From a virus (lineage: Duplodnaviria; Caudoviricetes): a stretch of 64,000 nucleotides of DNA. Below are positions 1 through 64,000 of this stretch, piece after piece. Made by a program: the position numbers and the translations under genes. The notes under the pieces are model-generated. The model searched no databases. It was not told the DNA's origin and saw only the letters and a program-made list of their open reading frames with translations. Location of the stretch: positions 6,335 through 70,334 of IMG/VR virus record IMGVR_UViG_2929707518_000001. One strand, written 5' to 3'. Position 1 is the stretch's first letter, and each line of letters opens with the position of its first letter.

Positions 1-440
1 CATCCGCCCTCAGCTCTCCGGGCCCGCGGGGCTTTAGGCACGGAGTGCTCGGGCACCGTCGCGGCCCACATGATGACCCCCGCGTGGGAGGTCAGGTACC
101 AGATCGCGACGTAGGCGCCGCGGGAGTACTCGCCTGACATGACTGCGGCGAGGTATGCGATCGCCCACACTGACGGCGGCACCAGTGCGGCGATGAATCC
201 GAAGCGGTCCCGGCCTACCTGGAGGAAGGCCGAGATGGTGGTGATGACTCCTGCGATGACCCATAGCCACGCCCAGCAGTGCAGGGGGGCGACGCGTGTC
301 AGGAGGGAGAGGCCGGTGGACTGGGGCGGGTCCACGATCATGCCCGCGCCCCAGCAGGTTTTCCCGACGCCCAGGATGAGGAGGAACGGGCCGCGGCGGC
401 CGAGCAGGCGGTTGGCACGCCGGGCCGCACGGCACCGCAT
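1..440 (-). CDS. Multi-pass membrane protein in the lysis cassette (stop just off the edge)
   Basis: Manual translation MRCRAARRANRLLGRRGPFLLILGVGKTCWGAGM...; about 4 hydrophobic segments; follows the holin directly; not in the ORF track. Confidence 0.7.
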   Translation of the reverse strand, partial: MRCRAARRANRLLGRRGPFLLILGVGKTCWGAGMIVDPPQSTGLSLLTRVAPLHCWAWLWVIAGVITTISAFLQVGRDRFGFIAALVPPSVWAIAYLAAVMSGEYSRGAYVAIWYLTSHAGVIMWAATVPEHSVPKAPRARRAEGG

Positions 441-794
441 CTACACGCCCGAGAGCGAGGGTCGGTCTTCGCTCGGCGTCGGGGACACCTGTCCACGGGT
501 CAGGAACACCAGCACCGCGAGCACGACCGCGTTCAGTGATCCTACGGTTGCGGGTGCCACCTGGAAATGCCAGGCGGCCAGCAGTGCCACGCCAGCGGTG
601 ATGAGCCCGGTGAACGCCGCCGGGGCGACAGGCCGGGTTCGCGCGGCCGTGACGGCGGCGGAGCCTGCGGAAATGACGGCAACGGTCGCGCCGGCCTGAA
701 GGCTGGTGAGGCCGATGTTGAAGGTGACGATCAGAGACAGCACGGCGCTGATAACGCCGATGGTGACAGCTGGCTCGCGGTTGAAGATCTTCAC
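441..794 (-). CDS. Holin
   Basis: 117 aa with several TM helices, N-terminus MKIFNREPA, immediately downstream of the endolysin. Confidence 0.8.
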   Translation of the reverse strand: MKIFNREPAVTIGVISAVLSLIVTFNIGLTSLQAGATVAVISAGSAAVTAARTRPVAPAAFTGLITAGVALLAAWHFQVAPATVGSLNAVVLAVLVFLTRGQVSPTPSEDRPSLSGV

Positions 795-1610
795 TTACGC
801 TCCTGGGGTGAGGTCGTCGACGGTGACGTCGACCTTGACGACGGCGGCCGCGATGGCCGCCTTGACTGCGGCGACGACCTCGGCGGTGTCGACGTCGTCG
901 CCGAGCTTGTCGGCGAGCGTGCCCACGGTGGCCGACAGAGCCGCGACCTGCGTGGCCAGCGCGACGATGCGCCGATTGCTGTCGAGCAGGTAGGCGTAGG
1001 CGTCGTAGGGCACGTCGGTGCCCTTGTAGGCCCATAGGTCACGGGGGGTGGGCATGTCGTCCTCCACGGGGGGTTGGGGCTGGCCGGTCGCGCGGGCGAC
1101 GATGGCCGGGAAGATCACGTTCTTGAACTGCGCAACGCGGGCGTCGCCAGGGCAGTCGGTGCCGCCGTCGGCCCACTCCGGCCAGAGCCGGTGGTAGCCG
1201 TAGCCGGGGTCCGTCCAGGAGCGGCAGATCCGCAGGGGGATCCCGTGCTGCTGATGCATCCATACGCCGAGGCGGATCAGCCCTTCGACCTGCGCGGCGG
1301 TCCACGGATCCGTGTGGGCGAGGTTGGATGCGGTTTCGATGCTGACCGCGCCGGTACCGTCGGCCCGGCGGTTCGCCCTGAAGCAGGCGTCTGCGCGGGT
1401 CTGGGTGCCGATGTACTGGGCGATCGAACCGTCGTAGGACTGCCCGAAGTGCGACTCCAGATTCGTCGAGTCGCGCCAGTATTCGAAGATCCGTTCCTTT
1501 GTCCACGGCGCTGCGACGGAGTGCAGGATGAGCTGCGTCGGGTCGATGGCGGGCTGCGCGTCTGACTCCGGCTGTAGCTCCATTTTTGTGGCGCCCGGAT
1601 ACCAGGCCAT
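795..1610 (-). CDS. Endolysin, N-acetylmuramoyl-L-alanine amidase (Amidase_2-like)
   Basis: LILHS, SHF, SIET, GYHR and TDCPG Zn-amidase motifs; GGAGG RBS. Confidence 0.88.
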   Translation of the reverse strand: MAWYPGATKMELQPESDAQPAIDPTQLILHSVAAPWTKERIFEYWRDSTNLESHFGQSYDGSIAQYIGTQTRADACFRANRRADGTGAVSIETASNLAHTDPWTAAQVEGLIRLGVWMHQQHGIPLRICRSWTDPGYGYHRLWPEWADGGTDCPGDARVAQFKNVIFPAIVARATGQPQPPVEDDMPTPRDLWAYKGTDVPYDAYAYLLDSNRRIVALATQVAALSATVGTLADKLGDDVDTAEVVAAVKAAIAAAVVKVDVTVDDLTPGA

Positions 1611-1673
1611 GATGCCTCCAGGGCATGAGGGAGATCCCCGTCGATAGGCCGGGGTCGAAGTGGGGTGGGCTGG

Positions 1674-2507
1674 TCAGCCTCGACGCGTGAACGCGCGCGC
1701 CGTCAGCCAGGCGTTCCCCAGCCAGCACCGCTTGCGCTGCGGGGCCGGCTTGCTCGGGCTGGCCCAGGCGGGGATGGTGACGTCGCCCTGCTGCGAGAGG
1801 AGCCAGGCCAGGTCGCCGGCCGTTACGTACCCGGAGCCGGCCACTCCCCAGGCCGACCCCCACGAGTTCGTCAGCCAGTACCTGCCGGCTTCGTCAAGGC
1901 CGGCCAGCTCGATCTCATGCCCGCCGGCAACCGGAGACTCCCGGTCGACGCGGATTTCACCGTCTGGGCCGGGCGTGAACATGCTGTCCAGCCAGGGGAT
2001 TCCGATCATTACCGGGCCGGTCTGCAGCGCCGAGTCCAGGGCCGCGAGGGAGAATGCGTGCGTGTATCGGGCGGCCAGGCCGAGCGTCTGCAGGGCTTTG
2101 GCGGCGCCGAGGCCGGATGATCCGGTATCGGTCGGCGGGTACTGGCCGGAGATCTCGTCGAGGACCGTGGCCAGCGAGTACAGGGCGACGGCGAAGGCCT
2201 CGTCGAGGGCATGCTCGCCGGCGGCGAACCGGCCGTGGGAGGCCTGGGCCGCGGCCGTGGTGATGGTGACGGTGGTGAGCCCGCGGCGGCCGGCGGAGTC
2301 GGTGCCGAGCAGCCCCGTGCCGGCGTTCCCAGTGCAGCTCCCGAGCTGCCCCTGATCCAGGACGGGTATCCGGCGAGTCCAGGTCACCGGCTTGATCGCC
2401 GACCCGGGGAGGACACCGTGGGCGTAGGCGAGAGAACGCGGATCGTGCTCGACGTACCGGCCGAAGGGCCGCCTGACGCCGGTGCGCATGGGGGCGGGGT
2501 TGGTCAC
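1674..2507 (-). CDS. Papain-like (C1) cysteine peptidase
   Basis: QGQLGSCTG (Gln/Cys), GGHEI (His) and NSWG (Asn) motifs. Confidence 0.82.
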
Positions 2508-2555
2508 GTGCGCTCCAGAGCATGCAGAGAACGCCGATCTGGTCGGCGTGGGAGG

Positions 2556-3089
2556 TCAGCGGGAGATCCAGAGCACGGTCATGCCGCAGGCGAGATCGGA
2601 GGCGACGACCGTGTTGATCGAGCCGCCCGAGTTCTGGCTGCCCTGGATTTCGACGTAGTCGCCGACGGCGAGCTGGACTGTCCCGAGGACGGTCATGCCC
2701 TGCGATCCGGCTGATGTGGCAGGCAGGAACGCGGCGGCGGCCGTGATGGAGCTTGAGCCGTTGAGGAGCATGCGGGCGCCTCGGTAGCCGGTGCCGTTCG
2801 CGGCGAAAGCTACCGCGCCGCCCACCAGGTACAGGCCAGCCACCTGGCAGACGTACCTGGACGGGTTGGTGACGGTGGAGTGACCGCCGTCAGAGTCGAC
2901 GGCCTCCGTGTCCAGGCTGATCGATACCCAGACACCCGTGGCGAGGGACTGGAGAGTGGCCTGGTAGCCACGGAACACCGGCGGCCCCAGCGCGAAATTG
3001 TTGAGGTCGCGGACCTGCGCGTTAAAGAGAGCCGCAGTTTGGTAGTAACCCGGCACTTCTGTGGCGGGGGCGGGGACTGTGCGGGCCAC
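2556..3089 (-). CDS. Minor tail protein (C1q/TNF-like beta sandwich)
   Basis: AGLYLV...LAVGDYVEI pattern; position after the large tail protein. Confidence 0.7.
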   Translation of the reverse strand: MARTVPAPATEVPGYYQTAALFNAQVRDLNNFALGPPVFRGYQATLQSLATGVWVSISLDTEAVDSDGGHSTVTNPSRYVCQVAGLYLVGGAVAFAANGTGYRGARMLLNGSSSITAAAAFLPATSAGSQGMTVLGTVQLAVGDYVEIQGSQNSGGSINTVVASDLACGMTVLWISR

Positions 3090-3101
3090 CAGCTCCTCCG
3101 T

Positions 3102-6100
3102 TCAGTAGGCGAATGCGTTGGCGTCGAATGCCGAGGACGCATCCCAGGTGGTTGGGTCCGTGGTCCCCGCAGGCAGTACCTCGTTGATGAGGTCTCCGGC
3201 CGTGTGGGCCTTCGTTGTGGCTGCGGTGAGGGTGATCGTGGCGCTCGTCCAGCCCGGGGATGTCGAGCCGACCGCGAGGATGGTCACCGTCTCCTGGTTG
3301 GCCGTGTTCTGGCCGAGGACGATCTGGGTGCCTGCGGAGAGCTGGGTGGCCAGCGGGTTCGTATTGTCCTGGCTGGCGTTGATCGTGATCGAGGTGGCGC
3401 CGCTACTCACCGTCGTCTTCAGCGTGGTGTGCCAGGCAGCGAAAATCCCGTAAGGGGTGGTGTCCACGGGTGAGCACTGGAGCGTGACGTAGGCCTGACC
3501 TCGGTCGTCCATGTCCCATTTGATCGACTCGACGAACACGTCGGCCTGGATGGCCGGCAGGTTCGGCGGGCGCCTCATGACGCGGACCCGGGCCCCGAAC
3601 TCGAGTCCGAGCACCACCGGCCACAGCGATGGCTGTGCTGACGGGTGCAGCTTGAGCGAGGAGACTCGCGTGACCGGCTGCTTGTACCTGGACAGGAGAT
3701 AGCCGGCGGCGTCCTGGCATTCGCCGGTGGACTGGGTGTTGATGCTGCGGTTCAAGGGGCGGGGCATGTAGGCGGTGATCGACGCGGTGTCCCGCGCGGA
3801 GAACGTCTGCCCGGTTGACGTCTGGGTGACGGTCACGGTGTTGGAGAGGCGGGTCGGGTCGTAGTCGAGTTTGCACTCCTCATACGGGTATTCGCCCAGG
3901 TCGGCACGCTCACCGAACACGTACACGGGTGCGCCGGCGTTGTAGCGGGCAGCCCGGGACTTGAATGTGATGGTGCCGTCCCGGGCGGTGAAGTGCGAGC
4001 CGCCCTCGGTGTCGACGACCGCCTGGAGGGCGGACAGGCAGTCCTGGCCGCCGAAACTCGCGGCTCCCATTGCCGTGGTCAGGCCGCTTTGGATTGAGGT
4101 GGGGCCTGTCCATCCGGCGTACCCGAGGATGCGGGTGTATCGGGCGCTGGTGGAGTCTCCCGTGAACGAGTTCTTCCACGCGTTGTACAGGCTGGTGATC
4201 ATGACTCCGGCAGGGATCCAGTCCATTTCTGCCGCGAAAGCCAAATCGCCCTTGAAGTTGGTGGTGGTTCCATCTCCGACAGTCGCATCGACGAATCCAC
4301 CGACGTTGTCACTGATTAGCCCAGTTGGCGTGAATCCAGTTGGAACGCCGCTCCAGTAGGAAAGGGCTGCTCCATCTTGAGAGAAGAAGAGCTGCTGCAG
4401 GGCCTGGTTGTATCCGAAGGCGAGCAGATGCCAGTTCCCGTCCAGGCAGCTCGTCCCGCCCCCAGCTTGATACGTAAACCCTGCTCCGCTCGGTCCGGAC
4501 AAGGAGAAATTGGGCTGGCCTGTCGGATCAAGATAGATGTAAATGCCGGATCCGGAAGGGCCAGTTGTGCGCTGTTTATCCATGCAGGACCAAAGCATTG
4601 CAAGGGAGGTAGGCGTGGGTCCTGTGTAGCGGAAGGCGATGAGCCGAGACCATGAAGCGGGATCGGCTGGGCCGGTAATCCCCGAGGTGCCCAGCTTGAG
4701 GAAGGTTGCCGGCACGACGTAGGCCGCCCCAGGGCTCGGATTGTCGACCGTGGCCACGGTGCCCGAGCTCCCGGTGAATGCCCCGCCAGGCATGCTAGTT
4801 GCGGTGATCTGGGAACCGAACACAAACGAGCCCGGGCCATACTTGGAGGCTGAGAGTTCGGCCGGAGGGAAGTTGCCGGTGGAGTCACTGGCACTTGTCG
4901 ACCCCTGCGGATCGTCGAGCTTGAAGAGAAACCGGGGGTTGTGCGAGTTGATTTCCTGCGTGAGCGGGTCAGAGAGCGTGACCTGCGAGAACAGGGCGAA
5001 CGGGTCCACGCACGTCGGGTTGACGGTGCCGTAGACGCCTTCCTTCCAGTCCGAGGGCCAGCGCTCCACGTACCCCGAGTACATGGGGTACCACACGCCC
5101 GGCATCACCCACGGCGTGGCCGCCGACCCCTTCTCCAGCTGCCAGCCATCGACCTGGATGGAGCAGGTGGCGCCTGCAGTGGCCGCCACCATGATCCCCG
5201 CGTCCATCCCGGCCGCGTTCGCCGGCGCGGTCGCGGTAACCGTGAACGTTGTCCAGCTGGCCGAGGCGGCCCCCGTCAGTGTGACCGCCGAGCTATACGT
5301 GAAATTCGCAGCGGTACCGCCGACTGCCGCGTCGTACCAGCCGATTCCCGCCTTCACCTGCAATGTCGTGGCGGCGGTGACGTTACGGACACGGATTTGC
5401 ATGGTGTACGTCTGGCCCGGTGTCGCCGCGGTCTGGAGCATGTGGCAGATCCGTGTGGGAGCCGTCGTAGCCGACGGCACGGACACCTGGATCACCGTCG
5501 CACCCATCCAGGCAGTCGTGCTCGGCGTGACAGCGTTAGGGGCGCCCGGCGCCGTATCACTGTAGACCCCCGCAGGGGTAAGGGCGCTGCCGGCGGCGTA
5601 TCCGCCCAGGTCCGCGCCGCTCGCCATGAGCTGCGACAAAAGGTTCACCGTGGGCGGCCACTGCGCGCGCTTGCGGTACGGCTGGTAGGGCGCGATGCGC
5701 CCGGCGAACGGACTCGAGCCGTTCGTAGGGTCGAGGACGCCATCCGTGTTGGCCAGGGTCGTATTCAGCTCGCCAGATCGGACCTGGTCCAGCTCGTACT
5801 GGCGGCCCCGCTGGATCCCTACGCTGCCGCGAGTCCGCAGCGTGATATCCACGTACCGGTCTGCGGGTGCGTCGCTGCTCGCGTTCCAGTACGGGCCCCA
5901 CGCGTCCTCGATCAGCGGCCAATTCGGATTGACAGTGCCGCCCAGCGGGGTGTTGATGTGCCCGATCGAGGCAGTCAGGCCCGCCACTTCGGTGGCGCCC
6001 GCCGAGGTCTCGAACGCGAACCTGAGGCCGGTGGCCGAGGCCGCCCACGAGTAGCCGGAGCCGGCCAGCGTGGTCCAGGTGATGCCGTCGGTGGAGACAT

Positions 6101-6521
6101 CCGCATACCAGGTCGCGGACGCCTCCCGGAGGCGCCACCAGCGGTGCGTGTGCGGCTGGTAGGAGCCCAGCAGCGTCGTGGCTGTACTGCCCGCGGTCTG
6201 CAGGGTGAGCATGAGGATGCCGCTGTCGACGCGCACGGCAACGGAGTTGCTGGCGTCGACGCGCAGGACGAGGCTGGTCTTCGTGTACCCGTTGCCGTTG
6301 GGTGCCGCGGTGACGAGGGCGTAGACGCTGCTCGAGGTGGCGTCGTACAGGTTCGTGGAACCGAAGCTGTTGGTGGCTCCGCTGGTGGTGGGCTGGGCGA
6401 GAGTAACCAGGTCGGCGGTCGTGTCGAGAGTGGCCGTCCCCGTGATCGAGTTCCAGAGGGCCGTGTTGAGAGTCGCCGCCGTGAAGGGTTCGATGAGCGT
6501 GGACAGTTTGGGGTTGGGCAC
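3102..6521 (-). CDS. Large minor tail protein with carbohydrate-binding/LamG-like domains
   Basis: 1139 aa directly after the tape measure; IQRGRQYELD, VDGWQLEKG and DGNWHLL motifs. Confidence 0.8.
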   Translation of the reverse strand: MPNPKLSTLIEPFTAATLNTALWNSITGTATLDTTADLVTLAQPTTSGATNSFGSTNLYDATSSSVYALVTAAPNGNGYTKTSLVLRVDASNSVAVRVDSGILMLTLQTAGSTATTLLGSYQPHTHRWWRLREASATWYADVSTDGITWTTLAGSGYSWAASATGLRFAFETSAGATEVAGLTASIGHINTPLGGTVNPNWPLIEDAWGPYWNASSDAPADRYVDITLRTRGSVGIQRGRQYELDQVRSGELNTTLANTDGVLDPTNGSSPFAGRIAPYQPYRKRAQWPPTVNLLSQLMASGADLGGYAAGSALTPAGVYSDTAPGAPNAVTPSTTAWMGATVIQVSVPSATTAPTRICHMLQTAATPGQTYTMQIRVRNVTAATTLQVKAGIGWYDAAVGGTAANFTYSSAVTLTGAASASWTTFTVTATAPANAAGMDAGIMVAATAGATCSIQVDGWQLEKGSAATPWVMPGVWYPMYSGYVERWPSDWKEGVYGTVNPTCVDPFALFSQVTLSDPLTQEINSHNPRFLFKLDDPQGSTSASDSTGNFPPAELSASKYGPGSFVFGSQITATSMPGGAFTGSSGTVATVDNPSPGAAYVVPATFLKLGTSGITGPADPASWSRLIAFRYTGPTPTSLAMLWSCMDKQRTTGPSGSGIYIYLDPTGQPNFSLSGPSGAGFTYQAGGGTSCLDGNWHLLAFGYNQALQQLFFSQDGAALSYWSGVPTGFTPTGLISDNVGGFVDATVGDGTTTNFKGDLAFAAEMDWIPAGVMITSLYNAWKNSFTGDSTSARYTRILGYAGWTGPTSIQSGLTTAMGAASFGGQDCLSALQAVVDTEGGSHFTARDGTITFKSRAARYNAGAPVYVFGERADLGEYPYEECKLDYDPTRLSNTVTVTQTSTGQTFSARDTASITAYMPRPLNRSINTQSTGECQDAAGYLLSRYKQPVTRVSSLKLHPSAQPSLWPVVLGLEFGARVRVMRRPPNLPAIQADVFVESIKWDMDDRGQAYVTLQCSPVDTTPYGIFAAWHTTLKTTVSSGATSITINASQDNTNPLATQLSAGTQIVLGQNTANQETVTILAVGSTSPGWTSATITLTAATTKAHTAGDLINEVLPAGTTDPTTWDASSAFDANAFAY

Positions 6522-6565
6522 GGCGCCTCCCGGGAGTGAGGGCGCCGTGCGGCGCGGTGACTGGG

Positions 6566-9292
6566 TTAGCTGCGCTGGTAGCCGGCGTAGGTCGTCGGGG
6601 TGCGCATGCCTCGACGCAGGAAGGCTTCTTCGATCTCGCGTGCGATGCCGTCGATCGTGGCGACGCTCCCCTGCACAGTGATGTTGATGTTCGTGACATT
6701 GGCGCCCGCACCCCCGCCCCCGGCGAGCGCCCTGCCGCCGGCGAGCCCGAGGGAGGGAACGCCGACCGTCTGGCTGGCCAGCAGGCCAGCCATGGACTGC
6801 ACGGAGGAGACTGCGGCCCCGGCATGGGCGTCGATTCCCTGCGCCACGCCCTGGGCGATCGGGGCGCCGACCAGCTCGGCGAATACCCGTGACGGTGAAT
6901 GAATGCCGAGGAAGTCTTTCGCGCTGGACAGGGCCGAGTTGGCCAGGCTGCGGAGTGAGCTGTACAGGGCGCTGGCCCCGCTACGGACGCCCTGGACGAT
7001 GCCGTCGACGATGGCCCTTCCGACCGACTGGAACCAGGAACCAACGTCCCTGACAGAGTTCCAGGCGGATCGGAGGCCGTTGCGGATGTATTCGCCGGCT
7101 TTGAGAATGTAGTGATTGATCGATGAGACTGCCGAGGAAATCGGCGTGATCATGGATGTCCTGATGCCATCCCAGATCGACGCTGCGGAACTTTTGATGC
7201 CAGACCACTTGCTTGCCAGCCACGAGGACGCGGCATTCCAGGTGGATTTCAGTCCGCTCCAGACCGCCGTGATGGGGTTGATGATCGCAGCCTTGATGCC
7301 GTCCCAGACCACACCCGCGACGGCTTTCAGGCCCGCCCACACCATGGAGAAGAATGCGGAGATCTTCCCCCAGACGTACCGGGCCGCAGCGAACATCGCC
7401 TCGTGGAAGTGGTTCCAGATCGCCATCACGACAGCGATCGGCGTAGCAAAGATCACCAGCAGTAGCGGCCACCACTTGCGAAAGAAGGCAGTGATCCCAT
7501 CCCAGATGGCCGCCGTGGTCCGCGACAACCAGTTCCAACCCATGACGATCGGGTCGACCAGCCGATGCCATCCAGCGACAAAGAACCCGACGAGCCAGTT
7601 CCAGGCGCCAGAAATGATGCCTGTAACGTGGTTCCAGATCGCTTGATTCTTGCTCGCGAAATCATGCCAACGTCCGACTATGAAGTCGGCAGCTGTCTTC
7701 GCGATGGACTGGATGAACCCCCATATTTGACGCCAATGGGTGTACAGATAGACGAGCTCGACAACCAGCACCACGATCGCGAGAACAATCCAGGTGACCG
7801 GGTTAACCGCTGCAGCTGCCGCCATCGCATACAGCGAGGCTATGAACGCCCCCATTGCGAAGACGAGGACGCCACCCACAACAATCGCCAAAGCGGCGGC
7901 AGCAGCCCGGTGCTGCTCGAAGAAGGTGATGACTTTCAGGATGGGCGGGATCAATTTCGTGCCCACCACGATCGCCGTCGTGGTCACCGCTTCCTTCAGG
8001 CGGCCCATCTGGACGTTGAAGGACTGCTGGGTGAGCGCCCAACCCTCAACGTCTTTCGAGGCATTGTTGAAGGAGTGGCCGACCTTCTCGACGCGCTCTT
8101 TGAAACCCTCGGTGTTCTCGCCGGTCAACTGCAGTGTCGTATTGAGGCCGATTGCGCCACCGGTCATCTTCTTGATGGCCTCGGTGTACGTCTGAGCTGC
8201 CGGCCCGCCCTTTTTCAGCTCGGCCGAGAAGCCATTCGCTTTGTTCTGGAGGGTGGCGTACTGCGTCAGCAGATTGGCTTGCTCCGGTGGAAGGCCCTTG
8301 AGCTCTTTGCGCCACTCGGCCAGCGAGATCGATCCCGAGCTGTAAGAGCGGGCCAGCTCCTGGATGCCTGCCGGCATCGCCTTGATCATTGTCTGGGCGT
8401 TCTCGGCAGCCTGTTTCGTCTGATTGAACGACGACAGCAGCAGAGTTCCCGACGGCCCCATCTTGGACAGGACCGTCTGCGACAGCAGGTCGAGAGTGCC
8501 GGTCAGGCCGCGCTGACCGAGCTTGGTCGCCACGTCCGTCGAAGAGAGGCCCAGGCGCTGCATCTCCTGAACCGCGACGTTGTTTGGGGCGGCCAGGTTG
8601 CGGATGGTGGAGGCGAGTTCCTGGGTTGCCTCCCGGGCCGATGTGCCGTGCTGGGTCAGGGTGGCGATTGCGCCGCCGACCTCGGCGAAGCTGACTTTAT
8701 TGGCGGAGGCGATCGGGATGACCGTGGCGAGCGATGCAGAAAACTCTTGCATCGTCATCTTGCCCTCGCCGGCCGCAGTCTTGAGGGCATTCATGACACG
8801 CACTGAGTCCTGCGCGCCAAGGTGATATGACGCCATGACGCTGGTCATGGCGTTGGTGACATCCTTGAGGTCGGCGCCTTCCTCGCGGGCACCCTGTGCT
8901 GCGGCCTTCAGGACTTTCAGGCCGTCCCCGGCCCGGTATCCGGCCTTCTCGACCTGGTACATACCCTCGGCGAGCTGCCCAGTGGACGTACCGGTATTGC
9001 GGGCCAGCGACATGACTCCGTCGGAGACCAGCTTCAGCTTCGACTGAGACTCACCGCAGGCCGTGACCAGCAGATTCATCTGCTGCTGGAAATCGCCGGC
9101 CGCCTTCACGCCGTACACGGCGAATGCCGCGCCAGCCATGATGGTGGCCCCGCCCACCTTCGTGAGCAGCCCCTGCACGCCGCCCATACGGGTCATGAAC
9201 GACTCGCCGCCGTGACTGGCAGCCGCCATACCTGACGTGAATTGCGAAGTCTCCGCCCGAAGACGGACAAAAAGATCCGCAACTTCCGGCAC
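6566..9292 (-). CDS. Tail tape measure protein (TP901-like)
   Basis: About 908 aa, Ala/Gly rich, Trp-periodic repeats, IHSPSRVF motif. Confidence 0.92.
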   Translation of the reverse strand: MPEVADLFVRLRAETSQFTSGMAAASHGGESFMTRMGGVQGLLTKVGGATIMAGAAFAVYGVKAAGDFQQQMNLLVTACGESQSKLKLVSDGVMSLARNTGTSTGQLAEGMYQVEKAGYRAGDGLKVLKAAAQGAREEGADLKDVTNAMTSVMASYHLGAQDSVRVMNALKTAAGEGKMTMQEFSASLATVIPIASANKVSFAEVGGAIATLTQHGTSAREATQELASTIRNLAAPNNVAVQEMQRLGLSSTDVATKLGQRGLTGTLDLLSQTVLSKMGPSGTLLLSSFNQTKQAAENAQTMIKAMPAGIQELARSYSSGSISLAEWRKELKGLPPEQANLLTQYATLQNKANGFSAELKKGGPAAQTYTEAIKKMTGGAIGLNTTLQLTGENTEGFKERVEKVGHSFNNASKDVEGWALTQQSFNVQMGRLKEAVTTTAIVVGTKLIPPILKVITFFEQHRAAAAALAIVVGGVLVFAMGAFIASLYAMAAAAAVNPVTWIVLAIVVLVVELVYLYTHWRQIWGFIQSIAKTAADFIVGRWHDFASKNQAIWNHVTGIISGAWNWLVGFFVAGWHRLVDPIVMGWNWLSRTTAAIWDGITAFFRKWWPLLLVIFATPIAVVMAIWNHFHEAMFAAARYVWGKISAFFSMVWAGLKAVAGVVWDGIKAAIINPITAVWSGLKSTWNAASSWLASKWSGIKSSAASIWDGIRTSMITPISSAVSSINHYILKAGEYIRNGLRSAWNSVRDVGSWFQSVGRAIVDGIVQGVRSGASALYSSLRSLANSALSSAKDFLGIHSPSRVFAELVGAPIAQGVAQGIDAHAGAAVSSVQSMAGLLASQTVGVPSLGLAGGRALAGGGGAGANVTNINITVQGSVATIDGIAREIEEAFLRRGMRTPTTYAGYQRS

Positions 9293-9333
9293 GCCGCCCA
9301 CCGCCTTCCGTGGTCAGCGCGAAAGCGGTGGGG

Positions 9334-9789
9334 TCAGAAAATTCGGGGCCAGCCGGCCCGGTAGATGGTCACGTACAGCTGCGGCGCGACCGTGGTGATC
9401 CCGAATCGGTAGGCAGGATGCAGGAACGGATACGCGCTGCCGTTGCGGAGACCCGTCTCGAGGGCCAGGCCGTATCTGCTGGACGGCGTCCTGCCATATG
9501 GCGGGGTCATGCCTGCCGCAGTGCCGACTTTGGTCTCCCAGCCCGTTCCTGACGGGGCGACCGGAGTGTGCGTGATGGAACGGCGGAGCGTCCCCGAGAT
9601 GACTGCAGGTCCGGTGCCGGGAGACGCCGGCGTCGGTGTGCCACGCCGGTGCGCGCCGGTCGAGGCGTTCACCTTGGCCTGCCGCTCGATCGAGTTCGCA
9701 AGCTGCGTCAGGAAGGCCTTCGATTTCAGCTGCCCGTCGGCGGTTATCTCGGTGAACAGGCGGGTGAATACGCCCGGCCGGAGCTCCAT
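9334..9789 (-). CDS. HK97 gp10-like neck/tail completion protein
   Basis: SGTLRRSI, YGLALETG and YPFLHPA motifs; ATG at 9789 has a GGGGAGG RBS. Confidence 0.7.
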   Translation of the reverse strand: MELRPGVFTRLFTEITADGQLKSKAFLTQLANSIERQAKVNASTGAHRRGTPTPASPGTGPAVISGTLRRSITHTPVAPSGTGWETKVGTAAGMTPPYGRTPSSRYGLALETGLRNGSAYPFLHPAYRFGITTVAPQLYVTIYRAGWPRIF

Positions 9790-9790
9790 C

Positions 9791-10054
9791 TCAGCCTCCC
9801 CGGGCACGCTCGGCGCGGGCTTCGGCGCGCTCATTCTCTTGCCGCTCGTGCTCCCCGATCATGCCGAGGATGTCGAGGCAGTAGCGGCGCACGTACATGG
9901 GTGTCGCCTGGAGCTCCTCCCATGACCAGTGCATGCGCCGCATGAGGAGGAAGTCGGCCCATTCGGCTGGGGAGTCATCAGAGCCCCACGTCCCCTCGAT
10001 GATCGATTCGATCGGGAGGAGTACGTCCTCGTAGTACGGGGAGCCGGGGCCTAG
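9791..10054 (-). CDS. Tail assembly chaperone C-terminal extension (-1 frame, G-T-like)
   Basis: Open -1 frame LGPGSPYYEDVLLP...MHWSWEELQATPMYVRRY...ARGG with no RBS/start at its 5' end. Confidence 0.7.
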   Translation of the reverse strand, partial: LGPGSPYYEDVLLPIESIIEGTWGSDDSPAEWADFLLMRRMHWSWEELQATPMYVRRYCLDILGMIGEHERQENERAEARAERARGG

Positions 10055-10458
10055 TGAGGGTCCGCAACGCTGGTGATCTCCTCCGCCACCCGGTTGATGA
10101 TCTTCAGCGGCATCCGGGCGATGTTCTCGATGGTGATCGGCCCGAGCCGCGGTTGGGGAGTCTGGGCATCCCCGAGCGACTCGAAGAGGGCGACCGGGTC
10201 GACGTCATCGCCCAGCTCAAGCAACGGCGCCTGAGAGGCGTCGTAGACCTTCCAGGCGACGATGACGCGGGCGAAGACCTCGTACATCGCCTCCTGGGCC
10301 TGCTGCGGGTCGAGAGGCTGGCCGCGGTCGTCGAGCGGGACGTCCTTGGGTGTGACCTCCTTCGGGGGCAGCAGCTGCGGGTTGCGCATGAGGACGGACA
10401 CGTCGTCCCCGAGCTCCGGGAAGGTCAGTAGGACGTAGGGATTGCTGTAGCCAGCCAT
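10051..10458 (-). CDS. Tail assembly chaperone
   Basis: Directly after the major tail gene; MAGYSNPYV start with GGAG RBS. Confidence 0.75.
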   Translation of the reverse strand: MAGYSNPYVLLTFPELGDDVSVLMRNPQLLPPKEVTPKDVPLDDRGQPLDPQQAQEAMYEVFARVIVAWKVYDASQAPLLELGDDVDPVALFESLGDAQTPQPRLGPITIENIARMPLKIINRVAEEITSVADPH

Positions 10459-10545
10459 GAGGTTCTCCAGGATTGAGGGCGTCGAGGGCGTCAGACCCTG
10501 GCCGTGCCGTGACGCCCTCACATGCGGCACGGCCAGGGAGTTCGG

Positions 10546-11697
10546 TTAGTAAGCCGCCGAGGTCCAGTTCTTGAGAACGACCTGGATGGCGCCGGCATCG
10601 GTGCTGTTGTAGATGCCGTTGATCTCGAAGTCCGCGGTCACGTAGACGCCGCCCGTGTCGTAGCCGCCCTTCGACCAGCCGGGGGTGGTCGTGGTGAGCG
10701 TCAGCGACGCCCCGCCTGCGGTGATGGGCTGGGTGAGGACGGCCGTCGTCGGCTGCGTCTGCAGAGCCTGCAGGTACAAGTTGTAGTCCGCAGTCGATTC
10801 GTAGATCGCCTTGTACTTGATGTCGGCGTCCAGGACGCCCGAGAACACCTCTCGGGGCTGCTGGGACCCGTTGCTGGCGTGGAGGGCGTCCGTCGAGCGC
10901 TTGAGCGTCAGGTCGTAGGACAGGCCGCGGGTGGACGATGCGCCGGCATTGGTCATGGCCCACTGCCAGCCCAGCATCGGCTGCAGGGCGGTGAAGGCCG
11001 GCGCGGCGAGACCGGTCTGAATCGTGGGGATCCAGCCGGTGACCTTGGCGTCGAGCGTTGCCATGCCCTTCGGGTCGATCTTGAAGCCGACCTCGGAGAG
11101 CATGCAGCCCGGATACCCCCACGTCTCGTTCACGTTGCTGTCAACGAAGCTATAGGTGGGCTTGGCCACGCTGGTGCTCTGCTTGAACGTGTGGGTCGTC
11201 TGGGCGGCCACCGCGACCCCCGAGGAGTGCGCGAGCGTCAGACCGGTCGCTGGCGTCGCGATCGGGATGGTGTACGGGCCGGATCCCGACGGCGTGCCCG
11301 TGATCGCGTACTCGGTATTGCCCGCGGTGTCGATGCGGATCGTCGACCCCGCCGGAATCGACGCCGCCGTCGAGATGGACGTAGCGGCAGCCAGCGAGGA
11401 CGACGACAGAGTCGTCGCCACCCCGGCCGTCACCGTATCCGGCCCGATGATCCGCAGGAAATAGCCCAGGCTGTCCGGGTATGCGGACAGTTCTAGGCTG
11501 CCCGACGTCTCCCCCGCGCCCTGGTAGAGGCCCTGCAGGTTGGTGTCGTTGGCCCGGTAGGACACGTCCTTGAGCTGCGTGTACTCGACGTTGAAGTCCC
11601 TCTTGCTGACTGGCAGGTAGAACGTCGGCGCGACGAAAGTGCCCTGTGTGGTCTCTTTGGCGATGCCGAGCCATCCGAGCCGGGAGAGGAGCGTCAT
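10546..11697 (-). CDS. Major tail (tube) protein
   Basis: LGIAKETTQGT N-terminus, THTF motif, size and position. Confidence 0.85.
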   Translation of the reverse strand: MTLLSRLGWLGIAKETTQGTFVAPTFYLPVSKRDFNVEYTQLKDVSYRANDTNLQGLYQGAGETSGSLELSAYPDSLGYFLRIIGPDTVTAGVATTLSSSSLAAATSISTAASIPAGSTIRIDTAGNTEYAITGTPSGSGPYTIPIATPATGLTLAHSSGVAVAAQTTHTFKQSTSVAKPTYSFVDSNVNETWGYPGCMLSEVGFKIDPKGMATLDAKVTGWIPTIQTGLAAPAFTALQPMLGWQWAMTNAGASSTRGLSYDLTLKRSTDALHASNGSQQPREVFSGVLDADIKYKAIYESTADYNLYLQALQTQPTTAVLTQPITAGGASLTLTTTTPGWSKGGYDTGGVYVTADFEINGIYNSTDAGAIQVVLKNWTSAAY

Positions 11698-11909
11698 GCC
11701 GTCTCACCCCCCTCGTCGTCGGTGGTCTTCTTGCCGCGGGCCTTGGCCGTCGGGGGCGCCTCGGTGACGGGTGTCCAGCCGTCGAGGAGCTGCGGGTAGT
11801 CGGCTGTGTCGCCCGGCTCGACGCTGTACGGCGGCTGATCGGGCTGGTCATCGGTGGCGGGCACGCTGGCGAAATGCCAGGCAGTCCCGGTGTCATTGCG
11901 CTGGCGCAC
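11694..11909 (-). CDS. Small hypothetical virion-region protein
   Basis: ATGA overlap with the major tail gene; GGAG RBS. Confidence 0.6.
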   Translation of the reverse strand: MRQRNDTGTAWHFASVPATDDQPDQPPYSVEPGDTADYPQLLDGWTPVTEAPPTAKARGKKTTDDEGGETA

Positions 11910-11975
11910 AGGGCTCTCCCGGAGTCGGGGCGTGGGAAAGCCCCCGGCCAGACGGCTGGGGGCTCAGGGGGCAGG

Positions 11976-12467
11976 TCAGCCGTTGATCTCGATGTCGTCG
12001 GCCGAGTAGCTGATGGTGCAGGTCAGGTCGGCGTTGCCGCGGAGTGACGGCTCGGGGTCGGCGAAGACGACAGTGACCTCGCCGGGATCCTCAGCCACGC
12101 TCAGGAACCGCCCACCGTGCGTTTTGTCCAGCATGAGGCCGCCGACTCGCTGCAGGACGAGGTCCACAGCGCTGTCGAGGGCCTGCTGGGGCGCCTCGGC
12201 GGATCCGGACGGGGAGGATGCAGGCCAGACGATCAGCAGCTCGAAGTTGTACCGGGCCATCCGCCGGACATGCGCGGTACGCACCTCCTGGAGCCGGCGT
12301 CGCATGACGTACAGCTGCCGCCGCCGCTGGACCGGGGTGCGCGGCAGATAGGCCTGCACGACTTCGAAGGGCCCGTCCTGTGCCGCCAGCAGTGCGGGCA
12401 GCCCGTCCGTGGGGTCGAACGCGCACAGCCAGGCCGTCTCCCGGGCGACCGCATCGGCACTGCTCAC
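11976..12467 (-). CDS. Tail terminator-like protein
   Basis: GTG start with GAGGGG RBS; position between the adaptor and the major tail gene. Confidence 0.6.
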   Translation of the reverse strand: MSSADAVARETAWLCAFDPTDGLPALLAAQDGPFEVVQAYLPRTPVQRRRQLYVMRRRLQEVRTAHVRRMARYNFELLIVWPASSPSGSAEAPQQALDSAVDLVLQRVGGLMLDKTHGGRFLSVAEDPGEVTVVFADPEPSLRGNADLTCTISYSADDIEING

Positions 12468-12477
12468 CGAGACCCCC

Positions 12478-13146
12478 TCACGTCCGCTGATAGGTGCAAA
12501 GGATCGCCTCGGCCTGAGCGGAAAGGACACCGCGGTCGTGCCCGAACTGCGTCCCAGTCGGGTCGATCTCGCCGAGGGCAAGACTCGCCGCCAGCAATTT
12601 GCAGGCCCGGCCCAGGTCTGCCGGGGTGGTGACGTACCCGCCGTCGTAGACAACTCGGATCATCGATCCGACCGGCAGGAATGTGCCGAGACTGAACCAG
12701 ACGTGCCCCGAGTCGTTCTCGGCGCCGATCAACGACGCTGCCGCCGCAGTCTGCGAGCCTCCGTAGGACCGCAGCAGCGTCACCTGCAGATTCGAGTACT
12801 CCCACATCTCCGGGTAGCGCGCGGCGAATTCGTTCAGCCACAGGTGCCGGACATGGTCTCCGCCACCCAGGGCGTTGGAGTACGAGCGGCCGATCGTGCC
12901 CTGCAGGTCCATCGGCATGGAGCCGGTGCCCGAGAGCTCATCGGGGTCGATACCCGTCGCCCGGTGCGACTCCGGGACCCCGGTGAACGGGGCGAGCCGG
13001 CGGCCCGCGATGCCCTCACACTGCCGGGTTGCCTCGATCATCAACTGGGAGAGGGCATCGGCCGAGTAGTCGCGGACCAGGTCAGCGAACTGCCCGGCCG
13101 CCATGTCCGCCGCGCTGGCGAGCGGGGTCGGGGAGTCCGCGGCCAT
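12478..13146 (-). CDS. Head-to-tail adaptor
   Basis: EATRQCEGIAGRR and YDGGYVTTPADL motifs; position. Confidence 0.7.
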   Translation of the reverse strand: MAADSPTPLASAADMAAGQFADLVRDYSADALSQLMIEATRQCEGIAGRRLAPFTGVPESHRATGIDPDELSGTGSMPMDLQGTIGRSYSNALGGGDHVRHLWLNEFAARYPEMWEYSNLQVTLLRSYGGSQTAAAASLIGAENDSGHVWFSLGTFLPVGSMIRVVYDGGYVTTPADLGRACKLLAASLALGEIDPTGTQFGHDRGVLSAQAEAILCTYQRT

Positions 13147-13149
13147 CGA

Positions 13150-13443
13150 CTACTCCTGCGGCTTGCTGGCGGCCGTCTTGCGCGCTGCGGTCTTCTTTGC
13201 CGTCGGCGCCTCGACGCCTTCGTCCTTGGGGTCGACCTCGGAGATCTCCCCGTCGTCGTCCTTCGGGTCGTCGCCCTCGGGCTTCTTGCCATCCTGTCGG
13301 ATGACCTCGCTGAAGCCGGCGTCGGGAATGGCCATGAGTGCGGCGATCTGGTCGGCGTCCTCGATTTCGACGACAGCGCCGTCCTCCGGCCAGACATGCC
13401 CGAAGGAGTCGCTGCCAGCTGAGGACTTGCGGATGAGAGCCAT
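13150..13443 (-). CDS. Small acidic/Lys-rich head-region protein
   Basis: AGGAGGAG RBS; follows the capsid gene. Confidence 0.65.
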   Translation of the reverse strand: MALIRKSSAGSDSFGHVWPEDGAVVEIEDADQIAALMAIPDAGFSEVIRQDGKKPEGDDPKDDDGEISEVDPKDEGVEAPTAKKTAARKTAASKPQE

Positions 13444-13499
13444 GAGGGCTCCTCCTTCAGGTTGAGGGCGCGCCGACCGTCAGGCCGGCGCGCCAGGGG

Positions 13500-14870
13500 T
13501 CAGCTGGACAGGGTGGTCGTCACACGGGCCAGACGACCTGTGAACTTCGGCGCCCGCACAGCGAGGGTCGTGTCGGAGCAGATAGCGAAGGGCAGCGTGT
13601 CCGGGCTGGCCGTCGTCGGAAAGACATCGAGCGGCTGGATTTCTCGAACGTAGGGCCGCACGATGTTGTTCTGGTCGCGGGAGATCAGGTAGATGTTCTC
13701 CTGGCCCGTGGTCGGCGGCTTCAGGGAAGCGTTGGTGCCGACGTAGGTCGCCGGGCCCGCAGCGGGAACGGTGGAGCCGTTCTTCGGGGTGAGCTTGGCG
13801 CCGTCGTCCACGATGGACGTGGTGAGGATCGGCGTGACGCCGTCCGCGGCGATGCCGACCGTCGCGTCCACGTAGCCGAGGAGCGTCTCCGTGCCGGTCG
13901 CGGTGCTGCGGTACACCTTGTACACGTTGGGCTGGGAGCCGTCGAGGCCGGCCGGGGTGGAGAAGGACAGCGTCACGGTGGACGTCGCGCCGGTGGTGGC
14001 CTGCGACACCTCGACCGAGGGCAGGATCTCGCCCTGGCGGGCGATGACCGGGGCGATCTGGTAGTAGTACGTCGCCGCGGCGAGCGTGCCGCCCGTGGTC
14101 GCGGTCGCGGTGGTGACCGTGCCCATGCTGAACGCGCGGGCCGACAGGAACGACGACTTCATGATCGGGATGCCTCGGTACGACGGCACGTTCAGACCGG
14201 CCGCGATGTCGAGCCGGTCGAGGAACCGCTGCTGGTTGATGACCAGCTGGGCGACCTTGGACGCGGCGGTCGGCGACATGACCAGCATCCACGACGGGTC
14301 GTAGATGCTCATGGCGGCCTGCTGCTCCACCATGTCGATGAGCTTGTCTAGGGCGCCGAGCGACAGGGATGCGTTGAAGTCGAGGCTGTTCTGCGAGCTG
14401 CCCGAGAAGGTGGAGACGAGGCTGTCGAGGCCGTCGAACTGCGGGTAGCCGCCGAGGGCGGTGGAGGCCGAGTTGCCCCAGCAGATGGCGTTCTCCATGT
14501 CCCAGTACAGGCCCTGGATGGAGCCCTCGATCTCCTGGGCGCGCAGGTCGCCGACGAGCTGCCGGGTCACGGCCTGGCTGTAGCCGGTGACCGCGCCGAC
14601 CGCCTGCAGGTTGCGGATGGTGAACGAGTTCTGCACGTAGGTGCTGTTGGTGACGGGGCGGGCGCCGCCGTCGGAGACGAAGCCGCCCGCGGCGCGCGCG
14701 GTCCGCTGGTTGAAGTAGTACGTCGTCGAGTCCCACTTGCGGGACGGGATCGCGCGCACCAGCGGCGAGTACCGGCGCTGGTACTCCAGCAGCATCGGGT
14801 CGATGATCGTGTTGATGAGCGGAGCAGCACCGGCAGCGGTGAGAGCTTCGCGCAGTTCGTTCTGGGGCAT
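13500..14870 (-). CDS. Major capsid protein with an inserted beta-rich domain
   Basis: 456 aa after the protease/scaffold; QFDGL and MENAICWG motifs. Confidence 0.82.
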   Translation of the reverse strand: MPQNELREALTAAGAAPLINTIIDPMLLEYQRRYSPLVRAIPSRKWDSTTYYFNQRTARAAGGFVSDGGARPVTNSTYVQNSFTIRNLQAVGAVTGYSQAVTRQLVGDLRAQEIEGSIQGLYWDMENAICWGNSASTALGGYPQFDGLDSLVSTFSGSSQNSLDFNASLSLGALDKLIDMVEQQAAMSIYDPSWMLVMSPTAASKVAQLVINQQRFLDRLDIAAGLNVPSYRGIPIMKSSFLSARAFSMGTVTTATATTGGTLAAATYYYQIAPVIARQGEILPSVEVSQATTGATSTVTLSFSTPAGLDGSQPNVYKVYRSTATGTETLLGYVDATVGIAADGVTPILTTSIVDDGAKLTPKNGSTVPAAGPATYVGTNASLKPPTTGQENIYLISRDQNNIVRPYVREIQPLDVFPTTASPDTLPFAICSDTTLAVRAPKFTGRLARVTTTLSS

Positions 14871-15001
14871 GGCAGTGCCTCTCTCGGCAGTGATGTACGA
14901 AGGCCCCCGTCACGGGGGTGGGACGGGGTGGGTGACCATCGCTGCCGAGCGGCACCAGCATGGACGCGCTGGCGGTCAGGGAAGTGCGGGGTGGAGCAGG
15001 G

Positions 15002-16609
15002 TCACTCGGGGGCGTTGCCGCGGGCGCCGAGGACAGCACCGACGGTGGTGGGCGCCACGAACTGCGCCCACTCCTCCGGGGTGAACTCGTGGAGCGGCTT
15101 CGCCGGCCAGCCCTCGGGCAGGCCGGCGCTCCCGCCGGTCGCCGCCGACTCGGTGACCGGCGCGACGAAGCCCTTGCGGGACGGGCCGCCGGTGGCTTCG
15201 ACGTGTTCCTGTACGGCCTGCGGCAGGGCGGCCTTGATGCCCTCGGAGACCAGGCGCTGGATGCGCTGCTCGTCGGTCTCCGTCACGGCGGGCGCCGCGG
15301 GCGCGGCTTCCGCGACCGCTTCGGCCGGGGCCGACTCGACGGCTGCCGGCTGAGGGGCGACCCTCGTGAGGAGGGCCTGGAACTGCTCGTCGGTGAGGGT
15401 GATCCCGCCGGTGGCGGGCACGGCAGCCACCTCGGCGGCCGGGGTGATGGACTCCGCCATGGCGGTCTCCTGTTCCTGGGTGGTTTCGGCCGCCTGGGAT
15501 TCCAGGGCCGGGGTTTCGGGGGCGGTCTCCGTGGCGCCGTCGTCCTCAAGGTCCGCGCCGGCAGCCGCCGGAGGGTCGATGTCGGCGTCCATGTCCGGGT
15601 CGATCGCCGCGATGGCCTGGCAGGCGCCGGCCATCGCGGCACGGCCGACCGCGTCGAGGTCGTGCGGGTCGACGCAGTACGAGGTGACCGTGACGGTGGT
15701 CGGGCCGTTGGTGAGGCTGATCGACATGGAGCCGCCGTGCCCGGGGTCGTCGGAGTAGCCGAGGCACTCGGCGACTTCCTCGGACAGGCGGCCGATCGGG
15801 TCGATCAGCCATCCCTCCTGGGTGGCGACTTCGACGCCGTGGCCGCGCAGCGCCTTGGCGACCCGCTGTCGGATCCGCTTGAGCTGCGCGGCCGTGTAGC
15901 CGCGGGCGATCTCCGACTCGTGCACGCGGGCCCAGGCCGTCTTGGCCCTGGCTTTGGTGTCGAGGGGGTATCGCTTGGCCTTGTCGGCCTGGTATCCGGG
16001 GTCGGCGTAGGTGCCCGCCGACTCGACGGCCGCCGGTTCGACGGCTGTTTCGCTGACGGTGTGCACCAGTGCCTCCTGTACAGATTCGGTGATGAGCACC
16101 CGGCCATCGGGCGCAGACTCCGCCGGACCGGAGCCGGCGGGCGTGTAGGTGTCGACACGTGCCCCGAGGACGCCCGGCTTCCTGGTGAAATCAAGTCCAT
16201 CGAGCTCAAGGTCGTTCGCCGTCTCCCGAGGCTGGCCGTCAGGGCCGACCTCCCGCCGAACTTTGCCGACCCAAGCGCCGCGGATGGATACGCCGCGCAG
16301 GAACGGAGGTCCGTCGGTGGTGTCGACAAGCGCAGCGATCGTGCGACCGGGCCCGGTGTCAGCGATGGCCGCGGTGTAACGGGCCGCACCGGTGTCGTCC
16401 TGCTCAATCGCGGTGATCCGGCCGACGATCTGGGTGCTGTCGTCCTCGGCGCTGTGGTGCGTCAACATCGTCAACGGCTGCATGCCGTCAGCAATGCGTT
16501 CCTGTGCACGAGCGACGGCCTTCCCGATCGCCTCAGCCGTGTAGAGGCGTCCGTTACGGCTGACGCCGGGCACGAGCGCGATGCCGCTGATGGTCCCGAT
16601 GGAAGCCAC
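15002..16609 (-). CDS. Capsid maturation protease / scaffold fusion
   Basis: SRNGRLY, GVSIRG and LDFTRKPGV protease motifs; acidic Ala/Pro scaffold C-terminus. Confidence 0.8.
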   Translation of the reverse strand: MASIGTISGIALVPGVSRNGRLYTAEAIGKAVARAQERIADGMQPLTMLTHHSAEDDSTQIVGRITAIEQDDTGAARYTAAIADTGPGRTIAALVDTTDGPPFLRGVSIRGAWVGKVRREVGPDGQPRETANDLELDGLDFTRKPGVLGARVDTYTPAGSGPAESAPDGRVLITESVQEALVHTVSETAVEPAAVESAGTYADPGYQADKAKRYPLDTKARAKTAWARVHESEIARGYTAAQLKRIRQRVAKALRGHGVEVATQEGWLIDPIGRLSEEVAECLGYSDDPGHGGSMSISLTNGPTTVTVTSYCVDPHDLDAVGRAAMAGACQAIAAIDPDMDADIDPPAAAGADLEDDGATETAPETPALESQAAETTQEQETAMAESITPAAEVAAVPATGGITLTDEQFQALLTRVAPQPAAVESAPAEAVAEAAPAAPAVTETDEQRIQRLVSEGIKAALPQAVQEHVEATGGPSRKGFVAPVTESAATGGSAGLPEGWPAKPLHEFTPEEWAQFVAPTTVGAVLGARGNAPE

Positions 16610-16612
16610 GGC

Positions 16613-17005
16613 TCACCGTCCGATCAGGGAGATCGACGCCTGTGGGAACACGGGGTTCGTGCCACCGACCGTCCAGGTCACCCGACAGACCTGCGGCAGC
16701 ACCATGGAGCCGAGGCCCGCGATGTGCAGGCCGCACGAGACGTTGGTGAAATTCGGTGCGGAGGTCAGCTGCGTGACCTTGGCGACCTGGGGAAACCAGT
16801 GCCCGTCGCAGTCCTGGACGTCGAGCTGGACATCCAGGGTGGGGCTGGTGCCGGTCGACGTGCCGGCGATGTACACGGGCAGCCACAGGTCGGATACGGC
16901 GGCGATGTTGATGGGGCCGCTATCACCGGACGCCGTGAGTCTGGTAGATGCGGACCCGGTGAGGGTCCACAGCGTGCGGGCGACGGAACCGTAGGCGCCG
17001 CTCAT
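16613..17005 (-). CDS. Hypothetical beta-rich virion protein
   Basis: ATG at 17005 with GAGGAGGAG RBS. Confidence 0.65.
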   Translation of the reverse strand: MSGAYGSVARTLWTLTGSASTRLTASGDSGPINIAAVSDLWLPVYIAGTSTGTSPTLDVQLDVQDCDGHWFPQVAKVTQLTSAPNFTNVSCGLHIAGLGSMVLPQVCRVTWTVGGTNPVFPQASISLIGR

Positions 17006-17021
17006 GGACTCCTCCTCAAGG

Positions 17022-18479
17022 TCAGGCAAACCAGCTGGCGAAGTGGGCGAGCGAGACGTCTGCGGCGTAGCAGCAGCGGCATGACGGGTGGAGCGGCATG
17101 CGTGGCTGGTCGCCGATATGCCACGGGCTGCCGGCCTCGGCGTCGATGCAAGAGGAGCAGACCCTGCCGTCTCCAGCGGTGATGATGTCGATCTGAAGGA
17201 CACCCTCGGAGCGGTACAGGGCGAGGGCGCCTTCGTCGGCCGCGGTGGTCATTGCCCAGTCGACGGTGAAGGCCACGGCGCCTTCGTCGGCGGTGAGGAT
17301 GTCCATGGCCGCGTCGATCATCTCGTCGCGGGTCAGGCCGGCTTCCATGCCGTCGGCGAGGGCACTGCCCAGGTCGCCGGCGGCACCGTCTAGGGTGCGG
17401 GCCAGCCAGCCGTCCGCGTCGGCCCACAGCTCGTCGAGGCGTTCCATGGACCGGTAGGCGTCCTTGAAGGCGATGTTCCAGTCGAGGCCGACCTGAGCTC
17501 CGCGTTCGGCCGCGATGGCGACCGCGTTGACCACGCCCTCAGCGCGGCCTGCGGCGATGGCGTCCCGCAGAGCTTGCCGGAGCTTGCCGAAGCCGGTGAC
17601 GTCGATAAGCGCGTACAGCATCTTCTTGGCTGCAGCGACCGCCTCGGCGCGGACCCTCGACCAGTCCGGGCCTCGCGCCTCCGCAAGACCCATCTGGGCC
17701 CTGAACCCGTCGACCGCCGTGGTGACCGCCTGCCGGTCGATGAGCGGCTCCCAGGCGGCACCGACGAGCTTGGTGTGCTTGACCTGCTGCTCTTCGCGAC
17801 GCTGGAAGAGCAGCGCCCACATCCCTTCGAGCCGGCCAAGGTCGATCGTGGCGCGGAGGATGTCCGGGTCGTCGGTCGCTTCGGTCGCAATCTGCATCGC
17901 GGTCCCGCAGGCAACCCGCACGCGCTCAGTCATCGGGCCGCCAGACATGGCCCAGCCGGCAGCGAACGCCTCCCGGGCGACGTCCGCGATGGGGTGCGAC
18001 AGCTCGGCATCGGTGCGGTCGGTGCCGTGGACGGCAGCTAGCGCCGTGAACTCGGCATCCCGGGCCGCGAGCCGGTCGAGGGGCGCCGGCTCGTCGGGGT
18101 CGAGGTAGGTCAGGGAGCAGTGCGCGGTGTAGCCGTGCTCCCGCGGGACTGGGATGCCGTGCTCGCGTAGGGCGTCGAGGGTGTCGCGGCGCAGGCTTTC
18201 GAGGTCAGGCGAGTCGATGAGCGCGACGAGGACGTCCTTGTCGCCACCGGTGAAACGACCGAGGCCTGCGACCTTGGCGGTGAACGGGCGCCGCTCCGCC
18301 AGCTCGGCGACGACCTGGCGGAGTTCGTCGCCGTCGATGTCGTCGGCCTTGCCCAGGTAGGCGACTGTCACGTGGAGCTCGCTGGGGGGCAGGCCACCGT
18401 CGACGGCGAGTTCCTCTGCGAGCTCGGCCGGCGGGTAGAGGGCGATCATGCAGCCGTCGGAGTAGTCCGGGGATCCCAC
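17022..18479 (-). CDS. 2H-phosphoesterase (2'-5' RNA ligase-like) fused to a MuF-like head morphogenesis domain
   Basis: LHVTV and AHCSL HxT/S motifs; C-terminal DGRVCSSC...PLHPSCRC. Confidence 0.8.
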   Translation of the reverse strand: MGSPDYSDGCMIALYPPAELAEELAVDGGLPPSELHVTVAYLGKADDIDGDELRQVVAELAERRPFTAKVAGLGRFTGGDKDVLVALIDSPDLESLRRDTLDALREHGIPVPREHGYTAHCSLTYLDPDEPAPLDRLAARDAEFTALAAVHGTDRTDAELSHPIADVAREAFAAGWAMSGGPMTERVRVACGTAMQIATEATDDPDILRATIDLGRLEGMWALLFQRREEQQVKHTKLVGAAWEPLIDRQAVTTAVDGFRAQMGLAEARGPDWSRVRAEAVAAAKKMLYALIDVTGFGKLRQALRDAIAAGRAEGVVNAVAIAAERGAQVGLDWNIAFKDAYRSMERLDELWADADGWLARTLDGAAGDLGSALADGMEAGLTRDEMIDAAMDILTADEGAVAFTVDWAMTTAADEGALALYRSEGVLQIDIITAGDGRVCSSCIDAEAGSPWHIGDQPRMPLHPSCRCCYAADVSLAHFASWFA

Positions 18480-18495
18480 GCGCACCCCCTGCCGG

Positions 18496-18603
18496 TCAGC
18501 CGACCCGCTTCTTGACCAGCGCTGTGACGTCCTTGGCCCTGAGCGGATGCCCCGGCGGGTCGGGCTGTTGGATGACGGGCCCCGGGTCAGGCGGCGCGCT
18601 CAT
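18496..18603 (-). CDS. 35-aa hypothetical peptide
   Basis: MSAPPDPGPV...KKRVG; overlaps the portal stop and fills the gap. Confidence 0.35.
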   Translation of the reverse strand: MSAPPDPGPVIQQPDPPGHPLRAKDVTALVKKRVG

Positions 18604-20092
18604 CGACGCCCCCGGGTAGCTCAGCGAGGGCTTCCCGCAGTCGCCGCTGATATCGCTGCTTGAGGGTCTCCGTCGGCGGGGGTGGCGCCGGTGCGCCGGG
18701 GGCCTCGGGAAGGTCGGACAGTTCGACTGGCTTGTCGGGCTGCGCGACTGCCATGGCGAGCGTGGTGCCCCTGAGCCGGTTGGCGACGCCGGCCTGCGAC
18801 ATGGCGTCCATGTCGTCCCACTGCACGAAGTTCGTGCGGTCGACGAGTAGAGCCCTGTCTCCGCCTTCGATCGCCGGCTCGCCGATGTCGGCCCGGTACC
18901 GATTGAGGGTCCATGCGCCGCTGCGGAGCCGCATGTCGCGGATCTCCTCGACAACCTTGGAATCCCGCAGGTCAATTTCGGCGAGCTTCAGGCGCCAGCC
19001 CTCTACTCCGAAGCCGACTCTCGCCAGATGGTAGGTGAAGGCTTCGACGACGAGTTCGGCGAGAGGCTGGCAGGTGTTGACCTCGAAGGTGCGGTCTTGG
19101 CTCTCGCCCGTTCCGCCGCCGAGGTTCCCGGACTCGATGATGCCGACCTTGGCGGGCGGCACCCCGTAGGCGGCGATGATCTCGTCGCGTCGCTGGTCCA
19201 GGAACCGGAGGTAGTCGATGGTCCGGGACTGGGCAAGCTCCTGAACCTGGGCCCCGCCCTTGGTGCTGATCGGCGTCCCGATGTTGCGGGGGCCCACGTT
19301 CCGCTGCTGATACTGGGCGTTCCAGCGGTTGATCTCCGCTGGCGAGGCGCTCGCCGGGAAGTCCACGTGGATCTGCGGCGGAGCGCCCTTGCGGAAGATT
19401 TCCTTGCTGGTAGCCGAGGCGAAGAGCCAGCTGGTGATCGGCAGCATGGCCGCCTGAGTCGGCGACACCCCGAACAGGCCCGACCGGGGGGCGTCGAGGC
19501 TGATGTGGATGACCTCGCGCGGCTCGAACGTCGCCCGCTGCCCCAGCTCGGTCACCTGCGCGTAGCCGGTGACCGTACCGTGCTCGTCGGCGATCGGCAG
19601 CATGCTGGGGCAGTCCAGCGAGTACAGGGCGACCGGCTGATTCGCCAGCCACACCACCTCGACGAAAGCGTCTCCGAAGACGAGCAGGTCGGTGATGATG
19701 CCGCGGAGGATTTGCCGGATGTTCTCCCGCGGGTTGCAGTAGGCGATCATGCGTTCCAGGAGCAGCACCTCAGCCGGCTTGTCCGGCTGTTCTTCCCCGC
19801 CGGAACCGTCGCCGGGGTCCCAGTCCATGACCAGGCCGCCGGCCGTGACCGTGCGGGCGATGGCGTTGACGGATGCCCAGGCCCACGGGCAGGCCATGTA
19901 GGCGTCGTACAGCTGAGTCAGGTTGCTGCGCCGGTCAGTCCCGGTGGCTCCGCCGATGCTCTGGCGGGTTTCCGTGAGTCCGCCGGGTCCGATGCCGTAC
20001 TCGTAGCCGGCCCGCTCGGGAAGCTTCGCCGGGGCGGTCTCCAGGACCTCCGCCTGCCCCGTCACCCCCTGCCACCAGGACTTGAGGCTCAT
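18587..20092 (-). CDS. Portal protein (HK97-like)
   Basis: DLLVFGDAF, EVIHI, IAAYGVPPAKVG and TLNRYR motifs. Confidence 0.92.
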   Translation of the reverse strand: MSLKSWWQGVTGQAEVLETAPAKLPERAGYEYGIGPGGLTETRQSIGGATGTDRRSNLTQLYDAYMACPWAWASVNAIARTVTAGGLVMDWDPGDGSGGEEQPDKPAEVLLLERMIAYCNPRENIRQILRGIITDLLVFGDAFVEVVWLANQPVALYSLDCPSMLPIADEHGTVTGYAQVTELGQRATFEPREVIHISLDAPRSGLFGVSPTQAAMLPITSWLFASATSKEIFRKGAPPQIHVDFPASASPAEINRWNAQYQQRNVGPRNIGTPISTKGGAQVQELAQSRTIDYLRFLDQRRDEIIAAYGVPPAKVGIIESGNLGGGTGESQDRTFEVNTCQPLAELVVEAFTYHLARVGFGVEGWRLKLAEIDLRDSKVVEEIRDMRLRSGAWTLNRYRADIGEPAIEGGDRALLVDRTNFVQWDDMDAMSQAGVANRLRGTTLAMAVAQPDKPVELSDLPEAPGAPAPPPPTETLKQRYQRRLREALAELPGGVDERAA

Positions 20093-21450
20093 TCGAGTTG
20101 CACCGTCCCCCCGGGCCGTGGGCCGTCATCATCGTCGAGCCACCAGGCGGTGTCGTCTGTCGGTTCCGGGGCTCGGTAGCCGGCGCCCGGACCCAGCGGA
20201 GTGAGGAGCCCTTCAGGCTGGACCGGGGTAGGCGTGTCGAGGAGCAGGAACTCGGGGCCAGTGCCCAGGTTGGTGAGCAAGTACCTGAGGCTGTCGCAGC
20301 TGTGGTCGTCAGCCGTCGTGTCGGCGTCCTCCGGATCACCCTTAGTGGCGTGTGGTAGATCGGACAGTTCGCGGTACAGCTCGGTCACCGTGGAGAACAG
20401 GTGCAGGCCGGGGCAGGTCTCCCAACCCAGAGCTCGATGGTGGGGGCAAGCGGGCTTCTCGGCGAGGTAGCTGCGGACGCGCTGCCAGCCTGTGACGCGG
20501 GAGCCTGCGCCTTTGCCTGCCCTCTCCAGGTGGACACCTTCGTCGGCGTACACGTCGGCAATGGCCTTCGCGTCACCGCGGGTGGCCCACATGGCGTCGT
20601 CGGCGAACCGGACTGAAACGTGCTCGCCTGGGGCTTCAGCGGCGAGAATCTCTTTCGCTTGGTCGGCTTCGCCGACTCCTCGCCTGTAGATCTCCCGGTA
20701 GATCCAGACACGGCCGTCCTCGTCGACTGCGCCCCAGAGGACTGCCCAAGGGGCCGAGAAGCCCCAGTCCAGGCCGTTGTAGCGCTTCCATGACGATGGA
20801 AGTGTGATCGGGTCTACGACATGCCGTTCACGCTTCAGCTCAGGGAAGAGCATGCCGGCGAACACATCCCAGTCTCCATCCAGGTATGCGGCACGAAGTT
20901 TCTCGGGTAGGGCCTGGAGGGATTGCGCGTATTCGGGGTTGACGTGCGGGTTGTCGGATAGCTTCGACGGGATGAAGCGGACCGGGCGGCCGTGCTCGCC
21001 GGTGACGACCGTTTCGCCGTAGTTCGTCGGCTGGATGTACCGAGTCTTGACTGCGCCGTGTCCGGGGCCGCCAGGGTTGGTGGCGGACCGGATTCCGAGT
21101 ACGGGGATGTCGGAGCGGCCGGAGCGAAGCCGGGATTCCAGGAACGAGCAGACGTCTGGGGGGGTGAGCGTCCGCTCATCGAAGATCAGCATCTGATACT
21201 GGCCGCCTAGCCGCCTGGACGCATCCTTGATGGACTCGGCGTACCGAAACATCAACAGCGATCCGTTCGGGAAGCGCAGCTCGTACTCCGTGCCATTCCA
21301 CGAGGCGCCAAGCGCGCCGGCGTATTCCGCCTGCGCGAGCTCCGCAAGCAATGACTCCTTCAGCTCGCCATAGGTGCGCCGGAATGCGCCGACCCGGATC
21401 CCCGGGTGCCGGACGCAGGTCCGTATTGCCTCCATGACGAGCGCGCGACT
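20089..21450 (-). CDS. Terminase large subunit, C-terminal part (reached by -1 frameshift, or frameshifted)
   Basis: IFDE Walker B, ATNPGG, DNPH, GLDWG and DHSCDSLRY motifs; lacks Walker A unless joined to the upstream ORF. Confidence 0.9.
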   Translation of the reverse strand, partial: SRALVMEAIRTCVRHPGIRVGAFRRTYGELKESLLAELAQAEYAGALGASWNGTEYELRFPNGSLLMFRYAESIKDASRRLGGQYQMLIFDERTLTPPDVCSFLESRLRSGRSDIPVLGIRSATNPGGPGHGAVKTRYIQPTNYGETVVTGEHGRPVRFIPSKLSDNPHVNPEYAQSLQALPEKLRAAYLDGDWDVFAGMLFPELKRERHVVDPITLPSSWKRYNGLDWGFSAPWAVLWGAVDEDGRVWIYREIYRRGVGEADQAKEILAAEAPGEHVSVRFADDAMWATRGDAKAIADVYADEGVHLERAGKGAGSRVTGWQRVRSYLAEKPACPHHRALGWETCPGLHLFSTVTELYRELSDLPHATKGDPEDADTTADDHSCDSLRYLLTNLGTGPEFLLLDTPTPVQPEGLLTPLGPGAGYRAPEPTDDTAWWLDDDDGPRPGGTVQLE

Positions 21451-21710
21451 TTTCCCCCGCCGGCCGCTCCGCCGTACAGCAAGTCGTACTCGGTGGCGTC
21501 GTGGAACTCCTGCTGCTTGGCGGTGGGAATGTACCCGAGCAGGCCGAAGACGTCGATCTTCCGCAGCCGCTCGGATTCCCGCCGCTGCGCTTCAGCCTGC
21601 AGGGCCTTCAGCTGGCGGAGCTTGTCCAGCTTCGCGCGGAGTAGCGGGGATTCCGAGTGCTCCGGCTCCGAGTTCGGCTTCGAGGCGCTGGATTTGGGCG
21701 TCGAGGGCAT
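21360..21710 (-). CDS. Terminase large subunit, N-terminal part up to Walker A
   Basis: PTAKQQEFH...LYGGAAGGGK; G GGA AAA at 21456-21450. Confidence 0.8.
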   Translation of the reverse strand: MPSTPKSSASKPNSEPEHSESPLLRAKLDKLRQLKALQAEAQRRESERLRKIDVFGLLGYIPTAKQQEFHDATEYDLLYGGAAGGGKVARSSWRQYGPASGTRGSGSAHSGAPMAS

Positions 21711-22068
21711 CGATCGTCAGCACCTCCAATTTGATGGCGCTGTCGAGGCCGAGGAGCTTGGCCCGGCGGTCGAGGATCTTGAGGGCGGCTTCGATGGCCC
21801 GGGGGTTGCCCTCCATCGCTTCCGGCCAGATCGCCTGCTGGAGGGAGTCGATGCGGGCGAGTTCGAGTTCCCGCCACGCCTCGATGGCCAGTCCCTCCTC
21901 GATGACGTGCTTCTCGAGGGCGCGCCGAATGTCGGCGCAGGCGGCGTTGCGGCCGGAGTAGCCGAGGGCCGCGGCGATTTCCGTGTAGGTGGCCCCTTCG
22001 ATTTTCATGCGGATGGCCTTGCCGCGGCGTTCGGCGGTGGAGGCCTGCTGTGCTTTTGATGCGACCAT
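21592..22068 (-). CDS. Terminase small subunit (HTH)
   Basis: ATYTEIAAALGY HTH; LDRRAKLLGLD motif; position. Confidence 0.8.
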   Translation of the reverse strand: MVASKAQQASTAERRGKAIRMKIEGATYTEIAAALGYSGRNAACADIRRALEKHVIEEGLAIEAWRELELARIDSLQQAIWPEAMEGNPRAIEAALKILDRRAKLLGLDSAIKLEVLTIDALDAQIQRLEAELGAGALGIPATPREAGQAPPAEGPAG

Positions 22069-22078
22069 CGCGGCCTCC

Positions 22079-22486
22079 TCAGGTCGTCCACGACGCCGGT
22101 AGCTGGACTGGTTCCAGCATGGGCTCGGGTGCGGGTAGCGGTTCGGGGGTGCAGTTGCATCCCGGGAGGTCGTCCGCTTGGGGGGCGGTGCAGGTCTTGG
22201 CGTGGACGTGGGCCGCGGCGTCGATGCCGATGGCGTGGTTGATGCAGCCGTGGACGACCCGTGTGCAGTCTGTGGCGAGCGGCAGCGGCCCGGGTTCCGG
22301 GGCCGCCGCCTGGGGGTCGGCGAGGAGGAGTTGCTCGTCGCGCTTGGCCTGGTAGGTGGCCAGGTAGGCGGTGACCTCGTCGTCGGTGAGCCGGCGCTGC
22401 CAGTGCACGGCGGCCGGCCCGCCGCAGAGTCCGCAGGTAGGGCCGCCCGAAATGGGCTCGATAGGTTGCGGATCTGGGGTGGTCAT
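22079..22486 (-). CDS. Hypothetical Cys/His-containing protein
   Basis: CGLC, CINH and CNC motifs; GAGGAG RBS. Confidence 0.6.
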   Translation of the reverse strand: MTTPDPQPIEPISGGPTCGLCGGPAAVHWQRRLTDDEVTAYLATYQAKRDEQLLLADPQAAAPEPGPLPLATDCTRVVHGCINHAIGIDAAAHVHAKTCTAPQADDLPGCNCTPEPLPAPEPMLEPVQLPASWTT

Positions 22487-22496
22487 CGGGGGCTCC

Positions 22497-24368
22497 TCAT
22501 TGGACGCCGTACCACTGGGAGGCCCAGCCGGTGTTGATGATCGTGGTGGTCTGCTGCGTCAGGTCCAGGGTGCCGGGCAGGCTGGACTGGCCGGACAGCA
22601 TGTTCGAGTACCGGAGTCGCGGGGCCGACAGGCCGCAGTTGACGGTGATGCCGGCCCCGGTCGCTTTGAACGTGAGGCCGTTGGTCGTCCATGTCCCGTT
22701 GAGCAGCATCGCGATGTAGTACTCGCCGGGTGCCGCGGTGAACGGGGTGACGAGGTCGACGCTCTTGCCGACGGCGCCAGTCAGCAGCGATGACGAGATG
22801 TCTGCGGTGACGCCGACGAGGGTGCCCGCGCTGTTGTAGACGCCCAGGTAGCAGTTCGCGAGGCTGGCCGCGCCGTCCACGCCGGCCAACCCGAACCAGA
22901 TTTTGGACCAGGTGATGGAGGCGCCCTTGATCGTCAGCTTGACGAGGGTGATGCGGCCCGCGACACCCGCGTTGGATTGCGCGGTGACGTGGCCAGCGTC
23001 GTTGGGGTCTCCAGTCCATGCGAGCAGGCCTTGGTCGCCGGGTTGCGGAGCGCCGTTCGCCAAGTTGATCCCCGAGGCCGCCGGCGCGGATCCGGAGACC
23101 TTCACGACCTCGAGGATCGAGCCGGCCTTCAGGGTGACGGCGGCGGCGTTGCTGGTCTGCTGCGCCCACCGCAGCCGGAGCAGGCCTGCGGTCGCGCCGG
23201 TGGTGACGATGCCGCGCGGCATGGCCATGATCCCGGCGAGGGTCGCGGAGGACGCCATCACGCCGATGTCCGAGTTCGAGCCGAACTGGCGCGCGGCCAC
23301 CTTGAGCTGCGCTGATCCGTCCGGGACGGTCGTGCCGAGCGTGCCAGCGAACGGCGCCCAGCCGCCGGTCGCGCCGGACGGCACCGTATAGGTGATCGTC
23401 GCGTCTGCGGCCTCAGGCCCGTCGAAGAGCAGGGTGGACGAGAATCGGTACACGCTGTTGGCCTCGAGGGAGGCGTACAGGTGCCCGTCGTCGGCGACCG
23501 TGGTGGTCGACGTCCGCGTCTCGTCGACCGATTTGACCACGGTCTGGGTGAGTGCGGACAGTGCACCGACTGCGGCGGTGGCGGCTCCTGCCGCGTCGGC
23601 GCCGATGTCGGCGGCGGTGAGGGCGTCGCTTCCGCCGGTGGCGTGGCTCGTCTTGTGGGCGATCGGTGTTCTGGCGTCGGACAGTCGACTGTCGTCACCG
23701 GTCGCGACAGTGCCGGCGGTCGTGCCGACAGCGCGGGTCGCCGAGTTGCCGAGCCCGAGGTTAGTTCGGGCGGTGGATGCCGAGCTGAGACTGCCAAGGT
23801 TGTCGGTCTTGGTCAGTGTCGTGTTCTCGACGGCGGTGACGCGACTCTCAAGCGCGCTACCTGCGCTGGCTGTGTACCCGCCGATGTCTGCCGGGCTGAG
23901 TACGTCGCTGCCGCCGGTCGCGTGGCTGGCCTTATGCGCGGTGGGGGTTCGTGCGTCCGTGAAGCGGGTGTCGTTGCCTGCCGCGGCGGTTCCTGCCCCG
24001 GTGCCGATGTTCGCGACGGCTGCGGTTCCGAGACCCAGGTTGGTTCGGGCAGTGCTTGTCGAGGTGAGGTCGGACAGGTTGCTGGTCTTCGCGAGCGCCC
24101 CAAGGAGCGCAGGGGTCAGGACCACGTCGCCCGTCAGGTTGTTGACGGATGAGACGGCCCCGCCGCCACCGCCTCCGCTGATCGGCTGCCCGCTCCCCCA
24201 AGCCCCGGCCGTCTTCGGTCCGTAGATGACGAGCGCCGAGGGGGTGGCGTTGTTGATGTACCAGTCGCCGTCGATGCCAGTCCCGGCCGAGGGCGCTCCG
24301 CTGCCGGCCAGGATGCTGTTCCCGCGCGGGCCTGACGTGCCGGCGGAAGAGACTACGACGTAGGGCAT
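22497..24368 (-). CDS. Tail fibre/spike-like protein with an internal duplication
   Basis: GIDGDWY, YGPKT and SVNNLTGDVVL motifs; two copies of ARTNLGLG...HKxSHATGGSD. Confidence 0.72.
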   Translation of the reverse strand: MPYVVVSSAGTSGPRGNSILAGSGAPSAGTGIDGDWYINNATPSALVIYGPKTAGAWGSGQPISGGGGGGAVSSVNNLTGDVVLTPALLGALAKTSNLSDLTSTSTARTNLGLGTAAVANIGTGAGTAAAGNDTRFTDARTPTAHKASHATGGSDVLSPADIGGYTASAGSALESRVTAVENTTLTKTDNLGSLSSASTARTNLGLGNSATRAVGTTAGTVATGDDSRLSDARTPIAHKTSHATGGSDALTAADIGADAAGAATAAVGALSALTQTVVKSVDETRTSTTTVADDGHLYASLEANSVYRFSSTLLFDGPEAADATITYTVPSGATGGWAPFAGTLGTTVPDGSAQLKVAARQFGSNSDIGVMASSATLAGIMAMPRGIVTTGATAGLLRLRWAQQTSNAAAVTLKAGSILEVVKVSGSAPAASGINLANGAPQPGDQGLLAWTGDPNDAGHVTAQSNAGVAGRITLVKLTIKGASITWSKIWFGLAGVDGAASLANCYLGVYNSAGTLVGVTADISSSLLTGAVGKSVDLVTPFTAAPGEYYIAMLLNGTWTTNGLTFKATGAGITVNCGLSAPRLRYSNMLSGQSSLPGTLDLTQQTTTIINTGWASQWYGVQ

Positions 24369-24380
24369 TCCGACCACCTC

Positions 24381-24752
24381 CTACGCCGCAGCTACGCGAC
24401 GGCTGAAGAGCGGGCCTTCGAGGAAGCACGTCTCATCGGGCAGGTCGGGATCCGTCCAGAGCGCGAATGCCCAGCAGCCCGTACCGAGGGCCAGCGTGGC
24501 AGAAGGTGAGAGAACTACCTGCACGGTCGAGGCGTCCACGTCGATACTCACGTAGCCCTGGGCTGTGGCCGTAGCCGTCACCCCTACGAGCGGCACCGGC
24601 GATGCGTCTGAAGCGCTCACGCGGACGGTGAAGGCGAAAGTCTTCCCCGCGATGTTCATGCGGGTGCCGTCGTCGTTGAAAAACTGGAAGGTCTGCGCCC
24701 ACTGCGAGCCCGCGACGAGGGCAATGCGATGCCGCTGCGGCAGGTCGGGCAT
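24381..24752 (-). CDS. Hypothetical virion protein (BppU-like N-terminal fold possible)
   Basis: Beta-rich 123 aa protein directly upstream of the fibre gene. Confidence 0.55.
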   Translation of the reverse strand: MPDLPQRHRIALVAGSQWAQTFQFFNDDGTRMNIAGKTFAFTVRVSASDASPVPLVGVTATATAQGYVSIDVDASTVQVVLSPSATLALGTGCWAFALWTDPDLPDETCFLEGPLFSRRVAAA

Positions 24753-24783
24753 GCGCAGCCACCCCCGATCGCCTTGCGGTAGG

Positions 24784-25011
24784 TCAGGCCGCCTGCAGGC
24801 TGTAGGTACGGCGGGCCCGTTCCCGGGTGGCCTTCTCGGCGCGGATCACGTCTATCGCCCGGAAGACAGGGCGACCGCGGCGCCGGTCGGCTGCAGCGAG
24901 GCGTCCGCGATAGCACCACGCGCGGACCACCTCGGCTGTGACGCCGGCGGCTTCTGCTGCTTCGGCGACGGTCCAGAGAGTCGCGTGGAGGTCTACGTCG
25001 AGGTCGACCAT
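24784..25011 (-). CDS. Small MerR/HTH_17-like DNA-binding protein
   Basis: WTVAEAAEAAGVTAEVVRAWCYRGRL. Confidence 0.75.
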   Translation of the reverse strand: MVDLDVDLHATLWTVAEAAEAAGVTAEVVRAWCYRGRLAAADRRRGRPVFRAIDVIRAEKATRERARRTYSLQAA

Positions 25012-25044
25012 CGTGTCCCCTTTCCGGCGCGCGCCCGGAATCGC

Positions 25045-25078
25045 AAAAGGCCCTCGCCGGGTGAACGGTGAGGGCCTT
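25045..25078 (-). terminator. Intrinsic terminator in the late leader
   Basis: Minus strand AAGGCCCTCACCG-TTCACC-CGGCGAGGGCC-TTTT. Confidence 0.7.
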
Positions 25079-25109
25079 GAGCACGTTTGGGCATGCTGCG
25101 TGTACCCGA

Positions 25110-25138
25110 ATCGTGATGCATCACGCGGCAGAAATCAA
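25110..25138 (-). promoter_or_regulatory. Putative late promoter
   Basis: TTGATT-17 nt-CACGAT, overlapping the palindrome CGTGATGCATCACG. Confidence 0.55.
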
Positions 25139-25890
25139 GCCGCCCGGGAAATGCCAGTGGCAAGACCCTTCACGTAGGCGTCGTATTCGTCGCTGGTGAG
25201 GATCCGCTGGCAGTCGGGGTCGCGGCATTCGATGTACGGCCGATCGCCGACGAGTCGGAGCTCTCTGGACTCGGCCAGATATGGACCGTGGCAGCGGGGG
25301 CAGGGCGCGAGCCGGCGGACGTCGTGCTGCGGGTGAGCTTTGATGAACCGCTGGGCGGCGCCGTGCCAGCCCCGGATTTGGCCGGCCGGGTTCGCATTCC
25401 CGCGGTCGTGGGGTTCGCTGGCTGCGGGGTGGTGCTGCATCATCCAGTCGAGGTGTGCGCCGAGTCTGCGGGCGGCGTCGGTGATGCGGCGGCCCTCGGT
25501 GATGCCGCTGCGGGTCGGCTCGGTGTCGGCGGCCCAGATCTTGCGGCGGGTGAGCACGTCGGCCGTCAGCTCCTCCATCTCGTCGAGTATCGCCTCGAGG
25601 AGGAGCCGCGCGGCTTGGCCGGGCCAGGCGGGGGCGTCGCTGGAGCCTCGCGATCCGATGGTGGCGGTACTCGGCGCGTGGGTGCCGTAGACGGATTCGA
25701 GCTGCACGGCGGCCAGGAGTTCGGGGATCTCGGCGAGCTGATGCCGGGCCCGCTCGAGGCAGGCATCGCATTGGACGGGCCGTCCCCAGGCGGGGGTGAG
25801 CGTGTGCTCGGTGCCGGTCTCCTCGAGGAGAGTCTCAGCGCGGCGCCAGGCCGAGTTGCAGTTTCCAGGACAGGGGGTTGCAGTGTGCAC
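25135..25890 (-). CDS. Zn-finger protein, putative late-gene regulator
   Basis: CPGNC, CDAC, CPRC and CRDPDC motifs; last early gene; AGGAG RBS. Confidence 0.6.
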   Translation of the reverse strand: MHTATPCPGNCNSAWRRAETLLEETGTEHTLTPAWGRPVQCDACLERARHQLAEIPELLAAVQLESVYGTHAPSTATIGSRGSSDAPAWPGQAARLLLEAILDEMEELTADVLTRRKIWAADTEPTRSGITEGRRITDAARRLGAHLDWMMQHHPAASEPHDRGNANPAGQIRGWHGAAQRFIKAHPQHDVRRLAPCPRCHGPYLAESRELRLVGDRPYIECRDPDCQRILTSDEYDAYVKGLATGISRAA

Positions 25891-26044
25891 GGTGGCTCCT
25901 CGACAGCGGTGGTGCGGAGGGCGCGGGGTGGTCTGGCGGCGGCGATCACCCACGCGCCCAGAATGGCATGCCGTGCAGACAAGGCAGTTGCACGATGGCG
26001 CAGGGGGCAAGACTTGTTGTCGCTCCTGCGGGTGCCGCTCATGC

Positions 26045-26329
26045 TCACGGGGACGGCTGGCCGGCCTCGCAATAACAGTCGGGGTCGGCGTTGCAGTAGC
26101 CGTACTGGTGGTGGTCGATGCGGTGGCCGCACTCGCACGGTTCGGACGGCAGCGGGTCGGCGAGTCCGGCGGCCCGCAGCCGGTCGTGGACGGCTCGAAG
26201 CTGCGGGGCGGCTTCGGTGGCTGGCGCGAGCCCGGCGAGGAGTTGCGCGGCCAGGCTGGTGAAGCGTCCCAGCTCGCGCAGGACAGTGTCCCGCTGCTCG
26301 CCGGTGAGGCCGTCGGGCAGGGTCGTCAC
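26045..26329 (-). CDS. Hypothetical protein with a C-terminal Cys/His cluster
   Basis: GTGA overlap; CECGH...CYC. Confidence 0.6.
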   Translation of the reverse strand: MTTLPDGLTGEQRDTVLRELGRFTSLAAQLLAGLAPATEAAPQLRAVHDRLRAAGLADPLPSEPCECGHRIDHHQYGYCNADPDCYCEAGQPSP

Positions 26330-26814
26330 GGTTGGGGCTCCTTGGGTTCGTCGAGGGCGGCGCGGATGTGGCGGATGGCGCCAAGGTGGCCGCCAGCCAG
26401 GTCAGCGTTGGTCGGGTTGTCGCGGACTGCACCTTCGATGCGGTCGCACTCGGTCCAGACTCGGGTGAGTGCCGTCTCGGCCTGCCTGGCCCGCTGCTTC
26501 TCGGCCCGCCATTGACGGTTGCGGAGGCTGATCTGAGCCCACAGGTTCTGGAGTTGAGTCGGGTCGGCGCCGTTCGCGCGTAGGCCACTGCGGAGAACGT
26601 GGAGTTCGGTCTCGGCGATCTCGGCGCGGCGGCGTTCGGTCTTCGCGGCCTTCTCGGCGCGCTCGGAGCGGCGCCCTACGAGGGTGGTGAGGCGGGCGGC
26701 GGCAGCGACCGAATCTTCGGCCTCCTGCTCGGCCGTAGCCAGCCGGGCGTACAGCTCGGCAAGTGCTTCGCTGGTCAGTTCCTCCAGCGGGATGTGGCCG
26801 GGCTGTTCGGTCAT
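26326..26814 (-). CDS. Hypothetical coiled-coil protein
   Basis: ATGA overlap with the exonuclease gene. Confidence 0.65.
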   Translation of the reverse strand: MTEQPGHIPLEELTSEALAELYARLATAEQEAEDSVAAAARLTTLVGRRSERAEKAAKTERRRAEIAETELHVLRSGLRANGADPTQLQNLWAQISLRNRQWRAEKQRARQAETALTRVWTECDRIEGAVRDNPTNADLAGGHLGAIRHIRAALDEPKEPQP

Positions 26815-27557
26815 CGTTCTTCTCCTGCCTTCTGTCGCGGGATGAGCGGCCACTCCCCGCGAACTTCAGCGCTCGGATCGGCGCGCCGGAACCAGGCCTG
26901 GAGCCCGGCCTGCTGCTCGGCCCGCCACGCGCGCTGGGCCGTGTACAGCTGCCCCGGCTCCATCGCGCTCAGCTGCGGGTACCGCTCGAACTGGGCTTCG
27001 GTGATCAGCAGGGCGGCCAGCGCGTCGGCTTCCGCAGTGTGCCAGTCGGTGAGTTCGACCCCGTACCGCTCGGCGGTCGGCTTCAGCTTCCGCATCCCCG
27101 AGCCCTTCACGTACCGGTCGACCTGCTTGTCGATGACGTGCGGGTCCAGCAGTGCGGGCTCTGTCAGGTCGAGCATCCGCTCACCCATCGACGGCAGCCG
27201 GTGCCGTTCCAGCTCGTAGGCGAGGACCGTCCAGTCGAACGACAAGTTGAACGCGATCACCGGCATGCCGGCCAGCAGGGCCTGCGCCAGATGGTCGGCG
27301 ATCTCGTCCAGGGCGACGGCAGGGTCGACGCCCGTCGCAGCCCGAGCATTGTCGACCCCGTGGATTGCCGTGGCCTCGGAGGGGATCGGCACCCCCGGGT
27401 TGATCAGCCAGGACGTCACCGTGTCGGGCAGGCCTCCGCCACGGGCGGCCAGTGCGGCCGTGACGATGCGGGCCTCGTGCGGGTCCGTGCCGGTGGTTTC
27501 GGTGTCGAAGGCGAGACGGCGGACGTCGCCGAGGCGCGTCATTGGTTCGATGGTCAC
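26811..27557 (-). CDS. DnaQ-like 3'-5' exonuclease (DEDDh)
   Basis: FDTETTG, AFNLSFD and HTAEADA motifs. Confidence 0.9.
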   Translation of the reverse strand: MTIEPMTRLGDVRRLAFDTETTGTDPHEARIVTAALAARGGGLPDTVTSWLINPGVPIPSEATAIHGVDNARAATGVDPAVALDEIADHLAQALLAGMPVIAFNLSFDWTVLAYELERHRLPSMGERMLDLTEPALLDPHVIDKQVDRYVKGSGMRKLKPTAERYGVELTDWHTAEADALAALLITEAQFERYPQLSAMEPGQLYTAQRAWRAEQQAGLQAWFRRADPSAEVRGEWPLIPRQKAGEER

Positions 27558-27751
27558 TGATCTTCCTTCAGCAGGCGGGTGGCGCGGACGGTGCGGAGGT
27601 CGCGGCGCATCTGCATGCGGCGCAGGATCTGGCGGGAGGTCGGCGCCTCCCAGCGGTGCCACCCGGCGGGCTGCTTCCAGCGCTGGGCGTGTTCGCGCTC
27701 GGGGATTCCGCAGTGACGGCAGGCGGACGGGGTGATCTCGCAGTCAGCCAC
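27554..27751 (-). CDS. Hypothetical protein (CxxC...H)
   Basis: VADCEITPSACRHCG; coupled starts and stops. Confidence 0.6.
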   Translation of the reverse strand: MADCEITPSACRHCGIPEREHAQRWKQPAGWHRWEAPTSRQILRRMQMRRDLRTVRATRLLKEDQ

Positions 27752-28016
27752 GGGGCACCTCCGCGATCGAGAAGGAACCCACCGTCCGGAACCCGGCGAA
27801 GATGAAGCCGTTCCTCGATTCCAGGTCGACGACGACCTCGAAGGACGGCGAGCCGAGGAACTGGCGGGCGTAGAGGGCGATGCTGTCGGCCAGGGCATCC
27901 CCAGTCAGCGCACGCTCGATCGGCGCGGGAGCAGGGGCACCCGACCGGCCGCCGTGTCGACCGATGCGGTCGAACGTGATCCGGTACACGGGAGCGTCAG
28001 CCACGGGGCACCTCCG
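27743..28016. repeat. 21-bp direct repeat at gene junctions (27743-27763 and 27996-28016)
   Basis: GTCAGCCACGGGGCACCTCCG in both places. Confidence 0.85.
27744..28004 (-). CDS. Hypothetical protein
   Basis: GTG start with GGAGG RBS, flanked by the 21-bp repeat. Confidence 0.6.
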   Translation of the reverse strand: MADAPVYRITFDRIGRHGGRSGAPAPAPIERALTGDALADSIALYARQFLGSPSFEVVVDLESRNGFIFAGFRTVGSFSIAEVPRG

Positions 28017-28590
28017 GCAGCGAGTCGTGCGGGTCCCCGACGGGCGCGGCCAGCGCAACCTGCTCGTTGGCGATCTCGCGAATTCCGCTGGCCATGACGT
28101 CGAGGAAGTTCACCGAGTCGTCGTCGTAGGCCGCGCCCTCCAGCAGGCGGGCAGCCTCCTGAAAGTTGTCGGCCCGGACGAGTTCTCCGGCGGCGACGTC
28201 CCGGCGGAGCCGTTCCAGACCGGCCTGCGCGTCGAACATGCGGGCCGGCCGGTCACGCTCGGCCTCCAGCTCGGCGATCCGATCCCGGTCCGCCCGCATG
28301 CGCTCGGCCGCGTCCGACAGGGCCTCGTTCGTCGCGTGCCGCTCGGCCTCCAGTTCGCACACCCGAGCCCGCAGATTCTTGACCTCGCGCTGAGCGGTCC
28401 GCGTCGCGTTCTCGGCCCGGAGCCTTGCCATGCCGGACTCATCGGCCCTGGCGATCAGCTTCTCGTTGTCCTTGATGACCTCGTTGCGCTGGTCACGGAA
28501 GGCGTCACGCTCCGCCCGCAGCCGGGCCAGCTCGGCCGCCGACTCCGGGTCGCAGTCCTGGACGGTCGGCACCAGCGGGCTATCAGTCAT
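27997..28590 (-). CDS. Hypothetical coiled-coil protein
   Basis: ELARLRAERD and LRARVCELEAER heptads. Confidence 0.65.
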   Translation of the reverse strand: MTDSPLVPTVQDCDPESAAELARLRAERDAFRDQRNEVIKDNEKLIARADESGMARLRAENATRTAQREVKNLRARVCELEAERHATNEALSDAAERMRADRDRIAELEAERDRPARMFDAQAGLERLRRDVAAGELVRADNFQEAARLLEGAAYDDDSVNFLDVMASGIREIANEQVALAAPVGDPHDSLPEVPRG

Positions 28591-28601
28591 GGTGGAGCCT
28601 T

Positions 28602-28733
28602 TCATTCGTCGTCGGTGTTGTCGTAGTCCTGCTCCCACCGGTCCCACGCCCGATCCTCGGCGGCCAGCTCACGGATGGTGGGCTCCCAAGAGGCGAGCGG
28701 ATACGGCTGGGCGTCCGGGGCGAGGTTGTTCAC
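28602..28733 (-). CDS. Small acidic hypothetical protein
   Basis: GTGA overlap with the upstream gene. Confidence 0.45.
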   Translation of the reverse strand: MNNLAPDAQPYPLASWEPTIRELAAEDRAWDRWEQDYDNTDDE

Positions 28734-29053
28734 GGCCGGCCCGCGAAGGCGACAGCCCGGTCGACCATGCCCTGCACCTCGTCGGCGCCGACGCCTCCGT
28801 ACTGGTCGATCAGGGTGAAGTCGCTGGGCTGAAACGGCGCCCACTCCTCCGGGTCCTTCTCGGCAGGGGTGAGGAGCCGGAAGGAGTCGACGCAGTACGG
28901 GATGCGTTCGCTCTTCTGGTAGGTGGCAACGATGACCACGCTGCCGACGCGGGTGACGTTCAGGATGTGGGCGTCGCTCGGGGTGTGGATTCCAGCGAGA
29001 GCGCGGAGGGCGATCCGCTGGCGAAGGGTGGCGATGCGGGAGGTGACGTTCAT
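28730..29053 (-). CDS. Hypothetical protein
   Basis: AAGGGA RBS; high-GC codon usage. Confidence 0.65.
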   Translation of the reverse strand: MNVTSRIATLRQRIALRALAGIHTPSDAHILNVTRVGSVVIVATYQKSERIPYCVDSFRLLTPAEKDPEEWAPFQPSDFTLIDQYGGVGADEVQGMVDRAVAFAGRP

Positions 29054-29090
29054 GGAGGTTCCCTTCCGGGGTGAAGCGCGGGCGGTTGGG

Positions 29091-29483
29091 TCAGGCGGCG
29101 AGGCGGTGGGCCGCCTGCTCGAAGCGGGCAGCGGCGGCGCGGTCCTTCGGCCGGTACACGGCGAGACGAGCGGCGAACGCGGCGAGGTCGTACAGCTTCA
29201 CGACGATCGACTTGCGGACGCGACCCTTGAGCGCGACGGCGGCGCGAGCGGTGGCCGTCGGCTGAACGCGGGTGGAGAAGGCTCCAGCGAACCGTTTCGC
29301 GATGTCGGGGGCGATGCCGACGGCAAGGAGATGAGTGCGGGCCGTCTGGGGCGTACCGGCGGCCACCTTGCGGCGGGCCTTACGGGTCGCACTGACGGCG
29401 GCACGGGCGGCCTTGCGGGGGGCGCGGAAGTCGATCGCGCGCTGGCGGAGGGTTTGGCGGGCGGTGCGGGCCTTGGCGTTCAT
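29091..29483 (-). CDS. Very basic Ala/Arg/Lys-rich protein
   Basis: MNAKARTARQ; AAGGGGG RBS downstream of a promoter. Confidence 0.7.
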   Translation of the reverse strand: MNAKARTARQTLRQRAIDFRAPRKAARAAVSATRKARRKVAAGTPQTARTHLLAVGIAPDIAKRFAGAFSTRVQPTATARAAVALKGRVRKSIVVKLYDLAAFAARLAVYRPKDRAAAARFEQAAHRLAA

Positions 29484-29509
29484 GGGATCCCCCTTGGTTC
29501 GATACACCC

Positions 29510-29602
29510 ATCATGAGGCCAACGTGTTGGCCAGTCAAGAGGCCTACGTGTTGGATATGGCAGAGCAACGTGGTGGCCTCGCCATAGGCCAATACTTGTG
29601 GG
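29510..29602. promoter_or_regulatory. Divergent promoter region with an operator array
   Basis: Minus-strand TTGACT-17-CATGAT; palindrome GGCCAACGTGTTGGCC at 29517 and degenerate copies at 29541, 29563 and 29587. Confidence 0.72.
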
Positions 29603-29613
29603 ATCCTGCATCC

Positions 29614-29868
29614 ATGTCCGACTACACGCCCGACGACGAAGCCGTCCGCCTCTACACCCGCTACAAGCGCGCACGCGAAACGGAAGCCGAGCTCAAAGAC
29701 CCCGTCCGCGAGCAGGCCGCGCACGACCTCAAGGCCGGCGCCACCGTCAGGGACCTGGCGAAGCTCACAGGCCTGACCCCCGAGTTCTTCCGCCGCATCG
29801 CCCGGGCCGAAGGCGTTGAACGACTCCGGCCGCCGACGGTCGGCAAGCTCAAGTCGGAGGCAGAATGA
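29614..29868 (+). CDS. Small HTH repressor
   Basis: GATVRDLAKLTGLTPEFFRRIAR. Confidence 0.72.
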   Translation: MSDYTPDDEAVRLYTRYKRARETEAELKDPVREQAAHDLKAGATVRDLAKLTGLTPEFFRRIARAEGVERLRPPTVGKLKSEAE

Positions 29869-30227
29869 AGACCCACGAGAGTTGCCAGCACACCGCTTAC
29901 CGGCTCACCTGCGCCGACTACGACGCCCTGTGGGAGCACGCCGAAGGACGATGCGAGATCTGCCGGAAAACCCCTGAGGAGACCCCGGATGGCCGGCTCG
30001 GTATCGATCACGCGGGCGAGTACGGCTACTTCGCCGTGCGCGGGCTGCTGTGCTCGAAGTGCAACACGTTCATGCGGTACGTCGACCGTGGCCAGAAGTG
30101 CAACGGCTACGCCTCGCAGTACCTGCAGAACGCCTGGTTCGTCCGCGTCCTCAAGCAGCGCCACGAGGACAACAAGGCCGTGACCCGGAAGGCCCGAAAG
30201 GCGTCAACGAGGGAGGCCTCCTCGTGA
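29865..30227 (+). CDS. Endonuclease VII-like (His-Me finger) protein
   Basis: CEIC...IDH...VRGLLCSKCN. Confidence 0.82.
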   Translation: MKTHESCQHTAYRLTCADYDALWEHAEGRCEICRKTPEETPDGRLGIDHAGEYGYFAVRGLLCSKCNTFMRYVDRGQKCNGYASQYLQNAWFVRVLKQRHEDNKAVTRKARKASTREASS

Positions 30228-30598
30228 CCGCCGCCCGACTCGCGTTCATCCGCGCCCGCCTTCAGGAGGACCGCCAGGTCGCGAACGGCCACGAGCAGGC
30301 GTCGGCTAGCTGGCATGCGGACGACTGCGTCATGGAGGTCCGAGATGACGCAAACGCGGGGACGGTCGCCACCGTCTACCGGGCTGGCGACCTGACCCAT
30401 GTCGTTCGCCATCATCCTGCTCGTGTCCTCGTTGAGGTTGCATCGAAGGAGCGCCTGCTCGACTGGCTCGAACAAATGCAGGACCGGGCGTCCGACGCCG
30501 ACTTCTGGGGCTTCGACATCGACGAGGCTCTGAGCCTACTGATCCTGCCTTACGCGGACCATTCCGATTTCCGGCTGGAATGGGCGCCGGAGGGGTGA
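30224..30598 (+). CDS. DUF6221-like hypothetical protein
   Basis: FIRARLQED...HHPARVLVEV...LPYADHSDFRLEW. Confidence 0.7.
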   Translation: MTAARLAFIRARLQEDRQVANGHEQASASWHADDCVMEVRDDANAGTVATVYRAGDLTHVVRHHPARVLVEVASKERLLDWLEQMQDRASDADFWGFDIDEALSLLILPYADHSDFRLEWAPEG

Positions 30599-30664
30599 CC
30601 CGTAGGCCGTTGCAGGAGTAGCGTGGAAGCTGCGCGACCAACGCACTGGCTCTATGCCTGCGAG

Positions 30665-30697
30665 AGCCCCGCCCGGGTTGGCTTTGGGCGGGGCTTC
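30665..30697 (+). terminator. Hairpin terminator
   Basis: AGCCCCGCCCGGG-loop-TTTGGGCGGGGCTT. Confidence 0.55.
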
Positions 30698-30744
30698 GTC
30701 GTGTTCCGTAACGCCGGGACCCCCGTGCGCGGCAGACTGTGCGC

Positions 30745-30942
30745 ATGGGGGTCTCTGACGTGTCGTACATGGTCCGTGCTGGCACTGCTCCCGAGTGTCA
30801 GCGGGCGCTTGATGAGTTGTGCCGGCTGGTGGGTGCGCGGCCTACGATCCTGCCGACGGACCGGCATGGGGCTGGCTGGATTGCGCGTGCGGTGGTCACG
30901 CCGAAGGCCCCCGCGGGTGGCGAGGGCCCGGTCGAGCGATAG
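30745..30942 (+). CDS. Small hypothetical protein (possibly leaderless)
   Basis: CAGACT-6 nt-ATG. Confidence 0.5.
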   Translation: MGVSDVSYMVRAGTAPECQRALDELCRLVGARPTILPTDRHGAGWIARAVVTPKAPAGGEGPVER

Positions 30943-31074
30943 CTAGTCGTCGCAGTCGCAGTAGTCGTTGACCTGCTGACAGTCGGGGCAGCGTGGGCAA
31001 TCGCAGCCGCACGGATGGGCGCTGTCGTTACAGCTGCACTGACACATGCTCTCGCCGCAGGGGTTGTCATTCAT
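30943..31074 (-). CDS. 43-aa Cys-rich metallothionein-like peptide
   Basis: MNDNPCGESMCQCSCNDSAHPCGCDCPRCPDCQQVNDYCDCDD; AAGGA RBS; 11 Cys. Confidence 0.6.
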   Translation of the reverse strand: MNDNPCGESMCQCSCNDSAHPCGCDCPRCPDCQQVNDYCDCDD

Positions 31075-31084
31075 GTCGCGTTCC

Positions 31085-31480
31085 TTAGAGTGCTGCCATG
31101 CCGAGAGCGGCGATGACAAGGGCGATGACGTGGGCTGTCTGGTCGACGTGCGCGGCGCCGCCGCGGCTGATCCAGTCGATGGATCCGGTGTGGGTCATCC
31201 ACCAGGTGACGGGCCAGCGTCGGTCGATGAACCCGTGGGTGGCGGTGATCCACACCAGGGCGGCGATGGCGGCCGGGACGCTGACGGTGAGATCCAGCAG
31301 TCCCACCCCGATAGCCAGGGCGACGGCCGTAGTGATCGTATGCGTGCCGGCGTGGCTCAAGTTCGCGATCCACCCCTCCCGGCTCTTCTCCATCTTGTGA
31401 GCGGACTGGTGATCGCTCTGCAGGGCGTAGTCGGCGGTCAAATGGGCGACGTAGAGCAGGATGAACATGCTGGCGAACAT
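31085..31480 (-). CDS. DUF3307-like membrane protein
   Basis: AHLTADY.LQ, THGFID and DQTAH motifs; AGGAGG RBS. Confidence 0.75.
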   Translation of the reverse strand: MFASMFILLYVAHLTADYALQSDHQSAHKMEKSREGWIANLSHAGTHTITTAVALAIGVGLLDLTVSVPAAIAALVWITATHGFIDRRWPVTWWMTHTGSIDWISRGGAAHVDQTAHVIALVIAALGMAAL

Positions 31481-31580
31481 CGAGCCTCCTGGTGCTGGTT
31501 ACTGGTCTCAGCTTGGGGCCGGCGCCGGAGTCGGAAGGGATAGAAACATCCCCTCGGGCTGTGAGGCGGGCCACGACGCC

Positions 31581-32024
31581 TTACTTGGTGATCGTCTTCG
31601 CGAAGAAGCCGCGGGTCTGCGTGCTCACGGTGTGACTCTGCTGGCTGACAGGCCCGTTGTAGTGGTGGTTGTGGGTCTCAGGCATGACCGCCTTGGCGCT
31701 GCGGAGCATTCGAGCGATGGCGAAAATCGGGGCGGCGATGGCCACGGGTGCGGCGCAGATCATGCCGATGACGACAGGGTCGGCGTAGTCGGAGGCGACG
31801 AGGATCAGCGAGGTGGCGCCGCCGACGGACAATGCGGCGACGCTGCCGCAGAGCATCAGTGCGCCGGTATCCGTCGCCTTCTGGGACATCGGGGGCCGGC
31901 CGGGCTGCGGGACGGGTGGGGTGGGTCCGACGGCGGGAAGCGGGCTGCGATCGCGGTGGCTGGTGGGACCGTGGTAGATCGCTTCGACGTCCGCGACGAG
32001 CTGCGGGTCGGGGATGCTGTTCAC
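31581..32024 (-). CDS. Spread (Spd)-like membrane protein
   Basis: Pro-rich N-terminus and two TM helices; downstream of traB. Confidence 0.55.
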   Translation of the reverse strand: MNSIPDPQLVADVEAIYHGPTSHRDRSPLPAVGPTPPVPQPGRPPMSQKATDTGALMLCGSVAALSVGGATSLILVASDYADPVVIGMICAAPVAIAAPIFAIARMLRSAKAVMPETHNHHYNGPVSQQSHTVSTQTRGFFAKTITK

Positions 32025-32302
32025 GACAGGGGCTCCGTTCGGTTGCCGCGCTCGATAGATGATGCGTTCAGCTGCTCGTTGAGTTCGGCGACCTCGGTGA
32101 GCTTCTCGAGGATGGGGCTGAGGTCGAGGCGCAGCGTCATGTGCGCGGCGGTGCTCTTGCGTAGATCGGTGCGGAGCCCAGAGCCGCCCGGGTTCAGCAT
32201 GGTGAGGTGGGCTTCTACGAGCTTTTCGGCTGCTTCCAGTAGCGCGACAATCTCCTGGGCGTTGTTGGCGACGAACTCGTAACGGGGCGGGATTGCGGGC
32301 AC
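32021..32302 (-). CDS. Hypothetical protein
   Basis: GAGGAG RBS with GTG start; GTGA overlap. Confidence 0.55.
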   Translation of the reverse strand: MPAIPPRYEFVANNAQEIVALLEAAEKLVEAHLTMLNPGGSGLRTDLRKSTAAHMTLRLDLSPILEKLTEVAELNEQLNASSIERGNRTEPLS

Positions 32303-32382
32303 GGCGGGCTCCTCGGTGACAGCGGCCTGGTTGGGGTCGATGGGCGCGAGCGGCCGGGCGGGGGCCGGCCACCCGCGGGTGG

Positions 32383-32610
32383 TTACTTGCTGGAGACGTC
32401 GTTGACGGCGTCGCTGGCCATGCGGACTCCGGTGCCCATGACGTCCTGCACCTTGGCGACACCTGTGGCACCCCACGGGGTCGCCACGAGGAGGACCCAG
32501 AAGAGACTCACGACGAGGAATTCGCGGCGCTTGAAGCTGGCGTCCTTCTTCATCCAGATGCCGATGCCGCCCGCGACGAGGAGGAACAGGGCGGTGATGG
32601 TGAGGGTCAT
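32383..32610 (-). CDS. Small two-TM Spd-like protein
   Basis: ATGA-coupled to traB; hydrophobic 75 aa. Confidence 0.6.
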   Translation of the reverse strand: MTLTITALFLLVAGGIGIWMKKDASFKRREFLVVSLFWVLLVATPWGATGVAKVQDVMGTGVRMASDAVNDVSSK

Positions 32611-35159
32611 GACGCACTCCGGGTTTCTGCGAGGGGGGTGTCGAGAGGGGCTGCGGTGTGCCAGTCGCGCTCGAGCTTGCGGAGCTTGTCGAGGCGTTCC
32701 AGGCGGGCGGTGGCGTTGGCGACGTTGGCGGGCTTGAGGCCGGTGACGTCGGCGATGGTCTTGTTCCGGCGGGCGCCGTCGTCGACCGCGTGCCAGACGC
32801 GCTGGGAGCGGGTGAGGGGTACGAGATCGTCTAGCTCTTCGTCTTCCACGTCGGTCCTGCTGGTCGAGACGTCGATGATCGTGGGGTTCCTCCGGGTGGC
32901 GCCCTGCTCCTTGGCGGCCAGCTCGCGGAGGAACTGCTCCTCGTCGGCGGCATCGAGGTGCCGGTACTCGTCGCGCCGCAGGTAGGCCGTCCCCGCCGCC
33001 TCGGCTTCGGGGGCGGTGAGGGTCTCCATGGGGAACTGGCGGCTGAGGCGGGCGGGGTTGGTGTGGAAGGCGGCTCGGGACTGGGTGTACTGGTCTTTGC
33101 CGTCGGCCATGTAGAAGACGCCGCCGGTCTCGGATCCGTCGGGGAAGCGTTCCGGAAGCGGTTCGAGCCGGTACTTGGGAGTCCGGGAGCCGAGGGACAT
33201 GACGTCAACGTCGGTGCGGGCCGTGCGGAAAAGGGCAATATTCCCGGACTGGAGCATGTCGCGGATCGCGTTGGCGCTGCTGTCGGAACCGAGGGAGTCC
33301 AGGTTGGGGATCTGGACCCAGACCCGCGCGGCGATGCCGGCGGCCCGGGAGAGGCGGCCGACGCTGGAGATGGAGCGGAGGAGCGGCTTGACATGGTCGG
33401 CCAGAGGGTCCTTGAGGACCATTTCGTTGAACTCGTCCCAGGTCACGGTCATGGGGGCGAACGGTTCCCCGGGGACGAAGAAGCTGCGGCCGTTCTCGGT
33501 GTACCCCTCGGCGTCGAGCCACTGCATGGTCATCTGCTGGGCGTAGCGGTACTCGGAGACACGGTTGGCGCCCTGGCCCATGAGCATGGCTCCGTAGGCG
33601 GATTTAACGAGCCAGTCGAGGTCGTTCATCCAGGGGGCGTAGCCGGCTCCGCCCTTGCCGTCGGCCAGCCAGGAGACGAACCCGTTGGCGCGCTGGGCGA
33701 CCTGGAGGTCTTCTTCGAGGCTGGTTTTGCCGGCGCCGGTGGTGCCGGAGCCGAAGGCGTGAACGGCGGAGGCTGAGGAGCGGCCGGACATGCCGCGGCG
33801 CTTGGGGTCGTATTTGAGGAGTCTCCATCGCGTGGGGTTGCCATAGATGTCCTGGCCAACGGTGATGTAGCCCTGGTCGTCCATGATGAGGGCGTCCAGG
33901 TCGAGGGCCACGCCGCGCTGGAGCGGGTTGTTGCTCATCTCGTTGACCTCGATGCGGCGGGAGTCGAGGACGCGGAGGTGGAGCCGGGAGGCTGCGCCTT
34001 CGCCCTGCAGGTCGAGGGCTTGGGCGATGCTGCCGGCCTGCACTTCGGCGACGCCGGATCCGCGTCGGGGCATGAGGAGCTTGAAGCGGCGCCCGTGCTC
34101 GGTGCGTTCGACGTCGTACAGCTCGCTGCCGTTGTAGGGGCTGTACTCCTGCCAGACGGCCGACAGGTCGTTCTCGTCCAGCTCACCGGATGCTGCTGCT
34201 CGCAGGCGCACGGTGAGCTTGGCCCGTCCTGCGGCCATGTCGTCGGGCCGGTAAATGTTGACGGCCCGCGGCGGAACCTCGAAGGCAATCGAGACCGCGT
34301 CCTGGCCCACACTGAGGGCCGGCTTGGCCGTGGTGGAGACGATGACGGCGGTAAGCCTGTCGTCATCCAGCTGCATGCTGACGAGGCGGGAGTCGGGCAG
34401 CGGCCCCCGCTCGCAGGCGATCCATTCGTTCCAGCGGGCCAGGTACCACTCGGCGGTCCTCGCCTGCGCCTCGACAGGGTGGGCAGGGTCGGGCTTCTGC
34501 CACATGCGCGCGCCCCACGCCCCGGCGAGGGAGGTGACGACCAGGGGAGCCCACCAGGGGGTGTCGAGGTATCCGGTGGCGGGGATCGCGGCCAGCGGTC
34601 CGGCGCGCAGGGCCATTTCCGTGGCGCTGTAACGTCGCCACCAGCCCTTCTTCCAGTCCGGCAGGACCTTCGCCCAGGCGGTGCGCAGGAGCTCGCAGCG
34701 GGCCCGGCGGGCTTCGGCCGTCGCCTGGCGGACCAGGGCCGGACGCTCGGCGTGCCAGTACCAGCCGTTGGCAACGTCGTGAACGGGGACGAGTATCCCG
34801 TCTGTGTTCACGGTCAGCGTCTCAGCGTGGTCCTCGGCGAGGCGGCGGCGCATGCGGCGCACGGTGCGCCGGTAGCCGCGGCGGCTGGAGCGGCACATCC
34901 ACTCCCACGGCTCGCCCTGGCCGGGGAGCCAGCGCCAGGGGCCGGGCAGCATCCCCAGGGCGGCCCAGCCAGCGGCTACTCCGGTGGCGCCCATGGTGGT
35001 GAAGAGGAGGGGGTCGCCGGTGAGTGTGGAGGCGGCACCGAGGCCGGTCCCGATGTAGAGGCCGGGGTTGTTGAGGGTGGCGATCCGGGCGCGGATGCCG
35101 GTGAGTTCCTTCGGGTTGTCGTTGATGGTGGGTGTGGCGGGTACGGTCGTCGTCGCCAT
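32607..35159 (-). CDS. traB: FtsK/SpoIIIE-type conjugative DNA translocase (TraB-like)
   Basis: N-terminal TM segments, Walker A GTTGAGKT, DGKGG, Walker B VTWDE, arginine-finger region GRLSRAAG and C-terminal winged helix. Confidence 0.8.
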   Translation of the reverse strand: MATTTVPATPTINDNPKELTGIRARIATLNNPGLYIGTGLGAASTLTGDPLLFTTMGATGVAAGWAALGMLPGPWRWLPGQGEPWEWMCRSSRRGYRRTVRRMRRRLAEDHAETLTVNTDGILVPVHDVANGWYWHAERPALVRQATAEARRARCELLRTAWAKVLPDWKKGWWRRYSATEMALRAGPLAAIPATGYLDTPWWAPLVVTSLAGAWGARMWQKPDPAHPVEAQARTAEWYLARWNEWIACERGPLPDSRLVSMQLDDDRLTAVIVSTTAKPALSVGQDAVSIAFEVPPRAVNIYRPDDMAAGRAKLTVRLRAAASGELDENDLSAVWQEYSPYNGSELYDVERTEHGRRFKLLMPRRGSGVAEVQAGSIAQALDLQGEGAASRLHLRVLDSRRIEVNEMSNNPLQRGVALDLDALIMDDQGYITVGQDIYGNPTRWRLLKYDPKRRGMSGRSSASAVHAFGSGTTGAGKTSLEEDLQVAQRANGFVSWLADGKGGAGYAPWMNDLDWLVKSAYGAMLMGQGANRVSEYRYAQQMTMQWLDAEGYTENGRSFFVPGEPFAPMTVTWDEFNEMVLKDPLADHVKPLLRSISSVGRLSRAAGIAARVWVQIPNLDSLGSDSSANAIRDMLQSGNIALFRTARTDVDVMSLGSRTPKYRLEPLPERFPDGSETGGVFYMADGKDQYTQSRAAFHTNPARLSRQFPMETLTAPEAEAAGTAYLRRDEYRHLDAADEEQFLRELAAKEQGATRRNPTIIDVSTSRTDVEDEELDDLVPLTRSQRVWHAVDDGARRNKTIADVTGLKPANVANATARLERLDKLRKLERDWHTAAPLDTPLAETRSAS

Positions 35160-35223
35160 CCGCTTTCTCCGTTTCGCGGTTGGGAGGGGCGGGGTCAGTG
35201 GGTGACCCCGCCCTTCGTGGCGT

Positions 35224-35616
35224 TTAGTGCCGCTGGTTGAAGGCGGGCTCGGCCATCTGCACCGAGTGGGTGCGGTTGGCGTCGGCCATCCGGCCGTGCT
35301 GGCCTTCCGTTTCGCTGGCCAGGCCCTGTGCTGCGGTGGCGAGCACGTCGGCGGCGGAGACGATCGCGGCGACGCTGCCCGCCATGGCGGTTGAGATCGT
35401 CGAGATTTCCATGTAGGCGGTGGTGGTCGGCTCGTCGACGCTGAGGATGGTCATGGCTTCGGACAGGTAGCGGGCGGAAGCGGCCCGGTCTTCGAACCGG
35501 TCTTTCATGCGTTCGACGGCCTGCCGGGTGCGGGCGGCGCGGATGCCGTAGGCGGCGGCCCTGGCCATGACGGCGGCGTAGGTGATGGTCGTGCCGATGG
35601 CCTTTGCGATGCTCAT
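35224..35616 (-). CDS. Helical transfer-associated protein
   Basis: Directly upstream of traB; GGGAG RBS. Confidence 0.6.
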   Translation of the reverse strand: MSIAKAIGTTITYAAVMARAAAYGIRAARTRQAVERMKDRFEDRAASARYLSEAMTILSVDEPTTTAYMEISTISTAMAGSVAAIVSAADVLATAAQGLASETEGQHGRMADANRTHSVQMAEPAFNQRH

Positions 35617-35618
35617 GG

Positions 35619-36728
35619 TCAGGCTCCCGTCGTTTCGAAGACCTCGGTGTGGGCGGCGGTATCTTCCGCGTCGACGGTGTCGCTGACGTAGAAGGGGCGT
35701 TCGGCGACCGATTCCATGTCGGCGGCGATCCCGGCGTACACGCCCTGGCCGGCCTCGAGGAGCTTCTTTGCCTTCACGACGGCTTCGTCCTGGGCGTATG
35801 TGTGCTGTTTGAGCTGGTTGAGCTGGCTGTTGATCAGCTGGTACTGCTCCATGCAGCGGGTGACCCAGCCGGCGACCCGGTCGCCAACTCCGGCGTTGCG
35901 GAGGGCTGCGACGAGGTCGTCGGCTCGGCCGATCTCGCGCTCGCAGCGCTCTTGGAGGCGGTCGTAGACGGTCAGGTCGTCATCGCACATGAGGGAGAGC
36001 TCTTCGCTCTCGTCGTGGACGGATTCGTAGGTGACTTCGGATGCCATGCGGCCAACTCCGTCTTCGGGGGGCTGGATGGGTGTGGCCGGCGCTGCCGGCT
36101 CGGGCTCGGTGCCGGGTGTGGCGGCAGGTTCGGATCCCCTGGGGGCTGGAACTGGTGTGGAGTCGGAGGGTGGGGCTGTCGCCTCGGGCTGGGGGGGCGG
36201 CGCCGGTGCGGGGCTGGCCGGAGCCTTCTCGGGGTCCGGCTCGCCGCCGGCCGGACCGGCTGCGGTTGTGGGCTTGGCGAGGGTGACTCCGGCCGGGGCG
36301 CCTGCGGTCGGCGGCGTGGTCGGCATCGGAGGGGCCGCAGGCGGGGTGATGATCGGCGCGGGGTCGGGTGCGCCTTCCGCCTGACGGCGCTTGCGGTACT
36401 CCCGAAGGGCCGAGCTGCCGGTGTCGCGGGCCCAGTACACGCCCTTGGCTGCCCAGTTCCCCAGGTGCCGGCCCGCTGGGGTGGCGACGCGTTCCAGCGG
36501 CGTGTGCCTGCGGTACCCGGATCGGAAAGCCTCAGGGATCGTGAGCGGGGTCCCGTCGCTGCCCTTGGGATTGTCTCCGTGCTTGTCGGCGATCTTCCGC
36601 ACGGCTTTCTCGTGGCGGACTTGCTCGCGCCGTAGGTCGCGTTCGGCGGGGCTGATGCCCAGCCGAGCCTGCTCGCTCTGCGCTCCTGCGGCCCATGCCA
36701 GGAGGCAGGCGGCGATCAGTACTTCCAT
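35619..36728 (-). CDS. Transfer-associated (TraA-position) protein with a Pro-rich linker
   Basis: Hydrophobic N-terminus, Pro/Ala linker and helical C-domain. Confidence 0.6.
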   Translation of the reverse strand: MEVLIAACLLAWAAGAQSEQARLGISPAERDLRREQVRHEKAVRKIADKHGDNPKGSDGTPLTIPEAFRSGYRRHTPLERVATPAGRHLGNWAAKGVYWARDTGSSALREYRKRRQAEGAPDPAPIITPPAAPPMPTTPPTAGAPAGVTLAKPTTAAGPAGGEPDPEKAPASPAPAPPPQPEATAPPSDSTPVPAPRGSEPAATPGTEPEPAAPATPIQPPEDGVGRMASEVTYESVHDESEELSLMCDDDLTVYDRLQERCEREIGRADDLVAALRNAGVGDRVAGWVTRCMEQYQLINSQLNQLKQHTYAQDEAVVKAKKLLEAGQGVYAGIAADMESVAERPFYVSDTVDAEDTAAHTEVFETTGA

Positions 36729-36842
36729 CGCTTCCCCTCACGTTCTGCGACGGGGAGGGGTGAACGGCTGGCCGTGCGCGCACGTGCGCGCGTAGCAGAT
36801 CCGCCGGTTCATCTCTACCCGGGTGAATGAACGAGTGAATGA

Positions 36843-37025
36843 TTACTGTGTGTAGCGTTCCGTGATGCGCTGGAGCGCGTCCGCTACCTCCAGCCAGGCC
36901 CGGTTGGCGATCACCGGGTCCACCTGTTGGAGGGTGCTGCGGAGGCGGTCCATGCGCCGGAGGGCCCCGGTCTTGGGGGATACGGCGTCCGCGCGCTTGA
37001 TCTCTTTGGGCCAGTACGAGCTCAC
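36843..37025 (-). CDS. Small hypothetical protein
   Basis: AAGGGA RBS; 60 aa. Confidence 0.5.
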   Translation of the reverse strand: MSSYWPKEIKRADAVSPKTGALRRMDRLRSTLQQVDPVIANRAWLEVADALQRITERYTQ

Positions 37026-37214
37026 GACGTCATCCCTTCGGCTGGCGGGGGCAGGGGCTGCCGGGTCTGCTTGCCGGGTCTGCGAACGTTCCGCTCACCG
37101 GGGTTACTCGTCGGCCTGCGACCTGCAAGTATGTGGTTCAGACTGCTTCCGGCAGTCTCGGCAAGGTCCAGCGGTTGATGTCGCTGGGCCCTGCCGGCTA
37201 TGCCGGGGAGCGGG

Positions 37215-38312
37215 TCAGGCGGGTACGGCTTCGGCTTCTCGGGTCTCGATCTCGCCCCAGGTCCGGCGGACGCGGTTCTCACGGGCCTGGAATCCGGCCC
37301 CCTTGAAAGCGGCATACGCCTGTCGGTAGGAGCGGGGCGGTTCCATCGCGTAGCGAAGCCAACGCACGACCACTTCGAGCTGCTCGTCGGAGAGGGTCAC
37401 GCCCGGCTTGGGAACCTCTACGCCAGCGGCCACAGCAAGTTCCTCGAGGGTCATGGCGCCCTCGATGGGGACCTGCTCCACCCCCGGTTCGCTGTCCGTT
37501 TCGTCCGTGGTCACGGGCGAGATGGCCATGGCCTCGATTTCCGGGATTACCTGCGTGGCCAACGTGTGGCCACCGTGCTCAGGAGCGGTGTGGCCGGGGC
37601 CCGTGGCCACGGGGCGTGGCCCGACCGTCAGAAGCTCCCGGGACATGAACGCGGCGGCCTTCTCGCCGTGCTCCTTGTCAGCCGCGGCGAGGGTCTTCTC
37701 GGCCTTGGCACGAGCCTTGCTGATCCTCTTCTGGGCCGTGGTCAGCACCTTGGCTTGGGCGATCTGCCGGGCGGTGCCGGCGAGGTGCTGGGCAGTCTCA
37801 GTCGCTACTTCGGTGAGGGCTTCGGACGTCAGGTGCCGGGCGTCGGCCGCTGCGAGAGCTCGGGCGTTGCGGTCGGCGGCGGACTGTTCGGCGATCAGGT
37901 CGGCCGTCGCGCCGTCGGCGAGGACGTTGCCGACGAACAGTCGGAGCCCCATGAACGCCGCGGCTGCGACTGGGACGCCGGCGAACACCTGGGCGTGACC
38001 GAGGATCAGCAGGGTCGTCACGGACACGCCGATCGCTACGGCAGAGAGGCCGAGCATGACCGTCATGCCGATCTTGGACCGCTGTCGGATCGCGACCTCG
38101 GACATCCGCAGGGAGCCGATCCAGAGGGCGTCGTAGACGATGGCGATCGACCAGCCGACCGCGAGAGCGGCCTTCCCGTGCAGGCCGATCATCTGGCCGA
38201 GCTGCCCGCCGACCGTCACGGCCATCAGGGTCAGGGCGGCGCCGGTGAGGAGCTTCTCGACGATGTTGAAGACGTTGAAGTCGAACCGGCCGAGCCATTC
38301 GGGGCGCTTCAT
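37215..38312 (-). CDS. SpdB-like membrane spread protein
   Basis: Four N-terminal TM helices, a coiled coil and a C-terminal HTH-like segment; AGGAGG RBS. Confidence 0.62.
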   Translation of the reverse strand: MKRPEWLGRFDFNVFNIVEKLLTGAALTLMAVTVGGQLGQMIGLHGKAALAVGWSIAIVYDALWIGSLRMSEVAIRQRSKIGMTVMLGLSAVAIGVSVTTLLILGHAQVFAGVPVAAAAFMGLRLFVGNVLADGATADLIAEQSAADRNARALAAADARHLTSEALTEVATETAQHLAGTARQIAQAKVLTTAQKRISKARAKAEKTLAAADKEHGEKAAAFMSRELLTVGPRPVATGPGHTAPEHGGHTLATQVIPEIEAMAISPVTTDETDSEPGVEQVPIEGAMTLEELAVAAGVEVPKPGVTLSDEQLEVVVRWLRYAMEPPRSYRQAYAAFKGAGFQARENRVRRTWGEIETREAEAVPA

Positions 38313-38321
38313 GGCTGCCTC

Positions 38322-38585
38322 CTAGGCAGCGTCGGCGAGCGGCTGCCCGTCGAGCACGTCGGTGAGCGGGCTGCATCCGGGGTTCGCTTCGTCGTAGGCG
38401 GCGGCGTCGAGCCAGACGGCGGCGGCCATGTCGAGGTCGCCGGCGTGGAGGGCGGCGAAGTAGCGGCGCTCGATGGCCTCGCGCTCTTCGTGTTCGGCCC
38501 AGGCGAGTTCGATGGTGTCGGGCATCTCGATGACGGTGGGCGCCTCGCCGGCGGGCGGGGTCGCGATCAGGGTGAAGGTCGGCAT
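38322..38585 (-). CDS. Small acidic hypothetical protein
   Basis: GAGGAG RBS. Confidence 0.6.
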   Translation of the reverse strand: MPTFTLIATPPAGEAPTVIEMPDTIELAWAEHEEREAIERRYFAALHAGDLDMAAAVWLDAAAYDEANPGCSPLTDVLDGQPLADAA

Positions 38586-38641
38586 GGCTTACTCCTCGGT
38601 GGTCAGGCGGGGTGACTGGAGTGGGCGGCGGCAGTGGCGTC

Positions 38642-38740
38642 TTAGCGGCCCTGGCGAGGGTTGGCGAACAGAACGAAGAGGGTGAAGGCGCCCAGGCCAA
38701 GCAGGGCGAGCATCGACAGGACGATCAGGAGGTAGTCCAT
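38642..38740 (-). CDS. 32-aa single-TM peptide
   Basis: MDYLLIVLSMLALLGLGAFTLFVLFANPRQGR; AAGGA RBS. Confidence 0.55.
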   Translation of the reverse strand: MDYLLIVLSMLALLGLGAFTLFVLFANPRQGR

Positions 38741-38776
38741 GGCGGTAGTTCCTTCCAGCGGTCGGTCGGGGTTGGG

Positions 38777-39016
38777 TTAGCGGCTGAGTGCGGCGATGGC
38801 CTTGGCGGCGAGGCCGCCGTATTCCTTGCTGCGGGTGGCCTTGGCGGCGGTCAGTGTGTCGAGTGCGGCGCGGATCGCGGGCTCGGGCCAGCGGGACCTC
38901 AGGCCGAGGACGGCCTGCACGGCGGCCGGGGTTGCCGAGCCTTCCCGCAGCAGGATGGGCTCGACGTTGCGCTGGTAGTCGGCGACGATCTCGGCGAGAC
39001 GGGTCTGAGTGGACAC
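38777..39016 (-). CDS. Hypothetical protein
   Basis: AAGGA RBS. Confidence 0.55.
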   Translation of the reverse strand: MSTQTRLAEIVADYQRNVEPILLREGSATPAAVQAVLGLRSRWPEPAIRAALDTLTAAKATRSKEYGGLAAKAIAALSR

Positions 39017-39034
39017 GGCGGTTCCTTCCGTTGG

Positions 39035-39331
39035 TCAGGCGGTGGGGCGGGGCATGGCGCGACAGGTTTCGGCGTGAGACTGGGCCCAGTCGCGAGCTGC
39101 CCTCTCGGCAGCAGCTGCGGTGACGCACTCCGTCTTCAGCAGCGCGCTCACTACGGCGTAGTCGAAGTTGGAGCGTCGCCCGCATCCCCCGCAGGCGGGT
39201 CGATAGCCCTCGTTCTGCGGGGTCGGGTCGCGGTGGTCGATCACATCGACAGTGATGTCCTCACCGAGGATCTCGGCGGCCTTGGTCAGGTAGCGGGCGA
39301 TGACGCCCTCGGGCCAGGCGGTATCGGGCAT
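39035..39331 (-). CDS. Hypothetical protein (CxxC...HxxxC)
   Basis: CGGCG and WAQSHAETCRAMP motifs. Confidence 0.65.
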   Translation of the reverse strand: MPDTAWPEGVIARYLTKAAEILGEDITVDVIDHRDPTPQNEGYRPACGGCGRRSNFDYAVVSALLKTECVTAAAAERAARDWAQSHAETCRAMPRPTA

Positions 39332-39348
39332 GACGGTGTCTCCGGTGG

Positions 39349-39582
39349 TCAGGCCTGGATGGCGGCGAGGCGGTCGAACTCGGCCTTGTTGGTCTGACGG
39401 AAGGCGGTGATCTCGGCGTCGGTGATGCCGTGCTGCCGTCGCAGGGTGTCGACGTTCGCGGCAGCCTCAAGGTTGCTGGCGTTGAGCGGTCGGCCGATCC
39501 GCGCCCAGTGGTCCTTGATGTGGGCCTGGATGGCGGCGCCGAACAGGATCCGGGCGCGCTCTTCGGCAGGGGTTTCGGGCAT
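39349..39582 (-). CDS. Hypothetical protein
   Basis: GAGGAG RBS before MPETPAEE. Confidence 0.6.
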   Translation of the reverse strand: MPETPAEERARILFGAAIQAHIKDHWARIGRPLNASNLEAAANVDTLRRQHGITDAEITAFRQTNKAEFDRLAAIQA

Positions 39583-39624
39583 GACGGTGCTCCTCATGGT
39601 CAGGCGGGGGTGGTGGGGTGGGGT

Positions 39625-39810
39625 TCAGCGGTTGGTGACAGTCCAGCCGCGGCCGGACGGGCGGATGATCCCGCCGGGGGTGTGGATCTGGCCGCCGCTG
39701 GCGCCGAGGCCGAGACGGTCGAGGTCATCGAGCAGCATCGCGATCCGCCCGGCGATGGTCTTTGCCTGCAGTTCGAGGAGACGGAGCTCGTCGGGGGTGC
39801 CGGTGAACAT
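39625..39810 (-). CDS. Hypothetical protein
   Basis: AAGGG RBS. Confidence 0.55.
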   Translation of the reverse strand: MFTGTPDELRLLELQAKTIAGRIAMLLDDLDRLGLGASGGQIHTPGGIIRPSGRGWTVTNR

Positions 39811-39878
39811 GGCTATGCCCTTCAGCTGACTGATCGGGGTCTAGCGGTTGGTGTGCGCCTGGCCGATGCCGAGGGCGG

Positions 39879-40112
39879 CTACTCGCCGTCCTGCGGGCGG
39901 ATCGGGTCGTGGTCGCCCTGTCCGCACCAGTCGCATGCGGTGGGCTGGTCGGCGTGGGCGGCGGCCGTCGCGAAGGCGAGGCGTGCGGCCAGCCGGTAGG
40001 CGGACTGGCTGCGGCGGGAGGGGTGTGCCGGGTCCGCGAGGATGGCGAGGATCCGGCCGGTGAGGCCTTCGGCGCGGTGCTCCTCGGTGATCGCGAGGGC
40101 CGGGGCGCTCAT
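39879..40112 (-). CDS. Hypothetical protein
   Basis: ATGA overlap. Confidence 0.5.
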   Translation of the reverse strand: MSAPALAITEEHRAEGLTGRILAILADPAHPSRRSQSAYRLAARLAFATAAAHADQPTACDWCGQGDHDPIRPQDGE

Positions 40113-40522
40113 GCCGTCATCGCCGGGCGGCGGACGTGGGAGGCAGCGGCGTGCGCGGCGCGGTCGATGAGCGTCTCGCGGGCCTGCTGCACGGCGGCCG
40201 GGATGCCGTCGGCGGACTGCACGGTGATCGCGATGACGGGGACGACCATGGGGATGGCCTGGTCGCCGTCCTCGTCGGGCTCGGCGAGCATGTCCAGGAT
40301 GTTGGTGAGGGTCTCCGGGACGTAGGCGGTGATCTCGTAGGCGCCGAAGTCCGAGTCGGGCGTCGCCTCGACGATCACGATGCCGTCGGCGGCCTCGACG
40401 GTCTGGATGATGTCGCCGAAGCGGTAGTCGGCCGGGATCAGCGACAGCAGGCGGGCGGCGTCGGCGCCCAGCGTGGCCTGCCCGGACAGAGAGGTGCTGG
40501 TCAGGATAGTGTTGTTCGACAT
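40109..40522 (-). CDS. First gene of the transfer operon, hypothetical
   Basis: AGGAGGA RBS. Confidence 0.65.
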   Translation of the reverse strand: MSNNTILTSTSLSGQATLGADAARLLSLIPADYRFGDIIQTVEAADGIVIVEATPDSDFGAYEITAYVPETLTNILDMLAEPDEDGDQAIPMVVPVIAITVQSADGIPAAVQQARETLIDRAAHAAASHVRRPAMTA

Positions 40523-40556
40523 GCGGGTCCTCCTGGGTGCAGGTAGGTCATCGCTA

Positions 40557-40591
40557 GGCCCTGACCAGGTGAGTAAGACCTGTTCAGGGCC
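40557..40591 (-). promoter_or_regulatory. Leader hairpin of the transfer operon
   Basis: GGCCCTGA.CAGGT-7 nt-ACCTG.TCAGGGCC inverted repeat. Confidence 0.6.
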
Positions 40592-40681
40592 CTTTGCGTT
40601 GGGCACAACCAGAGGCTATCCCATTCAGGGGTCGCTTGTATAGGATAGATGGGAGACATCTTGGAGCGAGAGGAGAGGCCC

Positions 40682-41449
40682 ATGGCGCCAGCCACCTACA
40701 TGGACGTAGCAGACGCGATCCGACGCGACGTCGAGGCGGGTCGCTGGCCCATCGGCGACCCCATCCCCGGCATCGACAGACTCAAAGACGAGTACGGCGT
40801 GTCACGGCAGACAGCGAACCGAGCCGTGCAACACCTGGTCGCCAGCGGCCTGCTCTACTCGGAAGGCCGCCGCGGCACATTCATCCGGCCGCGCCTCGGG
40901 CCGCCCGCCGTGGTCCGGGACCGCATCGCCTACAGGGACGACATCGGCTACTTCTTCGACCGCAACGCGCAGGACTGGCGCGGCGTTGGGGCCGGCTCGC
41001 AGGTGGTCGGCGTAGCTCCGGACGAGATCGCTGACGCGCTCGGCGTCGCACGCGGCGAGCACGTCATGATTCGTGACCGAGCCGTCGGTCCGCCTGGCGC
41101 CGATTACCCGCACCAGTTGGCCACGTCGTACCTGCCGATGACCCTGGTGGGCGAGCTGCCGATCCTCGGCGCTGCAGCCACGGGGCCAGGCGGCATCTAC
41201 GACCGAATCGAGGAGCACCTCGGCGCGGCGATCGAGTGGCGTGAGTCGATCAGGGCGCGTCCGGCGAGCGATGAGGAGCAGCTGCGCCTGAAGATCAGCG
41301 CCAGCATCTGGGTGCTAGTCGTAACCCGCGAGTCCCGGGTAGGCGAGCAGGTGGTCGAAGTGAACCAGACGCGGATGGCAGCCGACATGTTCGCCGTCTC
41401 GTACCACGTCGAACGTGACGAGTCGGCAGTTTGGCCGCGAGCCACCTGA
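40682..41449 (+). CDS. GntR/HutC-family repressor with UTRA domain (KorA/KorSA/TraR-like)
   Basis: YMDVADAIRRD...YGVSRQTANRAV...GRRGTFI; GPGGIYDRIEE; divergent from tra/spd. Confidence 0.88.
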   Translation: MAPATYMDVADAIRRDVEAGRWPIGDPIPGIDRLKDEYGVSRQTANRAVQHLVASGLLYSEGRRGTFIRPRLGPPAVVRDRIAYRDDIGYFFDRNAQDWRGVGAGSQVVGVAPDEIADALGVARGEHVMIRDRAVGPPGADYPHQLATSYLPMTLVGELPILGAAATGPGGIYDRIEEHLGAAIEWRESIRARPASDEEQLRLKISASIWVLVVTRESRVGEQVVEVNQTRMAADMFAVSYHVERDESAVWPRAT

Positions 41450-41460
41450 CCCGGATAAAG

Positions 41461-41491
41461 CGAAGCCCCCGGCCGACGGCCGGGGGCTTCG
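41461..41491. terminator. Bidirectional hairpin terminator
   Basis: Perfect CGAAGCCCCCGGCC-GAC-GGCCGGGGGCTTCG between convergent genes. Confidence 0.85.
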
Positions 41492-41555
41492 TTGCGTCAG
41501 CCGAGGGCCCGAGCCGATAGTGGGCTAACGATCTGGGCTGCCGCCATGGTCGCGA

Positions 41556-42074
41556 TTACTGCTTCTCGAGGGCCGTCTTGTACTCGCCTGCTTGTTCGGG
41601 GGTGAGGAGCCGGCTGACGCGCACGAGGGTGGCGCCGTGGACGTAGTCGTATTCGGCGAGCGCGGGCATGCCCTTGGTGACGGTCTGGATGTAGGTGGCC
41701 CGGGTCTGGGCGTCGGCCGCGCTGGCGAAGGCTTCGATTGCGCCGCCGAGGGATACGTCGCCGGCTTCGACGCCTTGGGTGTCGTCTGGTTTGATGCGGC
41801 CGTCCTTGAAAGTGATCTTCGAGGTGTACTGGCCGGGCCTTCCGAGCAGGTGGTTGGGGTCACTTTCCGCGGTGACAGGGGCGCTCCCGGTGGCGGAGGG
41901 TACGGCCGCGGCGAGAGCCTTGTACGCGCTCGAGGCGTTGGCGGCGGGAGACGCGGTGGACGGCGACGCGGGCTGGGGCTTGCTGTCGCCGCTTGTCGGG
42001 CTCGAGCAGCCGGCGAGGAGCAGGACGGTGCCGGCTGCGAGCGCGGCGAGGTGCGTGGTGCTGGTTCGGCTCAT
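41556..42074 (-). CDS. Lipoprotein
   Basis: Signal peptide with LLAGC lipobox and a Ser/Pro linker. Confidence 0.8.
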   Translation of the reverse strand: MSRTSTTHLAALAAGTVLLLAGCSSPTSGDSKPQPASPSTASPAANASSAYKALAAAVPSATGSAPVTAESDPNHLLGRPGQYTSKITFKDGRIKPDDTQGVEAGDVSLGGAIEAFASAADAQTRATYIQTVTKGMPALAEYDYVHGATLVRVSRLLTPEQAGEYKTALEKQ

Positions 42075-42197
42075 GCGGCCACAGGGTGTCGGTGGAGGCG
42101 TCGCCCTGTGGGCGATGTTGCTGGTTTGTGACCTTGCCGGGGCTATTTCAGCTGGTCAGCATGTTGCCCGTCAGCCGGTCGCGACTGAGCCTCCGCT

Positions 42198-42240
42198 CGA
42201 GGGGCGCGCCGGTCTGGGGAGACAAGCGGCGCGCCCCTCG
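42198..42240 (-). terminator. Strong hairpin ending the early operon
   Basis: CGAGGGGCGCGCCG...CGGCGCGCCCCTCG. Confidence 0.55.
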
Positions 42241-42248
42241 CGCGTTGT

Positions 42249-43674
42249 TCAGGCGGGCTGCCAGCTGACGGAGCCCTCTTCGACGTAGCCGCGAGCTCGG
42301 CTGGTGCCGGTCGGCTGGAGGGTGTCCTCGTCTCGGTCGGCCAGGTAGTTGGTCCAGAAGCTGACACGGGCCCGGGCCGCGCCGATGGAGCCGTAGGGCC
42401 CTTCGTGCTTGGTGGTCTCGGCGCCGTCGCGGTCAGTGATGGTGATGACGGCGCGGAACACGGTGGCGTTGGCGGCCATGCCGATCGATCGGGCCATGGC
42501 TACTTCTCCTTGGTCTGGTTGATGCGGACCCCGGCCCAGATGAGGGTGAGGCCGAGGGCAGTGACGCAGATGATCAGCAGGTGCCAGATGCTCACGGGGT
42601 CTCCCGGGGCTCGACCGTGTACGTCGTGGTGATGCGGAGGATGCGGAACTCGGCATTGGGGAAGCTCTGCTCGCGTGCCTTGAGGCAGGCGACCGCACGG
42701 TCATGGCTGCTGAATTGGGTGCTGGCGACAAGCCAGTCGGTGTCACCGCGGCGTTCGACCATCCACTCGTAGACGTGGGGGTACGGGTTGGGCGTGGTCT
42801 CGTTAGCGCTCACGGGGTGGGCTCCTGGGGGTTGAGGGCGGCGCGGAGTTCGTAGGCGGCCCCGCCGTGGGTGCGGAGGACTGCCCAGTCGGTGGCCAGT
42901 TGCCGCACGCGGGCAATCGCGGCGAGCGCGTCATCGAGGGCCAGGGCCTTGGCGTTGAACGCCCGGCAGGCAGTGTCGCGCTCGTGTTCGGCCTGCTCGG
43001 CGCGCTGCTCGGCGGCGTCGCGCTCAGCCTCAGCGGCCGTCAAGAGGTGGATGGCGCGGGCGGCGAATTCGGAGGCGGCGGCGTCGAGAGAGTCGCACCG
43101 TGCCTCGGCCGCCTCTGCTCGCACGTAGAGGGCGGTGAGTTCGCGGTCGCTGAGCTGGTCGAGGAGTTTCCGGCCGGGCTGCTCGGCGTTCTGCTGGCGT
43201 GCGGCCTGCTGCTGGCGCGCCCAGTCGATGGGCCCGGTGGGCTGCTGCTCGGCGTGGGGTTCGGGGTCGTCGTCCCAGTCGATCGGCGCGGTCACGGCTG
43301 GCTCCCGTCGTCTTGGGTGAGGAGGTCACGGAGGGCGGCGAGTCCGGCCGGGGTGAGGCCGATGTCGACGGACCAGACCTGCGTGTCGAGGTAGGTGATC
43401 TCGGGGAGGTGGAGGGTCACGCCGTCGCCGTCCGGGTTCGGGGTGATCGTGGGCTGGTCGGTCATCGGTCTCTCCGGTGTCGTGGCTGCCCGTTTGCGGG
43501 CTTGTCGGGTGCGGTCGGGGTGTCGGGGATGTCGGAGCCCCAGTACGCGGCGTGGGGGTCCGTCTGGCGGGTCTGCCGGTCCTGCTCCTCGCCGTGGCGG
43601 AGGGTCCGGCTCATGGCGATCGCGGCGAGGACGATGACCAGGACGGCGGACCCGGCCCACCCCCAGCCGTTCAC
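42249..43674 (-). CDS. Run of six small coupled hypothetical genes (42249-42497, 42500-42595, 42592-42813, 42810-43295, 43292-43465, 43462-43674)
   Basis: Mostly RTGA overlaps with GGAG RBSs; two are single-TM. Confidence 0.55.
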
Positions 43675-43922
43675 CGCGGGTCCTCGCCATCGAGGCGATC
43701 CACTGGCCCGACCAGCTCCAGCCCGATCACCAGGCGCATCCCGCAGAGGGCGAGGATGCGATCGGCCCAAAGGATCGTCAGCGTGGCGTGGCCGGTGAGC
43801 ATCTGGCTCATGTGCTTGGTGGACAGGTTGAGCTGGCGGGCGGCTTCGGCCTGGCTGGTGCCGGTTACGGCGAGCGCGTTGTGGACGTGGCGGCGGAGGG
43901 CGGCTTCGGCGGGGTCGATCAC
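43671..43922 (-). CDS. XRE-family HTH protein
   Basis: SQAEAARQLNLSTKHMSQMLTG. Confidence 0.8.
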   Translation of the reverse strand: MIDPAEAALRRHVHNALAVTGTSQAEAARQLNLSTKHMSQMLTGHATLTILWADRILALCGMRLVIGLELVGPVDRLDGEDPR

Positions 43923-44227
43923 GGCTGTTCCTCAGGTTCGGGCGGCCACGGGTCGGCGCGGACGGGCACCGGTCCGCGCGGCGGCGGATCGTTGCGGGTC
44001 TCGCAGGACCGCCACCACCGAAGGGCCTGCCGGGGCTTGGCGGCGAGCAGGATGGCAATCTCCCAGGCGAGGACGGGTTGCGCGGCCCACCAACGCCAGG
44101 AGGTTCGGGTGACGTGCCGGTAGTCGATCTGCCGCCACGCCCAGAGGGATGCGCGAGACAGGGGTGCGGTGCGGCCGGTGAGGTAGCCGAGGGCCAGGCC
44201 GCCGGCGATGAGGAGCAGGGTCAGCAC
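43919..44227 (-). CDS. Membrane-anchored hypothetical protein (paralog A)
   Basis: MLTLLLIAGGLALGYLTGRT. Confidence 0.6.
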   Translation of the reverse strand: MLTLLLIAGGLALGYLTGRTAPLSRASLWAWRQIDYRHVTRTSWRWWAAQPVLAWEIAILLAAKPRQALRWWRSCETRNDPPPRGPVPVRADPWPPEPEEQP

Positions 44228-44229
44228 GG

Positions 44230-44565
44230 CTACACCTCGGCTTCGGGGGCAGCCCAGCGCAGCACGTGGGCCACCGTGAAGCCGTTCACCGACAGAGTCG
44301 GCGCAGCCTCCTTCGCGAGCTTCAGCGCGGTGTCGAGGTCGAAGCGGTGCTCTGCCAGCCACTCGTCATCCCGCTGGGACGGGACCGACTCGTGGCTCCA
44401 CTGGCCCGCTGCGCTCAGGCAGGAGCCGTGACGGACGACGGCCCACAGGTCCCGGCCGCGGTACTCGACGTTGAGACTGAAGTGCGGGGCGTTGTCGTTG
44501 GTCTCGGGGAGGCAGGAGACGACGTATCGGGTCGGCCGGACGGTCGGCTCGGGCTGCTCGCTCAT
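44230..44565 (-). CDS. Hypothetical protein
   Basis: VEYRGRDLWAV...HRFDLDTAL; AGGAG RBS. Confidence 0.65.
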   Translation of the reverse strand: MSEQPEPTVRPTRYVVSCLPETNDNAPHFSLNVEYRGRDLWAVVRHGSCLSAAGQWSHESVPSQRDDEWLAEHRFDLDTALKLAKEAAPTLSVNGFTVAHVLRWAAPEAEV

Positions 44566-44849
44566 TCGGGGTCTCCTTGCTGGGGCGGCCAGGGGTTGGC
44601 GCGGAGGACGAGCGCGGGCGAGCGGGGCGGCGGCGGGTCGTTGCGGGTCTGCCAGGCGTGCCAGCCCTGGACGGGATGCCCGATCAGCCAGCTGATGTTC
44701 TCGGCGGAGCGGATCGTGTAGACGGCGGCGTAGCGGAGGCCTCGGGGGCGGGTCTGCCAGGCCGCCCAGTCGGAGGCGGCGCGGGCGGGACGGGTACGGC
44801 CGGTGATGTAGCCGACGAGCAGCGCGGCGCCGAGGAGGAGGGTCAGCAC
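44562..44849 (-). CDS. Membrane-anchored hypothetical protein (paralog B)
   Basis: MLTLLLGAALLVGYITGRT. Confidence 0.6.
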   Translation of the reverse strand: MLTLLLGAALLVGYITGRTRPARAASDWAAWQTRPRGLRYAAVYTIRSAENISWLIGHPVQGWHAWQTRNDPPPPRSPALVLRANPWPPQQGDPE

Positions 44850-46750
44850 GGCTGCTCCTTGTCGTCGGGCAGCGGGTACCCCGCGCCCCTGAGCCGGTCG
44901 GCAAGGTCGTTGCAGTCGATGCCGCCGATGTCGTTCGACTCGATGACGTAGTCGCAGACGATCCGCATGACCTCGTCGAGCCGCTGCTCCGCGTGCTGCC
45001 GGAACTCGTGCGGGGTGGGCCGCTGGCGCCGCTGGATGGTGACGGTGTAGTCGTCGGTCGGGTTGTCGCCGCTGCGTAGGTCCATGGACACGGACGGGGC
45101 GCTCATCTCGTTCTCGACATAGTTCTCGGCGCTGTAGCCGTCGAGGACTCCGCGCATGCTCGCAACGAAGATCTTGAGGATCTCGGTGGCGGGTTCCAGG
45201 GAGAGGGTGGCGACGCCGTCGCGGATCTCCAGGGAGCGCATCATGGTGCCGTCGGCGAGGATCTCGGCGGCCAGGTCTCCGAGGGCGTCCATGGCGGTGT
45301 CGGCAATTCGGTTGGAGCGGTCGGTGTCCTCCTGGCCGTAGGTGCTGTACATGGCGGTGGCGATGGCGTCATGGGCCTGCTTGCGGCGGGCGGCGCGCTG
45401 CGGTTCGGTCAGGTCGCTCACGCTCCGGTCTCCTCGGCGGCGCGGTCGGCGGTCGCTGCGTCCTGGATGAGCTGGATCGCGGTGATGCAGTCCTCGCGGC
45501 TGACCGCGCAGTCGCCGCGGTTGTGCTCGATGTGCTCGTAGATCTCTTCGGCGGAGCTGGTGTACGGCAGGTTCGTGTTCCAGTCGTCCTCGACGGCGAA
45601 GCCGATGCCGACGGTGCCGAACTTCGGGAACCCGATGACGGCCTGCCCGTCGGCGACGCGGACGCGGTACAGCCAGTAGTCAGCGCCGATGGGCGGGGTG
45701 ATCAGGAGCGGGCCGATGGCGGCCGTCCGGTCGGGCTGGTCGCGGCGTTCAAGGATGAGGGGCATGGTGCTGCTCCTGGGGTGCGGGGTGGGTGGCCGGC
45801 CCGCAGGTGACGGGCCGGCCGGGGCGGGGGTCAGGCGGACAGTCGGGGCTCGATGTACGTCCGGCCGCGGTTGTAGTGCGGGACCGGGTCGACGCCCGGA
45901 ACGACAACCCGTTCGTCACCGTCGATCTCCTGGCCGTCTCGGTGGTAGACCGGCCCGTCCGGGTCCTCGTGTGCCTCCTCCCACTCCGCGAGTCCCTCCG
46001 CGTCCAGGCCCTCAGGCGGGGTTTCGCCCCGGTACCAGTCCTCCGTGATGCCGAGCTGGTCGAGTTGCGGGCCGTCCAGTTCGGACACCAGGTGCGTGGT
46101 GCCGGCATGGACCTGGTAGCCCTTGGCCTGCGGCAGGTGCGCGTAGGCGGCCTGGATCTCTTCCAGGCAACCGACCATGCGCTGCTGCCACTCGATCGGC
46201 ATGGACTGCATGAGGGTGCGCGGCAGGACGAGGTAGCTGGAGTAGGTGAGTTCGAACCAGGCATGGACGGGGCCGTCGGTGGGGTGCTGCTCGTTCATGT
46301 GGGTCTCCTGGTGGATGCTGGTGGGGTGGCCGTCCCGGAGTCCCGCCGGGACGGCCGTCTGCGTGGTCACGGGGTGTGCGGGTCGCCGCTGCCGGGCGAC
46401 GGCTCAAGGGGCCAGCCACCCAACCCGGCGGGACGGGCATCCGGCGCACCGTCTACGTCTCGCGGCCGGTAGGCACCGATGACGTCTCGCAGCCAGCCCG
46501 GCATCTCTGCAACCGGGGGCCACCGTTCGGCGGAGTCCTCCCACTCGACGATGACGTCGACACGAGCGATGTCCTCGCGGAGGACGTAGGCCAGGCGCAG
46601 GCCGTGGGGCTTCTGGGTTCGGCCGATCAGGTTGGTGAGAGTGGGCGCATCGGTGAGGTCGATTCGGACCTCGTGTCGAATCTCGCGGGCGCTGGCGGCG
46701 AGCGGCCCTACGGGCAGGGCGTGATCGTGCGGGGTAGGGATGGTCGGCAT
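44843..46750 (-). CDS. Four hypothetical genes (44843-45421, 45418-45765, 45831-46298, 46367-46750)
   Basis: Each has a GGAG-type RBS and high-GC codon bias. Confidence 0.6.
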
Positions 46751-46779
46751 CAGAACTCCTGGTGAGGTGTGGCGGGCTG

Positions 46780-47727
46780 TCAGGCCGCGGCGAGTGCGGG
46801 TTCGCGGATTCCGGCCGCGGCGGCGGTGAGGGCGAGGGCGAGCGGCGGCGGGACGGCGTTGCCGACGATGAGGTGCTGCTGGCCCTTGCGGCCGTGGAAG
46901 GCGAGGTCGGGCCGGAAGCCCTGGAGGGCGGCGCATTCGGCGACGGTCGGGGTCAGGCTGCGCAGGCCGCGGTCCGCCCACCGGTCGGTGCCGGCCGCGT
47001 TCCGCATGCCCTGCCTGCTGCCGTTCCCGAAGGGCTCCGCCCCGCCGGTCGCGGTGCCGCCGCCGGTGACGGTGGGTGCGGGCCGCTGCGTGTACCCCCA
47101 GCCGATGGCGTCGGCCATGGTGCGCAGTGGGGGCTGTCCGGGCCCGCCGTGGGTCGGGGCGGGCAGGAGGGCGTCGCGGTCGCGGGAGGCGGTGAGGACG
47201 GCGCGGAGCCGGTTCTGCGGCAGCCCGTAGCCGGCCGCGTCGACGACCGCGGTGTCGGCGCTGTATCCCCAGCTGCGGAGGATGTCGGCGTACTGCTCCC
47301 AGACGGGCAGGACCGACGGCACCTGCTCCATGCAGACCCAGGCCGGGCGGAGGTCGTGGAGCCAGCGCATGGGCTCGGCGGTGAGGATGCTGCGGACGTC
47401 GCGGCAGTCCGCGTCCAGAGCGGTGCGGGTGTCGCGGCCGACGGCGAGGTCCTCGACGGCCTGGTGGACGAGCGGCAGGTCGTACAGGCCCAGCTTCTTG
47501 CCGGACTTCCCGAATCCGGGGCAGGGCGGCGACGCGGTGAACCCGTTCGTCCGGCCGGTGAACGGCGCGGTGGGGTAGGCGGCGACGTCGCATTGGATGG
47601 TGGGGTGCCCGGCGGCGGCGCGGGTGCGGCAGGCGGGCCAGGCGAGTTCGAGGCCGGTCTCGGTGATGCCGAGACTGCGGGCGCCTTCGGCCCAGCCGAT
47701 GCCGGCGAACAGTCCGAGGTTGATCAT
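46780..47727 (-). CDS. DNA (cytosine-5) methyltransferase
   Basis: LFAGIG, SPPCPGF, EQV, YGLPQNRLR, LQGF and GNAVPP motifs. Confidence 0.92.
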   Translation of the reverse strand: MINLGLFAGIGWAEGARSLGITETGLELAWPACRTRAAAGHPTIQCDVAAYPTAPFTGRTNGFTASPPCPGFGKSGKKLGLYDLPLVHQAVEDLAVGRDTRTALDADCRDVRSILTAEPMRWLHDLRPAWVCMEQVPSVLPVWEQYADILRSWGYSADTAVVDAAGYGLPQNRLRAVLTASRDRDALLPAPTHGGPGQPPLRTMADAIGWGYTQRPAPTVTGGGTATGGAEPFGNGSRQGMRNAAGTDRWADRGLRSLTPTVAECAALQGFRPDLAFHGRKGQQHLIVGNAVPPPLALALTAAAAGIREPALAAA

Positions 47728-47771
47728 GAGGGTCTCCTGGGTGCGAGGGCGGGCGGGAACCGGGTAGCCGG

Positions 47772-48185
47772 TCAGGCGGGTTGGAAGGTCCACCAGCCGT
47801 CGTAGCCGTCGGGGATGTTCGGGTAGTTGGCGAGCATCGGTTCAAGGACGGTCAGGTCGAGGGCCATCTGGAAGGGCTCCTGGGCGCCCCAGTACCGTTC
47901 GCCGTCCCATCGACCGCAGGTGTCGCCGCCGTAGCGGCCGTCCAGGTCTGCGGAAAGGACCGCGTGGGGGGCGTCAAGGGGCAGGCGTTCCGGGAGGTAG
48001 TGGCTGAAGAGCTTCAGGGAGCCGATGCAGGCGTAGGTGATGCCGGCCCTGCGCCGGAACCAGAGTGCGTGGGCGCTGCCGCTGAACGTGATGCGGTCGC
48101 CGCGTTCGTGCTGCTTGCCGGTGATGGTGGAGAGGTCGATGGCGTAGGGCTTGCGGCTGATGAGGAAGCAGGTTTCGCGGCGCAT
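47772..48185 (-). CDS. Hypothetical protein
   Basis: AAAGG RBS. Confidence 0.6.
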   Translation of the reverse strand: MRRETCFLISRKPYAIDLSTITGKQHERGDRITFSGSAHALWFRRRAGITYACIGSLKLFSHYLPERLPLDAPHAVLSADLDGRYGGDTCGRWDGERYWGAQEPFQMALDLTVLEPMLANYPNIPDGYDGWWTFQPA

Positions 48186-48330
48186 CGGTGTGCCTTTCAG
48201 GCGGCGGGGTGGCTGCAGTTGGTGAACCAGGCGTGGTCGGGGTCGGTCGTGGATGCCTCGATTCGGTCGCAGGGTTCTGTTCTGACGGCCTGTGGGGGTG
48301 GTTCTGGTGTCCTTGGACCCTGGGGCGTTT

Positions 48331-48687
48331 TCAGGGCCTCTCAGGGGCCTTCAGGGCCTTCCGTGCTTGCCGCTGCTTCGTCCGGTACGCCTTCTCGCCC
48401 TCCCAGCACCCGTGCGGGCAGGCTTTCGGATCCTCGCCGCGGTAGACGTGGGCGGCATAGCCGGCGTGGTCTCCGTGGCGTTGCGGCCGGCCGTCGAGGA
48501 GACCGGCCCGGCAGGCGAGGAGGACGGCTTGCGGCATGGACGCGGCGCCCAGCTTCCGCATGACGCGGGTCGCCACGTTCGAGATGGACCCCTCGGTGAG
48601 GTAGATCCGGTGGCCGGTCTCGGCGTAGGTCTCGCCAGCAGCGGCGCCTTCGAGGACGGCCATCTCGTGGACGGTGAGGAGGGTCAT
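48331..48687 (-). CDS. LuxR-type HTH protein
   Basis: LTVHEMAVL...GETYAETG...VMRKLGA. Confidence 0.78.
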   Translation of the reverse strand: MTLLTVHEMAVLEGAAAGETYAETGHRIYLTEGSISNVATRVMRKLGAASMPQAVLLACRAGLLDGRPQRHGDHAGYAAHVYRGEDPKACPHGCWEGEKAYRTKQRQARKALKAPERP

Positions 48688-50913
48688 CGCGACCTCCGCA
48701 GCCGCTCCGCGACCGGGGTGCCGGTGGCGTCGAGGTGGCCGTCTGCGGTGGCGAGGAGGAGCAGGGCCCGCTCGAGGACGTCGGCGGGCGGCTCGAGGCG
48801 GTAGCAGCGGCGGAGGATGTCCGCGGTCCGGTCGGTGGCGGTCAGCCGCAGCGGGCGCGGCTTCGGCGCGGTCACTGGTCGGCCTCGGTGAGCGCCGCGT
48901 CGAAGCAGTGGGGGCAGTGCCGGTCGCCGCACGGCTGCCCCTGGCTGTGCGCCTTGGCGATGCGGTCGAGCTCGGCGCGGATCTCCGGGTCCTTGACGAT
49001 GCCGCCGGCGATCGACCAGGCGAGCTTCCAGGTGTCGACGGAGGTGTTGATCTCCTGGGCGAGGAGGTGGCGGAGGCGGTCGTCGGGCGGCGGGTAGGTC
49101 ATCGGGGTCTCCGTTCGTGAAAGGCTGGGTGGGCGCCCCGCCGAATTCGCCTCGGCGGGGCGCCCTGCGTGGTCGGCTGGTTGCCTGTCAGCCGATGGGT
49201 GCGGGGCGGGTCAGGCGGGCTGGCCGGTGGAGTCGAGCCGGTGGTAGTGGCTGATCCCGTCCCGGCCGGGCCGGCGAAGGCCGCGGCGGCATGCGTTCGG
49301 GTGGGCGGCCAGCAGTTCGGGCGTGCAGGGCACCCACGGTCCGGGGGCGGGTGGGCCGTCGAGGATCGCGAGGATGGCCATGCCGAGGTCCCAGGCGTCG
49401 GGCTCGTCGACGAGGTTGATGTGGGCGAGCAGGTTGCGGATGGCGGTGTGTCGCTCCGTGGTGGCTTCGGCGTGGAGGCGGAGGCGTTCGAGCTCGGTCA
49501 TCAGGCGGCCTTTCGGGTGCGGAGGTCGGTGGTCCGTTGGTGCGGGCTGGGGATGGGTCCGTGCCATTCGGTGCCGTTGAGGGCGGCGGCGAGGTCGGCG
49601 TGGTGCTGGGCGGCGGCGGGGTCGTGGCGGGCCCTGTAGCGGGCCGTGGCGGGCCGTGGGCCGCCGAAGGTACCGTCGGGCCACTGCTCGGCCAGGAGCG
49701 TCTCGAGGGGGCTCACCGCTTGGCCTCGATGACTGTCAGGTCGGAGGCCAAGCGGCGGACTTCGTGGGCGGCGGCGCACTGGCAGGTCATGAAGCAGCCC
49801 CCGCTGGTGCTGTGGTCGGGGCAGGAGCGCTCGAGGCTGTCAGCCGTGATGTTGAGGATCTTGGAGGCGTGTCCGTCGCGGTTGGCGGCGGCTTCCTCGG
49901 CTTTGGCCGCCCGCTGCTCGGCCTGCCGAACGCGGTGTTCGGCTTCGGCGAGGTACGGGATGACGCTGTTCTCGCGGCGGTCCCGGGCGGTGGTGCCGGC
50001 CTCCGTCGAGGTCAGGCCGTAATACATGCCGAGGGCAGTCCAGATACCGAGCCAGCTGTCGGCCTTGCGGATGCGGTTGAGGGTGGCTTGGGCGGCGTTG
50101 GGGGTCTGGGCTTGCAGGTTGAGCGCGGCGACCGTTGCCTTGCGGGCCTGCTCTTTGGCGTCGAGGACCTGCTGGTAGAGGCGGCCGACGGACGCTTCGG
50201 CTTGCTTGGCGCGGGTGGCCTGGCGGCGGGCCTGAAGGATGGTGGAGGCGTGTGCCAGGTCCCGGCGGTAGGAGTACTGGCGGGCTTCGATGGCCTTGTC
50301 CCGCCAGTAGTTGATCGTTTCGTGGCTTCCGAGTTCGACTGCCGAGCGGTCGCGCCTCGTTTGATCCAGCTCGGCGTACAGCTGGGCGAGGGCTTCTGGG
50401 GTGATCGTGTCGACGGTGTGCCGGGTCTCGGTCATGCGGCGGTGTCTCCGGCTTCTTCGTAGCGGCGGTTGTGGACGGGGCTGCTGTCGGGGCGTTGGAT
50501 GCCGTTGTCGTGGCAGGGGGTGCCGGGGGCGGTCTGGCAGGTGGGGCAGACGGCGGTGGCGGTGGCGTGGTCGGCGAGGCGGGCGGGGCAGGGGCCGGTC
50601 TTGGTGTGGCGGCCGGAGCGGGTGGTGCAGCGGGCACCTTCGGCGGCCGAGCAGTGGGGGCAGCGGACGGCGAACGCGGGATGCCGGGGCGGACGGCCGG
50701 CACGGAGGGTGGCGGGCATCGGGGCGGAACGGAGGCGATCGGTCATCGGTGGCCTGCCTTCCAGCAGTCGGGGCAGATGTCGCGACCTCGGGGCCGCTGG
50801 TGCCAGTCGGTCCAGAGACGGACCTCGGTCGAAGTGGTGGCCATGACGTGGCCGGCCTCGGCGCCGCAGTCGGGGCCGTCGCAGCGGATGACGGGGTAGC
50901 TGGCCGCGGTCAT
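48684..50913 (-). CDS. Seven small hypothetical genes (48684-48875, 48872-49102, 49211-49501, 49501-49716, 49713-50435, 50432-50746, 50743-50913), several with Zn-ribbon CxxC
   Basis: Translationally coupled ORFs; CPHC, CPTC and CPDC motifs. Confidence 0.55.
49131..49165. terminator. GC-rich hairpin
   Basis: GGGCGCCCCGCCGA-loop-TCGGCGGGGCGCCC. Confidence 0.55.
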
Positions 50914-51653
50914 GCGGCACCTCGACGACGACGGCTCGGGCCCTGCATCGGCACGATGTGCGTGATCTCGCGGAGCCTGTCGGCGATTCGCTCGCCGAGC
51001 TTGTCGGTCAGGTCGGGCCCCTGCTTGACGCCCCTGTCGTCGACCGCGGAGAGGGCGGGCAGGTTGCTGGTGATCAGCGTCGGCAGCGACTCGTTGTAGC
51101 GCTCGTTCAGCAGCCGGTACGTGGCCTCCTCGGTGAACTCGCTGATCTTCTCGGTGCCGAGGTCGTCGATGAGGAGCAGCGGGATCTTCTTCAGTCGCTT
51201 CACCTCGTACTCGGTGCCTCGCTCGCTGCCGCCGGGCCGCATCAGGGCGTACATGTCGGGGGCGGTAATCGCGATGACCTCGTACCGCTCGGGGCCGGCC
51301 TCGGCGATCCGGCGCAGGGCCCCGTAGGACTGGTGGGTCTTGCCGGTGCCGAACGATCCGGTCAGCAGGACGAAGCCGGCGGTGCGGGGATTGTCAACGA
51401 CGCGGTCGGCCCAGGCCTGGAGCTCGGGGTGGGTGCAGGTGGCGCCCTGGTAGCGGTACGGGGTGGCGGTCTCCCAGCGGGCGAGGGACCAGGCGGCGCG
51501 CCGGCGGCGGTGGTATTCCGGGTGGCCGGGCTCGTCCTCGTCGGGGGTGTCGTCGATCGGGCCGGGCTCGATGCGGTCGAGACCGCGGGCTTCGAGTACG
51601 CGCTGGAGACGGGCGGTGAGGTCGCCGTTGAAGGCGCGGCTGGGTTCGGGCAT
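50910..51653 (-). CDS. DnaC/IstB-like AAA+ helicase loader
   Basis: GSFGTGKT, LLIDDLG, ITSN and ERIADRL motifs. Confidence 0.9.
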   Translation of the reverse strand: MPEPSRAFNGDLTARLQRVLEARGLDRIEPGPIDDTPDEDEPGHPEYHRRRRAAWSLARWETATPYRYQGATCTHPELQAWADRVVDNPRTAGFVLLTGSFGTGKTHQSYGALRRIAEAGPERYEVIAITAPDMYALMRPGGSERGTEYEVKRLKKIPLLLIDDLGTEKISEFTEEATYRLLNERYNESLPTLITSNLPALSAVDDRGVKQGPDLTDKLGERIADRLREITHIVPMQGPSRRRRGAA

Positions 51654-51655
51654 GG

Positions 51656-52594
51656 TCAGAATCCGTTCGCGTAGTTGGCGTTCGGGTCGAGCCGGAAGGG
51701 CTGGTGCTTCTGGCCGTCGACGACTCGAAGGTTGGGCTGGCCGGCAGGCTCGTCGTCGTAGCAGCCCTTGTTCAGCCAGGTCGCCGGATGCTTCGTGTAC
51801 TTCGGGTCCTCGTTGGCGCGCTCTCTGGCGTAGGCCTGGGCGCCGTCGATCATCCGCTGGGGATCCGCGCCGCGTTCGAGTGCGGCAATCCAAGCCTTCT
51901 TGGCTTCCTCGCGGGACCGCTTGAGCGGGTAGTTGTGCCAGAAGGCGCCGAAAGCGGCGAGGTGGTGGTTCTCCTGCTGGCCGGTCTTGCCGTCCGCTTG
52001 GGGAGCGGGACGGCTGACGACGGCGGGAGAAGAGTCTTTATGTAGTTGGTTGACTGACGGTTGTTGGTGGTTAGGGCGGCGTTGAGTGCGTGACGGCTGG
52101 GCGTTAAGTGCGTGACGGCTGGGCGCAGAGTCTGTGACATCGCCTGTCACGGACTCTGAGTGCGTGACAGTCACGGACTCTCCGCCTGTGACGGTCACGG
52201 ACTCTGCGTCCGTGACGCCCTTCGAGCGGGACCGGCGCTTGCGCTCCGCCGCGGCAGCGCGATACTCGTTCTCCTCACGCTCCAGGTCCGCCCAGTCCGT
52301 GGCCGGCCGGACCAGCCCCATCGCGAGCTGCCACCGGGTTCGACCGTCGACAGTGCCGTCTCGCTCGATCAGCGAGGCCTTCTCCAGCCTCCGAAGGGCC
52401 CGCTGAACCGTGGTCCTGTCATAGCCGGTGCGGTACTGGATGCGGAGGATCGAGGGGTGCGAGTTCGAGCCGTCCGAGCGTGCGTGCTCGGCGAGCGCCT
52501 GAAGGACGTGCCGTCCGGTGGTGTCGGGCTTGCCCTTCTCGGTGCGCGACATGGGCGCATCGTCCATAGCCCAGTTCATGGCCTCGGTACTCAC
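51656..52594 (-). CDS. Replication initiator (N-terminal HTH, C-terminal FW..YP..K / HPATWLN domain)
   Basis: Motifs, internal iterons and position before the loader. Confidence 0.85.
   Translation of the reverse strand: MSTEAMNWAMDDAPMSRTEKGKPDTTGRHVLQALAEHARSDGSNSHPSILRIQYRTGYDRTTVQRALRRLEKASLIERDGTVDGRTRWQLAMGLVRPATDWADLEREENEYRAAAAERKRRSRSKGVTDAESVTVTGGESVTVTHSESVTGDVTDSAPSRHALNAQPSRTQRRPNHQQPSVNQLHKDSSPAVVSRPAPQADGKTGQQENHHLAAFGAFWHNYPLKRSREEAKKAWIAALERGADPQRMIDGAQAYARERANEDPKYTKHPATWLNKGCYDDEPAGQPNLRVVDGQKHQPFRLDPNANYANGF
52030..52216. repeat. Putative replication origin: iterons plus an AT-richer tract
   Basis: GTCACGGACTCT at 52146, 52170 and 52194 (24-bp period); AGTGCGTGACGGCTGGGCG twice (22-bp period). 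Confidence 0.75.
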
Positions 52595-52796
52595 GGTTCT
52601 CTTCTCTCGGGAGGGCGGCTTACGCGGCTGCTGGCGATGTCTCGGGCAGCCCTCATGGAGGCTTCGGCGAGGCCTTGTTCTGGCCCGTCGTGCGCTCTGA
52701 TCCTACCTCAGGGTGTATAGTCACCCGCAATACATCAGCAACACGAGAGGGGCGGAGGCGGTGACTAGTCAGTGCACGGTCAGCTACGCTGGCGAC

Positions 52797-52973
52797 ATGA
52801 CTACGAAGGGAACGCCCGGCCGCATGGTCCGAATCGACGATGAGACGTGGGCCGCCTACGGCGAGCTGTGCGCCGAGGAAGGCACATCCCGAGCCGACGA
52901 CATGCGCCGCCACGTGCACGCTCGGGTCAAGGCCTGGCGCGCTGCCCAGCGGAAGACCGCTGCCGCGTCCTGA
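52797..52973 (+). CDS. Ribbon-helix-helix (CopG/Arc-like) protein
   Basis: RMVRIDDETWAAYGELCAEEGTSRADDMRRHV; TACGCT-6 nt-ATG. Confidence 0.72.
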   Translation: MTTKGTPGRMVRIDDETWAAYGELCAEEGTSRADDMRRHVHARVKAWRAAQRKTAAAS

Positions 52974-52996
52974 CCTCATAGCTCCTCCTCTCCTCG

Positions 52997-53021
52997 GGCC
53001 CCGCGTTCACCGCGGGGCTTT
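52997..53021 (+). terminator. Terminator after the RHH gene
   Basis: GGCCCCGCG-TTCAC-CGCGGGGCTTT. Confidence 0.6.
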
Positions 53022-53044
53022 GTCGTGTGCGGGTGGCGGTGCCG

Positions 53045-53896
53045 CTAGGCGGCGGCGGCCTTGCGGGCGTAGTCGATGGCGTGCTGCAAGGCGTCTTTGG
53101 TCACGCCGAGCCGGTCTGCGGCCTGCTGGCGGCTGTGGCCGAGGCGTTCCAGCTCGCGGCCGTTCTCGGCGAGTACCACGTACCGCGGCGGTTCCGTCAT
53201 GGCCGGGGTGAAGGCGGGGTTGTCGAAGTCGTCCGCATCCCAGTAGGGGGAGGGCGGCCAGCCGTTCTTGCGGGCCCGGTTGCGGGCGGCGGTGACACCT
53301 GCCAGGCGCGGGCTGTGGGCTTCCGGCTGCAGCTGGTGGATGTTGTCGTAGAAGCGGCGGATGTTGGCGGCGGTGAAGAGCCGGACGTTGCCTTCGGTGC
53401 CGGTGCGGATCAAGTAGGAGAGGTAGCCGGTGCCGGCGCCGAGCCGGTCTTCGAGGACTCGCAGGGGCCATCCGTCGGCGGTGAGGGTCTGGAGCCGGCG
53501 GACGGTACCGAGTGCCGGAACCCATGCGCCGTTCCGGGTGGGCTCGTCGCTGGGGGCCGGTACGGGGATGGCGAGGATCTTGGCGGCGGTGAAGTGCCGG
53601 ATGGGTGAGCCGGTTCGGATCATGTAGTTGAGGCGGCCCGAGTTCAGGCCGGCTGCCGCGTTGATTTCGGCGTCCGTCATTCCCGCGGCGCGCAGGGCCC
53701 AGATGCGGGCGATGGCCGGGCCGGCAGGGATGAGGGAGGAGCGGCCGATGCTGCGGAGGTACTCCCACTTCTTGGACTCGGCATTGACGGCGTTGAGGCA
53801 GGGCCGGCAGGTGCAGCCGCGACGGTAGCGGCTGGCGGTGCCGTGGTCGGGGAGCGGTCCGGGCTGGCGTACACGGGGGGCTGTGGCGGTGCTCAC
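53045..53896 (-). CDS. Hypothetical multi-HTH DNA-binding protein
   Basis: HGT...GCTCRPC, GTVRRLQTL and C-terminal QAADRLGV. Confidence 0.7.
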   Translation of the reverse strand: MSTATAPRVRQPGPLPDHGTASRYRRGCTCRPCLNAVNAESKKWEYLRSIGRSSLIPAGPAIARIWALRAAGMTDAEINAAAGLNSGRLNYMIRTGSPIRHFTAAKILAIPVPAPSDEPTRNGAWVPALGTVRRLQTLTADGWPLRVLEDRLGAGTGYLSYLIRTGTEGNVRLFTAANIRRFYDNIHQLQPEAHSPRLAGVTAARNRARKNGWPPSPYWDADDFDNPAFTPAMTEPPRYVVLAENGRELERLGHSRQQAADRLGVTKDALQHAIDYARKAAAA

Positions 53897-53966
53897 TGGT
53901 CTTCCTCCGTCCGGCGGGTCTGGTGGGGGATCTGGGTGATGCAGGCGCCGGCGACCTGCGAGGCGC

Positions 53967-54305
53967 TCATGCGGCGGCGCCCCGGCCTGCTGCGGCGATC
54001 AGGGTGGCCGTCCCGCGCCACTTGCGGACTGCGGATTTGTCGCGGGTCTGTCCGTAGCCGGCGGTTCGGGTTATGCCGTCGCGGTGGCAGGCGGCGGCGA
54101 ATCGGCCCCAGTCGTGGTCGGGGTCCGGGGGGATCGGGAGGCTGTACTCCTGCTCGATCTGCCAGAACATGAACGTCCTGCCGGACTCGGCGACCGCGAT
54201 CACGGTGGGGCGGACGGTGTCAGCCCAGGTCTCGTAGTCGTCGATGCGCTGGCGGGCGCGGCTGGTGGGGATGGTGCCGTCGAGGGCGGGCTGCACAGCG
54301 GTCAT
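53967..54305 (-). CDS. Hypothetical protein
   Basis: GGAGG RBS. Confidence 0.6.
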   Translation of the reverse strand: MTAVQPALDGTIPTSRARQRIDDYETWADTVRPTVIAVAESGRTFMFWQIEQEYSLPIPPDPDHDWGRFAAACHRDGITRTAGYGQTRDKSAVRKWRGTATLIAAAGRGAAA

Positions 54306-54378
54306 GGCGTGGACCTCCGATATGTGCTCTGCTTGGGGTGGGCCGCCCCCGATTCCGGCGAGGGCGGCCCGAGTGCTG

Positions 54379-55191
54379 CTACTGGGCGCTGGCCGTCAGC
54401 TCGTCGGCGGTGACGCGGACGGGCGGGAACTCCTCGGCGACCGTGACTTCGCCGCGATCGATCGACTTGAAGATCACGCCAAGCTGGGCAACGTCGTGCT
54501 CGTTCCAGTCCTTCTGGAGGCGGCCGAGCTTCGTCTCGATCTGGGCGAGGGTGACTCCTCGCCCGCCAAAGGCCTTGAGAGCGTCAGCGATGCGCTGAGG
54601 GAGCGGCTTGCCTCCGCCGTCCTTGAGGGTGCGGTTGCAGGCCTCGATGGCTTCCTCCACGAACCAGGGCGGGAGGACCGACCGGATCGCTTCCCGAAGT
54701 CGTCGGGCGCCGTTGTTGGCTGTGTTCTCGTAGATGTCGCGGAGGTCGACGAGCTTCTCGGGGCCGCCACGCTTGTCCCTCATGTGCGGGACGACGAAGA
54801 TCTGTGCGGCTCGGGTGTTGGTCTGCAGGTCCCAGGCGAAGGCCTGCATTTCGGAGATGCCGGCTTCGTCGTCGCGCCGGAGTTCGGCGATGCCGTAGGT
54901 GATGTTGCCGAAGCAGCGGGCGAGTTCGCGCATCAGGCCGACCGTGGGGCCGGAGACGGTCGATCCGCCACGGCTGTACCGGTAGAAGGCCCGCTCTGCC
55001 ATAGCGTCGAGGCCGCAGGACTGGCGCATCTCGGTGACCGCGAACTGGATGTTGCGGGGGTGCTGCTGGGCGACGACGACCATGGCTTGGACCTCAGCCA
55101 CGGCACGGGACTGCTCGACGGCGGTGGCCTGCCCCAACTGAGCAGGCGGGGCGGACGGGGCCATGAGGCGCTGGAGGGAGTCGGTGGTCAT
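54379..55191 (-). CDS. Putative single-strand annealing/recombinase partner of the exonuclease
   Basis: RecT position; AAGGA RBS; family not recognised with certainty. Confidence 0.5.
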   Translation of the reverse strand: MTTDSLQRLMAPSAPPAQLGQATAVEQSRAVAEVQAMVVVAQQHPRNIQFAVTEMRQSCGLDAMAERAFYRYSRGGSTVSGPTVGLMRELARCFGNITYGIAELRRDDEAGISEMQAFAWDLQTNTRAAQIFVVPHMRDKRGGPEKLVDLRDIYENTANNGARRLREAIRSVLPPWFVEEAIEACNRTLKDGGGKPLPQRIADALKAFGGRGVTLAQIETKLGRLQKDWNEHDVAQLGVIFKSIDRGEVTVAEEFPPVRVTADELTASAQ

Positions 55192-55619
55192 GCTTCCTTC
55201 TTCCGGGCTCGGTAGCGGCGGTTCGCTTCGTTCACGCAGGTCCGGCAGGCCCGGCCGCGCGGCCCATTCGGACGGGAGTTCTCGGGGGTGAAGGCGTGGC
55301 CGTTCTTGCAGTGCGTCCGGCGCTGTACGCCGGCGGCGTGCGAGCCGCGGGCGACGTTGACGGCACGGGTTACGGGTTCGAGGTGGTCGGGGTTGCAGCA
55401 GGCCCGAACGCGGCAGAGGTGATCGAGATCCGAGCCATCGGGGATCGGGCCGACAAGGAGTTCCCAGACGACGCGGTGGACGATGGCGGCACCGTCTCGG
55501 CGACCTTTGCTGATGGCTCCGTAGCCGCCGCGGTTCTTCGCGCCAGTCCACAGCCAGCAGATGCCGGTGGCGTCGACCTTCGAAAAGAGGCGTTCCTCGA
55601 TCGACTTGACGGCCCTCAC
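55188..55619 (-). CDS. HNH endonuclease
   Basis: CWLWTG, HRVVW, LDHLCRVRACCNPDHL and CKNGH motifs. Confidence 0.88.
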   Translation of the reverse strand: MRAVKSIEERLFSKVDATGICWLWTGAKNRGGYGAISKGRRDGAAIVHRVVWELLVGPIPDGSDLDHLCRVRACCNPDHLEPVTRAVNVARGSHAAGVQRRTHCKNGHAFTPENSRPNGPRGRACRTCVNEANRRYRARKKEA

Positions 55620-56491
55620 GAGTACTCCTCGTCGTGACGGAGCTGGGCCCAGACGGGCAGGGACGTGATGGCGACACCGTCGTGGTAGCCAGGCCAGATG
55701 CCTGAGGCCTGGCATTCGGCGTAGGTGTCGATGGCCCGCCGGTTCTTCTCACGCCCTCGGCGGACCGTCTCGCGGTCCAGCTCGACCACGGTGATCAGGT
55801 AGGGAGCGGTCTTCTCCTGGAAGACGAAGACCATGACCGTGTCCTCGTCGCCGAGGCCGAGGGCTATGGCGCCGTCTCGGTACCAGGCGTCCTGGCAGTG
55901 GTAGCCGCGCTCGTTGACGGTCTTGGAGATGGCGTCGAGGCTGGCGTCGACGGTCGTCTTGTAGTCGGCGAGGATCAGCCGGCCGCCGCTGGTCCTGTGC
56001 TTGGTCCAGTCGATCAGCGCCCTGCGGGTGACCCCGGACGGGCCGTCCTGCCAGAACAGGGCTTGCTCGGGAATGCCCTCGCCGGGAGTGAAGAGGGGGC
56101 CGGCGATGGGGTGGCGGCGGATCGCTTCGGCCATCGCCTTGACCTGCTCGCACTCCTTGGTGAGGAGCGGCACCCGGCCGTCGAAGCGGGCGGCATCGCG
56201 GTCGGCCTGCGCGCCTTTTGCCTTGTAGTCGGTGTACTTGATCTCAGCGATCTCGGCGCCTTCGCCGAGTACGAGACGGTGGGCTGCGTGGCCGAGGTCG
56301 AAGACCCGCTTGGGCGGCTGGCCGTGTTCCCGCTCGTAGTGGAAGACGGCCGGGCAGGAAGGGGGAAGGAGCTTGCGGGCGCCGGAAGAGGAGAGGCTGC
56401 CGCCAGGTACGGGGTCGGCGTGGTACTGGTCGGCGGTCATCTGGTAGATGCCGGGCTCGGTTACGACGAGCGTCTCGGCGATCGTGGTCAT
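55616..56491 (-). CDS. RecE/exonuclease VIII-like PD-(D/E)XK nuclease
   Basis: YHAD...LSSS, GHAAH, D...DYKT, Y..QDAWY and EKTAPY motifs. Confidence 0.85.
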   Translation of the reverse strand: MTTIAETLVVTEPGIYQMTADQYHADPVPGGSLSSSGARKLLPPSCPAVFHYEREHGQPPKRVFDLGHAAHRLVLGEGAEIAEIKYTDYKAKGAQADRDAARFDGRVPLLTKECEQVKAMAEAIRRHPIAGPLFTPGEGIPEQALFWQDGPSGVTRRALIDWTKHRTSGGRLILADYKTTVDASLDAISKTVNERGYHCQDAWYRDGAIALGLGDEDTVMVFVFQEKTAPYLITVVELDRETVRRGREKNRRAIDTYAECQASGIWPGYHDGVAITSLPVWAQLRHDEEYS

Positions 56492-57003
56492 GCGGCGCCG
56501 CCTTCGATGAGGGACGTGTAGAAGCAGTGGCCGGCCCGCTCGCTGTGGAGCTCGACGAGACCCTTACGGTGCAGGTCTTCGAGGCAGCGGCGTGCGACAG
56601 AGCGGTAGACATTGGTGCCGCTGCCTCGATGGAGGACGGCCTTCGCGCGGCCTGGAGTCCATTCGCCACCCTCGTTGGTGATGGCTTGGAGGAGCGCGGA
56701 CTTCGCGAGCCGGGGGCCCATGGGGCGCTGATGGATTGCTTTGGGGTTCAGCACGTAGGCGCGCTGCCCATCGACGGCGCGGGGGATGAGCTGGCTGCGG
56801 AAGGCGAGGTCGCGCAGGTCACGACGGACGGCGTTGCGGCCGATGCCAGACCAAGGGGTGGCGCTGTACAGGTCTTGGGCTCGCCGCGTTGTGACGGGCC
56901 GACGCGGGTCTTCCTTGATGAGCGCGAACAGGCTGTCGCGGCGGACGGTGACGCCCAGGCCTGCCCTCGCCTCGGCGGGGATGACGGGCGTTTCGATACT
57001 CAC
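56488..57003 (-). CDS. Tandem winged-helix-like protein
   Basis: Two RRDLRDL / RRCLEDL repeats. Confidence 0.55.
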   Translation of the reverse strand: MSIETPVIPAEARAGLGVTVRRDSLFALIKEDPRRPVTTRRAQDLYSATPWSGIGRNAVRRDLRDLAFRSQLIPRAVDGQRAYVLNPKAIHQRPMGPRLAKSALLQAITNEGGEWTPGRAKAVLHRGSGTNVYRSVARRCLEDLHRKGLVELHSERAGHCFYTSLIEGGAA

Positions 57004-57073
57004 TGGGGTTCCTTCAGGGTGTGCTCGGCCGCGGGCGGGCGGTGTGCCCGTCCGGGGCGGTGGTTAGTGGCGG

Positions 57074-58183
57074 TCAGGTGCTCTCTGGTTCGCGGAGCGG
57101 GGTGACGATGTACCGGTAGGTCGGGTCGTCCGGGCTGTGGATGACTGCCGGGGTCTTCGGTGTCGTCACGTCGATGTGCGTGAGACCAGTCAGCGGGCCC
57201 AGCCCGTCGAGCAGGTACACCGAGTTGATGGCGGCTTCGAAGCCGTCGTTTTCGCTCTCGTAGGTGGCGTCGAGTTCGATCACCGATCGGGAGGTCTGGC
57301 CGGCGCGGAGGCTGACGCCTGCTTCGCTGGCGTTGACCCAGACCGGCTTTCCGGCCTCTGACACGGCCATCGCGGCGCGAACCCCTTCGGCAAGGTCTTC
57401 CGCGGTGCACACGATCCGCCCAGTCTTCGTGAGGATGAGCTCGTCGAGCTTGTGCGGGAACAGGTGCGGGTCGATGAGCATCGTCGAGACCTGGCGGCCG
57501 TCCCCCGACAGTGCGGCCGTTCCAGCGCCGTCGGCGGGCAGCGACAGGTGCAGACGACCCTGGAAAGCGCCGGCGTTGTCGGCGAACACCTTGCCGGGAA
57601 GGACTCCCATGGCTGCGGCCGACTGTTCGGCCTGCCAGGGAACAGTGGCGGTGGCGATGCGGTAGCGGTCGGTGGCGGTCAGGGCCAGGATGTCGCTGTC
57701 GACGCGGATGCGGATGCCGCTCATTCCGGCGAACGTGCCGTCGGCCTTCGGGTCGATGGCCGCCTTGACGCGCTTGTAGGCGGCGGCGAACTCGGTTCCG
57801 TCCACGCTTCCCTGGGCTGCCGGGATGGCGGGCAGGGTCGGGTAGTCGCGGCCGTCGAGCACGTTCAGGGCGAAGTGCGCGCCGAGCGTGGTGACCTCCA
57901 GCTCGGCGTTCCTGCCGGCGAGGGTGACGTCGCTCTTGCGGAGCGCGCCGATCACCTGGTTCAGCATCTGCCCCGGGGCGATGACGGTGCCGGGTTCGGC
58001 GATGTCGGCTGTCAGGGTGGCGTGCGCGGCGGTCGTTCCGTCCCACGCTTCCACCCGCAGCTGCCCGTCGGCGGCGGTCAGCCGAAGCCCGGTCAGGACC
58101 GGGTTCGTGGGCCGGGCCGGGAGCTGCCGGGCCGCCCAGGAGACGGCCGCGGCGAGCTCGGGTTGAGGGATGGTGGCGTGCAT
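57074..58183 (-). CDS. dnaN: Phage-encoded DNA polymerase III beta sliding clamp
   Basis: ELAAAVSWAARQLPARP..PVLTG, DYPTLP, ATDRYR, N..YLLDGL and YRYIVTPLR motifs; 369 aa. Confidence 0.88.
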   Translation of the reverse strand: MHATIPQPELAAAVSWAARQLPARPTNPVLTGLRLTAADGQLRVEAWDGTTAAHATLTADIAEPGTVIAPGQMLNQVIGALRKSDVTLAGRNAELEVTTLGAHFALNVLDGRDYPTLPAIPAAQGSVDGTEFAAAYKRVKAAIDPKADGTFAGMSGIRIRVDSDILALTATDRYRIATATVPWQAEQSAAAMGVLPGKVFADNAGAFQGRLHLSLPADGAGTAALSGDGRQVSTMLIDPHLFPHKLDELILTKTGRIVCTAEDLAEGVRAAMAVSEAGKPVWVNASEAGVSLRAGQTSRSVIELDATYESENDGFEAAINSVYLLDGLGPLTGLTHIDVTTPKTPAVIHSPDDPTYRYIVTPLREPEST

Positions 58184-58335
58184 CAGGCTGCGTCCTCGTC
58201 GAACGGCAGCGTCTCCGACTGGATCGCAGGGATTTCGGCGGGGACGTTCAGGGGGAGGATGCGGAGTGCCGGGGTGACCGGCTGCTCGGGCGAGATGATC
58301 TCGGAGTCGGGGAAGAGTGTGAGCTGCTCGTGCAT
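58183..58335 (-). CDS. 50-aa peptide with a clamp-binding-like motif
   Basis: MHEQLTLFPDSE...QSETLPFDEDAA; AGGAG RBS; TGATG overlap with dnaN. Confidence 0.6.
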   Translation of the reverse strand: MHEQLTLFPDSEIISPEQPVTPALRILPLNVPAEIPAIQSETLPFDEDAA

Positions 58336-58401
58336 CGGAAGCTCCTGCTGGTGGTTGGGTCGCCGGGGCCGCGGTCCGTGGGATGCGCGGCGCCGGCGGG
58401 T

Positions 58402-61032
58402 TCAGAGGCGGCCGGCTTCGACGGCGGCCAGCCGCATCGGCACGTACACCGCCGGGTTGGCAGCGTCGGCCGCATGCTCGGCGCGGATCTTGCGGACGTC
58501 GATCGGATGAGTCGGCTCGTCGTCCGGGGCGATATCCCGGACGCCGGCGGCGATACGCACGGTGGTGGCATTGGCGAGAGCCGCAGTCAGGCGGGTGATC
58601 TCTCGCTGCGCTTCCTCCGCGTCGAGCAGCAGGCCCGAGATGGTGATCCCGGCCGTGTCGAGCTGCTGCTGGAGCTCCGTCACTTCCGTCGCGTACTTGA
58701 TCGCGGCGACCGTCGCGGCATCCTTCTGCCGGTACAGGGCCGTGATCGCCGACGACGAGAGACGCCGATGACGGCCACGGTGCCGGGCTATGCCGAGGGG
58801 GCTCACCGTGGGGCTCCCGGCTGGTCGTCGTCGAGGGTGGGCTCGGCGGCGAGGAGGTTGGCGATCTGTTCGTCGCGTTCGGCGACCAGAGCGCGGAGCC
58901 GGACGACCTCACTCTCGGCGGCCTTCGCCCAGGTCTTCCACGCGTCGCGGTTACCTACCTCGCGGAGGAGCCCTTCTCCGAGGCTATTGGCGCGGGTGCG
59001 GGCCGACTGCCAAGCCAGCCGCAGCCGAGCCGATTCCCGTTCCTCTTCGTAGAGGGCGAGGCCAGTGCCCGCGATCACGTCGACGAGCTCACTGTTCTGC
59101 CGCTCGGCGATCTTCAGCTTGGCGTTCGACTCAGTCAGTTCGGCGCGGAGCTGGTCGACGAGCGCCAGCAACTGGGGGACGTCATCGCGGGCGTCGGCGA
59201 TCCACAGGGCGACGTTGCCGCCCCAGTCCGGCAGGGTCGCCAGGACGGTCTTCCCGTGGGTGACCTCCCAGACGTCGACCCCGTTGACCGCGACGTCCCG
59301 GATGTGCCACGTACCGGCGTAGGTCGGGTCGGCCATCTCTCGGCGGACGATCGCCTCGCGCTGGGAACTCATCGGCTCACGCATCGGAGGCGCCCGCCTT
59401 CGCGTCCAGCCGGAGGCCAACCTGGTAGATCTCCCAGTCGCCCGGCCCGTAGGCGTAGGGCTCCCAGTCACCCTTGAAGAGGCGCCATCCCAGTGCGGAG
59501 AGTTCTCCATCCGAGGGGTCCTTGGTGACCATGTCGCAGCGAAACGCCCAGTCGTCACCGTCGTGGTAGGTCTGGCCGGGCTGGTAGAAGTCCGGGCTCG
59601 CGGCCTTCACGCCGCCGCTGAGGGCCATTCCGGCTGCCGGGCTGTGCGGCACGGCTCCGACCACGGTCCACGACGCGACCTTCGCGTCAGGCTCGTAGCC
59701 CGTCGAGCCCCACTGGTCGGTGACCATCCAGCGGGCCGGGTGCGGCGGCGACGGCCACAGGACCGCAAGGCTGAGACCGGACGGAGAAAGGCGGACCGAA
59801 CCGATCAGGTCCGGCAGTTCGATGTCAGACACGGGATCCCCCACGGTTGATGTGGCGCCCGAGGGCGATGAGCAGGAGCGAGGCGACGCCAGCGGCGACG
59901 TCCAGGAAGAGCAGGCGGCGGAGGGTCACGGCCGGCCGCCGATCCGTGCGCCGAACTCGGCGTCGGTTTCGGTGTAGTCAGCCGCCACCGTCGCGGCGAA
60001 CGCGGCACCCGGCGTGACCTTGATCCGGCGGCGGCGCGGGATCAGCGGACCGTGGTAGTAGTACGCGTCCGGCAGCGGCAGATCCGGGCCCGGCCCATCC
60101 GAGCGGAGCATCGGCTCCCCAGCCGGCGACCAGCCGCCCGTCCACGACCAGACGACCCCAGTCACGTCCACGAAGTCGCAGTCGAGATCGAACTCGACAC
60201 CGTCGTGCAGGTAGAGCGTCACGCCGCCTCCCTCAGGAAGCCCGGGACCGGCGGGTCGTAGCGGTACAAGAAACCCGACGCCACGTCGTACTCGCACGCC
60301 ATGTCGAACCACTGCTGCGGGAACGCCAGCCACAACGCACTGGTGACCGCCATGTGCCCGCCGCGCGGAGTCGGCAGCTCACGCCCCAGACCGTCCAGCA
60401 GCAGAACCGAATGGACCAGGCGCGGGCCGCCATCGACGTCCCACATCACCGGCGTGATCCGCACCCGGAACACCCGGCCACGCACCAGCTTGGTCAACAC
60501 GCTCCGGACCATGCTGCGGGCCGTCCCGCTGGCCTGGGCCATCAGTGGCCCAGTCGCCGCCTTCAGGAGCTTCACTGCTGGCCTCCGGTGCGCAGGTACG
60601 GGTAGAGGGTGGCGCCGGTGTACGGGCAGACGCTGTCGACGTCGCAGTCGAGGAACTGGTGCCGCTGCTCAGCCAGCAGACCGGCACGCTCACGGCGAGC
60701 GGCAGCAGCCTTCAGGTCGATGATCAGATCGGCGGTGGTCACGTCGAGACGGGCGATCGGGGGCGTCGGCGCGCTCATCGGGCACACCCCGGGGTGCAGG
60801 GGATGGCGCATCCCTCGTCGTCGCAGACGATGGTGTCGTGGCCGATGTTCGCGTTGAACAGGGCCGCCGTAACTCGCTGTGCCAGTTCGTCACGAACCTC
60901 GGCGTACTTCAGCAGGTGCTGGCCCGGCCACTCGAAGGCGGCGATCGCGTCGTACACCGTGTCGTAGACGCGGGCAGGCCTGGAGGCGGTGGGGTTGGTG
61001 GGAGCCGGATCACCGGCGATGATGTCTGACAT
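58402..61032 (-). CDS. Eight early hypothetical genes (58402-58806, 58803-59372, 59377-59832, 59825-59929, 59926-60222, 60219-60575, 60572-60778, 60775-61032)
   Basis: Coupled ORFs with RBSs; coiled-coil and small domains. Confidence 0.55.
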
Positions 61033-61129
61033 CGGTCCTCTTCTCCTTGCAGATGCGTGCAGGTGAGGGGTGGATCGGGAGGCCTCGGCCGGCGGTGTAA
61101 GGCCCGGCGGTCGGGGCCGTTTGCCGCAG

Positions 61130-61429
61130 CTAGGCGGCGCGAGCGAGCGGCTTGCGGGTTGCGCGGCGCGTTCGGCGGTAAGAGCCGGGAACGCGGCAGA
61201 AGTCCTCAAGGATCGTGACGAGGTCCTTCTCGCTGAACATCAGTCGACGTCCGACGCGGTAGTGCGGGAAGCCCTTGTGATTGACGCCATCGCGGAGCCA
61301 CCGCTGGCCGGCTTCCGTGCTGGGCTGCCTGTCGGCGTCGTCGCCCCTGAGGTTGAGCAGCAGGATGGCGGCCTCTTCGACGTTGTAGAGCGGCTCAAGC
61401 TTGGGACTGTCGGTCTTGCGGGGAGGCAT
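61130..61429 (-). CDS. Excisionase-like HTH_17 protein
   Basis: LYNVEEAA...FPHYRVGRRLMFSEKDL. Confidence 0.75.
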   Translation of the reverse strand: MPPRKTDSPKLEPLYNVEEAAILLLNLRGDDADRQPSTEAGQRWLRDGVNHKGFPHYRVGRRLMFSEKDLVTILEDFCRVPGSYRRTRRATRKPLARAA

Positions 61430-61430
61430 G

Positions 61431-61673
61431 TCACCTTCTCTCTTCGGGCGCCTCGGCAAGGAGGCGTTGGTCGTCTGGCGTAAGGCCGAGGGCCGTGCGG
61501 AGCCGGACGTAAGGCGCAGGTCTCATGTGCCTGCGGTAGCCGTTCTCAAGGTGGTTCAGGTAGCGCTGGCTTATGCCTGCCGCCTGGGCCGTCTCCCTGG
61601 TTCCGAGCCCCGCTTCCATGCGGACCGTGCGGATTACTGCCCCGTTCACCTGGTAGGTGGGGGGTCTTTCCAT
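61431..61673 (-). CDS. Cro-like XRE regulator
   Basis: ETAQAAGISQRYLNHLENG; divergent from the repressor. Confidence 0.82.
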   Translation of the reverse strand: MERPPTYQVNGAVIRTVRMEAGLGTRETAQAAGISQRYLNHLENGYRRHMRPAPYVRLRTALGLTPDDQRLLAEAPEERR

Positions 61674-61862
61674 GCCTCAAAGCTAGCCGGAGTTAGCGGC
61701 TCGTGTCTAGCGAAAACTAGCGGAACCTAGCGGAAGTTCGTACCCGCCGGTAACGCCACGTGCGGGGGCATGCGCGGCGCGCGGTCGCAACAGACCGGCG
61801 CGTTCTAGCCGCTTTGCCCCCTAGTCCTGGCCGGTCCTAGCTGGTCCTGCCAATATGGCCCC
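61674..61862. promoter_or_regulatory. Immunity switch region with (C/T)TAGC and GTCCT repeats
   Basis: Five YTAGC at about 10-bp phase (61683-61733) and three GTCCT at 10-bp phase (61824-61848). Confidence 0.65.
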
Positions 61863-62291
61863 ATGGACCGTGACCTTGAGCGCCTCGCGACAGCAGTTCG
61901 CAAGCGCCGCACAGAGCTCCGGCTGGGCATCGAGCCGGCCGCAAAGCTCGCAGGCATCAGCAAGGACACCTGGAAGCGGGTCGAACCGCGAGACGGGTCG
62001 CCGGCGCACAAGGTCCGCGACACCACCTACGCGGCGATGGATCGCGCGCTGCAGTGGGCCCAAGGAGGCTGTGAGGCGGTCCTTCAGGGTCGTGACGCGA
62101 TCCCCGCGGAGTCCCTGAAGGGTGATAGCGGAGCGAAGGTCTCCCAGATCCCGAAGCGCGAACTTGAGCGAGTGGTGGGTGACGCCGTACAGAGCGCTGC
62201 TCTGGCCACCAAGGGCGACCTCACCGGGGCTGAGATTCTGGAGCTGAACCGACGCGTCCTGGCGGAGCTCCGCGAGCGAGGGATCCTCTGA
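61863..62291 (+). CDS. CI-like immunity repressor (XRE)
   Basis: VRKRRTELRLGIEPAAKLAGISKDTWKRVE. Confidence 0.82.
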   Translation: MDRDLERLATAVRKRRTELRLGIEPAAKLAGISKDTWKRVEPRDGSPAHKVRDTTYAAMDRALQWAQGGCEAVLQGRDAIPAESLKGDSGAKVSQIPKRELERVVGDAVQSAALATKGDLTGAEILELNRRVLAELRERGIL

Positions 62292-62436
62292 AACTCGCCT
62301 CTTTGTCGTACAACCTTTTGGGCTGTTGAAGATGTGACAGTCAATCTGGTCCTCAGAGGTTCCAAGCCGCCCCAGACGTGGGAGAGTCGAAGCATCACCT
62401 TGGGGGATTCCCGGTCCCGGAAGGGGGGGAGTCGGT

Positions 62437-62640
62437 GTGCGCAGCCACCTGCTACTCATGGACAACGGTCCGGCGTTCGCCGGATGGTCTGGATCAAGTA
62501 ATGGGAGAATGGTCTGCGTGGCGCCTCCCGAGATCACCAAGGACGCCGCGGCGCGGCAGTCCATGCGTGAGATCGTGAAGCGCAGCGGAGGAGACTGCGA
62601 GGGATGCCGCGGTTGCCCGGTGGGGTGTAGCGGCGCCTGA
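62437..62640 (+). CDS. Small hypothetical protein with a C-terminal CxxCxxC
   Basis: GGGGGAG RBS; lies between cI and int. Confidence 0.5.
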   Translation: MRSHLLLMDNGPAFAGWSGSSNGRMVCVAPPEITKDAAARQSMREIVKRSGGDCEGCRGCPVGCSGA

Positions 62641-62710
62641 CCAGTAGGTGCGGCAACCCGGCGGTAGGGGTACCAGCCGGGGACCCGCAACACCAGCCCA
62701 AGGGGCCCTC

Positions 62711-64000
62711 ATGCCGTGGACAGAGTGGCGAGGCAACAGCCTCCGCGTGAAGTGGGACACCGGCCGGATCAACCCGGAGACCGGCAAGAAGATCTACGAC
62801 TTCAAGTCCAGCACCGAGTGGACCGAGCAGGAAGCCAGGGATTACGGCCTCGACCGCGAAGCCGACGTCCGTAGCGGCCGGTACATCGCTCGGGCAGACG
62901 GGAAGATCCTCTTCAGGCACTGGGCAGAGATGTGGCTGAAGTCAGTCGACCTCGACCCGAGCTCACATCACACCTATCGCAAGAAGCTGCGGGCGCAGAT
63001 CCTGCCCGAATGGGGCGAGACCCCGCTCAATGAGATCACCACCCTCGGCTACCAGGCCTGGATGCGCCGCCTGCGGGGGAAGATCTCGGCGGGCTACGTG
63101 AGAGACCTACGGATCATCTTCGGCATGTTGATGGATGACGCGGTTGACCACCGCCCCCCGCTCCTGCTGGAGTCTCCCGTGCCGAAGGAGAATCGACGCC
63201 GCGGACGCTACGTGCGGCCAGTTCGGGAGGAGAAGGAGACCGTCCCGACCGCCGACCTTCACCAGCTGGCAGAGAATGCGCTGCACGTGTGGGGATTCAC
63301 CGGCTACGTTTTCATGCTCACGAAGGCGTACACGGGAATGCGCCTCGGGGAGATGTTCGGCTTGCGCCGAGAATTCGTCGGACCGAACTGGCCCGAGAGT
63401 GACCCCGATCGGAAGCGCCGAGAGAAGTCCCTCTACCGGTACTGCGGTAAAGACCCACTTCCGGTGATTCGGGTGCAGTGGCAACACAAGTACGTGATCG
63501 ACCCGGACCGCCCCGACCAGGATGGCGTGCCCATCCTGGCCCTGCCGAAGTACGGAAGCGAGAGGAGCTTGGTGATTCCCCCGTTTCTCGCCGCACTTCA
63601 CGAAGAGCTCCTGGCCAGCCATGATTCAGAGTGGCTCTTCCCCGCCATGGGCGGCGGCCCCCTGGTGAGTACTGACTTCAATACGTACTACTGGAAGCCG
63701 ATCAGGGACGGTTCAGAGGCGCGGACAGGCAGGTATGCGCGGCCCAAGCTGCCGGCCGTGGAGACCTTCAAGGGGCGCCGCATCCACCTGATACGGCACG
63801 CGCACTCCCCTCACCTGGAAGAAGTCGGCGTTCCCGCAGTGGCGATCGAGGAGCGCCTTGGGCACATCCTTCAGGGCGTCCGGGGTGTCTATTCGGATGT
63901 GACTCCCGAGATGGAGCGGAAGATCGTCTCTGTCTTGCAGGAGCGCTGGGTTCGCGAAGAGGGGCTGTCTCCCACCCGCCTCCCATTTGGGGCAAGATGA
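62711..64000 (+). CDS. int: Tyrosine integrase
   Basis: TGMRLGE (R), PKYG (K), HLIRH, LGH and VYS (Y) catalytic residues all present. Confidence 0.92.
   Translation: MPWTEWRGNSLRVKWDTGRINPETGKKIYDFKSSTEWTEQEARDYGLDREADVRSGRYIARADGKILFRHWAEMWLKSVDLDPSSHHTYRKKLRAQILPEWGETPLNEITTLGYQAWMRRLRGKISAGYVRDLRIIFGMLMDDAVDHRPPLLLESPVPKENRRRGRYVRPVREEKETVPTADLHQLAENALHVWGFTGYVFMLTKAYTGMRLGEMFGLRREFVGPNWPESDPDRKRREKSLYRYCGKDPLPVIRVQWQHKYVIDPDRPDQDGVPILALPKYGSERSLVIPPFLAALHEELLASHDSEWLFPAMGGGPLVSTDFNTYYWKPIRDGSEARTGRYARPKLPAVETFKGRRIHLIRHAHSPHLEEVGVPAVAIEERLGHILQGVRGVYSDVTPEMERKIVSVLQERWVREEGLSPTRLPFGAR

What the first reader, a model, noticed from the sequence alone, without database searches (positions are those of the whole stretch)
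21360..21710. Terminase large subunit split exactly at Walker A by a canonical -1 slippery heptamer
Seen: the minus strand reads GGC GGA GCG GCC GGC GGG GGA AAA GTC. Frame 0 gives GGAAGGGK-V and stops at 21360. A -1 shift at G GGA AAA (21456-21450) gives GGAAGGGK-SRALVMEAIR..., restoring the GKS P-loop and a protein of about 540 aa. A GGAG lies 10 nt upstream. Known: X XXY YYZ heptamers such as GGGAAAN drive -1 frameshifts in phage tail chaperones, and an upstream SD-like sequence stimulates the E. coli dnaX shift. Inference: programmed frameshifting may limit active TerL and also produce a short N-terminal protein. A 1-bp homopolymer deletion (error or prophage decay) is the plain alternative.
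Basis: partly seen in the sequence, partly recalled or inferred. Interest (0 to 1): 0.75.

Follow-up and report, generated by a model that had tools for sequence, protein, structure and literature searches.

The report
Terminase gene needing a ribosomal frameshift
The DNA-packaging enzyme gene of this Streptomyces prophage is split inside its ATP-binding motif at a slippery sequence, and the same split recurs in many distant phages under purifying selection, so the enzyme is most likely made by a programmed backward slip of the ribosome.

Summary
On the minus strand, TerL frame 0 (21710-21360) reads ...YGGAAGGGK and then runs out of frame. The -1 frame from G GGA AAA (21456-21450) gives GKSRALV... 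down to 20089, a 540-aa TerL lying between terS and portal.

An assembler error is unlikely. An independent contig set of one run, word depth 200, has the same letters, though it may come from the same sample.

The break is not private to this window. Counting the window, IMG/VR holds 21 TerL genes with a -1 break on GGGGGAAAA[G/C] in the Walker A. They fall in about 9 independent clades. All 20 genes that can be followed to the end keep an intact 375-540-codon downstream frame. Within broken clades dS reaches 0.7-2.2 while dN/dS is 0.03-0.16. Breaks of the insertion type were not found, 0 hits.

Best reading: an obligatory -1 ribosomal frameshift, confidence about 0.8. Stimulatory signals are uncertain. 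GGAG lies 10 nt upstream, and no convincing downstream hairpin exists in this window.

Six literature searches found no description. The nearest case in print is UUA-linked candidate bypassing in Hau3-type terminases. No frameshift product has been shown.

The parts
21592..22068 (-). Small-terminase-like gene (HTH). Its 3' end overlaps the TerL start by 119 nt.
   Evidence: ORF. Weak Pfam HTH_23/HTH_28 hits, below cut-off. phrog_645 E 2e-31. Assigned by its position directly upstream of TerL.
21450..21710 (-). TerL N-terminal segment read in frame 0, from ATG 21710 through Lys AAA 21452-21450 (87 aa, ending ...YGGAAGGGK).
   Evidence: The N-terminus MPSTPK... is shared with L002 and L022. It aligns with the N-termini of continuous homologues.
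21467..21470 (-). GGAG, a Shine-Dalgarno-like tetramer 10 nt 5' of the heptamer. Possible upstream stimulator.
   Evidence: Read. GGAG lies in this zone in 16 of 21 broken genes against 9 of 49 close continuous homologues. The test on independent pairs is not significant.
21450..21456 (-). Slippery heptamer G GGA AAA (X XXY YYZ), the proposed -1 tandem-slippage site. GGA re-pairs to GGG and AAA re-pairs to AAA.
   Evidence: It is identical in all 21 broken TerL genes, but the pattern used to find 20 of them required it.
21360..21449 (-). Frame-0 tail after the site (VARSSW...PMAS, 29 codons plus stop), made when no shift occurs.
   Evidence: Tail length is not conserved among broken genes (3-116 codons).
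20089..21450 (-). TerL remainder read in frame -1, from Ser AGT 21450-21448 to the stop at 20089. Covers the rest of the ATPase domain and the nuclease domain. Base 21450 is read twice.
   Evidence: tblastn to annotated phage terminase large subunits at about 35% identity. dN/dS 0.11 against L002/L090.
18587..20092 (-). Portal gene, overlapping the TerL stop by 4 nt.
   Evidence: Pfam Phage_portal E 3.7e-30.

Best explanation
TerL of this Streptomyces provirus is encoded in two overlapping frames, and the full-length enzyme is made by a -1 ribosomal frameshift. Translation starts at 21710. With tRNA-Gly on GGA in the P site and tRNA-Lys on AAA in the A site, both tRNAs slip back one base on G GGA AAA to GGG AAA. 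The next codon is then AGT (Ser), which completes the Walker A motif GGAAGGGKS, and the ribosome reads on to 20089. Ribosomes that do not slip make a 116-aa N-terminal fragment. Shown here: the anatomy, the recurrence of the same break, the intactness of both frames, and purifying selection on them. Inferred: that the ribosome, rather than RNA polymerase, does the shifting; the efficiency of the shift; and any role in setting a low TerL dose. The arrangement seems to arise and revert by one base in the G run. It persists over long divergence, so the shift must supply enough TerL for a working phage.
For: (1) Same break, same heptamer. In the close family, 2 of 60 loci that cover the site have it (L002 at 88% identity, L022 at 67%); 55 are continuous and 3 carry an intein there. 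The pattern ending GGGGGAAAAG gave 24 IMG/VR loci: 12 broken TerL, 8 in-frame inteins and 4 unrelated. The pattern ending GGGGGAAAAC gave 9 loci, of which 8 are broken TerL restoring GKT. The protein database holds truncated N-pieces ending GGGKVAR, from S. vinaceus (P0001) and from an ENA contig (P0002). The capped metagenome scan added 3 more.
(2) Intact frames. All 20 broken genes that can be followed to the end have an open -1 frame of 375-540 codons.
(3) Selection downstream of the break within broken clades. Window against L090: dS 0.71, dN/dS 0.11. L069 clade: dS 0.15-0.30, dN/dS 0.03-0.08. L200-L207: dS 0.87-2.2, dN/dS 0.04-0.16. The N-terminal parts mostly give 0.02-0.26.
(4) Independent origins. 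On a tree of 200 C-terminal parts the break needs at least 10 changes of state. There are 10 all-broken groups, and the in-frame L247 (G6A4) sits inside the L200 group. The nearest continuous relatives use non-slippery GGC GGY AAG TCN.
(5) Asymmetry. One-base-longer runs that would need a +1 shift (G6A5 or G5A6 followed by G) gave 0 hits.
(6) The DNA is real. A contig set of run X1 (word depth 200) covers 21000-21900 with 0 differences and 0 gaps.
(7) The rest of the head and tail module shows long uninterrupted ORFs: portal, protease-like, major head protein, adaptor, tape measure.
(8) Five singleton lineages have a 7-8-bp hairpin starting 5-6 nt after the heptamer, at -13 to -16.5 kcal/mol.
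Against: No frameshift product, RNA or virion has been observed. The window's own clade has no convincing downstream hairpin: 30-nt MFE z is +0.5 for the window and +0.1 for L090 against synonymous shuffles. The upstream GGAG and the hairpin are not significantly tied to the break on phylogenetically independent pairs (p about 0.22 and 0.5; only 7 supported pairs). The pattern searches required the heptamer, so its identity across 20 of the 21 genes is partly by construction. In-frame genes with the one-base-longer run are more numerous in IMG/VR: 86 with G5A5-G, 21 with G6A4-G and 85 of the Thr type, mostly in low-GC phages. The broken form is therefore a minority state. It was found in 0 of 401 sampled Streptomyces-genus genomes. 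No cultured phage closer than about 50% identity was found that could prove viability. Run X1 may be the window's own source, so it excludes an assembler artefact but not a systematic read error.
Confidence: 0.8

Rival explanations
1. Inactivating 1-bp deletion: the prophage is decaying and TerL is a pseudogene. The site recurs only because a G5-6/A4-5 run is a mutational hot spot.
For: One-base-longer in-frame runs exist, and L247 (G6A4) sits inside a broken clade, so one-base changes do occur here. The record is a provirus estimated at 79% complete. The broken form is rare in Streptomyces genomes (0 of 401 sampled).
Against: Pseudogenes should accumulate further stops and indels and drift towards dN/dS of about 1. 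Instead, 20 of 20 traceable genes keep both frames open. dN/dS is 0.03-0.16 at dS up to 2.2 within clades that share the break. In the L200 group, 8 members are broken and 1 is in-frame. No insertion-type breaks were found (0 hits). In the 60-locus family the only frame breaks are at this heptamer.
Confidence: 0.07
2. Transcriptional slippage: RNA polymerase adds one G or A in the G5 or A4 run, so part of the mRNA is in frame and the ribosome reads it normally.
For: The break lies in two adjacent homopolymer runs. Comparative data show only that the frame is restored somehow, not at which level.
Against: From general knowledge (recalled, partly from review PMC5009743, of which only two passages were read), known bacterial realignment sites use runs of about 6-9 or more A or T; runs of 4 and 5 are short. 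The exact X XXY YYZ register with the zero frame and the 5-6-nt-spaced hairpins in five lineages fit a ribosomal mechanism better. No RNA run holding the stretch was listed, so this could not be tested.
Confidence: 0.07
3. Sequencing or assembly error: the true DNA has one more G or A and the gene is an ordinary continuous TerL.
For: Homopolymer under-calling is a known error type. The one run that holds the stretch may be the source of the record.
Against: A separate contig build at word depth 200 gives the same letters with no indel. The same break occurs in records from many different isolates and metagenomes. In the L200 group broken outnumbers in-frame 8 to 1.
Confidence: 0.03
4. Split enzyme: the two ORFs are translated separately, with the second starting at ATG 21435, and the pieces assemble into an active terminase.
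For: An ATG lies 7 codons after the site.
Against: The split would cut the P-loop between Lys and Ser and leave a 29-residue out-of-frame tail on piece 1. In other lineages the frame-0 tail varies from 3 to 116 codons. Many continuous homologues lack Met at that position. The G-rich stretch lies 17 nt from the ATG, which is long for a ribosome-binding site (read).
Confidence: 0.03

Closest known systems
Tail assembly chaperone G/GT frameshift of lambda-like phages (G GGA AAG; Levin 1993 and Xu 2004, seen only as references in PMC7911831 and PMC8008677; heptamer examples read in a passage of PMC7911831)
   Same: A -1 shift on a nearly identical X XXY YYZ heptamer (G GGA AAN) in a late phage gene, conserved across divergent phages.
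   Different: In G/GT both products are used and the shift adds a C-terminal domain near the end of the ORF. Here the shift lies inside the catalytic Walker A motif, about 87 codons into an essential enzyme, and only the shifted product can be an ATPase. The window's own chaperone pair (10051-10530 and its -1 frame extension) shows no canonical heptamer.
IS-element transposases (IS1, IS3 family orfA-orfB) made by -1 frameshifting (recalled; covered by review PMC5009743, of which only passages were read)
   Same: The active full-length enzyme exists only as the -1 product, so the shift sets a low enzyme dose, and the unshifted product is a short N-terminal protein.
   Different: A different protein family, and usually an A AAA AAG site with a defined downstream structure. 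A regulatory role for the short product is established there and unknown here.
E. coli dnaX tau/gamma frameshift (recalled; reference seen in PMC10732093)
   Same: A -1 shift on a heptamer ending in Lys codons, with a Shine-Dalgarno-like element about 10 nt upstream. The window has GGAG 10 nt upstream.
   Different: In dnaX the shifted product is the truncated one, and a strong 3' stem-loop is present. The window shows no convincing 3' stem.
Candidate UUA-linked translational bypassing in the large terminase of Streptomyces phage Hau3 and prophages StrepC.1 and S. catenulae (PMC10732093, section 3.4 read in full; PMC5009743, two passages)
   Same: A Streptomyces phage large terminase gene interrupted in frame and thought to need recoding to give the full-length enzyme.
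   Different: There, 7-10-nt non-coding blocks follow rare UUA codons at other positions of a different terminase, and bypassing is proposed. Here exactly one base is missing, no TTA is present near the site, and the site is a classical -1 heptamer in the P-loop.
Inteins in the TerL P-loop (known from actinobacteriophages; recalled, no paper read)
   Same: They interrupt the same codon boundary, GGGK|S/T. In this family L005, L024 and L053 end ...THN|T/S, and L005 and L024 carry LAGLIDADG domains. Eight more in-frame insertions start right after GGGK.
   Different: Inteins are in-frame protein insertions removed by splicing. The window has no insertion, only a one-base frame offset.

Membership tests
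Programmed -1 ribosomal frameshift site (tandem slippage, X XXY YYZ) | Heptamer X XXY YYZ in register with the incoming (zero) frame | tested here: met
   G GGA AAA at 21456-21450, with GGA and AAA as frame-0 codons.
Programmed -1 ribosomal frameshift site (tandem slippage, X XXY YYZ) | The -1 frame continues the protein with no gap or extra residue relative to unbroken homologues | tested here: met
   The -1 reading gives GGGK-SRALV, aligned column for column with 55 continuous GGGK[ST] homologues.
Programmed -1 ribosomal frameshift site (tandem slippage, X XXY YYZ) | Break and shift site conserved among relatives, with both frames under purifying selection | tested here: met
   21 broken TerL genes in about 9 clades. 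20 of 20 traceable -1 frames are intact. dN/dS 0.03-0.16 within broken clades.
Programmed -1 ribosomal frameshift site (tandem slippage, X XXY YYZ) | Stimulatory RNA structure 5-9 nt 3' of the site | tested here: inconclusive
   Strong hairpins in L068, L070, L071, L072 and L081, and a long stem in the L069 clade. None stands out in the window, L090, L074 or L080. The independent-pairs test gives p about 0.5.
Programmed -1 ribosomal frameshift site (tandem slippage, X XXY YYZ) | Upstream Shine-Dalgarno-like stimulator about 10-14 nt 5' of the site | tested here: inconclusive
   GGAG lies 10 nt upstream in the window. It is present in 16 of 21 broken genes against 9 of 49 close continuous genes. 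The zone encodes Gly-Gly, and the independent-pairs test gives p about 0.22.
Programmed -1 ribosomal frameshift site (tandem slippage, X XXY YYZ) | Trans-frame protein actually produced | not testable with these tools
   No RNA run holding the stretch was listed. No proteomics available.
Terminase large subunit (Pfam Terminase_6N type) | Profile match to the ATPase domain, and homology to annotated TerL | tested here: met
   PF03237 at 25.1 bits, cut-off 22. tblastn matches 750 phage records, the listed ones annotated as terminase large subunit.
Terminase large subunit (Pfam Terminase_6N type) | Complete Walker A G-x4-GK[ST] in one polypeptide | tested here: not met
   Not met by either ORF under standard decoding: frame 0 gives GGGKV, and the -1 ORF lacks the glycines. 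It is met only by the -1 trans-frame reading.
Terminase large subunit (Pfam Terminase_6N type) | Position between small terminase and portal in a head module | tested here: met
Decaying prophage pseudogene | Relaxed selection and additional disruptions in the gene and in relatives sharing the lesion | tested here: not met
   (intact frames, low dN/dS). The neighbouring structural ORFs are long and uninterrupted.
Hau3-type UUA-linked terminase bypass | Rare TTA codon followed by a 7-10-nt non-coding block at the junction | tested here: not met
   No TTA in 21400-21500 on the minus strand, and the offset is a single base. Criteria taken from PMC10732093 section 3.4.

The most novel reading that the evidence does not exclude
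An obligatory -1 frameshift inside the TerL P-loop is a recurrently selected device rather than a tolerated lesion. It may throttle the packaging ATPase to a low fixed dose. It may also alter the DNA at GGGK|S/T, the exact point where inteins with homing endonucleases insert in the same family, and so protect the gene from homing. Lineages would toggle between the G6 in-frame state and the G5 frameshift-dependent state.
Probability: 0.2. Interest if true: 0.9.

Novelty: new variant of a known kind. Interest (0 to 1): 0.78.

Why it matters
If confirmed, an essential phage enzyme would be made only through a -1 frameshift placed in its catalytic motif, and this arrangement would have evolved about nine separate times.

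Practical consequence: gene callers and phage-completeness tools will score such TerL genes as broken, and the phages as defective, when they are probably functional.

Biological consequence: recoding would be used to set enzyme dose in DNA packaging. The case also gives a compact natural set of G GGA AAA sites, with and without 3' hairpins, in hosts spanning high and mid GC content.

The coincidence with the intein insertion point offers a testable link between homing elements and recoding.

Tried and rejected
- RNA evidence: the look-up of sequencing runs listed one holder, kept as contigs and possibly the source. No RNA holder was listed, so expression and RNA-level slippage could not be examined.
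- Family searches of the window's own record for PF03354 and PF03237 both found nothing. The PF03237 search missed the TerL that hmmscan does detect, so these blanks say nothing about a second terminase.
- Streptomyces-genus scan for the broken pattern: not found in the 401 genomes searched or in 3 named genomes.
Most rows were chance matches in non-TerL DNA: 102 other or too short and 14 where frame 0 continues. It gave only 4 broken TerL-like rows, one of them the same contig as L205, so it yields no prevalence figure.
- Cultured-phage search for a viable phage with the break: the best tblastn identities were about 36% for the window, 41% for L202, 36% for L081 and 49% for L072. The frame-0 piece had no match.
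- The window's tail-chaperone pair was examined as an internal example of a slip site, but it has no X XXY YYZ heptamer.
- A 74-nt downstream folding window gave only a modest shift: median z -0.85 for broken genes against +0.73 for the close family.
- Literature searches and passages read found no report of a -1 frameshift in a TerL Walker A. Supplements were not seen, including Supplementary Data 9 of PMC10732093, which lists 100 ter genes and might hold such cases.
Full report
**1. Observation**

The minus strand of the window reads GGC GGA GCG GCC GGC GGG GGA AAA GTC. Frame 0 opens at ATG 21710, encodes 87 residues ending ...EYDLLYGGAAGGGK, then 29 unrelated residues, and stops at 21360. 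The frame one base back is open from 21456 (GGG AAA AGT = GKS) to 20089, which is 455 codons.

This second piece matches Pfam Terminase_6N (25.1 bits, cut-off 22). It also matches 750 phage records by tblastn at about 35% identity, the listed ones annotated as terminase large subunit. Upstream lies an HTH small-terminase-like ORF (21592-22068). Downstream lies the portal gene (18587-20092, Phage_portal E 3.7e-30).

The heptamer G GGA AAA (21456-21450) is in the X XXY YYZ register of frame 0. GGAG lies 10 nt upstream, at 21470-21467. The 10-mer GGGGGAAAAG occurs once in the window, with 0.05 expected. Its codons are minority codons in this gene. The window is part of a 70,334-base IMG/VR provirus record estimated at 79% complete.

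**2. Is the DNA right?**

One public run holds the stretch. It is kept as contigs and may be the source sample. Its contig (26,800 bases, word depth 200) covers 21000-21900 with no differing letter and no gap. This excludes an artefact of the original assembler. It does not exclude a systematic read error. No raw reads or RNA were available.

**3. Relatives**

The search for related loci returned 60 viral and 6 genome loci. Two of the genome loci duplicate viral ones.

| State at the Walker A site (60 loci covering it) | Loci |
|---|---|
| Continuous GGGK[ST] | 55 |
| Intein inserted exactly at K\|S/T (L005, L024, L053) | 3 |
| Same -1 break on GGGGGAAAAG (L002, L022) | 2 |

L002 is 88% identical in protein and L022 is 67%. 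No other frame break was seen in this family. The three loci share the start MPSTPK....

A protein search with the 116-aa frame-0 product found four short proteins. One is a Streptomyces vinaceus protein (P0001...GGAAGGGKVARSSW...PMAS). One is an ENA fragment (P0002...GGAAGGGKVAR).

**4. Wider scans of IMG/VR with exact patterns**

All patterns share the prefix GGNGGNNNNGCNGGN and differ only in the run.

| Run | Meaning | Hits | What they are |
|---|---|---|---|
| G5A4 + G | broken, Ser type | 24 | 12 broken TerL whose -1 frame restores GKS; 8 in-frame Hint-like insertions after GGGK; 4 unrelated |
| G5A4 + C | broken, Thr type | 9 | 8 broken TerL restoring GKT (L200-L207); 1 unrelated |
| G5A5 + G | in-frame | 86 | all read GGGKS in frame; median GC 0.38 |
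| G6A4 + G | in-frame | 21 | 17 kept as TerL with at least 300 downstream codons |
| G5[G/A]A4 + C | in-frame, Thr type | 85 | 73 kept |
| G6A5 or G5A6 + G | would need a +1 shift | 0 | none |

The broken form is therefore a minority state, but it comes in only one direction. Among genes with at least 300 downstream codons, 10 of 20 broken genes are in loci of GC 0.6 or more. The same holds for 1 of 61 G5A5 genes and 2 of 15 G6A4 genes.

**5. Are the broken genes alive?**

Of the 21 broken genes including the window, 20 can be followed to the end. All 20 have an open -1 frame of 375-540 codons. L068 runs off its contig.

| Comparison, downstream part (Nei-Gojobori) | dS | dN/dS |
|---|---|---|
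| Window against L090 | 0.71 | 0.11 |
| L069, L078, L085, L089 | 0.15-0.30 | 0.03-0.08 |
| L200-L207 | 0.87-2.2 | 0.04-0.16 |

The N-terminal parts are short and noisier, but mostly give 0.02-0.26. Sequences that share the break have thus diverged heavily at silent sites while keeping both frames open and the protein conserved. This is not expected of pseudogenes or of errors.

In the L200 group, the eight codons after the site are almost invariant even at silent positions, while the flanks vary.

**6. Independent origins**

A FastTree of 200 C-terminal parts needs at least 10 changes of the broken state. There are 10 maximal all-broken groups. The L200-L207 set is divided only by the in-frame L247, which has G6A4.

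The nearest continuous relatives of the window clade, of L074 and of the L069 clade use non-slippery GGC GGY AAG TCN/ACG. Reaching GGG GGA AAA AGY minus one base from such ancestors took several changes concentrated at this site.

**7. Stimulators**

- *Downstream structure.* Five singleton lineages (L068, L070, L071, L072, L081) have a 7-8-bp hairpin beginning 5-6 nt after the heptamer, at -13 to -16.5 kcal/mol. Most of their nearest in-frame relatives lack it. The L069 clade has a long stem (z about -2.5 over 74 nt). The window, L090, L074 and L080 show nothing beyond what synonymous shuffles give.
- *Upstream GGAG.* It is present in 16 of 21 broken genes, against 9 of 49 close continuous genes. 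It is also present in 32 of 86, 12 of 21 and 31 of 85 genes in the other in-frame sets.
- *Significance.* On phylogenetically independent pairs neither signal is significant: 7 supported pairs, p about 0.22 and 0.5. I treat both as suggestive only.

**8. Context**

The morphogenesis module shows long uninterrupted ORFs with expected PHROG matches:

- head maturation protease-like, 15002-16609
- major head protein, 13500-14870
- head-tail adaptor, 12478-13146
- tape measure protein, 6566-9301
- a large tail-region protein, 3102-6521

**9. Mechanism**

The simplest account is tandem -1 slippage of tRNA-Gly and tRNA-Lys on G GGA AAA, giving GGGK-S and a 540-aa TerL. Non-shifted ribosomes make the 116-aa fragment.

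That the frame is restored is supported by selection. That the ribosome does it is inferred from the heptamer register, the short homopolymers and the hairpin spacing in some lineages. Efficiency and purpose are unknown. A low fixed TerL dose is plausible by analogy with IS transposases (recalled).

**10. Literature**

Six full-text searches and the passages read found no -1 frameshift described for a TerL Walker A.

The nearest case is candidate UUA-linked bypassing in the terminase of Streptomyces phage Hau3 and two prophages. I read section 3.4 of PMC10732093 and two passages of PMC5009743. That case differs in site and mechanism. Supplements were closed.

**11. Verdict**

This is a new variant of a known kind of recoding. 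It rests on comparative evidence only and awaits a reporter or proteomic test.

Noticed in passing
L005:1801-3000, L024:1561-3000, L053 (around 3000); also L073, L075, L076, L077, L084, L087, L088, L091: In-frame insertions sit exactly at the Walker A boundary GGGK|S/T, the same point as the frame break. L005, L024 and L053 end ...THN|T/S, and L005 and L024 carry LAGLIDADG homing-endonuclease domains. The eight others begin right after GGGK with Hint-like sequence that lacks an N-terminal Cys.
   Followed up: partly
L247 (IMG/VR locus, site at about 9957-9982 of the locus): An in-frame TerL with GGG GGG AAA ACG (G6A4) nests inside the otherwise broken L200-L207 clade. This suggests one-base toggling between the in-frame and frameshift-dependent states.
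   Followed up: partly
window 9334-10530 (-): The tail assembly chaperone pair lies upstream of the tape measure gene. The second part is open in the -1 frame across the stop of the first ORF (10051-10053), but no X XXY YYZ heptamer lies in register, so its shift site is non-canonical or elsewhere.
   Followed up: partly
window 17022-18485 (-): The 487-aa protein directly after the portal has an N-terminal match to PHROG 'RNA ligase' families (E 1.4e-15, residues 7-128). It sits where a head-morphogenesis (MuF-like) protein is usual, which is an odd fusion.
   Followed up: no
window 21592-21710 (-): The small-terminase-like ORF and the TerL start overlap by 119 nt. The terS frame is the same as the TerL -1 frame, and its last ~35 residues look low in complexity, so the real terS end may lie earlier.
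   Followed up: no
L057:1192-3747, L019:386-2698: Two homologues have further insertions of about 1-1.2 kb inside the C-terminal part of TerL, in the same frame. They could be additional inteins at other sites.
   Followed up: no
P0004 (protein database, 103 aa): A truncated TerL N-piece reads ...YGGAAGGGRGGRCPERT..., which departs from the family at the Lys position. It could be a different break at the same motif.
   Followed up: no

Follow-up and report, generated by a model that had tools for sequence, protein, structure and literature searches.

The locus studied here raises the question of why a tailed prophage should carry genes that resemble the DNA-transfer systems of Streptomyces plasmids, and whether a phage so equipped might travel by conjugation as well as in virions. 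The window, by which we mean the whole 64,000-nucleotide stretch that was analyzed, corresponds to bases 6335-70334 of a record that IMG/VR classes as a provirus and that CheckV estimates to be 79% complete. In gene content, the window represents a complete siphovirus-type tailed prophage with a Streptomyces-like host, and all the hallmark genes for virion and lysis are intact and lie close together (Pfam and PHROG scans). The late region (3..24377, minus strand), which forms the context of the cassette, includes a tail-fiber-like gene, a terS-like gene, and genes for TerL (20089-21435), portal, MuF/2H-phosphoesterase, protease, capsid, tail tube, tape measure, peptidase, endolysin, and holin, as called by Pfam and PHROG. 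The same scans detect an excisionase-like gene, DnaN, an exonuclease, a Rep initiator, and a DnaC-like loader. A tyrosine integrase (62711..64000, plus strand; phrog_1, E 1.4e-34; PF00589 and PF14659) lies outside the cassette and is open at the end of the record.

Judged by genes alone, the terminase, portal, capsid, protease, tail, lysis, and integration functions found by Pfam and PHROG are those of a temperate member of the Caudoviricetes. An earlier interpretation of this DNA, made from its letters only and here called the sequence-only reading, had described a tailed phage with head, tail, lysis, replication, and integrase genes, and all of these families were indeed found. The strongest iterons in the window (52078-52217; k-mer cluster scan) are those of the phage origin, and neither ParA nor ParB was detected in the window by Pfam and PHROG scans. 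The att sites of this putatively excisable prophage fall outside the IMG/VR record. Among isolated phages, relatives of the capsid are distant and limited to four records, at 28% identity. Integrase, Rep, and Tra-like genes are all present, but identity as an AICE was rejected because a full set of virion and lysis genes is also encoded.

The cassette occupies positions 31,581-41,449 of the window and consists of a minus-strand operon and a divergent GntR/UTRA regulator. It was said to lack an integrase and a Rep of its own, and none was found within 31.5-41.5 kb by Pfam, NCBIfam, or PHROG. Relatives that are useful in describing its genes include three near-complete phage genomes (G001, G002, and G003, as assessed by CheckV) and the locus L012.

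The regulator, g55 (40682..41449, plus strand), contains a GntR-type helix-turn-helix (PF00392, E 3.5e-15) and a UTRA domain (PF07702, E 1.8e-12), and also matches phrog_10724 (E 9.5e-47). It stands opposite the string of minus-strand genes, as had been proposed. Its sequence is 24% identical to that of pIJ101 KorA over 193 amino acids (E 4e-6), and a GntR gene is located at the equivalent position in L001, pSV2, pSLE1, and pZL12; judged by position, g55 is probably Kor/TraR-like. The window thereby shows the Kil-Kor arrangement of pIJ101, with a divergent GntR gene for which a repressor role is predicted. The divergent GntR gene is missing from G002. The divergent intergenic region includes an imperfect palindrome, CCCTGACCAGGT-N7-ACCTGTTCAGGG (40559..40589), which is a candidate operator for the GntR regulator.

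The head of the operon is composed of seven small ORFs, g54-g48 (38322..40522, minus strand; gene calls), whose predicted products of 61-137 amino acids are mostly soluble and have zero matches to Pfam or PHROG. Homologues of g48, g50, and g53 occur in G001 and G002, and g50 is 43% identical to an ORF of pSLE1. The next gene, g47 (37215..38312, minus strand), encodes a 365-amino-acid membrane protein with four or five N-terminal hydrophobic helices, according to hydropathy, and its counterparts in G001, G002, and L012 are 66-75% identical. The C-terminal 73 amino acids share 52% identity (E 9e-22) with an SLP2 protein annotated as 'spdB2-like', a label that comes from RefSeq annotation and not from experiment, and by transfer of this annotation g47 is putatively SpdB2-like.

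Three further genes precede that of the ATPase, all on the minus strand. The g46 gene (36843..37025) encodes a conserved 60-amino-acid protein that is found in 24 of the 25 related loci described below, with dN/dS of 0.24-0.38. The g45 protein (35619..36728; 369 amino acids) begins with a hydrophobic anchor, which a linker rich in Pro and Ala joins to a conserved C-terminal domain; it is 79% identical in G001, G002, and L012, with dN/dS of 0.18-0.23. It has zero family matches in Pfam, NCBIfam, and PHROG, and only unnamed clusters in the protein atlas. Directly upstream of the ATPase gene is g44 (35224..35616), which encodes a helical protein of 130 amino acids that is 90-91% identical in the same three relatives. 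The protein atlas gives it a helical-hairpin fold and a weak, sub-threshold 'TraA-like' lead at 0.84. Its positional equivalent in pSV2, which carries the RefSeq name 'conjugal transfer protein TraB', is a weak match (25%, E 2e-4).

Beyond the ATPase gene, g42 (32383..32610, minus strand; 75 amino acids, two hydrophobic helices) overlaps the ATPase stop by 4 nucleotides and is 84-94% identical in G001, G002, and L012. The genes for g41 (93 amino acids, soluble) and g40 (147 amino acids, two or three hydrophobic helices) lie at 31581..32302 (minus strand; phrog_19266, E 1.6e-48). A g40 homologue is found in 21 of the 25 related loci, and g40 is also 43% identical to pZL12.70c, whose gene is just downstream of the FtsK-like gene of pZL12. 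The sequence-only reading had proposed several Spd-like membrane proteins. This is supported for g47, through its homology to the SLP2 protein, whereas g42, g40, and g39 are membrane proteins on hydropathy alone. No protein of the window matches SpdA, SpdB, or KilB of pIJ101.

The motor of the cassette is g43 (P0001; 32607..35159, minus strand), a putative TraB-like DNA translocase of 850 amino acids, as suggested by its family profile, an AlphaFold model, and Foldseek. The model comprises a helical N-terminus of low confidence (residues 1-225), a beta-rich pre-motor domain, an FtsK-type RecA-like motor with Walker A at 471-479 and Walker B around D575/E576, and a winged helix at 784-835. Scans with the single sequence matched no Pfam (zero families even at E<=10), NCBIfam, or PHROG model, and TcpA was the sole match in a direct sequence search of the PDB (E 0.54), so the family assignment needed an exhaustive search and a profile. 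The family has 127 representatives. Among 67 relatives, G477/K478 of Walker A and E576 are invariant, 38 match PF01580 (FtsK_SpoIIIE) at E<=0.01 (best 1.4e-9), and the C-terminal domains include MarR_2 in 15 and FtsK_gamma in five.

When compared with the PDB, the family profile matched EccC (1e-19) and FtsK (1e-10), and TcpA also was matched. The top structural matches of the g43 model in Foldseek are the FtsK motor (E 1.4e-13) and TcpA (E 1.5e-13, TM 0.61-0.67), and VirB4 is a weak match (E 1.8e-4). Identity as an EccC/EssC protein of a T7SS was rejected because a single ATPase domain aligns, not three; also, no T7SS family appears by name in Pfam and PHROG scans of the 99 window genes. A coupling protein of the VirD4/TraG/TcpA type with its apparatus was rejected as well, because no relaxase or T4SS family is named among these genes by Pfam or PHROG. 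The profile aligns to pIJ101 Tra over 407 columns that include the winged helix-turn-helix (probability 98.8, E 5.4e-17), and to SLP2 Tra and pZL12.71c with probabilities of 96.6 and 96.4, respectively. However, it scores canonical FtsK (E 1.4e-16) as well as it does pIJ101 Tra, and so the assignment of g43 as a Tra protein rests on architecture and context. The profile and structure searches suggested by the sequence-only reading thus give an FtsK/TcpA fold with one ATPase domain, but sequence does not separate TraB from FtsK.

The winged helix of g43 comprises helices at residues 784-793, 799-806, and 810-822 and strands at 826-829 and 832-835 (pLDDT 86-96), and it aligns to the C-terminus of pIJ101 Tra. 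TraB needs N-terminal membrane anchoring for pore formation. In g43, no 19-mer reaches a hydropathy of 1.4 (the maximum is 1.3, at residues 51-69), whereas 37 of the 67 relatives have a segment of at least 1.4 before Walker A. N-terminal membrane anchoring of g43 is thus not supported by hydropathy. The FtsK-type motor and C-terminal winged helix that had been proposed for this protein stand, and its proposed N-terminal transmembrane segments are not confirmed by hydropathy.

A conserved non-coding element of approximately 165 nucleotides (37043..37207, minus strand) is located between g47 and g46. The element includes a tandem arrangement of two copies of GCAGACCCGGCAA (37059-37083), a degenerate repeat (37091-37103), a hairpin of the form GACTGC-CGGAA-GCAGTC (37141-37157), and a covarying long hairpin (37149-37206). 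In alignments, the GACCCGG direct repeats and their 13-bp spacing are invariant, and together with the degenerate repeat they span 37059-37103. Double compensatory changes affect 9 of the 33 predicted pairs of the element hairpin. In nhmmer searches, the element is found once per cassette in the window, in 16 of the 25 related loci, in the plasmid L001, and in SLP2, and it is absent from the other nine loci and from pSLE1. In SLP2, the copy is upstream of tra, with the spdB2-like gene on one side of it and the FtsK/SpoIIIE gene on the other. A six-gene operon of SLP2 is described as needed for conjugal transfer (PMC2782261).

Searches by other routes were negative: Rfam has no matches in the window, the element included, GACCCGG is not enriched there (26 seen versus 31 expected), and a k-mer cluster scan for a clt was empty within the cassette. 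The element came to light through its conservation, not through these repeat-enrichment scans. The sense strand of the hairpin contains G.U pairs, which suggests that the hairpin acts as an RNA and that the element may be a leader instead of a clt. The element is a candidate clt, a candidate operon leader, or both, the two roles being equally possible. The TRS octamer of pSVH1 presumably contains a GACCCGG core; pSVH1 was not among the plasmids reached through pIJ101 Tra (17 records), and a literature search gave no relevant match on the octamer. In published descriptions, a clt consists of 8-bp direct repeats to which the C-terminus of TraB binds (PMC4447253, PMC4170104).

The core of the cassette, from g47 to g40, is found in 25 further loci, which comprise eight with phage genes, 12 that are plasmid-like in the sense that their flanks contain no phage genes, two that are AICE-like (L027 and L029), one that is truncated and adjoins a transposase gene (L023), and two unclassified. 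A tblastn search of PLSDB revealed 124 plasmids (120 from Streptomyces and four from Kitasatospora), of which eight have at least 80% coverage at 66-74% identity. In plasmid-like loci, DUF2637 often replaces g47, and an extra, canonical FtsK is present; such a separate FtsK is found 1-6 kb downstream in 7 of the 25 loci.

The sequence-only reading had asked whether related prophages carry the module at the same place. The eight other phage-associated loci do so, between early/replication genes and the late operon, and the position in the phage genome is thus conserved across nine elements. Terminase or portal genes occur within 10 kb of the cassette in L007, L012, L017, L018, and L022, and the terminases of cassette-bearing phages represent at least four PHROG families. 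A search of five records with PF03354 found no terminase near the cassette, but the PHROG scan later found that of G003, so the negative result was a matter of sensitivity. In both G001 and G002, the integrase is internal to the contig, as in a non-integrated configuration, which indicates that the cassette belongs to a non-integrated phage genome.

The most conserved block of DNA shared with G001 and G002 corresponds to 32342..38513 (minus strand) and is 80-85% identical in nucleotide sequence, and outside this block only short patches match (blastn). In a tree from a quick IQ-TREE search, one clade (SH-aLRT 99) unites four rows, those of the window, G001, G002, and L012, each of them in phage context; when its sister clade is included, seven of eight rows are in phage context. 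Most phage-borne copies of the cassette, as judged from these sequences, form one clade. Values of dN/dS are 0.15-0.42 in 22 of 24 gene-by-genome comparisons, and there are no internal stops. The ORFs are intact and dN/dS is low, so neither the window nor four phage copies can be regarded as holding a decayed remnant. A separate insertion with its own att sites also was rejected, because no exact or high-identity repeats flank the module: the direct-repeat families detected at its flanks by a repeat finder are 58-81% identical to the reference copy, inverted arms are at most 83% complementary, and no exact repeat longer than 15 nucleotides is shared across the flanks. Both outcomes favor the sequence-only reading. 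Among 50,697 records of isolated phages, none contains the ATPase or g47 at E<=1e-5, so virion production by cassette-bearing elements can only be presumed.

We consider, with slightly better than even confidence, that this is a complete dsDNA transfer and spread cassette of the Streptomyces plasmid type that is now a stable, selected part of an integrating temperate siphophage lineage. Weighing against it are the lack of a curated-family match for g43 on its own, the profile score of canonical FtsK, the unsupported membrane anchor, the absence of the ATPase and g47 from isolated phages, the unenriched GACCCGG, the G.U pairs of the hairpin, the missing GntR gene of G002, the att sites beyond the record, and the nine loci that lack the element. 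Because the cassette is conserved in phages, such phages may spread without virions. The data establish its gene content, its fold, its homology with cassettes of plasmids, its repeated occurrence in phages, purifying selection on its genes, and the conservation of the cis element; we infer transfer by the cassette, along with its DNA binding, substrate, and timing, as follows. Excision or infection would yield a circular, replicating phage genome that includes the cis element, whose GACCCGG repeats would be bound by the winged helix of a hexameric motor. Helped by its membrane partners, this motor would move the dsDNA of the phage through septal cross-walls and through contacts between hyphae. 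In this way, a lysogenic state or a productive genome might pass between compartments and between hyphae with no need of virions or receptors. Repression by the GntR protein would keep the operon silent, as in Kil-Kor systems. That the phage circle moves by conjugation, and that the chromosome is mobilized, can at this stage only be conjectured. A more ambitious proposal, to which we give somewhat less than even weight, is that an entire lineage of integrating Streptomyces siphophages consists of true conjugative elements, with a GACCCGG clt, a TraB-like hexamer, an SpdB2-like complex, and mobilization of the chromosome (for example, antibiotic gene clusters) through clt-like sites, and that the cassette and its cis element move freely among phages, plasmids, and AICE-like elements, which would erase the functional border between them.

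Alternatively, the cassette might act only within a mycelium: a phage genome that has newly entered or been induced would be spread through the septal cross-walls, so that the entire mycelium becomes lysogenic or productive, with no mating between separate mycelia. An SpdB2-like protein and several small membrane proteins dominate the cassette, TraB and Spd proteins of plasmids are described as machinery of intramycelial spreading (PMC4447253), and a temperate phage that enters one hyphal compartment has an obvious need for it. We regard this as unlikely, because the same cassette occurs on plasmids a related arrangement is found beside the transfer genes of SLP2, and the plasmid motor does both jobs; sequence does not tell the two modes apart.

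Perhaps the cassette is instead selfish or accessory cargo that leaves the phage genome unmoved and acts in trans on plasmids, AICEs, or chromosomal clt-like sites, or as a Kil-Kor addiction or exclusion system. As would suit cargo, its mosaic block has sharp boundaries and keeps 80-85% identity over 6.2 kb in otherwise dissimilar phages, and its tree contains at least two to three switches among phage, plasmid-like, and AICE-like contexts. TraB is thought to mobilize chromosomal markers via clt-like sequences (PMC4170104). However, the cassette is accompanied in the phage genome by a candidate cis site, so the substrate closest at hand is the phage itself, and the position of the cassette is conserved across the nine elements. 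Cargo is therefore an improbable explanation.

A role of the ATPase inside the phage (segregation, resolution, or help in packaging) or in an anti-phage system of the FtsK/HerA type, in place of conjugation, seems more doubtful still. The profile does match canonical FtsK and defense ATPases of the HerA family, and where the extra FtsK occurs (7 of 25 loci) two translocases may share the work. Yet the phages own a terminase, and the order of GntR, membrane proteins, motor, and winged helix is that of the pIJ101, SLP2, and pZL12 transfer regions. That these are integrated phage-plasmid hybrids or defective prophages in which the cassette is the only working mobility system is very improbable: no cultured phage has the cassette, the capsid relatives are remote, and the window record is incomplete, but the window, G001, G002, and G003 all have an intact, tightly packed set of hallmark virion and lysis genes, G001 and G002 were assembled in non-integrated form, and no ParA/ParB was detected in the window.

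Streptomyces hyphae are compartmented, and a phage in one compartment does not own the mycelium. If the transfer-cassette explanation is correct, a temperate phage would gain a second, receptor-independent route of transmission, contact would spread lysogeny through a colony, and receptors alone would not predict host range. Prophages would join plasmids and AICEs as possible mobilizers of chromosomal DNA, including biosynthetic gene clusters. One cassette and one conserved cis element circulate among phages, large plasmids, and AICE-like elements, and the element of approximately 165 nucleotides gives this Tra family, for which no clt has been defined, a specific candidate that can be put to the test. 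Because prophages of this kind are present in cultured strains (L012, L017, and L018), the question is amenable to bench work. At least one survey of AICEs deliberately excluded prophages (PMC3218068), which may help explain why we found no report of this kind.

Among known systems, TcpA of the Clostridium perfringens plasmid pCW3 ties for the best structural match to g43. The partners of TcpA are a relaxase and a Tcp conjugation apparatus of several proteins; genes for an apparatus and relaxase of this type were not found in the window by Pfam or PHROG. The window shares with pIJ101 Tra, pSVH1 TraB, and pSAM2 TraSA a single FtsK-like motor with a C-terminal winged helix-turn-helix, and with these small plasmids and AICEs it also has in common a divergent gene for a GntR protein (a predicted repressor in the window), putative spread genes, and the lack of a relaxase or T4SS. 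In contrast to the small-plasmid TraB proteins, g43 has no Pfam FtsK_SpoIIIE match, and BLASTP aligns it to pIJ101 Tra at E 0.57. The operon of the window is far larger, with the regulator approximately 5.5 kb upstream of the motor gene.

The large plasmid NZ_CP013744 is collinear with the core of the window (g47, g46, g45, g44, ATPase, g42, and g40) and with the GntR gene, at 30-73% protein identity. SLP2 has the same cis element upstream of its FtsK/SpoIIIE gene, and its spdB2-like protein shares the C-terminal domain of g47. Unlike in NZ_CP013744, pSV2, and SLP2, the cassette of the window resides in a phage genome without plasmid replication or partition genes.

The closest precedents in layout are the Streptomyces plasmid-phage pZL12 (GQ919031) and its relative pSLE1, tailed-phage genomes with a divergent GntR gene, small genes, a membrane protein, an FtsK-like ATPase, and a g40-like gene. 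As in the window, the run from GntR to the g40-like gene immediately precedes the terminase and structural operon. The gene of pZL12 that corresponds to its 'major tra' is an assumption on our part. The ATPases of the window and pZL12 are remote relatives (hhalign probability 96.4, zero by BLASTP), and recognizable homologues of window genes in pZL12 and pSLE1 are limited to g40, g50, and g21. pZL12 is reported to transfer conjugally (PMC3583192) and has been described as an extrachromosomal prophage (PMC7157519), and pSLE1 is reported to encode ParA/ParB (PMC4487206), whereas the window has a tyrosine integrase, an excisionase-like gene, and no detected ParAB, and identity as a plasmid-phage of the pZL12 type was rejected. 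The sequence-only reading missed the precedent of pZL12, which has the same layout beside the terminase. The idea of a conjugative Streptomyces phage was already known, and the new part is its extension to chromosomally integrating phages with a different Tra lineage.

By its gene content, the region at 31,581-41,449 is a cassette of the plasmid type for DNA transfer and spread, and integrating temperate phages carry it repeatedly in conserved, intact form. The window as a whole, 64 kb long, has a G+C content of 69% and almost all of its genes on the minus strand. Ninety-nine genes were called from codon statistics, and scans of all 99 with Pfam and PHROG reveal a complete temperate siphovirus layout, so the sequence-only reading of a prophage with head, tail, lysis, replication and integrase genes holds. 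A tyrosine integrase gene (62711-64000, open at its end), an HTH regulator and an excisionase-like gene occupy the right end of the window. The next block leftward encodes replication functions, namely a DnaN clamp, an exonuclease VIII-like protein, an HNH protein, a replication initiator, a DnaC-like loader and a C5 methyltransferase. The cassette region lies between the methyltransferase side (right) and the DUF3307 side (left), and to its left are genes for DUF3307, endonuclease VII, exonuclease, MerR and a tail-fibre-like protein. The head block comprises a terS-like gene, TerL, portal, a MuF/2H-phosphoesterase fusion, protease and capsid, and the tail and lysis block comprises tail tube, tape measure, a 1139-aa tail protein, peptidase, endolysin and holin. 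The window corresponds to bases 6335-70334 of a 70,334-base IMG/VR provirus record. The 6.3 kb of the record left of the window contains a serine invertase and small genes and is still homologous to a related phage contig, G002; therefore both att sites are outside the record.

Several phage genes merit separate mention. Three to four iterons of 22-24 bp (units such as GTCACGGACTCTGCGTCCGTGACG) are found at 52078-52217, inside the replication-initiator gene (51656-52594), and are likely the phage origin of replication. Among the genes assigned by Pfam are those for a DnaN sliding clamp, complete in its three domains (57074-58183, minus strand), and a C5 cytosine methyltransferase (46780-47793, minus). 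Between the portal and protease genes, a 487-aa protein (17022-18485, minus) joins an N-terminal 2H phosphoesterase/2'-5' RNA ligase-like domain (PF13563, E 1.5e-13; weak match to the anti-CBASS protein Acb1, E 0.0028) to a C-terminal MuF-like head-morphogenesis domain detected by Pfam and PHROG, and this fusion might act as an enzyme delivered by the capsid to degrade cyclic nucleotides. The serine DNA invertase left of the window (PF00239, E 8e-42; phrog_125; L004:4634-5377) lies beside the minor-tail/lysis end and is kept in G002 (31704-32273); it could be a Gin/Cin-like switch for tail-fibre genes. In several phages, tail-fibre-like genes lie between the cassette and terminase instead of at the end of the tail operon (window 22497-24377, minus; related locus L012:13960-15819; related phage contigs G001, 1072-3006, and G003, 43436-49337), and those of L012 and G001 are collagen-like.

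The cassette is a minus-strand string of 15 genes with a divergent GntR-UTRA gene (40682-41449, plus strand) that proves to be real, as proposed. Hydropathy predicts four or five hydrophobic helices in the SpdB2-like protein g47, two in g42 and two or three in g40, and the neighbouring DUF3307 protein, g39, is also a membrane protein. The conserved protein g45 has an N-terminal anchor followed by a Pro/Ala-rich linker. Immediately past the GntR gene lies a lipoprotein gene, g56 (41556-42074, minus; lipobox LLAGC), whose product has no family match. The earlier observation that the module has no integrase or Rep of its own holds, as Pfam and PHROG detect neither an integrase nor a replication gene between 31.5 and 41.5 kb, and a repeat search found no att-like repeats flanking the cassette, which argues against a separate insertion.

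The ATPase, g43 (850 aa, 32607-35159), has a Walker A motif (GSGTTGAGKTS) and a DE Walker B motif. No Pfam, NCBIfam or PHROG model matches it, even at loose thresholds, and its sole PDB match by sequence alone is TcpA (E 0.54). An exhaustive phmmer search yielded 127 cluster representatives, of which 67 full-length proteins were aligned; G477, K478 and E576 are invariant among them. Pfam detects PF01580 weakly in 38 of the 67, MarR_2 in 15 and FtsK_gamma in five. The family profile matches EccC (1.3e-19), FtsK (1e-10), TcpA (2e-7) and also HerA in the PDB. An AlphaFold model built from the 67-relative alignment (mean pLDDT 76.6) is confident at residues 230-760 and in a C-terminal winged helix of three helices and a hairpin (784-835), and not in the first 225 residues. 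Foldseek ranks FtsK motor domains and TcpA at the top (E 1e-13, about 410-460 aligned columns), with EccC/EssC, HerA and VirB4 lower. An EccC-like identity is ruled out because g43 has a single ATPase domain. By hhalign, the profile matches pIJ101 Tra with a probability of 98.8% (E 5.4e-17, 407 columns), and the alignment spans the pre-motor domain, the motor and the C-terminal winged helix; SLP2 Tra and pZL12.71c score 96.6% and 96.4%. Pairwise BLAST of g43 against these Tra and FtsK-like proteins detects no relationship. Thus the FtsK-type motor and C-terminal winged helix of the sequence-only reading stand, and its N-terminal transmembrane helices find no support from hydropathy. In the proposed comparison with TraB and EccC, g43 is collinear with pIJ101 Tra. 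The profile gives an equally good score to a canonical FtsK found at a plasmid-like locus (E 1.4e-16), where the alignment covers only the motor (320 columns). By sequence, g43 is best described as a very divergent FtsK-superfamily member with TraB domain order, and its role as a transfer protein follows from context rather than from sequence clustering.

Between g47 and g46 lies a 189-bp gap that is much more strongly conserved than its neighbours and contains a cis element (37043-37207, minus). An nhmmer profile detects a single copy of the element in each cassette of the window, of 16 of 25 related loci, of plasmid NZ_CP013744 and of SLP2, and every copy lies upstream of the g46 homologue. 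The profile finds no copy in pSV2, pSLE1 or pIJ101, nor in nine of the 25 loci; these are seven loci that show DUF2637 in their flanks or lack a g47 homologue for another reason, L023, which is truncated, and L007, whose contig starts inside the cassette. On the minus-strand sense are a long hairpin (37149-37206), a hairpin GACTGC-CGGAA-GCAGTC (37141-37157), and direct repeats with a period of about 13 bp around GACCCGG (a tandem pair at 37059-37083 and a degenerate copy at 37091-37103); at other loci the copy number is two to four. For 11 sequences, RNAalifold predicts 33 pairs, nine with compensatory double changes, and the hairpin includes G.U pairs on the sense strand, which favours an RNA or single-strand structure. 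No Rfam family matches the element. GACCCGG is not enriched across the whole window (26 observed versus 31 expected), so the case for the repeats is their conservation and clustering. The recognition octamer of pSVH1 probably contains this heptamer. The literature describes cis-acting plasmid transfer (clt) loci as direct repeats of 8 bp to which the C terminus of TraB binds (PMC4447253, PMC4170104). In SLP2, the element lies between a gene annotated as spdB2-like and an FtsK/SpoIIIE gene that, judging by annotation, heads the SLP2.19-23 operon, whose six co-transcribed genes are reported to be necessary for conjugal transfer (PMC2782261). The repeats are therefore a candidate clt, and the hairpin is possibly a leader; the two roles are compatible.

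Searching with g43 by tblastn found nothing in 50,697 isolated-phage records and matched 124 plasmids (120 Streptomyces, 4 Kitasatospora), eight of them with at least 80% coverage (66-74% identity). Plasmid NZ_CP013744 is collinear across g47 (C-terminal part), g46, g45, g44, the ATPase, g42, g40 and the divergent GntR gene, at 30-73% identity, and pSV2 is arranged likewise, with an identity of about 26%. Pattern scans of further collections added four IMG/VR loci and 21 Streptomyces genome loci; all 25 have g44 and g43, and 24 also have g46 and g45. To classify the contexts, 102 flanking ORFs were compared with Pfam and entire records with PHROGs. Eight loci are in a phage context, defined by the presence, on one contig with the cassette, of a terminase, portal, capsid or protease gene (L006/G001, L008/G002, L009/G003, L007, L012, L017, L018 and, less surely given phage genes on the opposite strand, L022), so related phages do carry the module. 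Twelve are plasmid-like, with phage genes absent within 10 kb (L010, L011, L013-L015, L019-L021, L024-L026, L030), on the basis of DUF2637 replacing g47 in six, a canonical FtsK downstream in seven, or AAA_33; only L026 is titled a plasmid, and the record of L013 is titled a chromosome, with the locus no more than 30 kb from its end. Two are AICE-like, one is truncated (L023, where the ATPase match stops at residue 719 and a transposase gene is nearby), and L016 and L028 have uninformative flanks. CheckV completeness of G001, G002 and G003 is 99-100%, and all three have full virion gene sets with terminase, portal and capsid families unlike those of the window. The integrase is internal to the contig in G001 and G002, and therefore the cassette is part of the non-integrated phage genome.

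Other loci show further associations. Of the 12 loci without phage genes, seven carry a second, canonical FtsK 1-6 kb downstream of the TraB-like gene (L014:13835-16237, L015:13760-16204, L019, L021, L024, L025, L030). Five of these FtsK proteins have alpha, motor and gamma domains, no gamma domain was detected in that of L015, and in L021 the gene is split; NZ_CP013744 also carries a canonical FtsK. L022 encodes a terminase large subunit with an inserted Hint (intein) domain (17048-19279, minus; PF13403). At L027 (14879-19188) the cassette is beside Prim-Pol, DUF3631 and tyrosine integrase genes, next to an arginyl-tRNA synthetase gene, and at L029 (15368-16201) only Prim-Pol is near; by gene content both look like large AICE-type elements.

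The cassette core (32342-38513, 80-85% nucleotide identity by blastn) is the largest DNA block that the window shares with G001 and G002; elsewhere only patches of 150-1000 bp match. In a quick maximum-likelihood tree of 29 ATPases, in which pSV2 and pSLE1 are distant rows on very long branches, the window, G001, G002 and L012 form a clade (SH-aLRT 99), all in phage context, with L007, L009, L017 and L016 as sister clade. Together (support 89) seven of these eight rows are phage-borne, counting L009 as phage by PHROG. Because L018 and L022 are placed among non-phage copies, the tree requires a minimum of two or three changes of context.

The most likely function of the cassette, proposed with moderate confidence, would be to move phage dsDNA without virions, both from one hyphal compartment to the next and between hyphae. 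A less likely reading is that it spreads phage DNA only inside one mycelium. The cassette is possibly cargo acting in trans, or it possibly has a phage-internal or defence role, and the elements might be defective hybrids. The cassette genes of G001, G002, L012 and L017 have no internal stops, and dN/dS between the window and these four is 0.20-0.36 for the ATPase, 0.15-0.57 for g44, 0.18-0.23 for g45, 0.24-0.38 for g46, 0.33-0.42 for g47 and 0.17-0.68 for g42.

Full-text literature searches returned no report of a tailed, integrated prophage that carries a tra cassette; the primary pZL12 paper may discuss relatives. A survey of AICEs put aside regions with fewer than three modules as remnants, prophages and the like (Ghinet et al., PMC3218068). 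The Streptomyces plasmid-phage pZL12 is described as an extrachromosomal temperate actinophage (PMC7157519). Its record (GQ919031) has the order GntR (pZL12.80), small genes, a membrane protein (73c), 72c, FtsK/SpoIIIE-like 71c and 70c, followed by terminase, portal and capsid, and g40 is 43% identical to 70c. The cassette layout of pSLE1 is as in pZL12, with which it is stated to be syntenic (PMC4487206). Three features set the phage in the window apart from pZL12: it integrates into the chromosome, has a Tra of a different lineage, of the large-plasmid type, and carries the newly noticed cis element.
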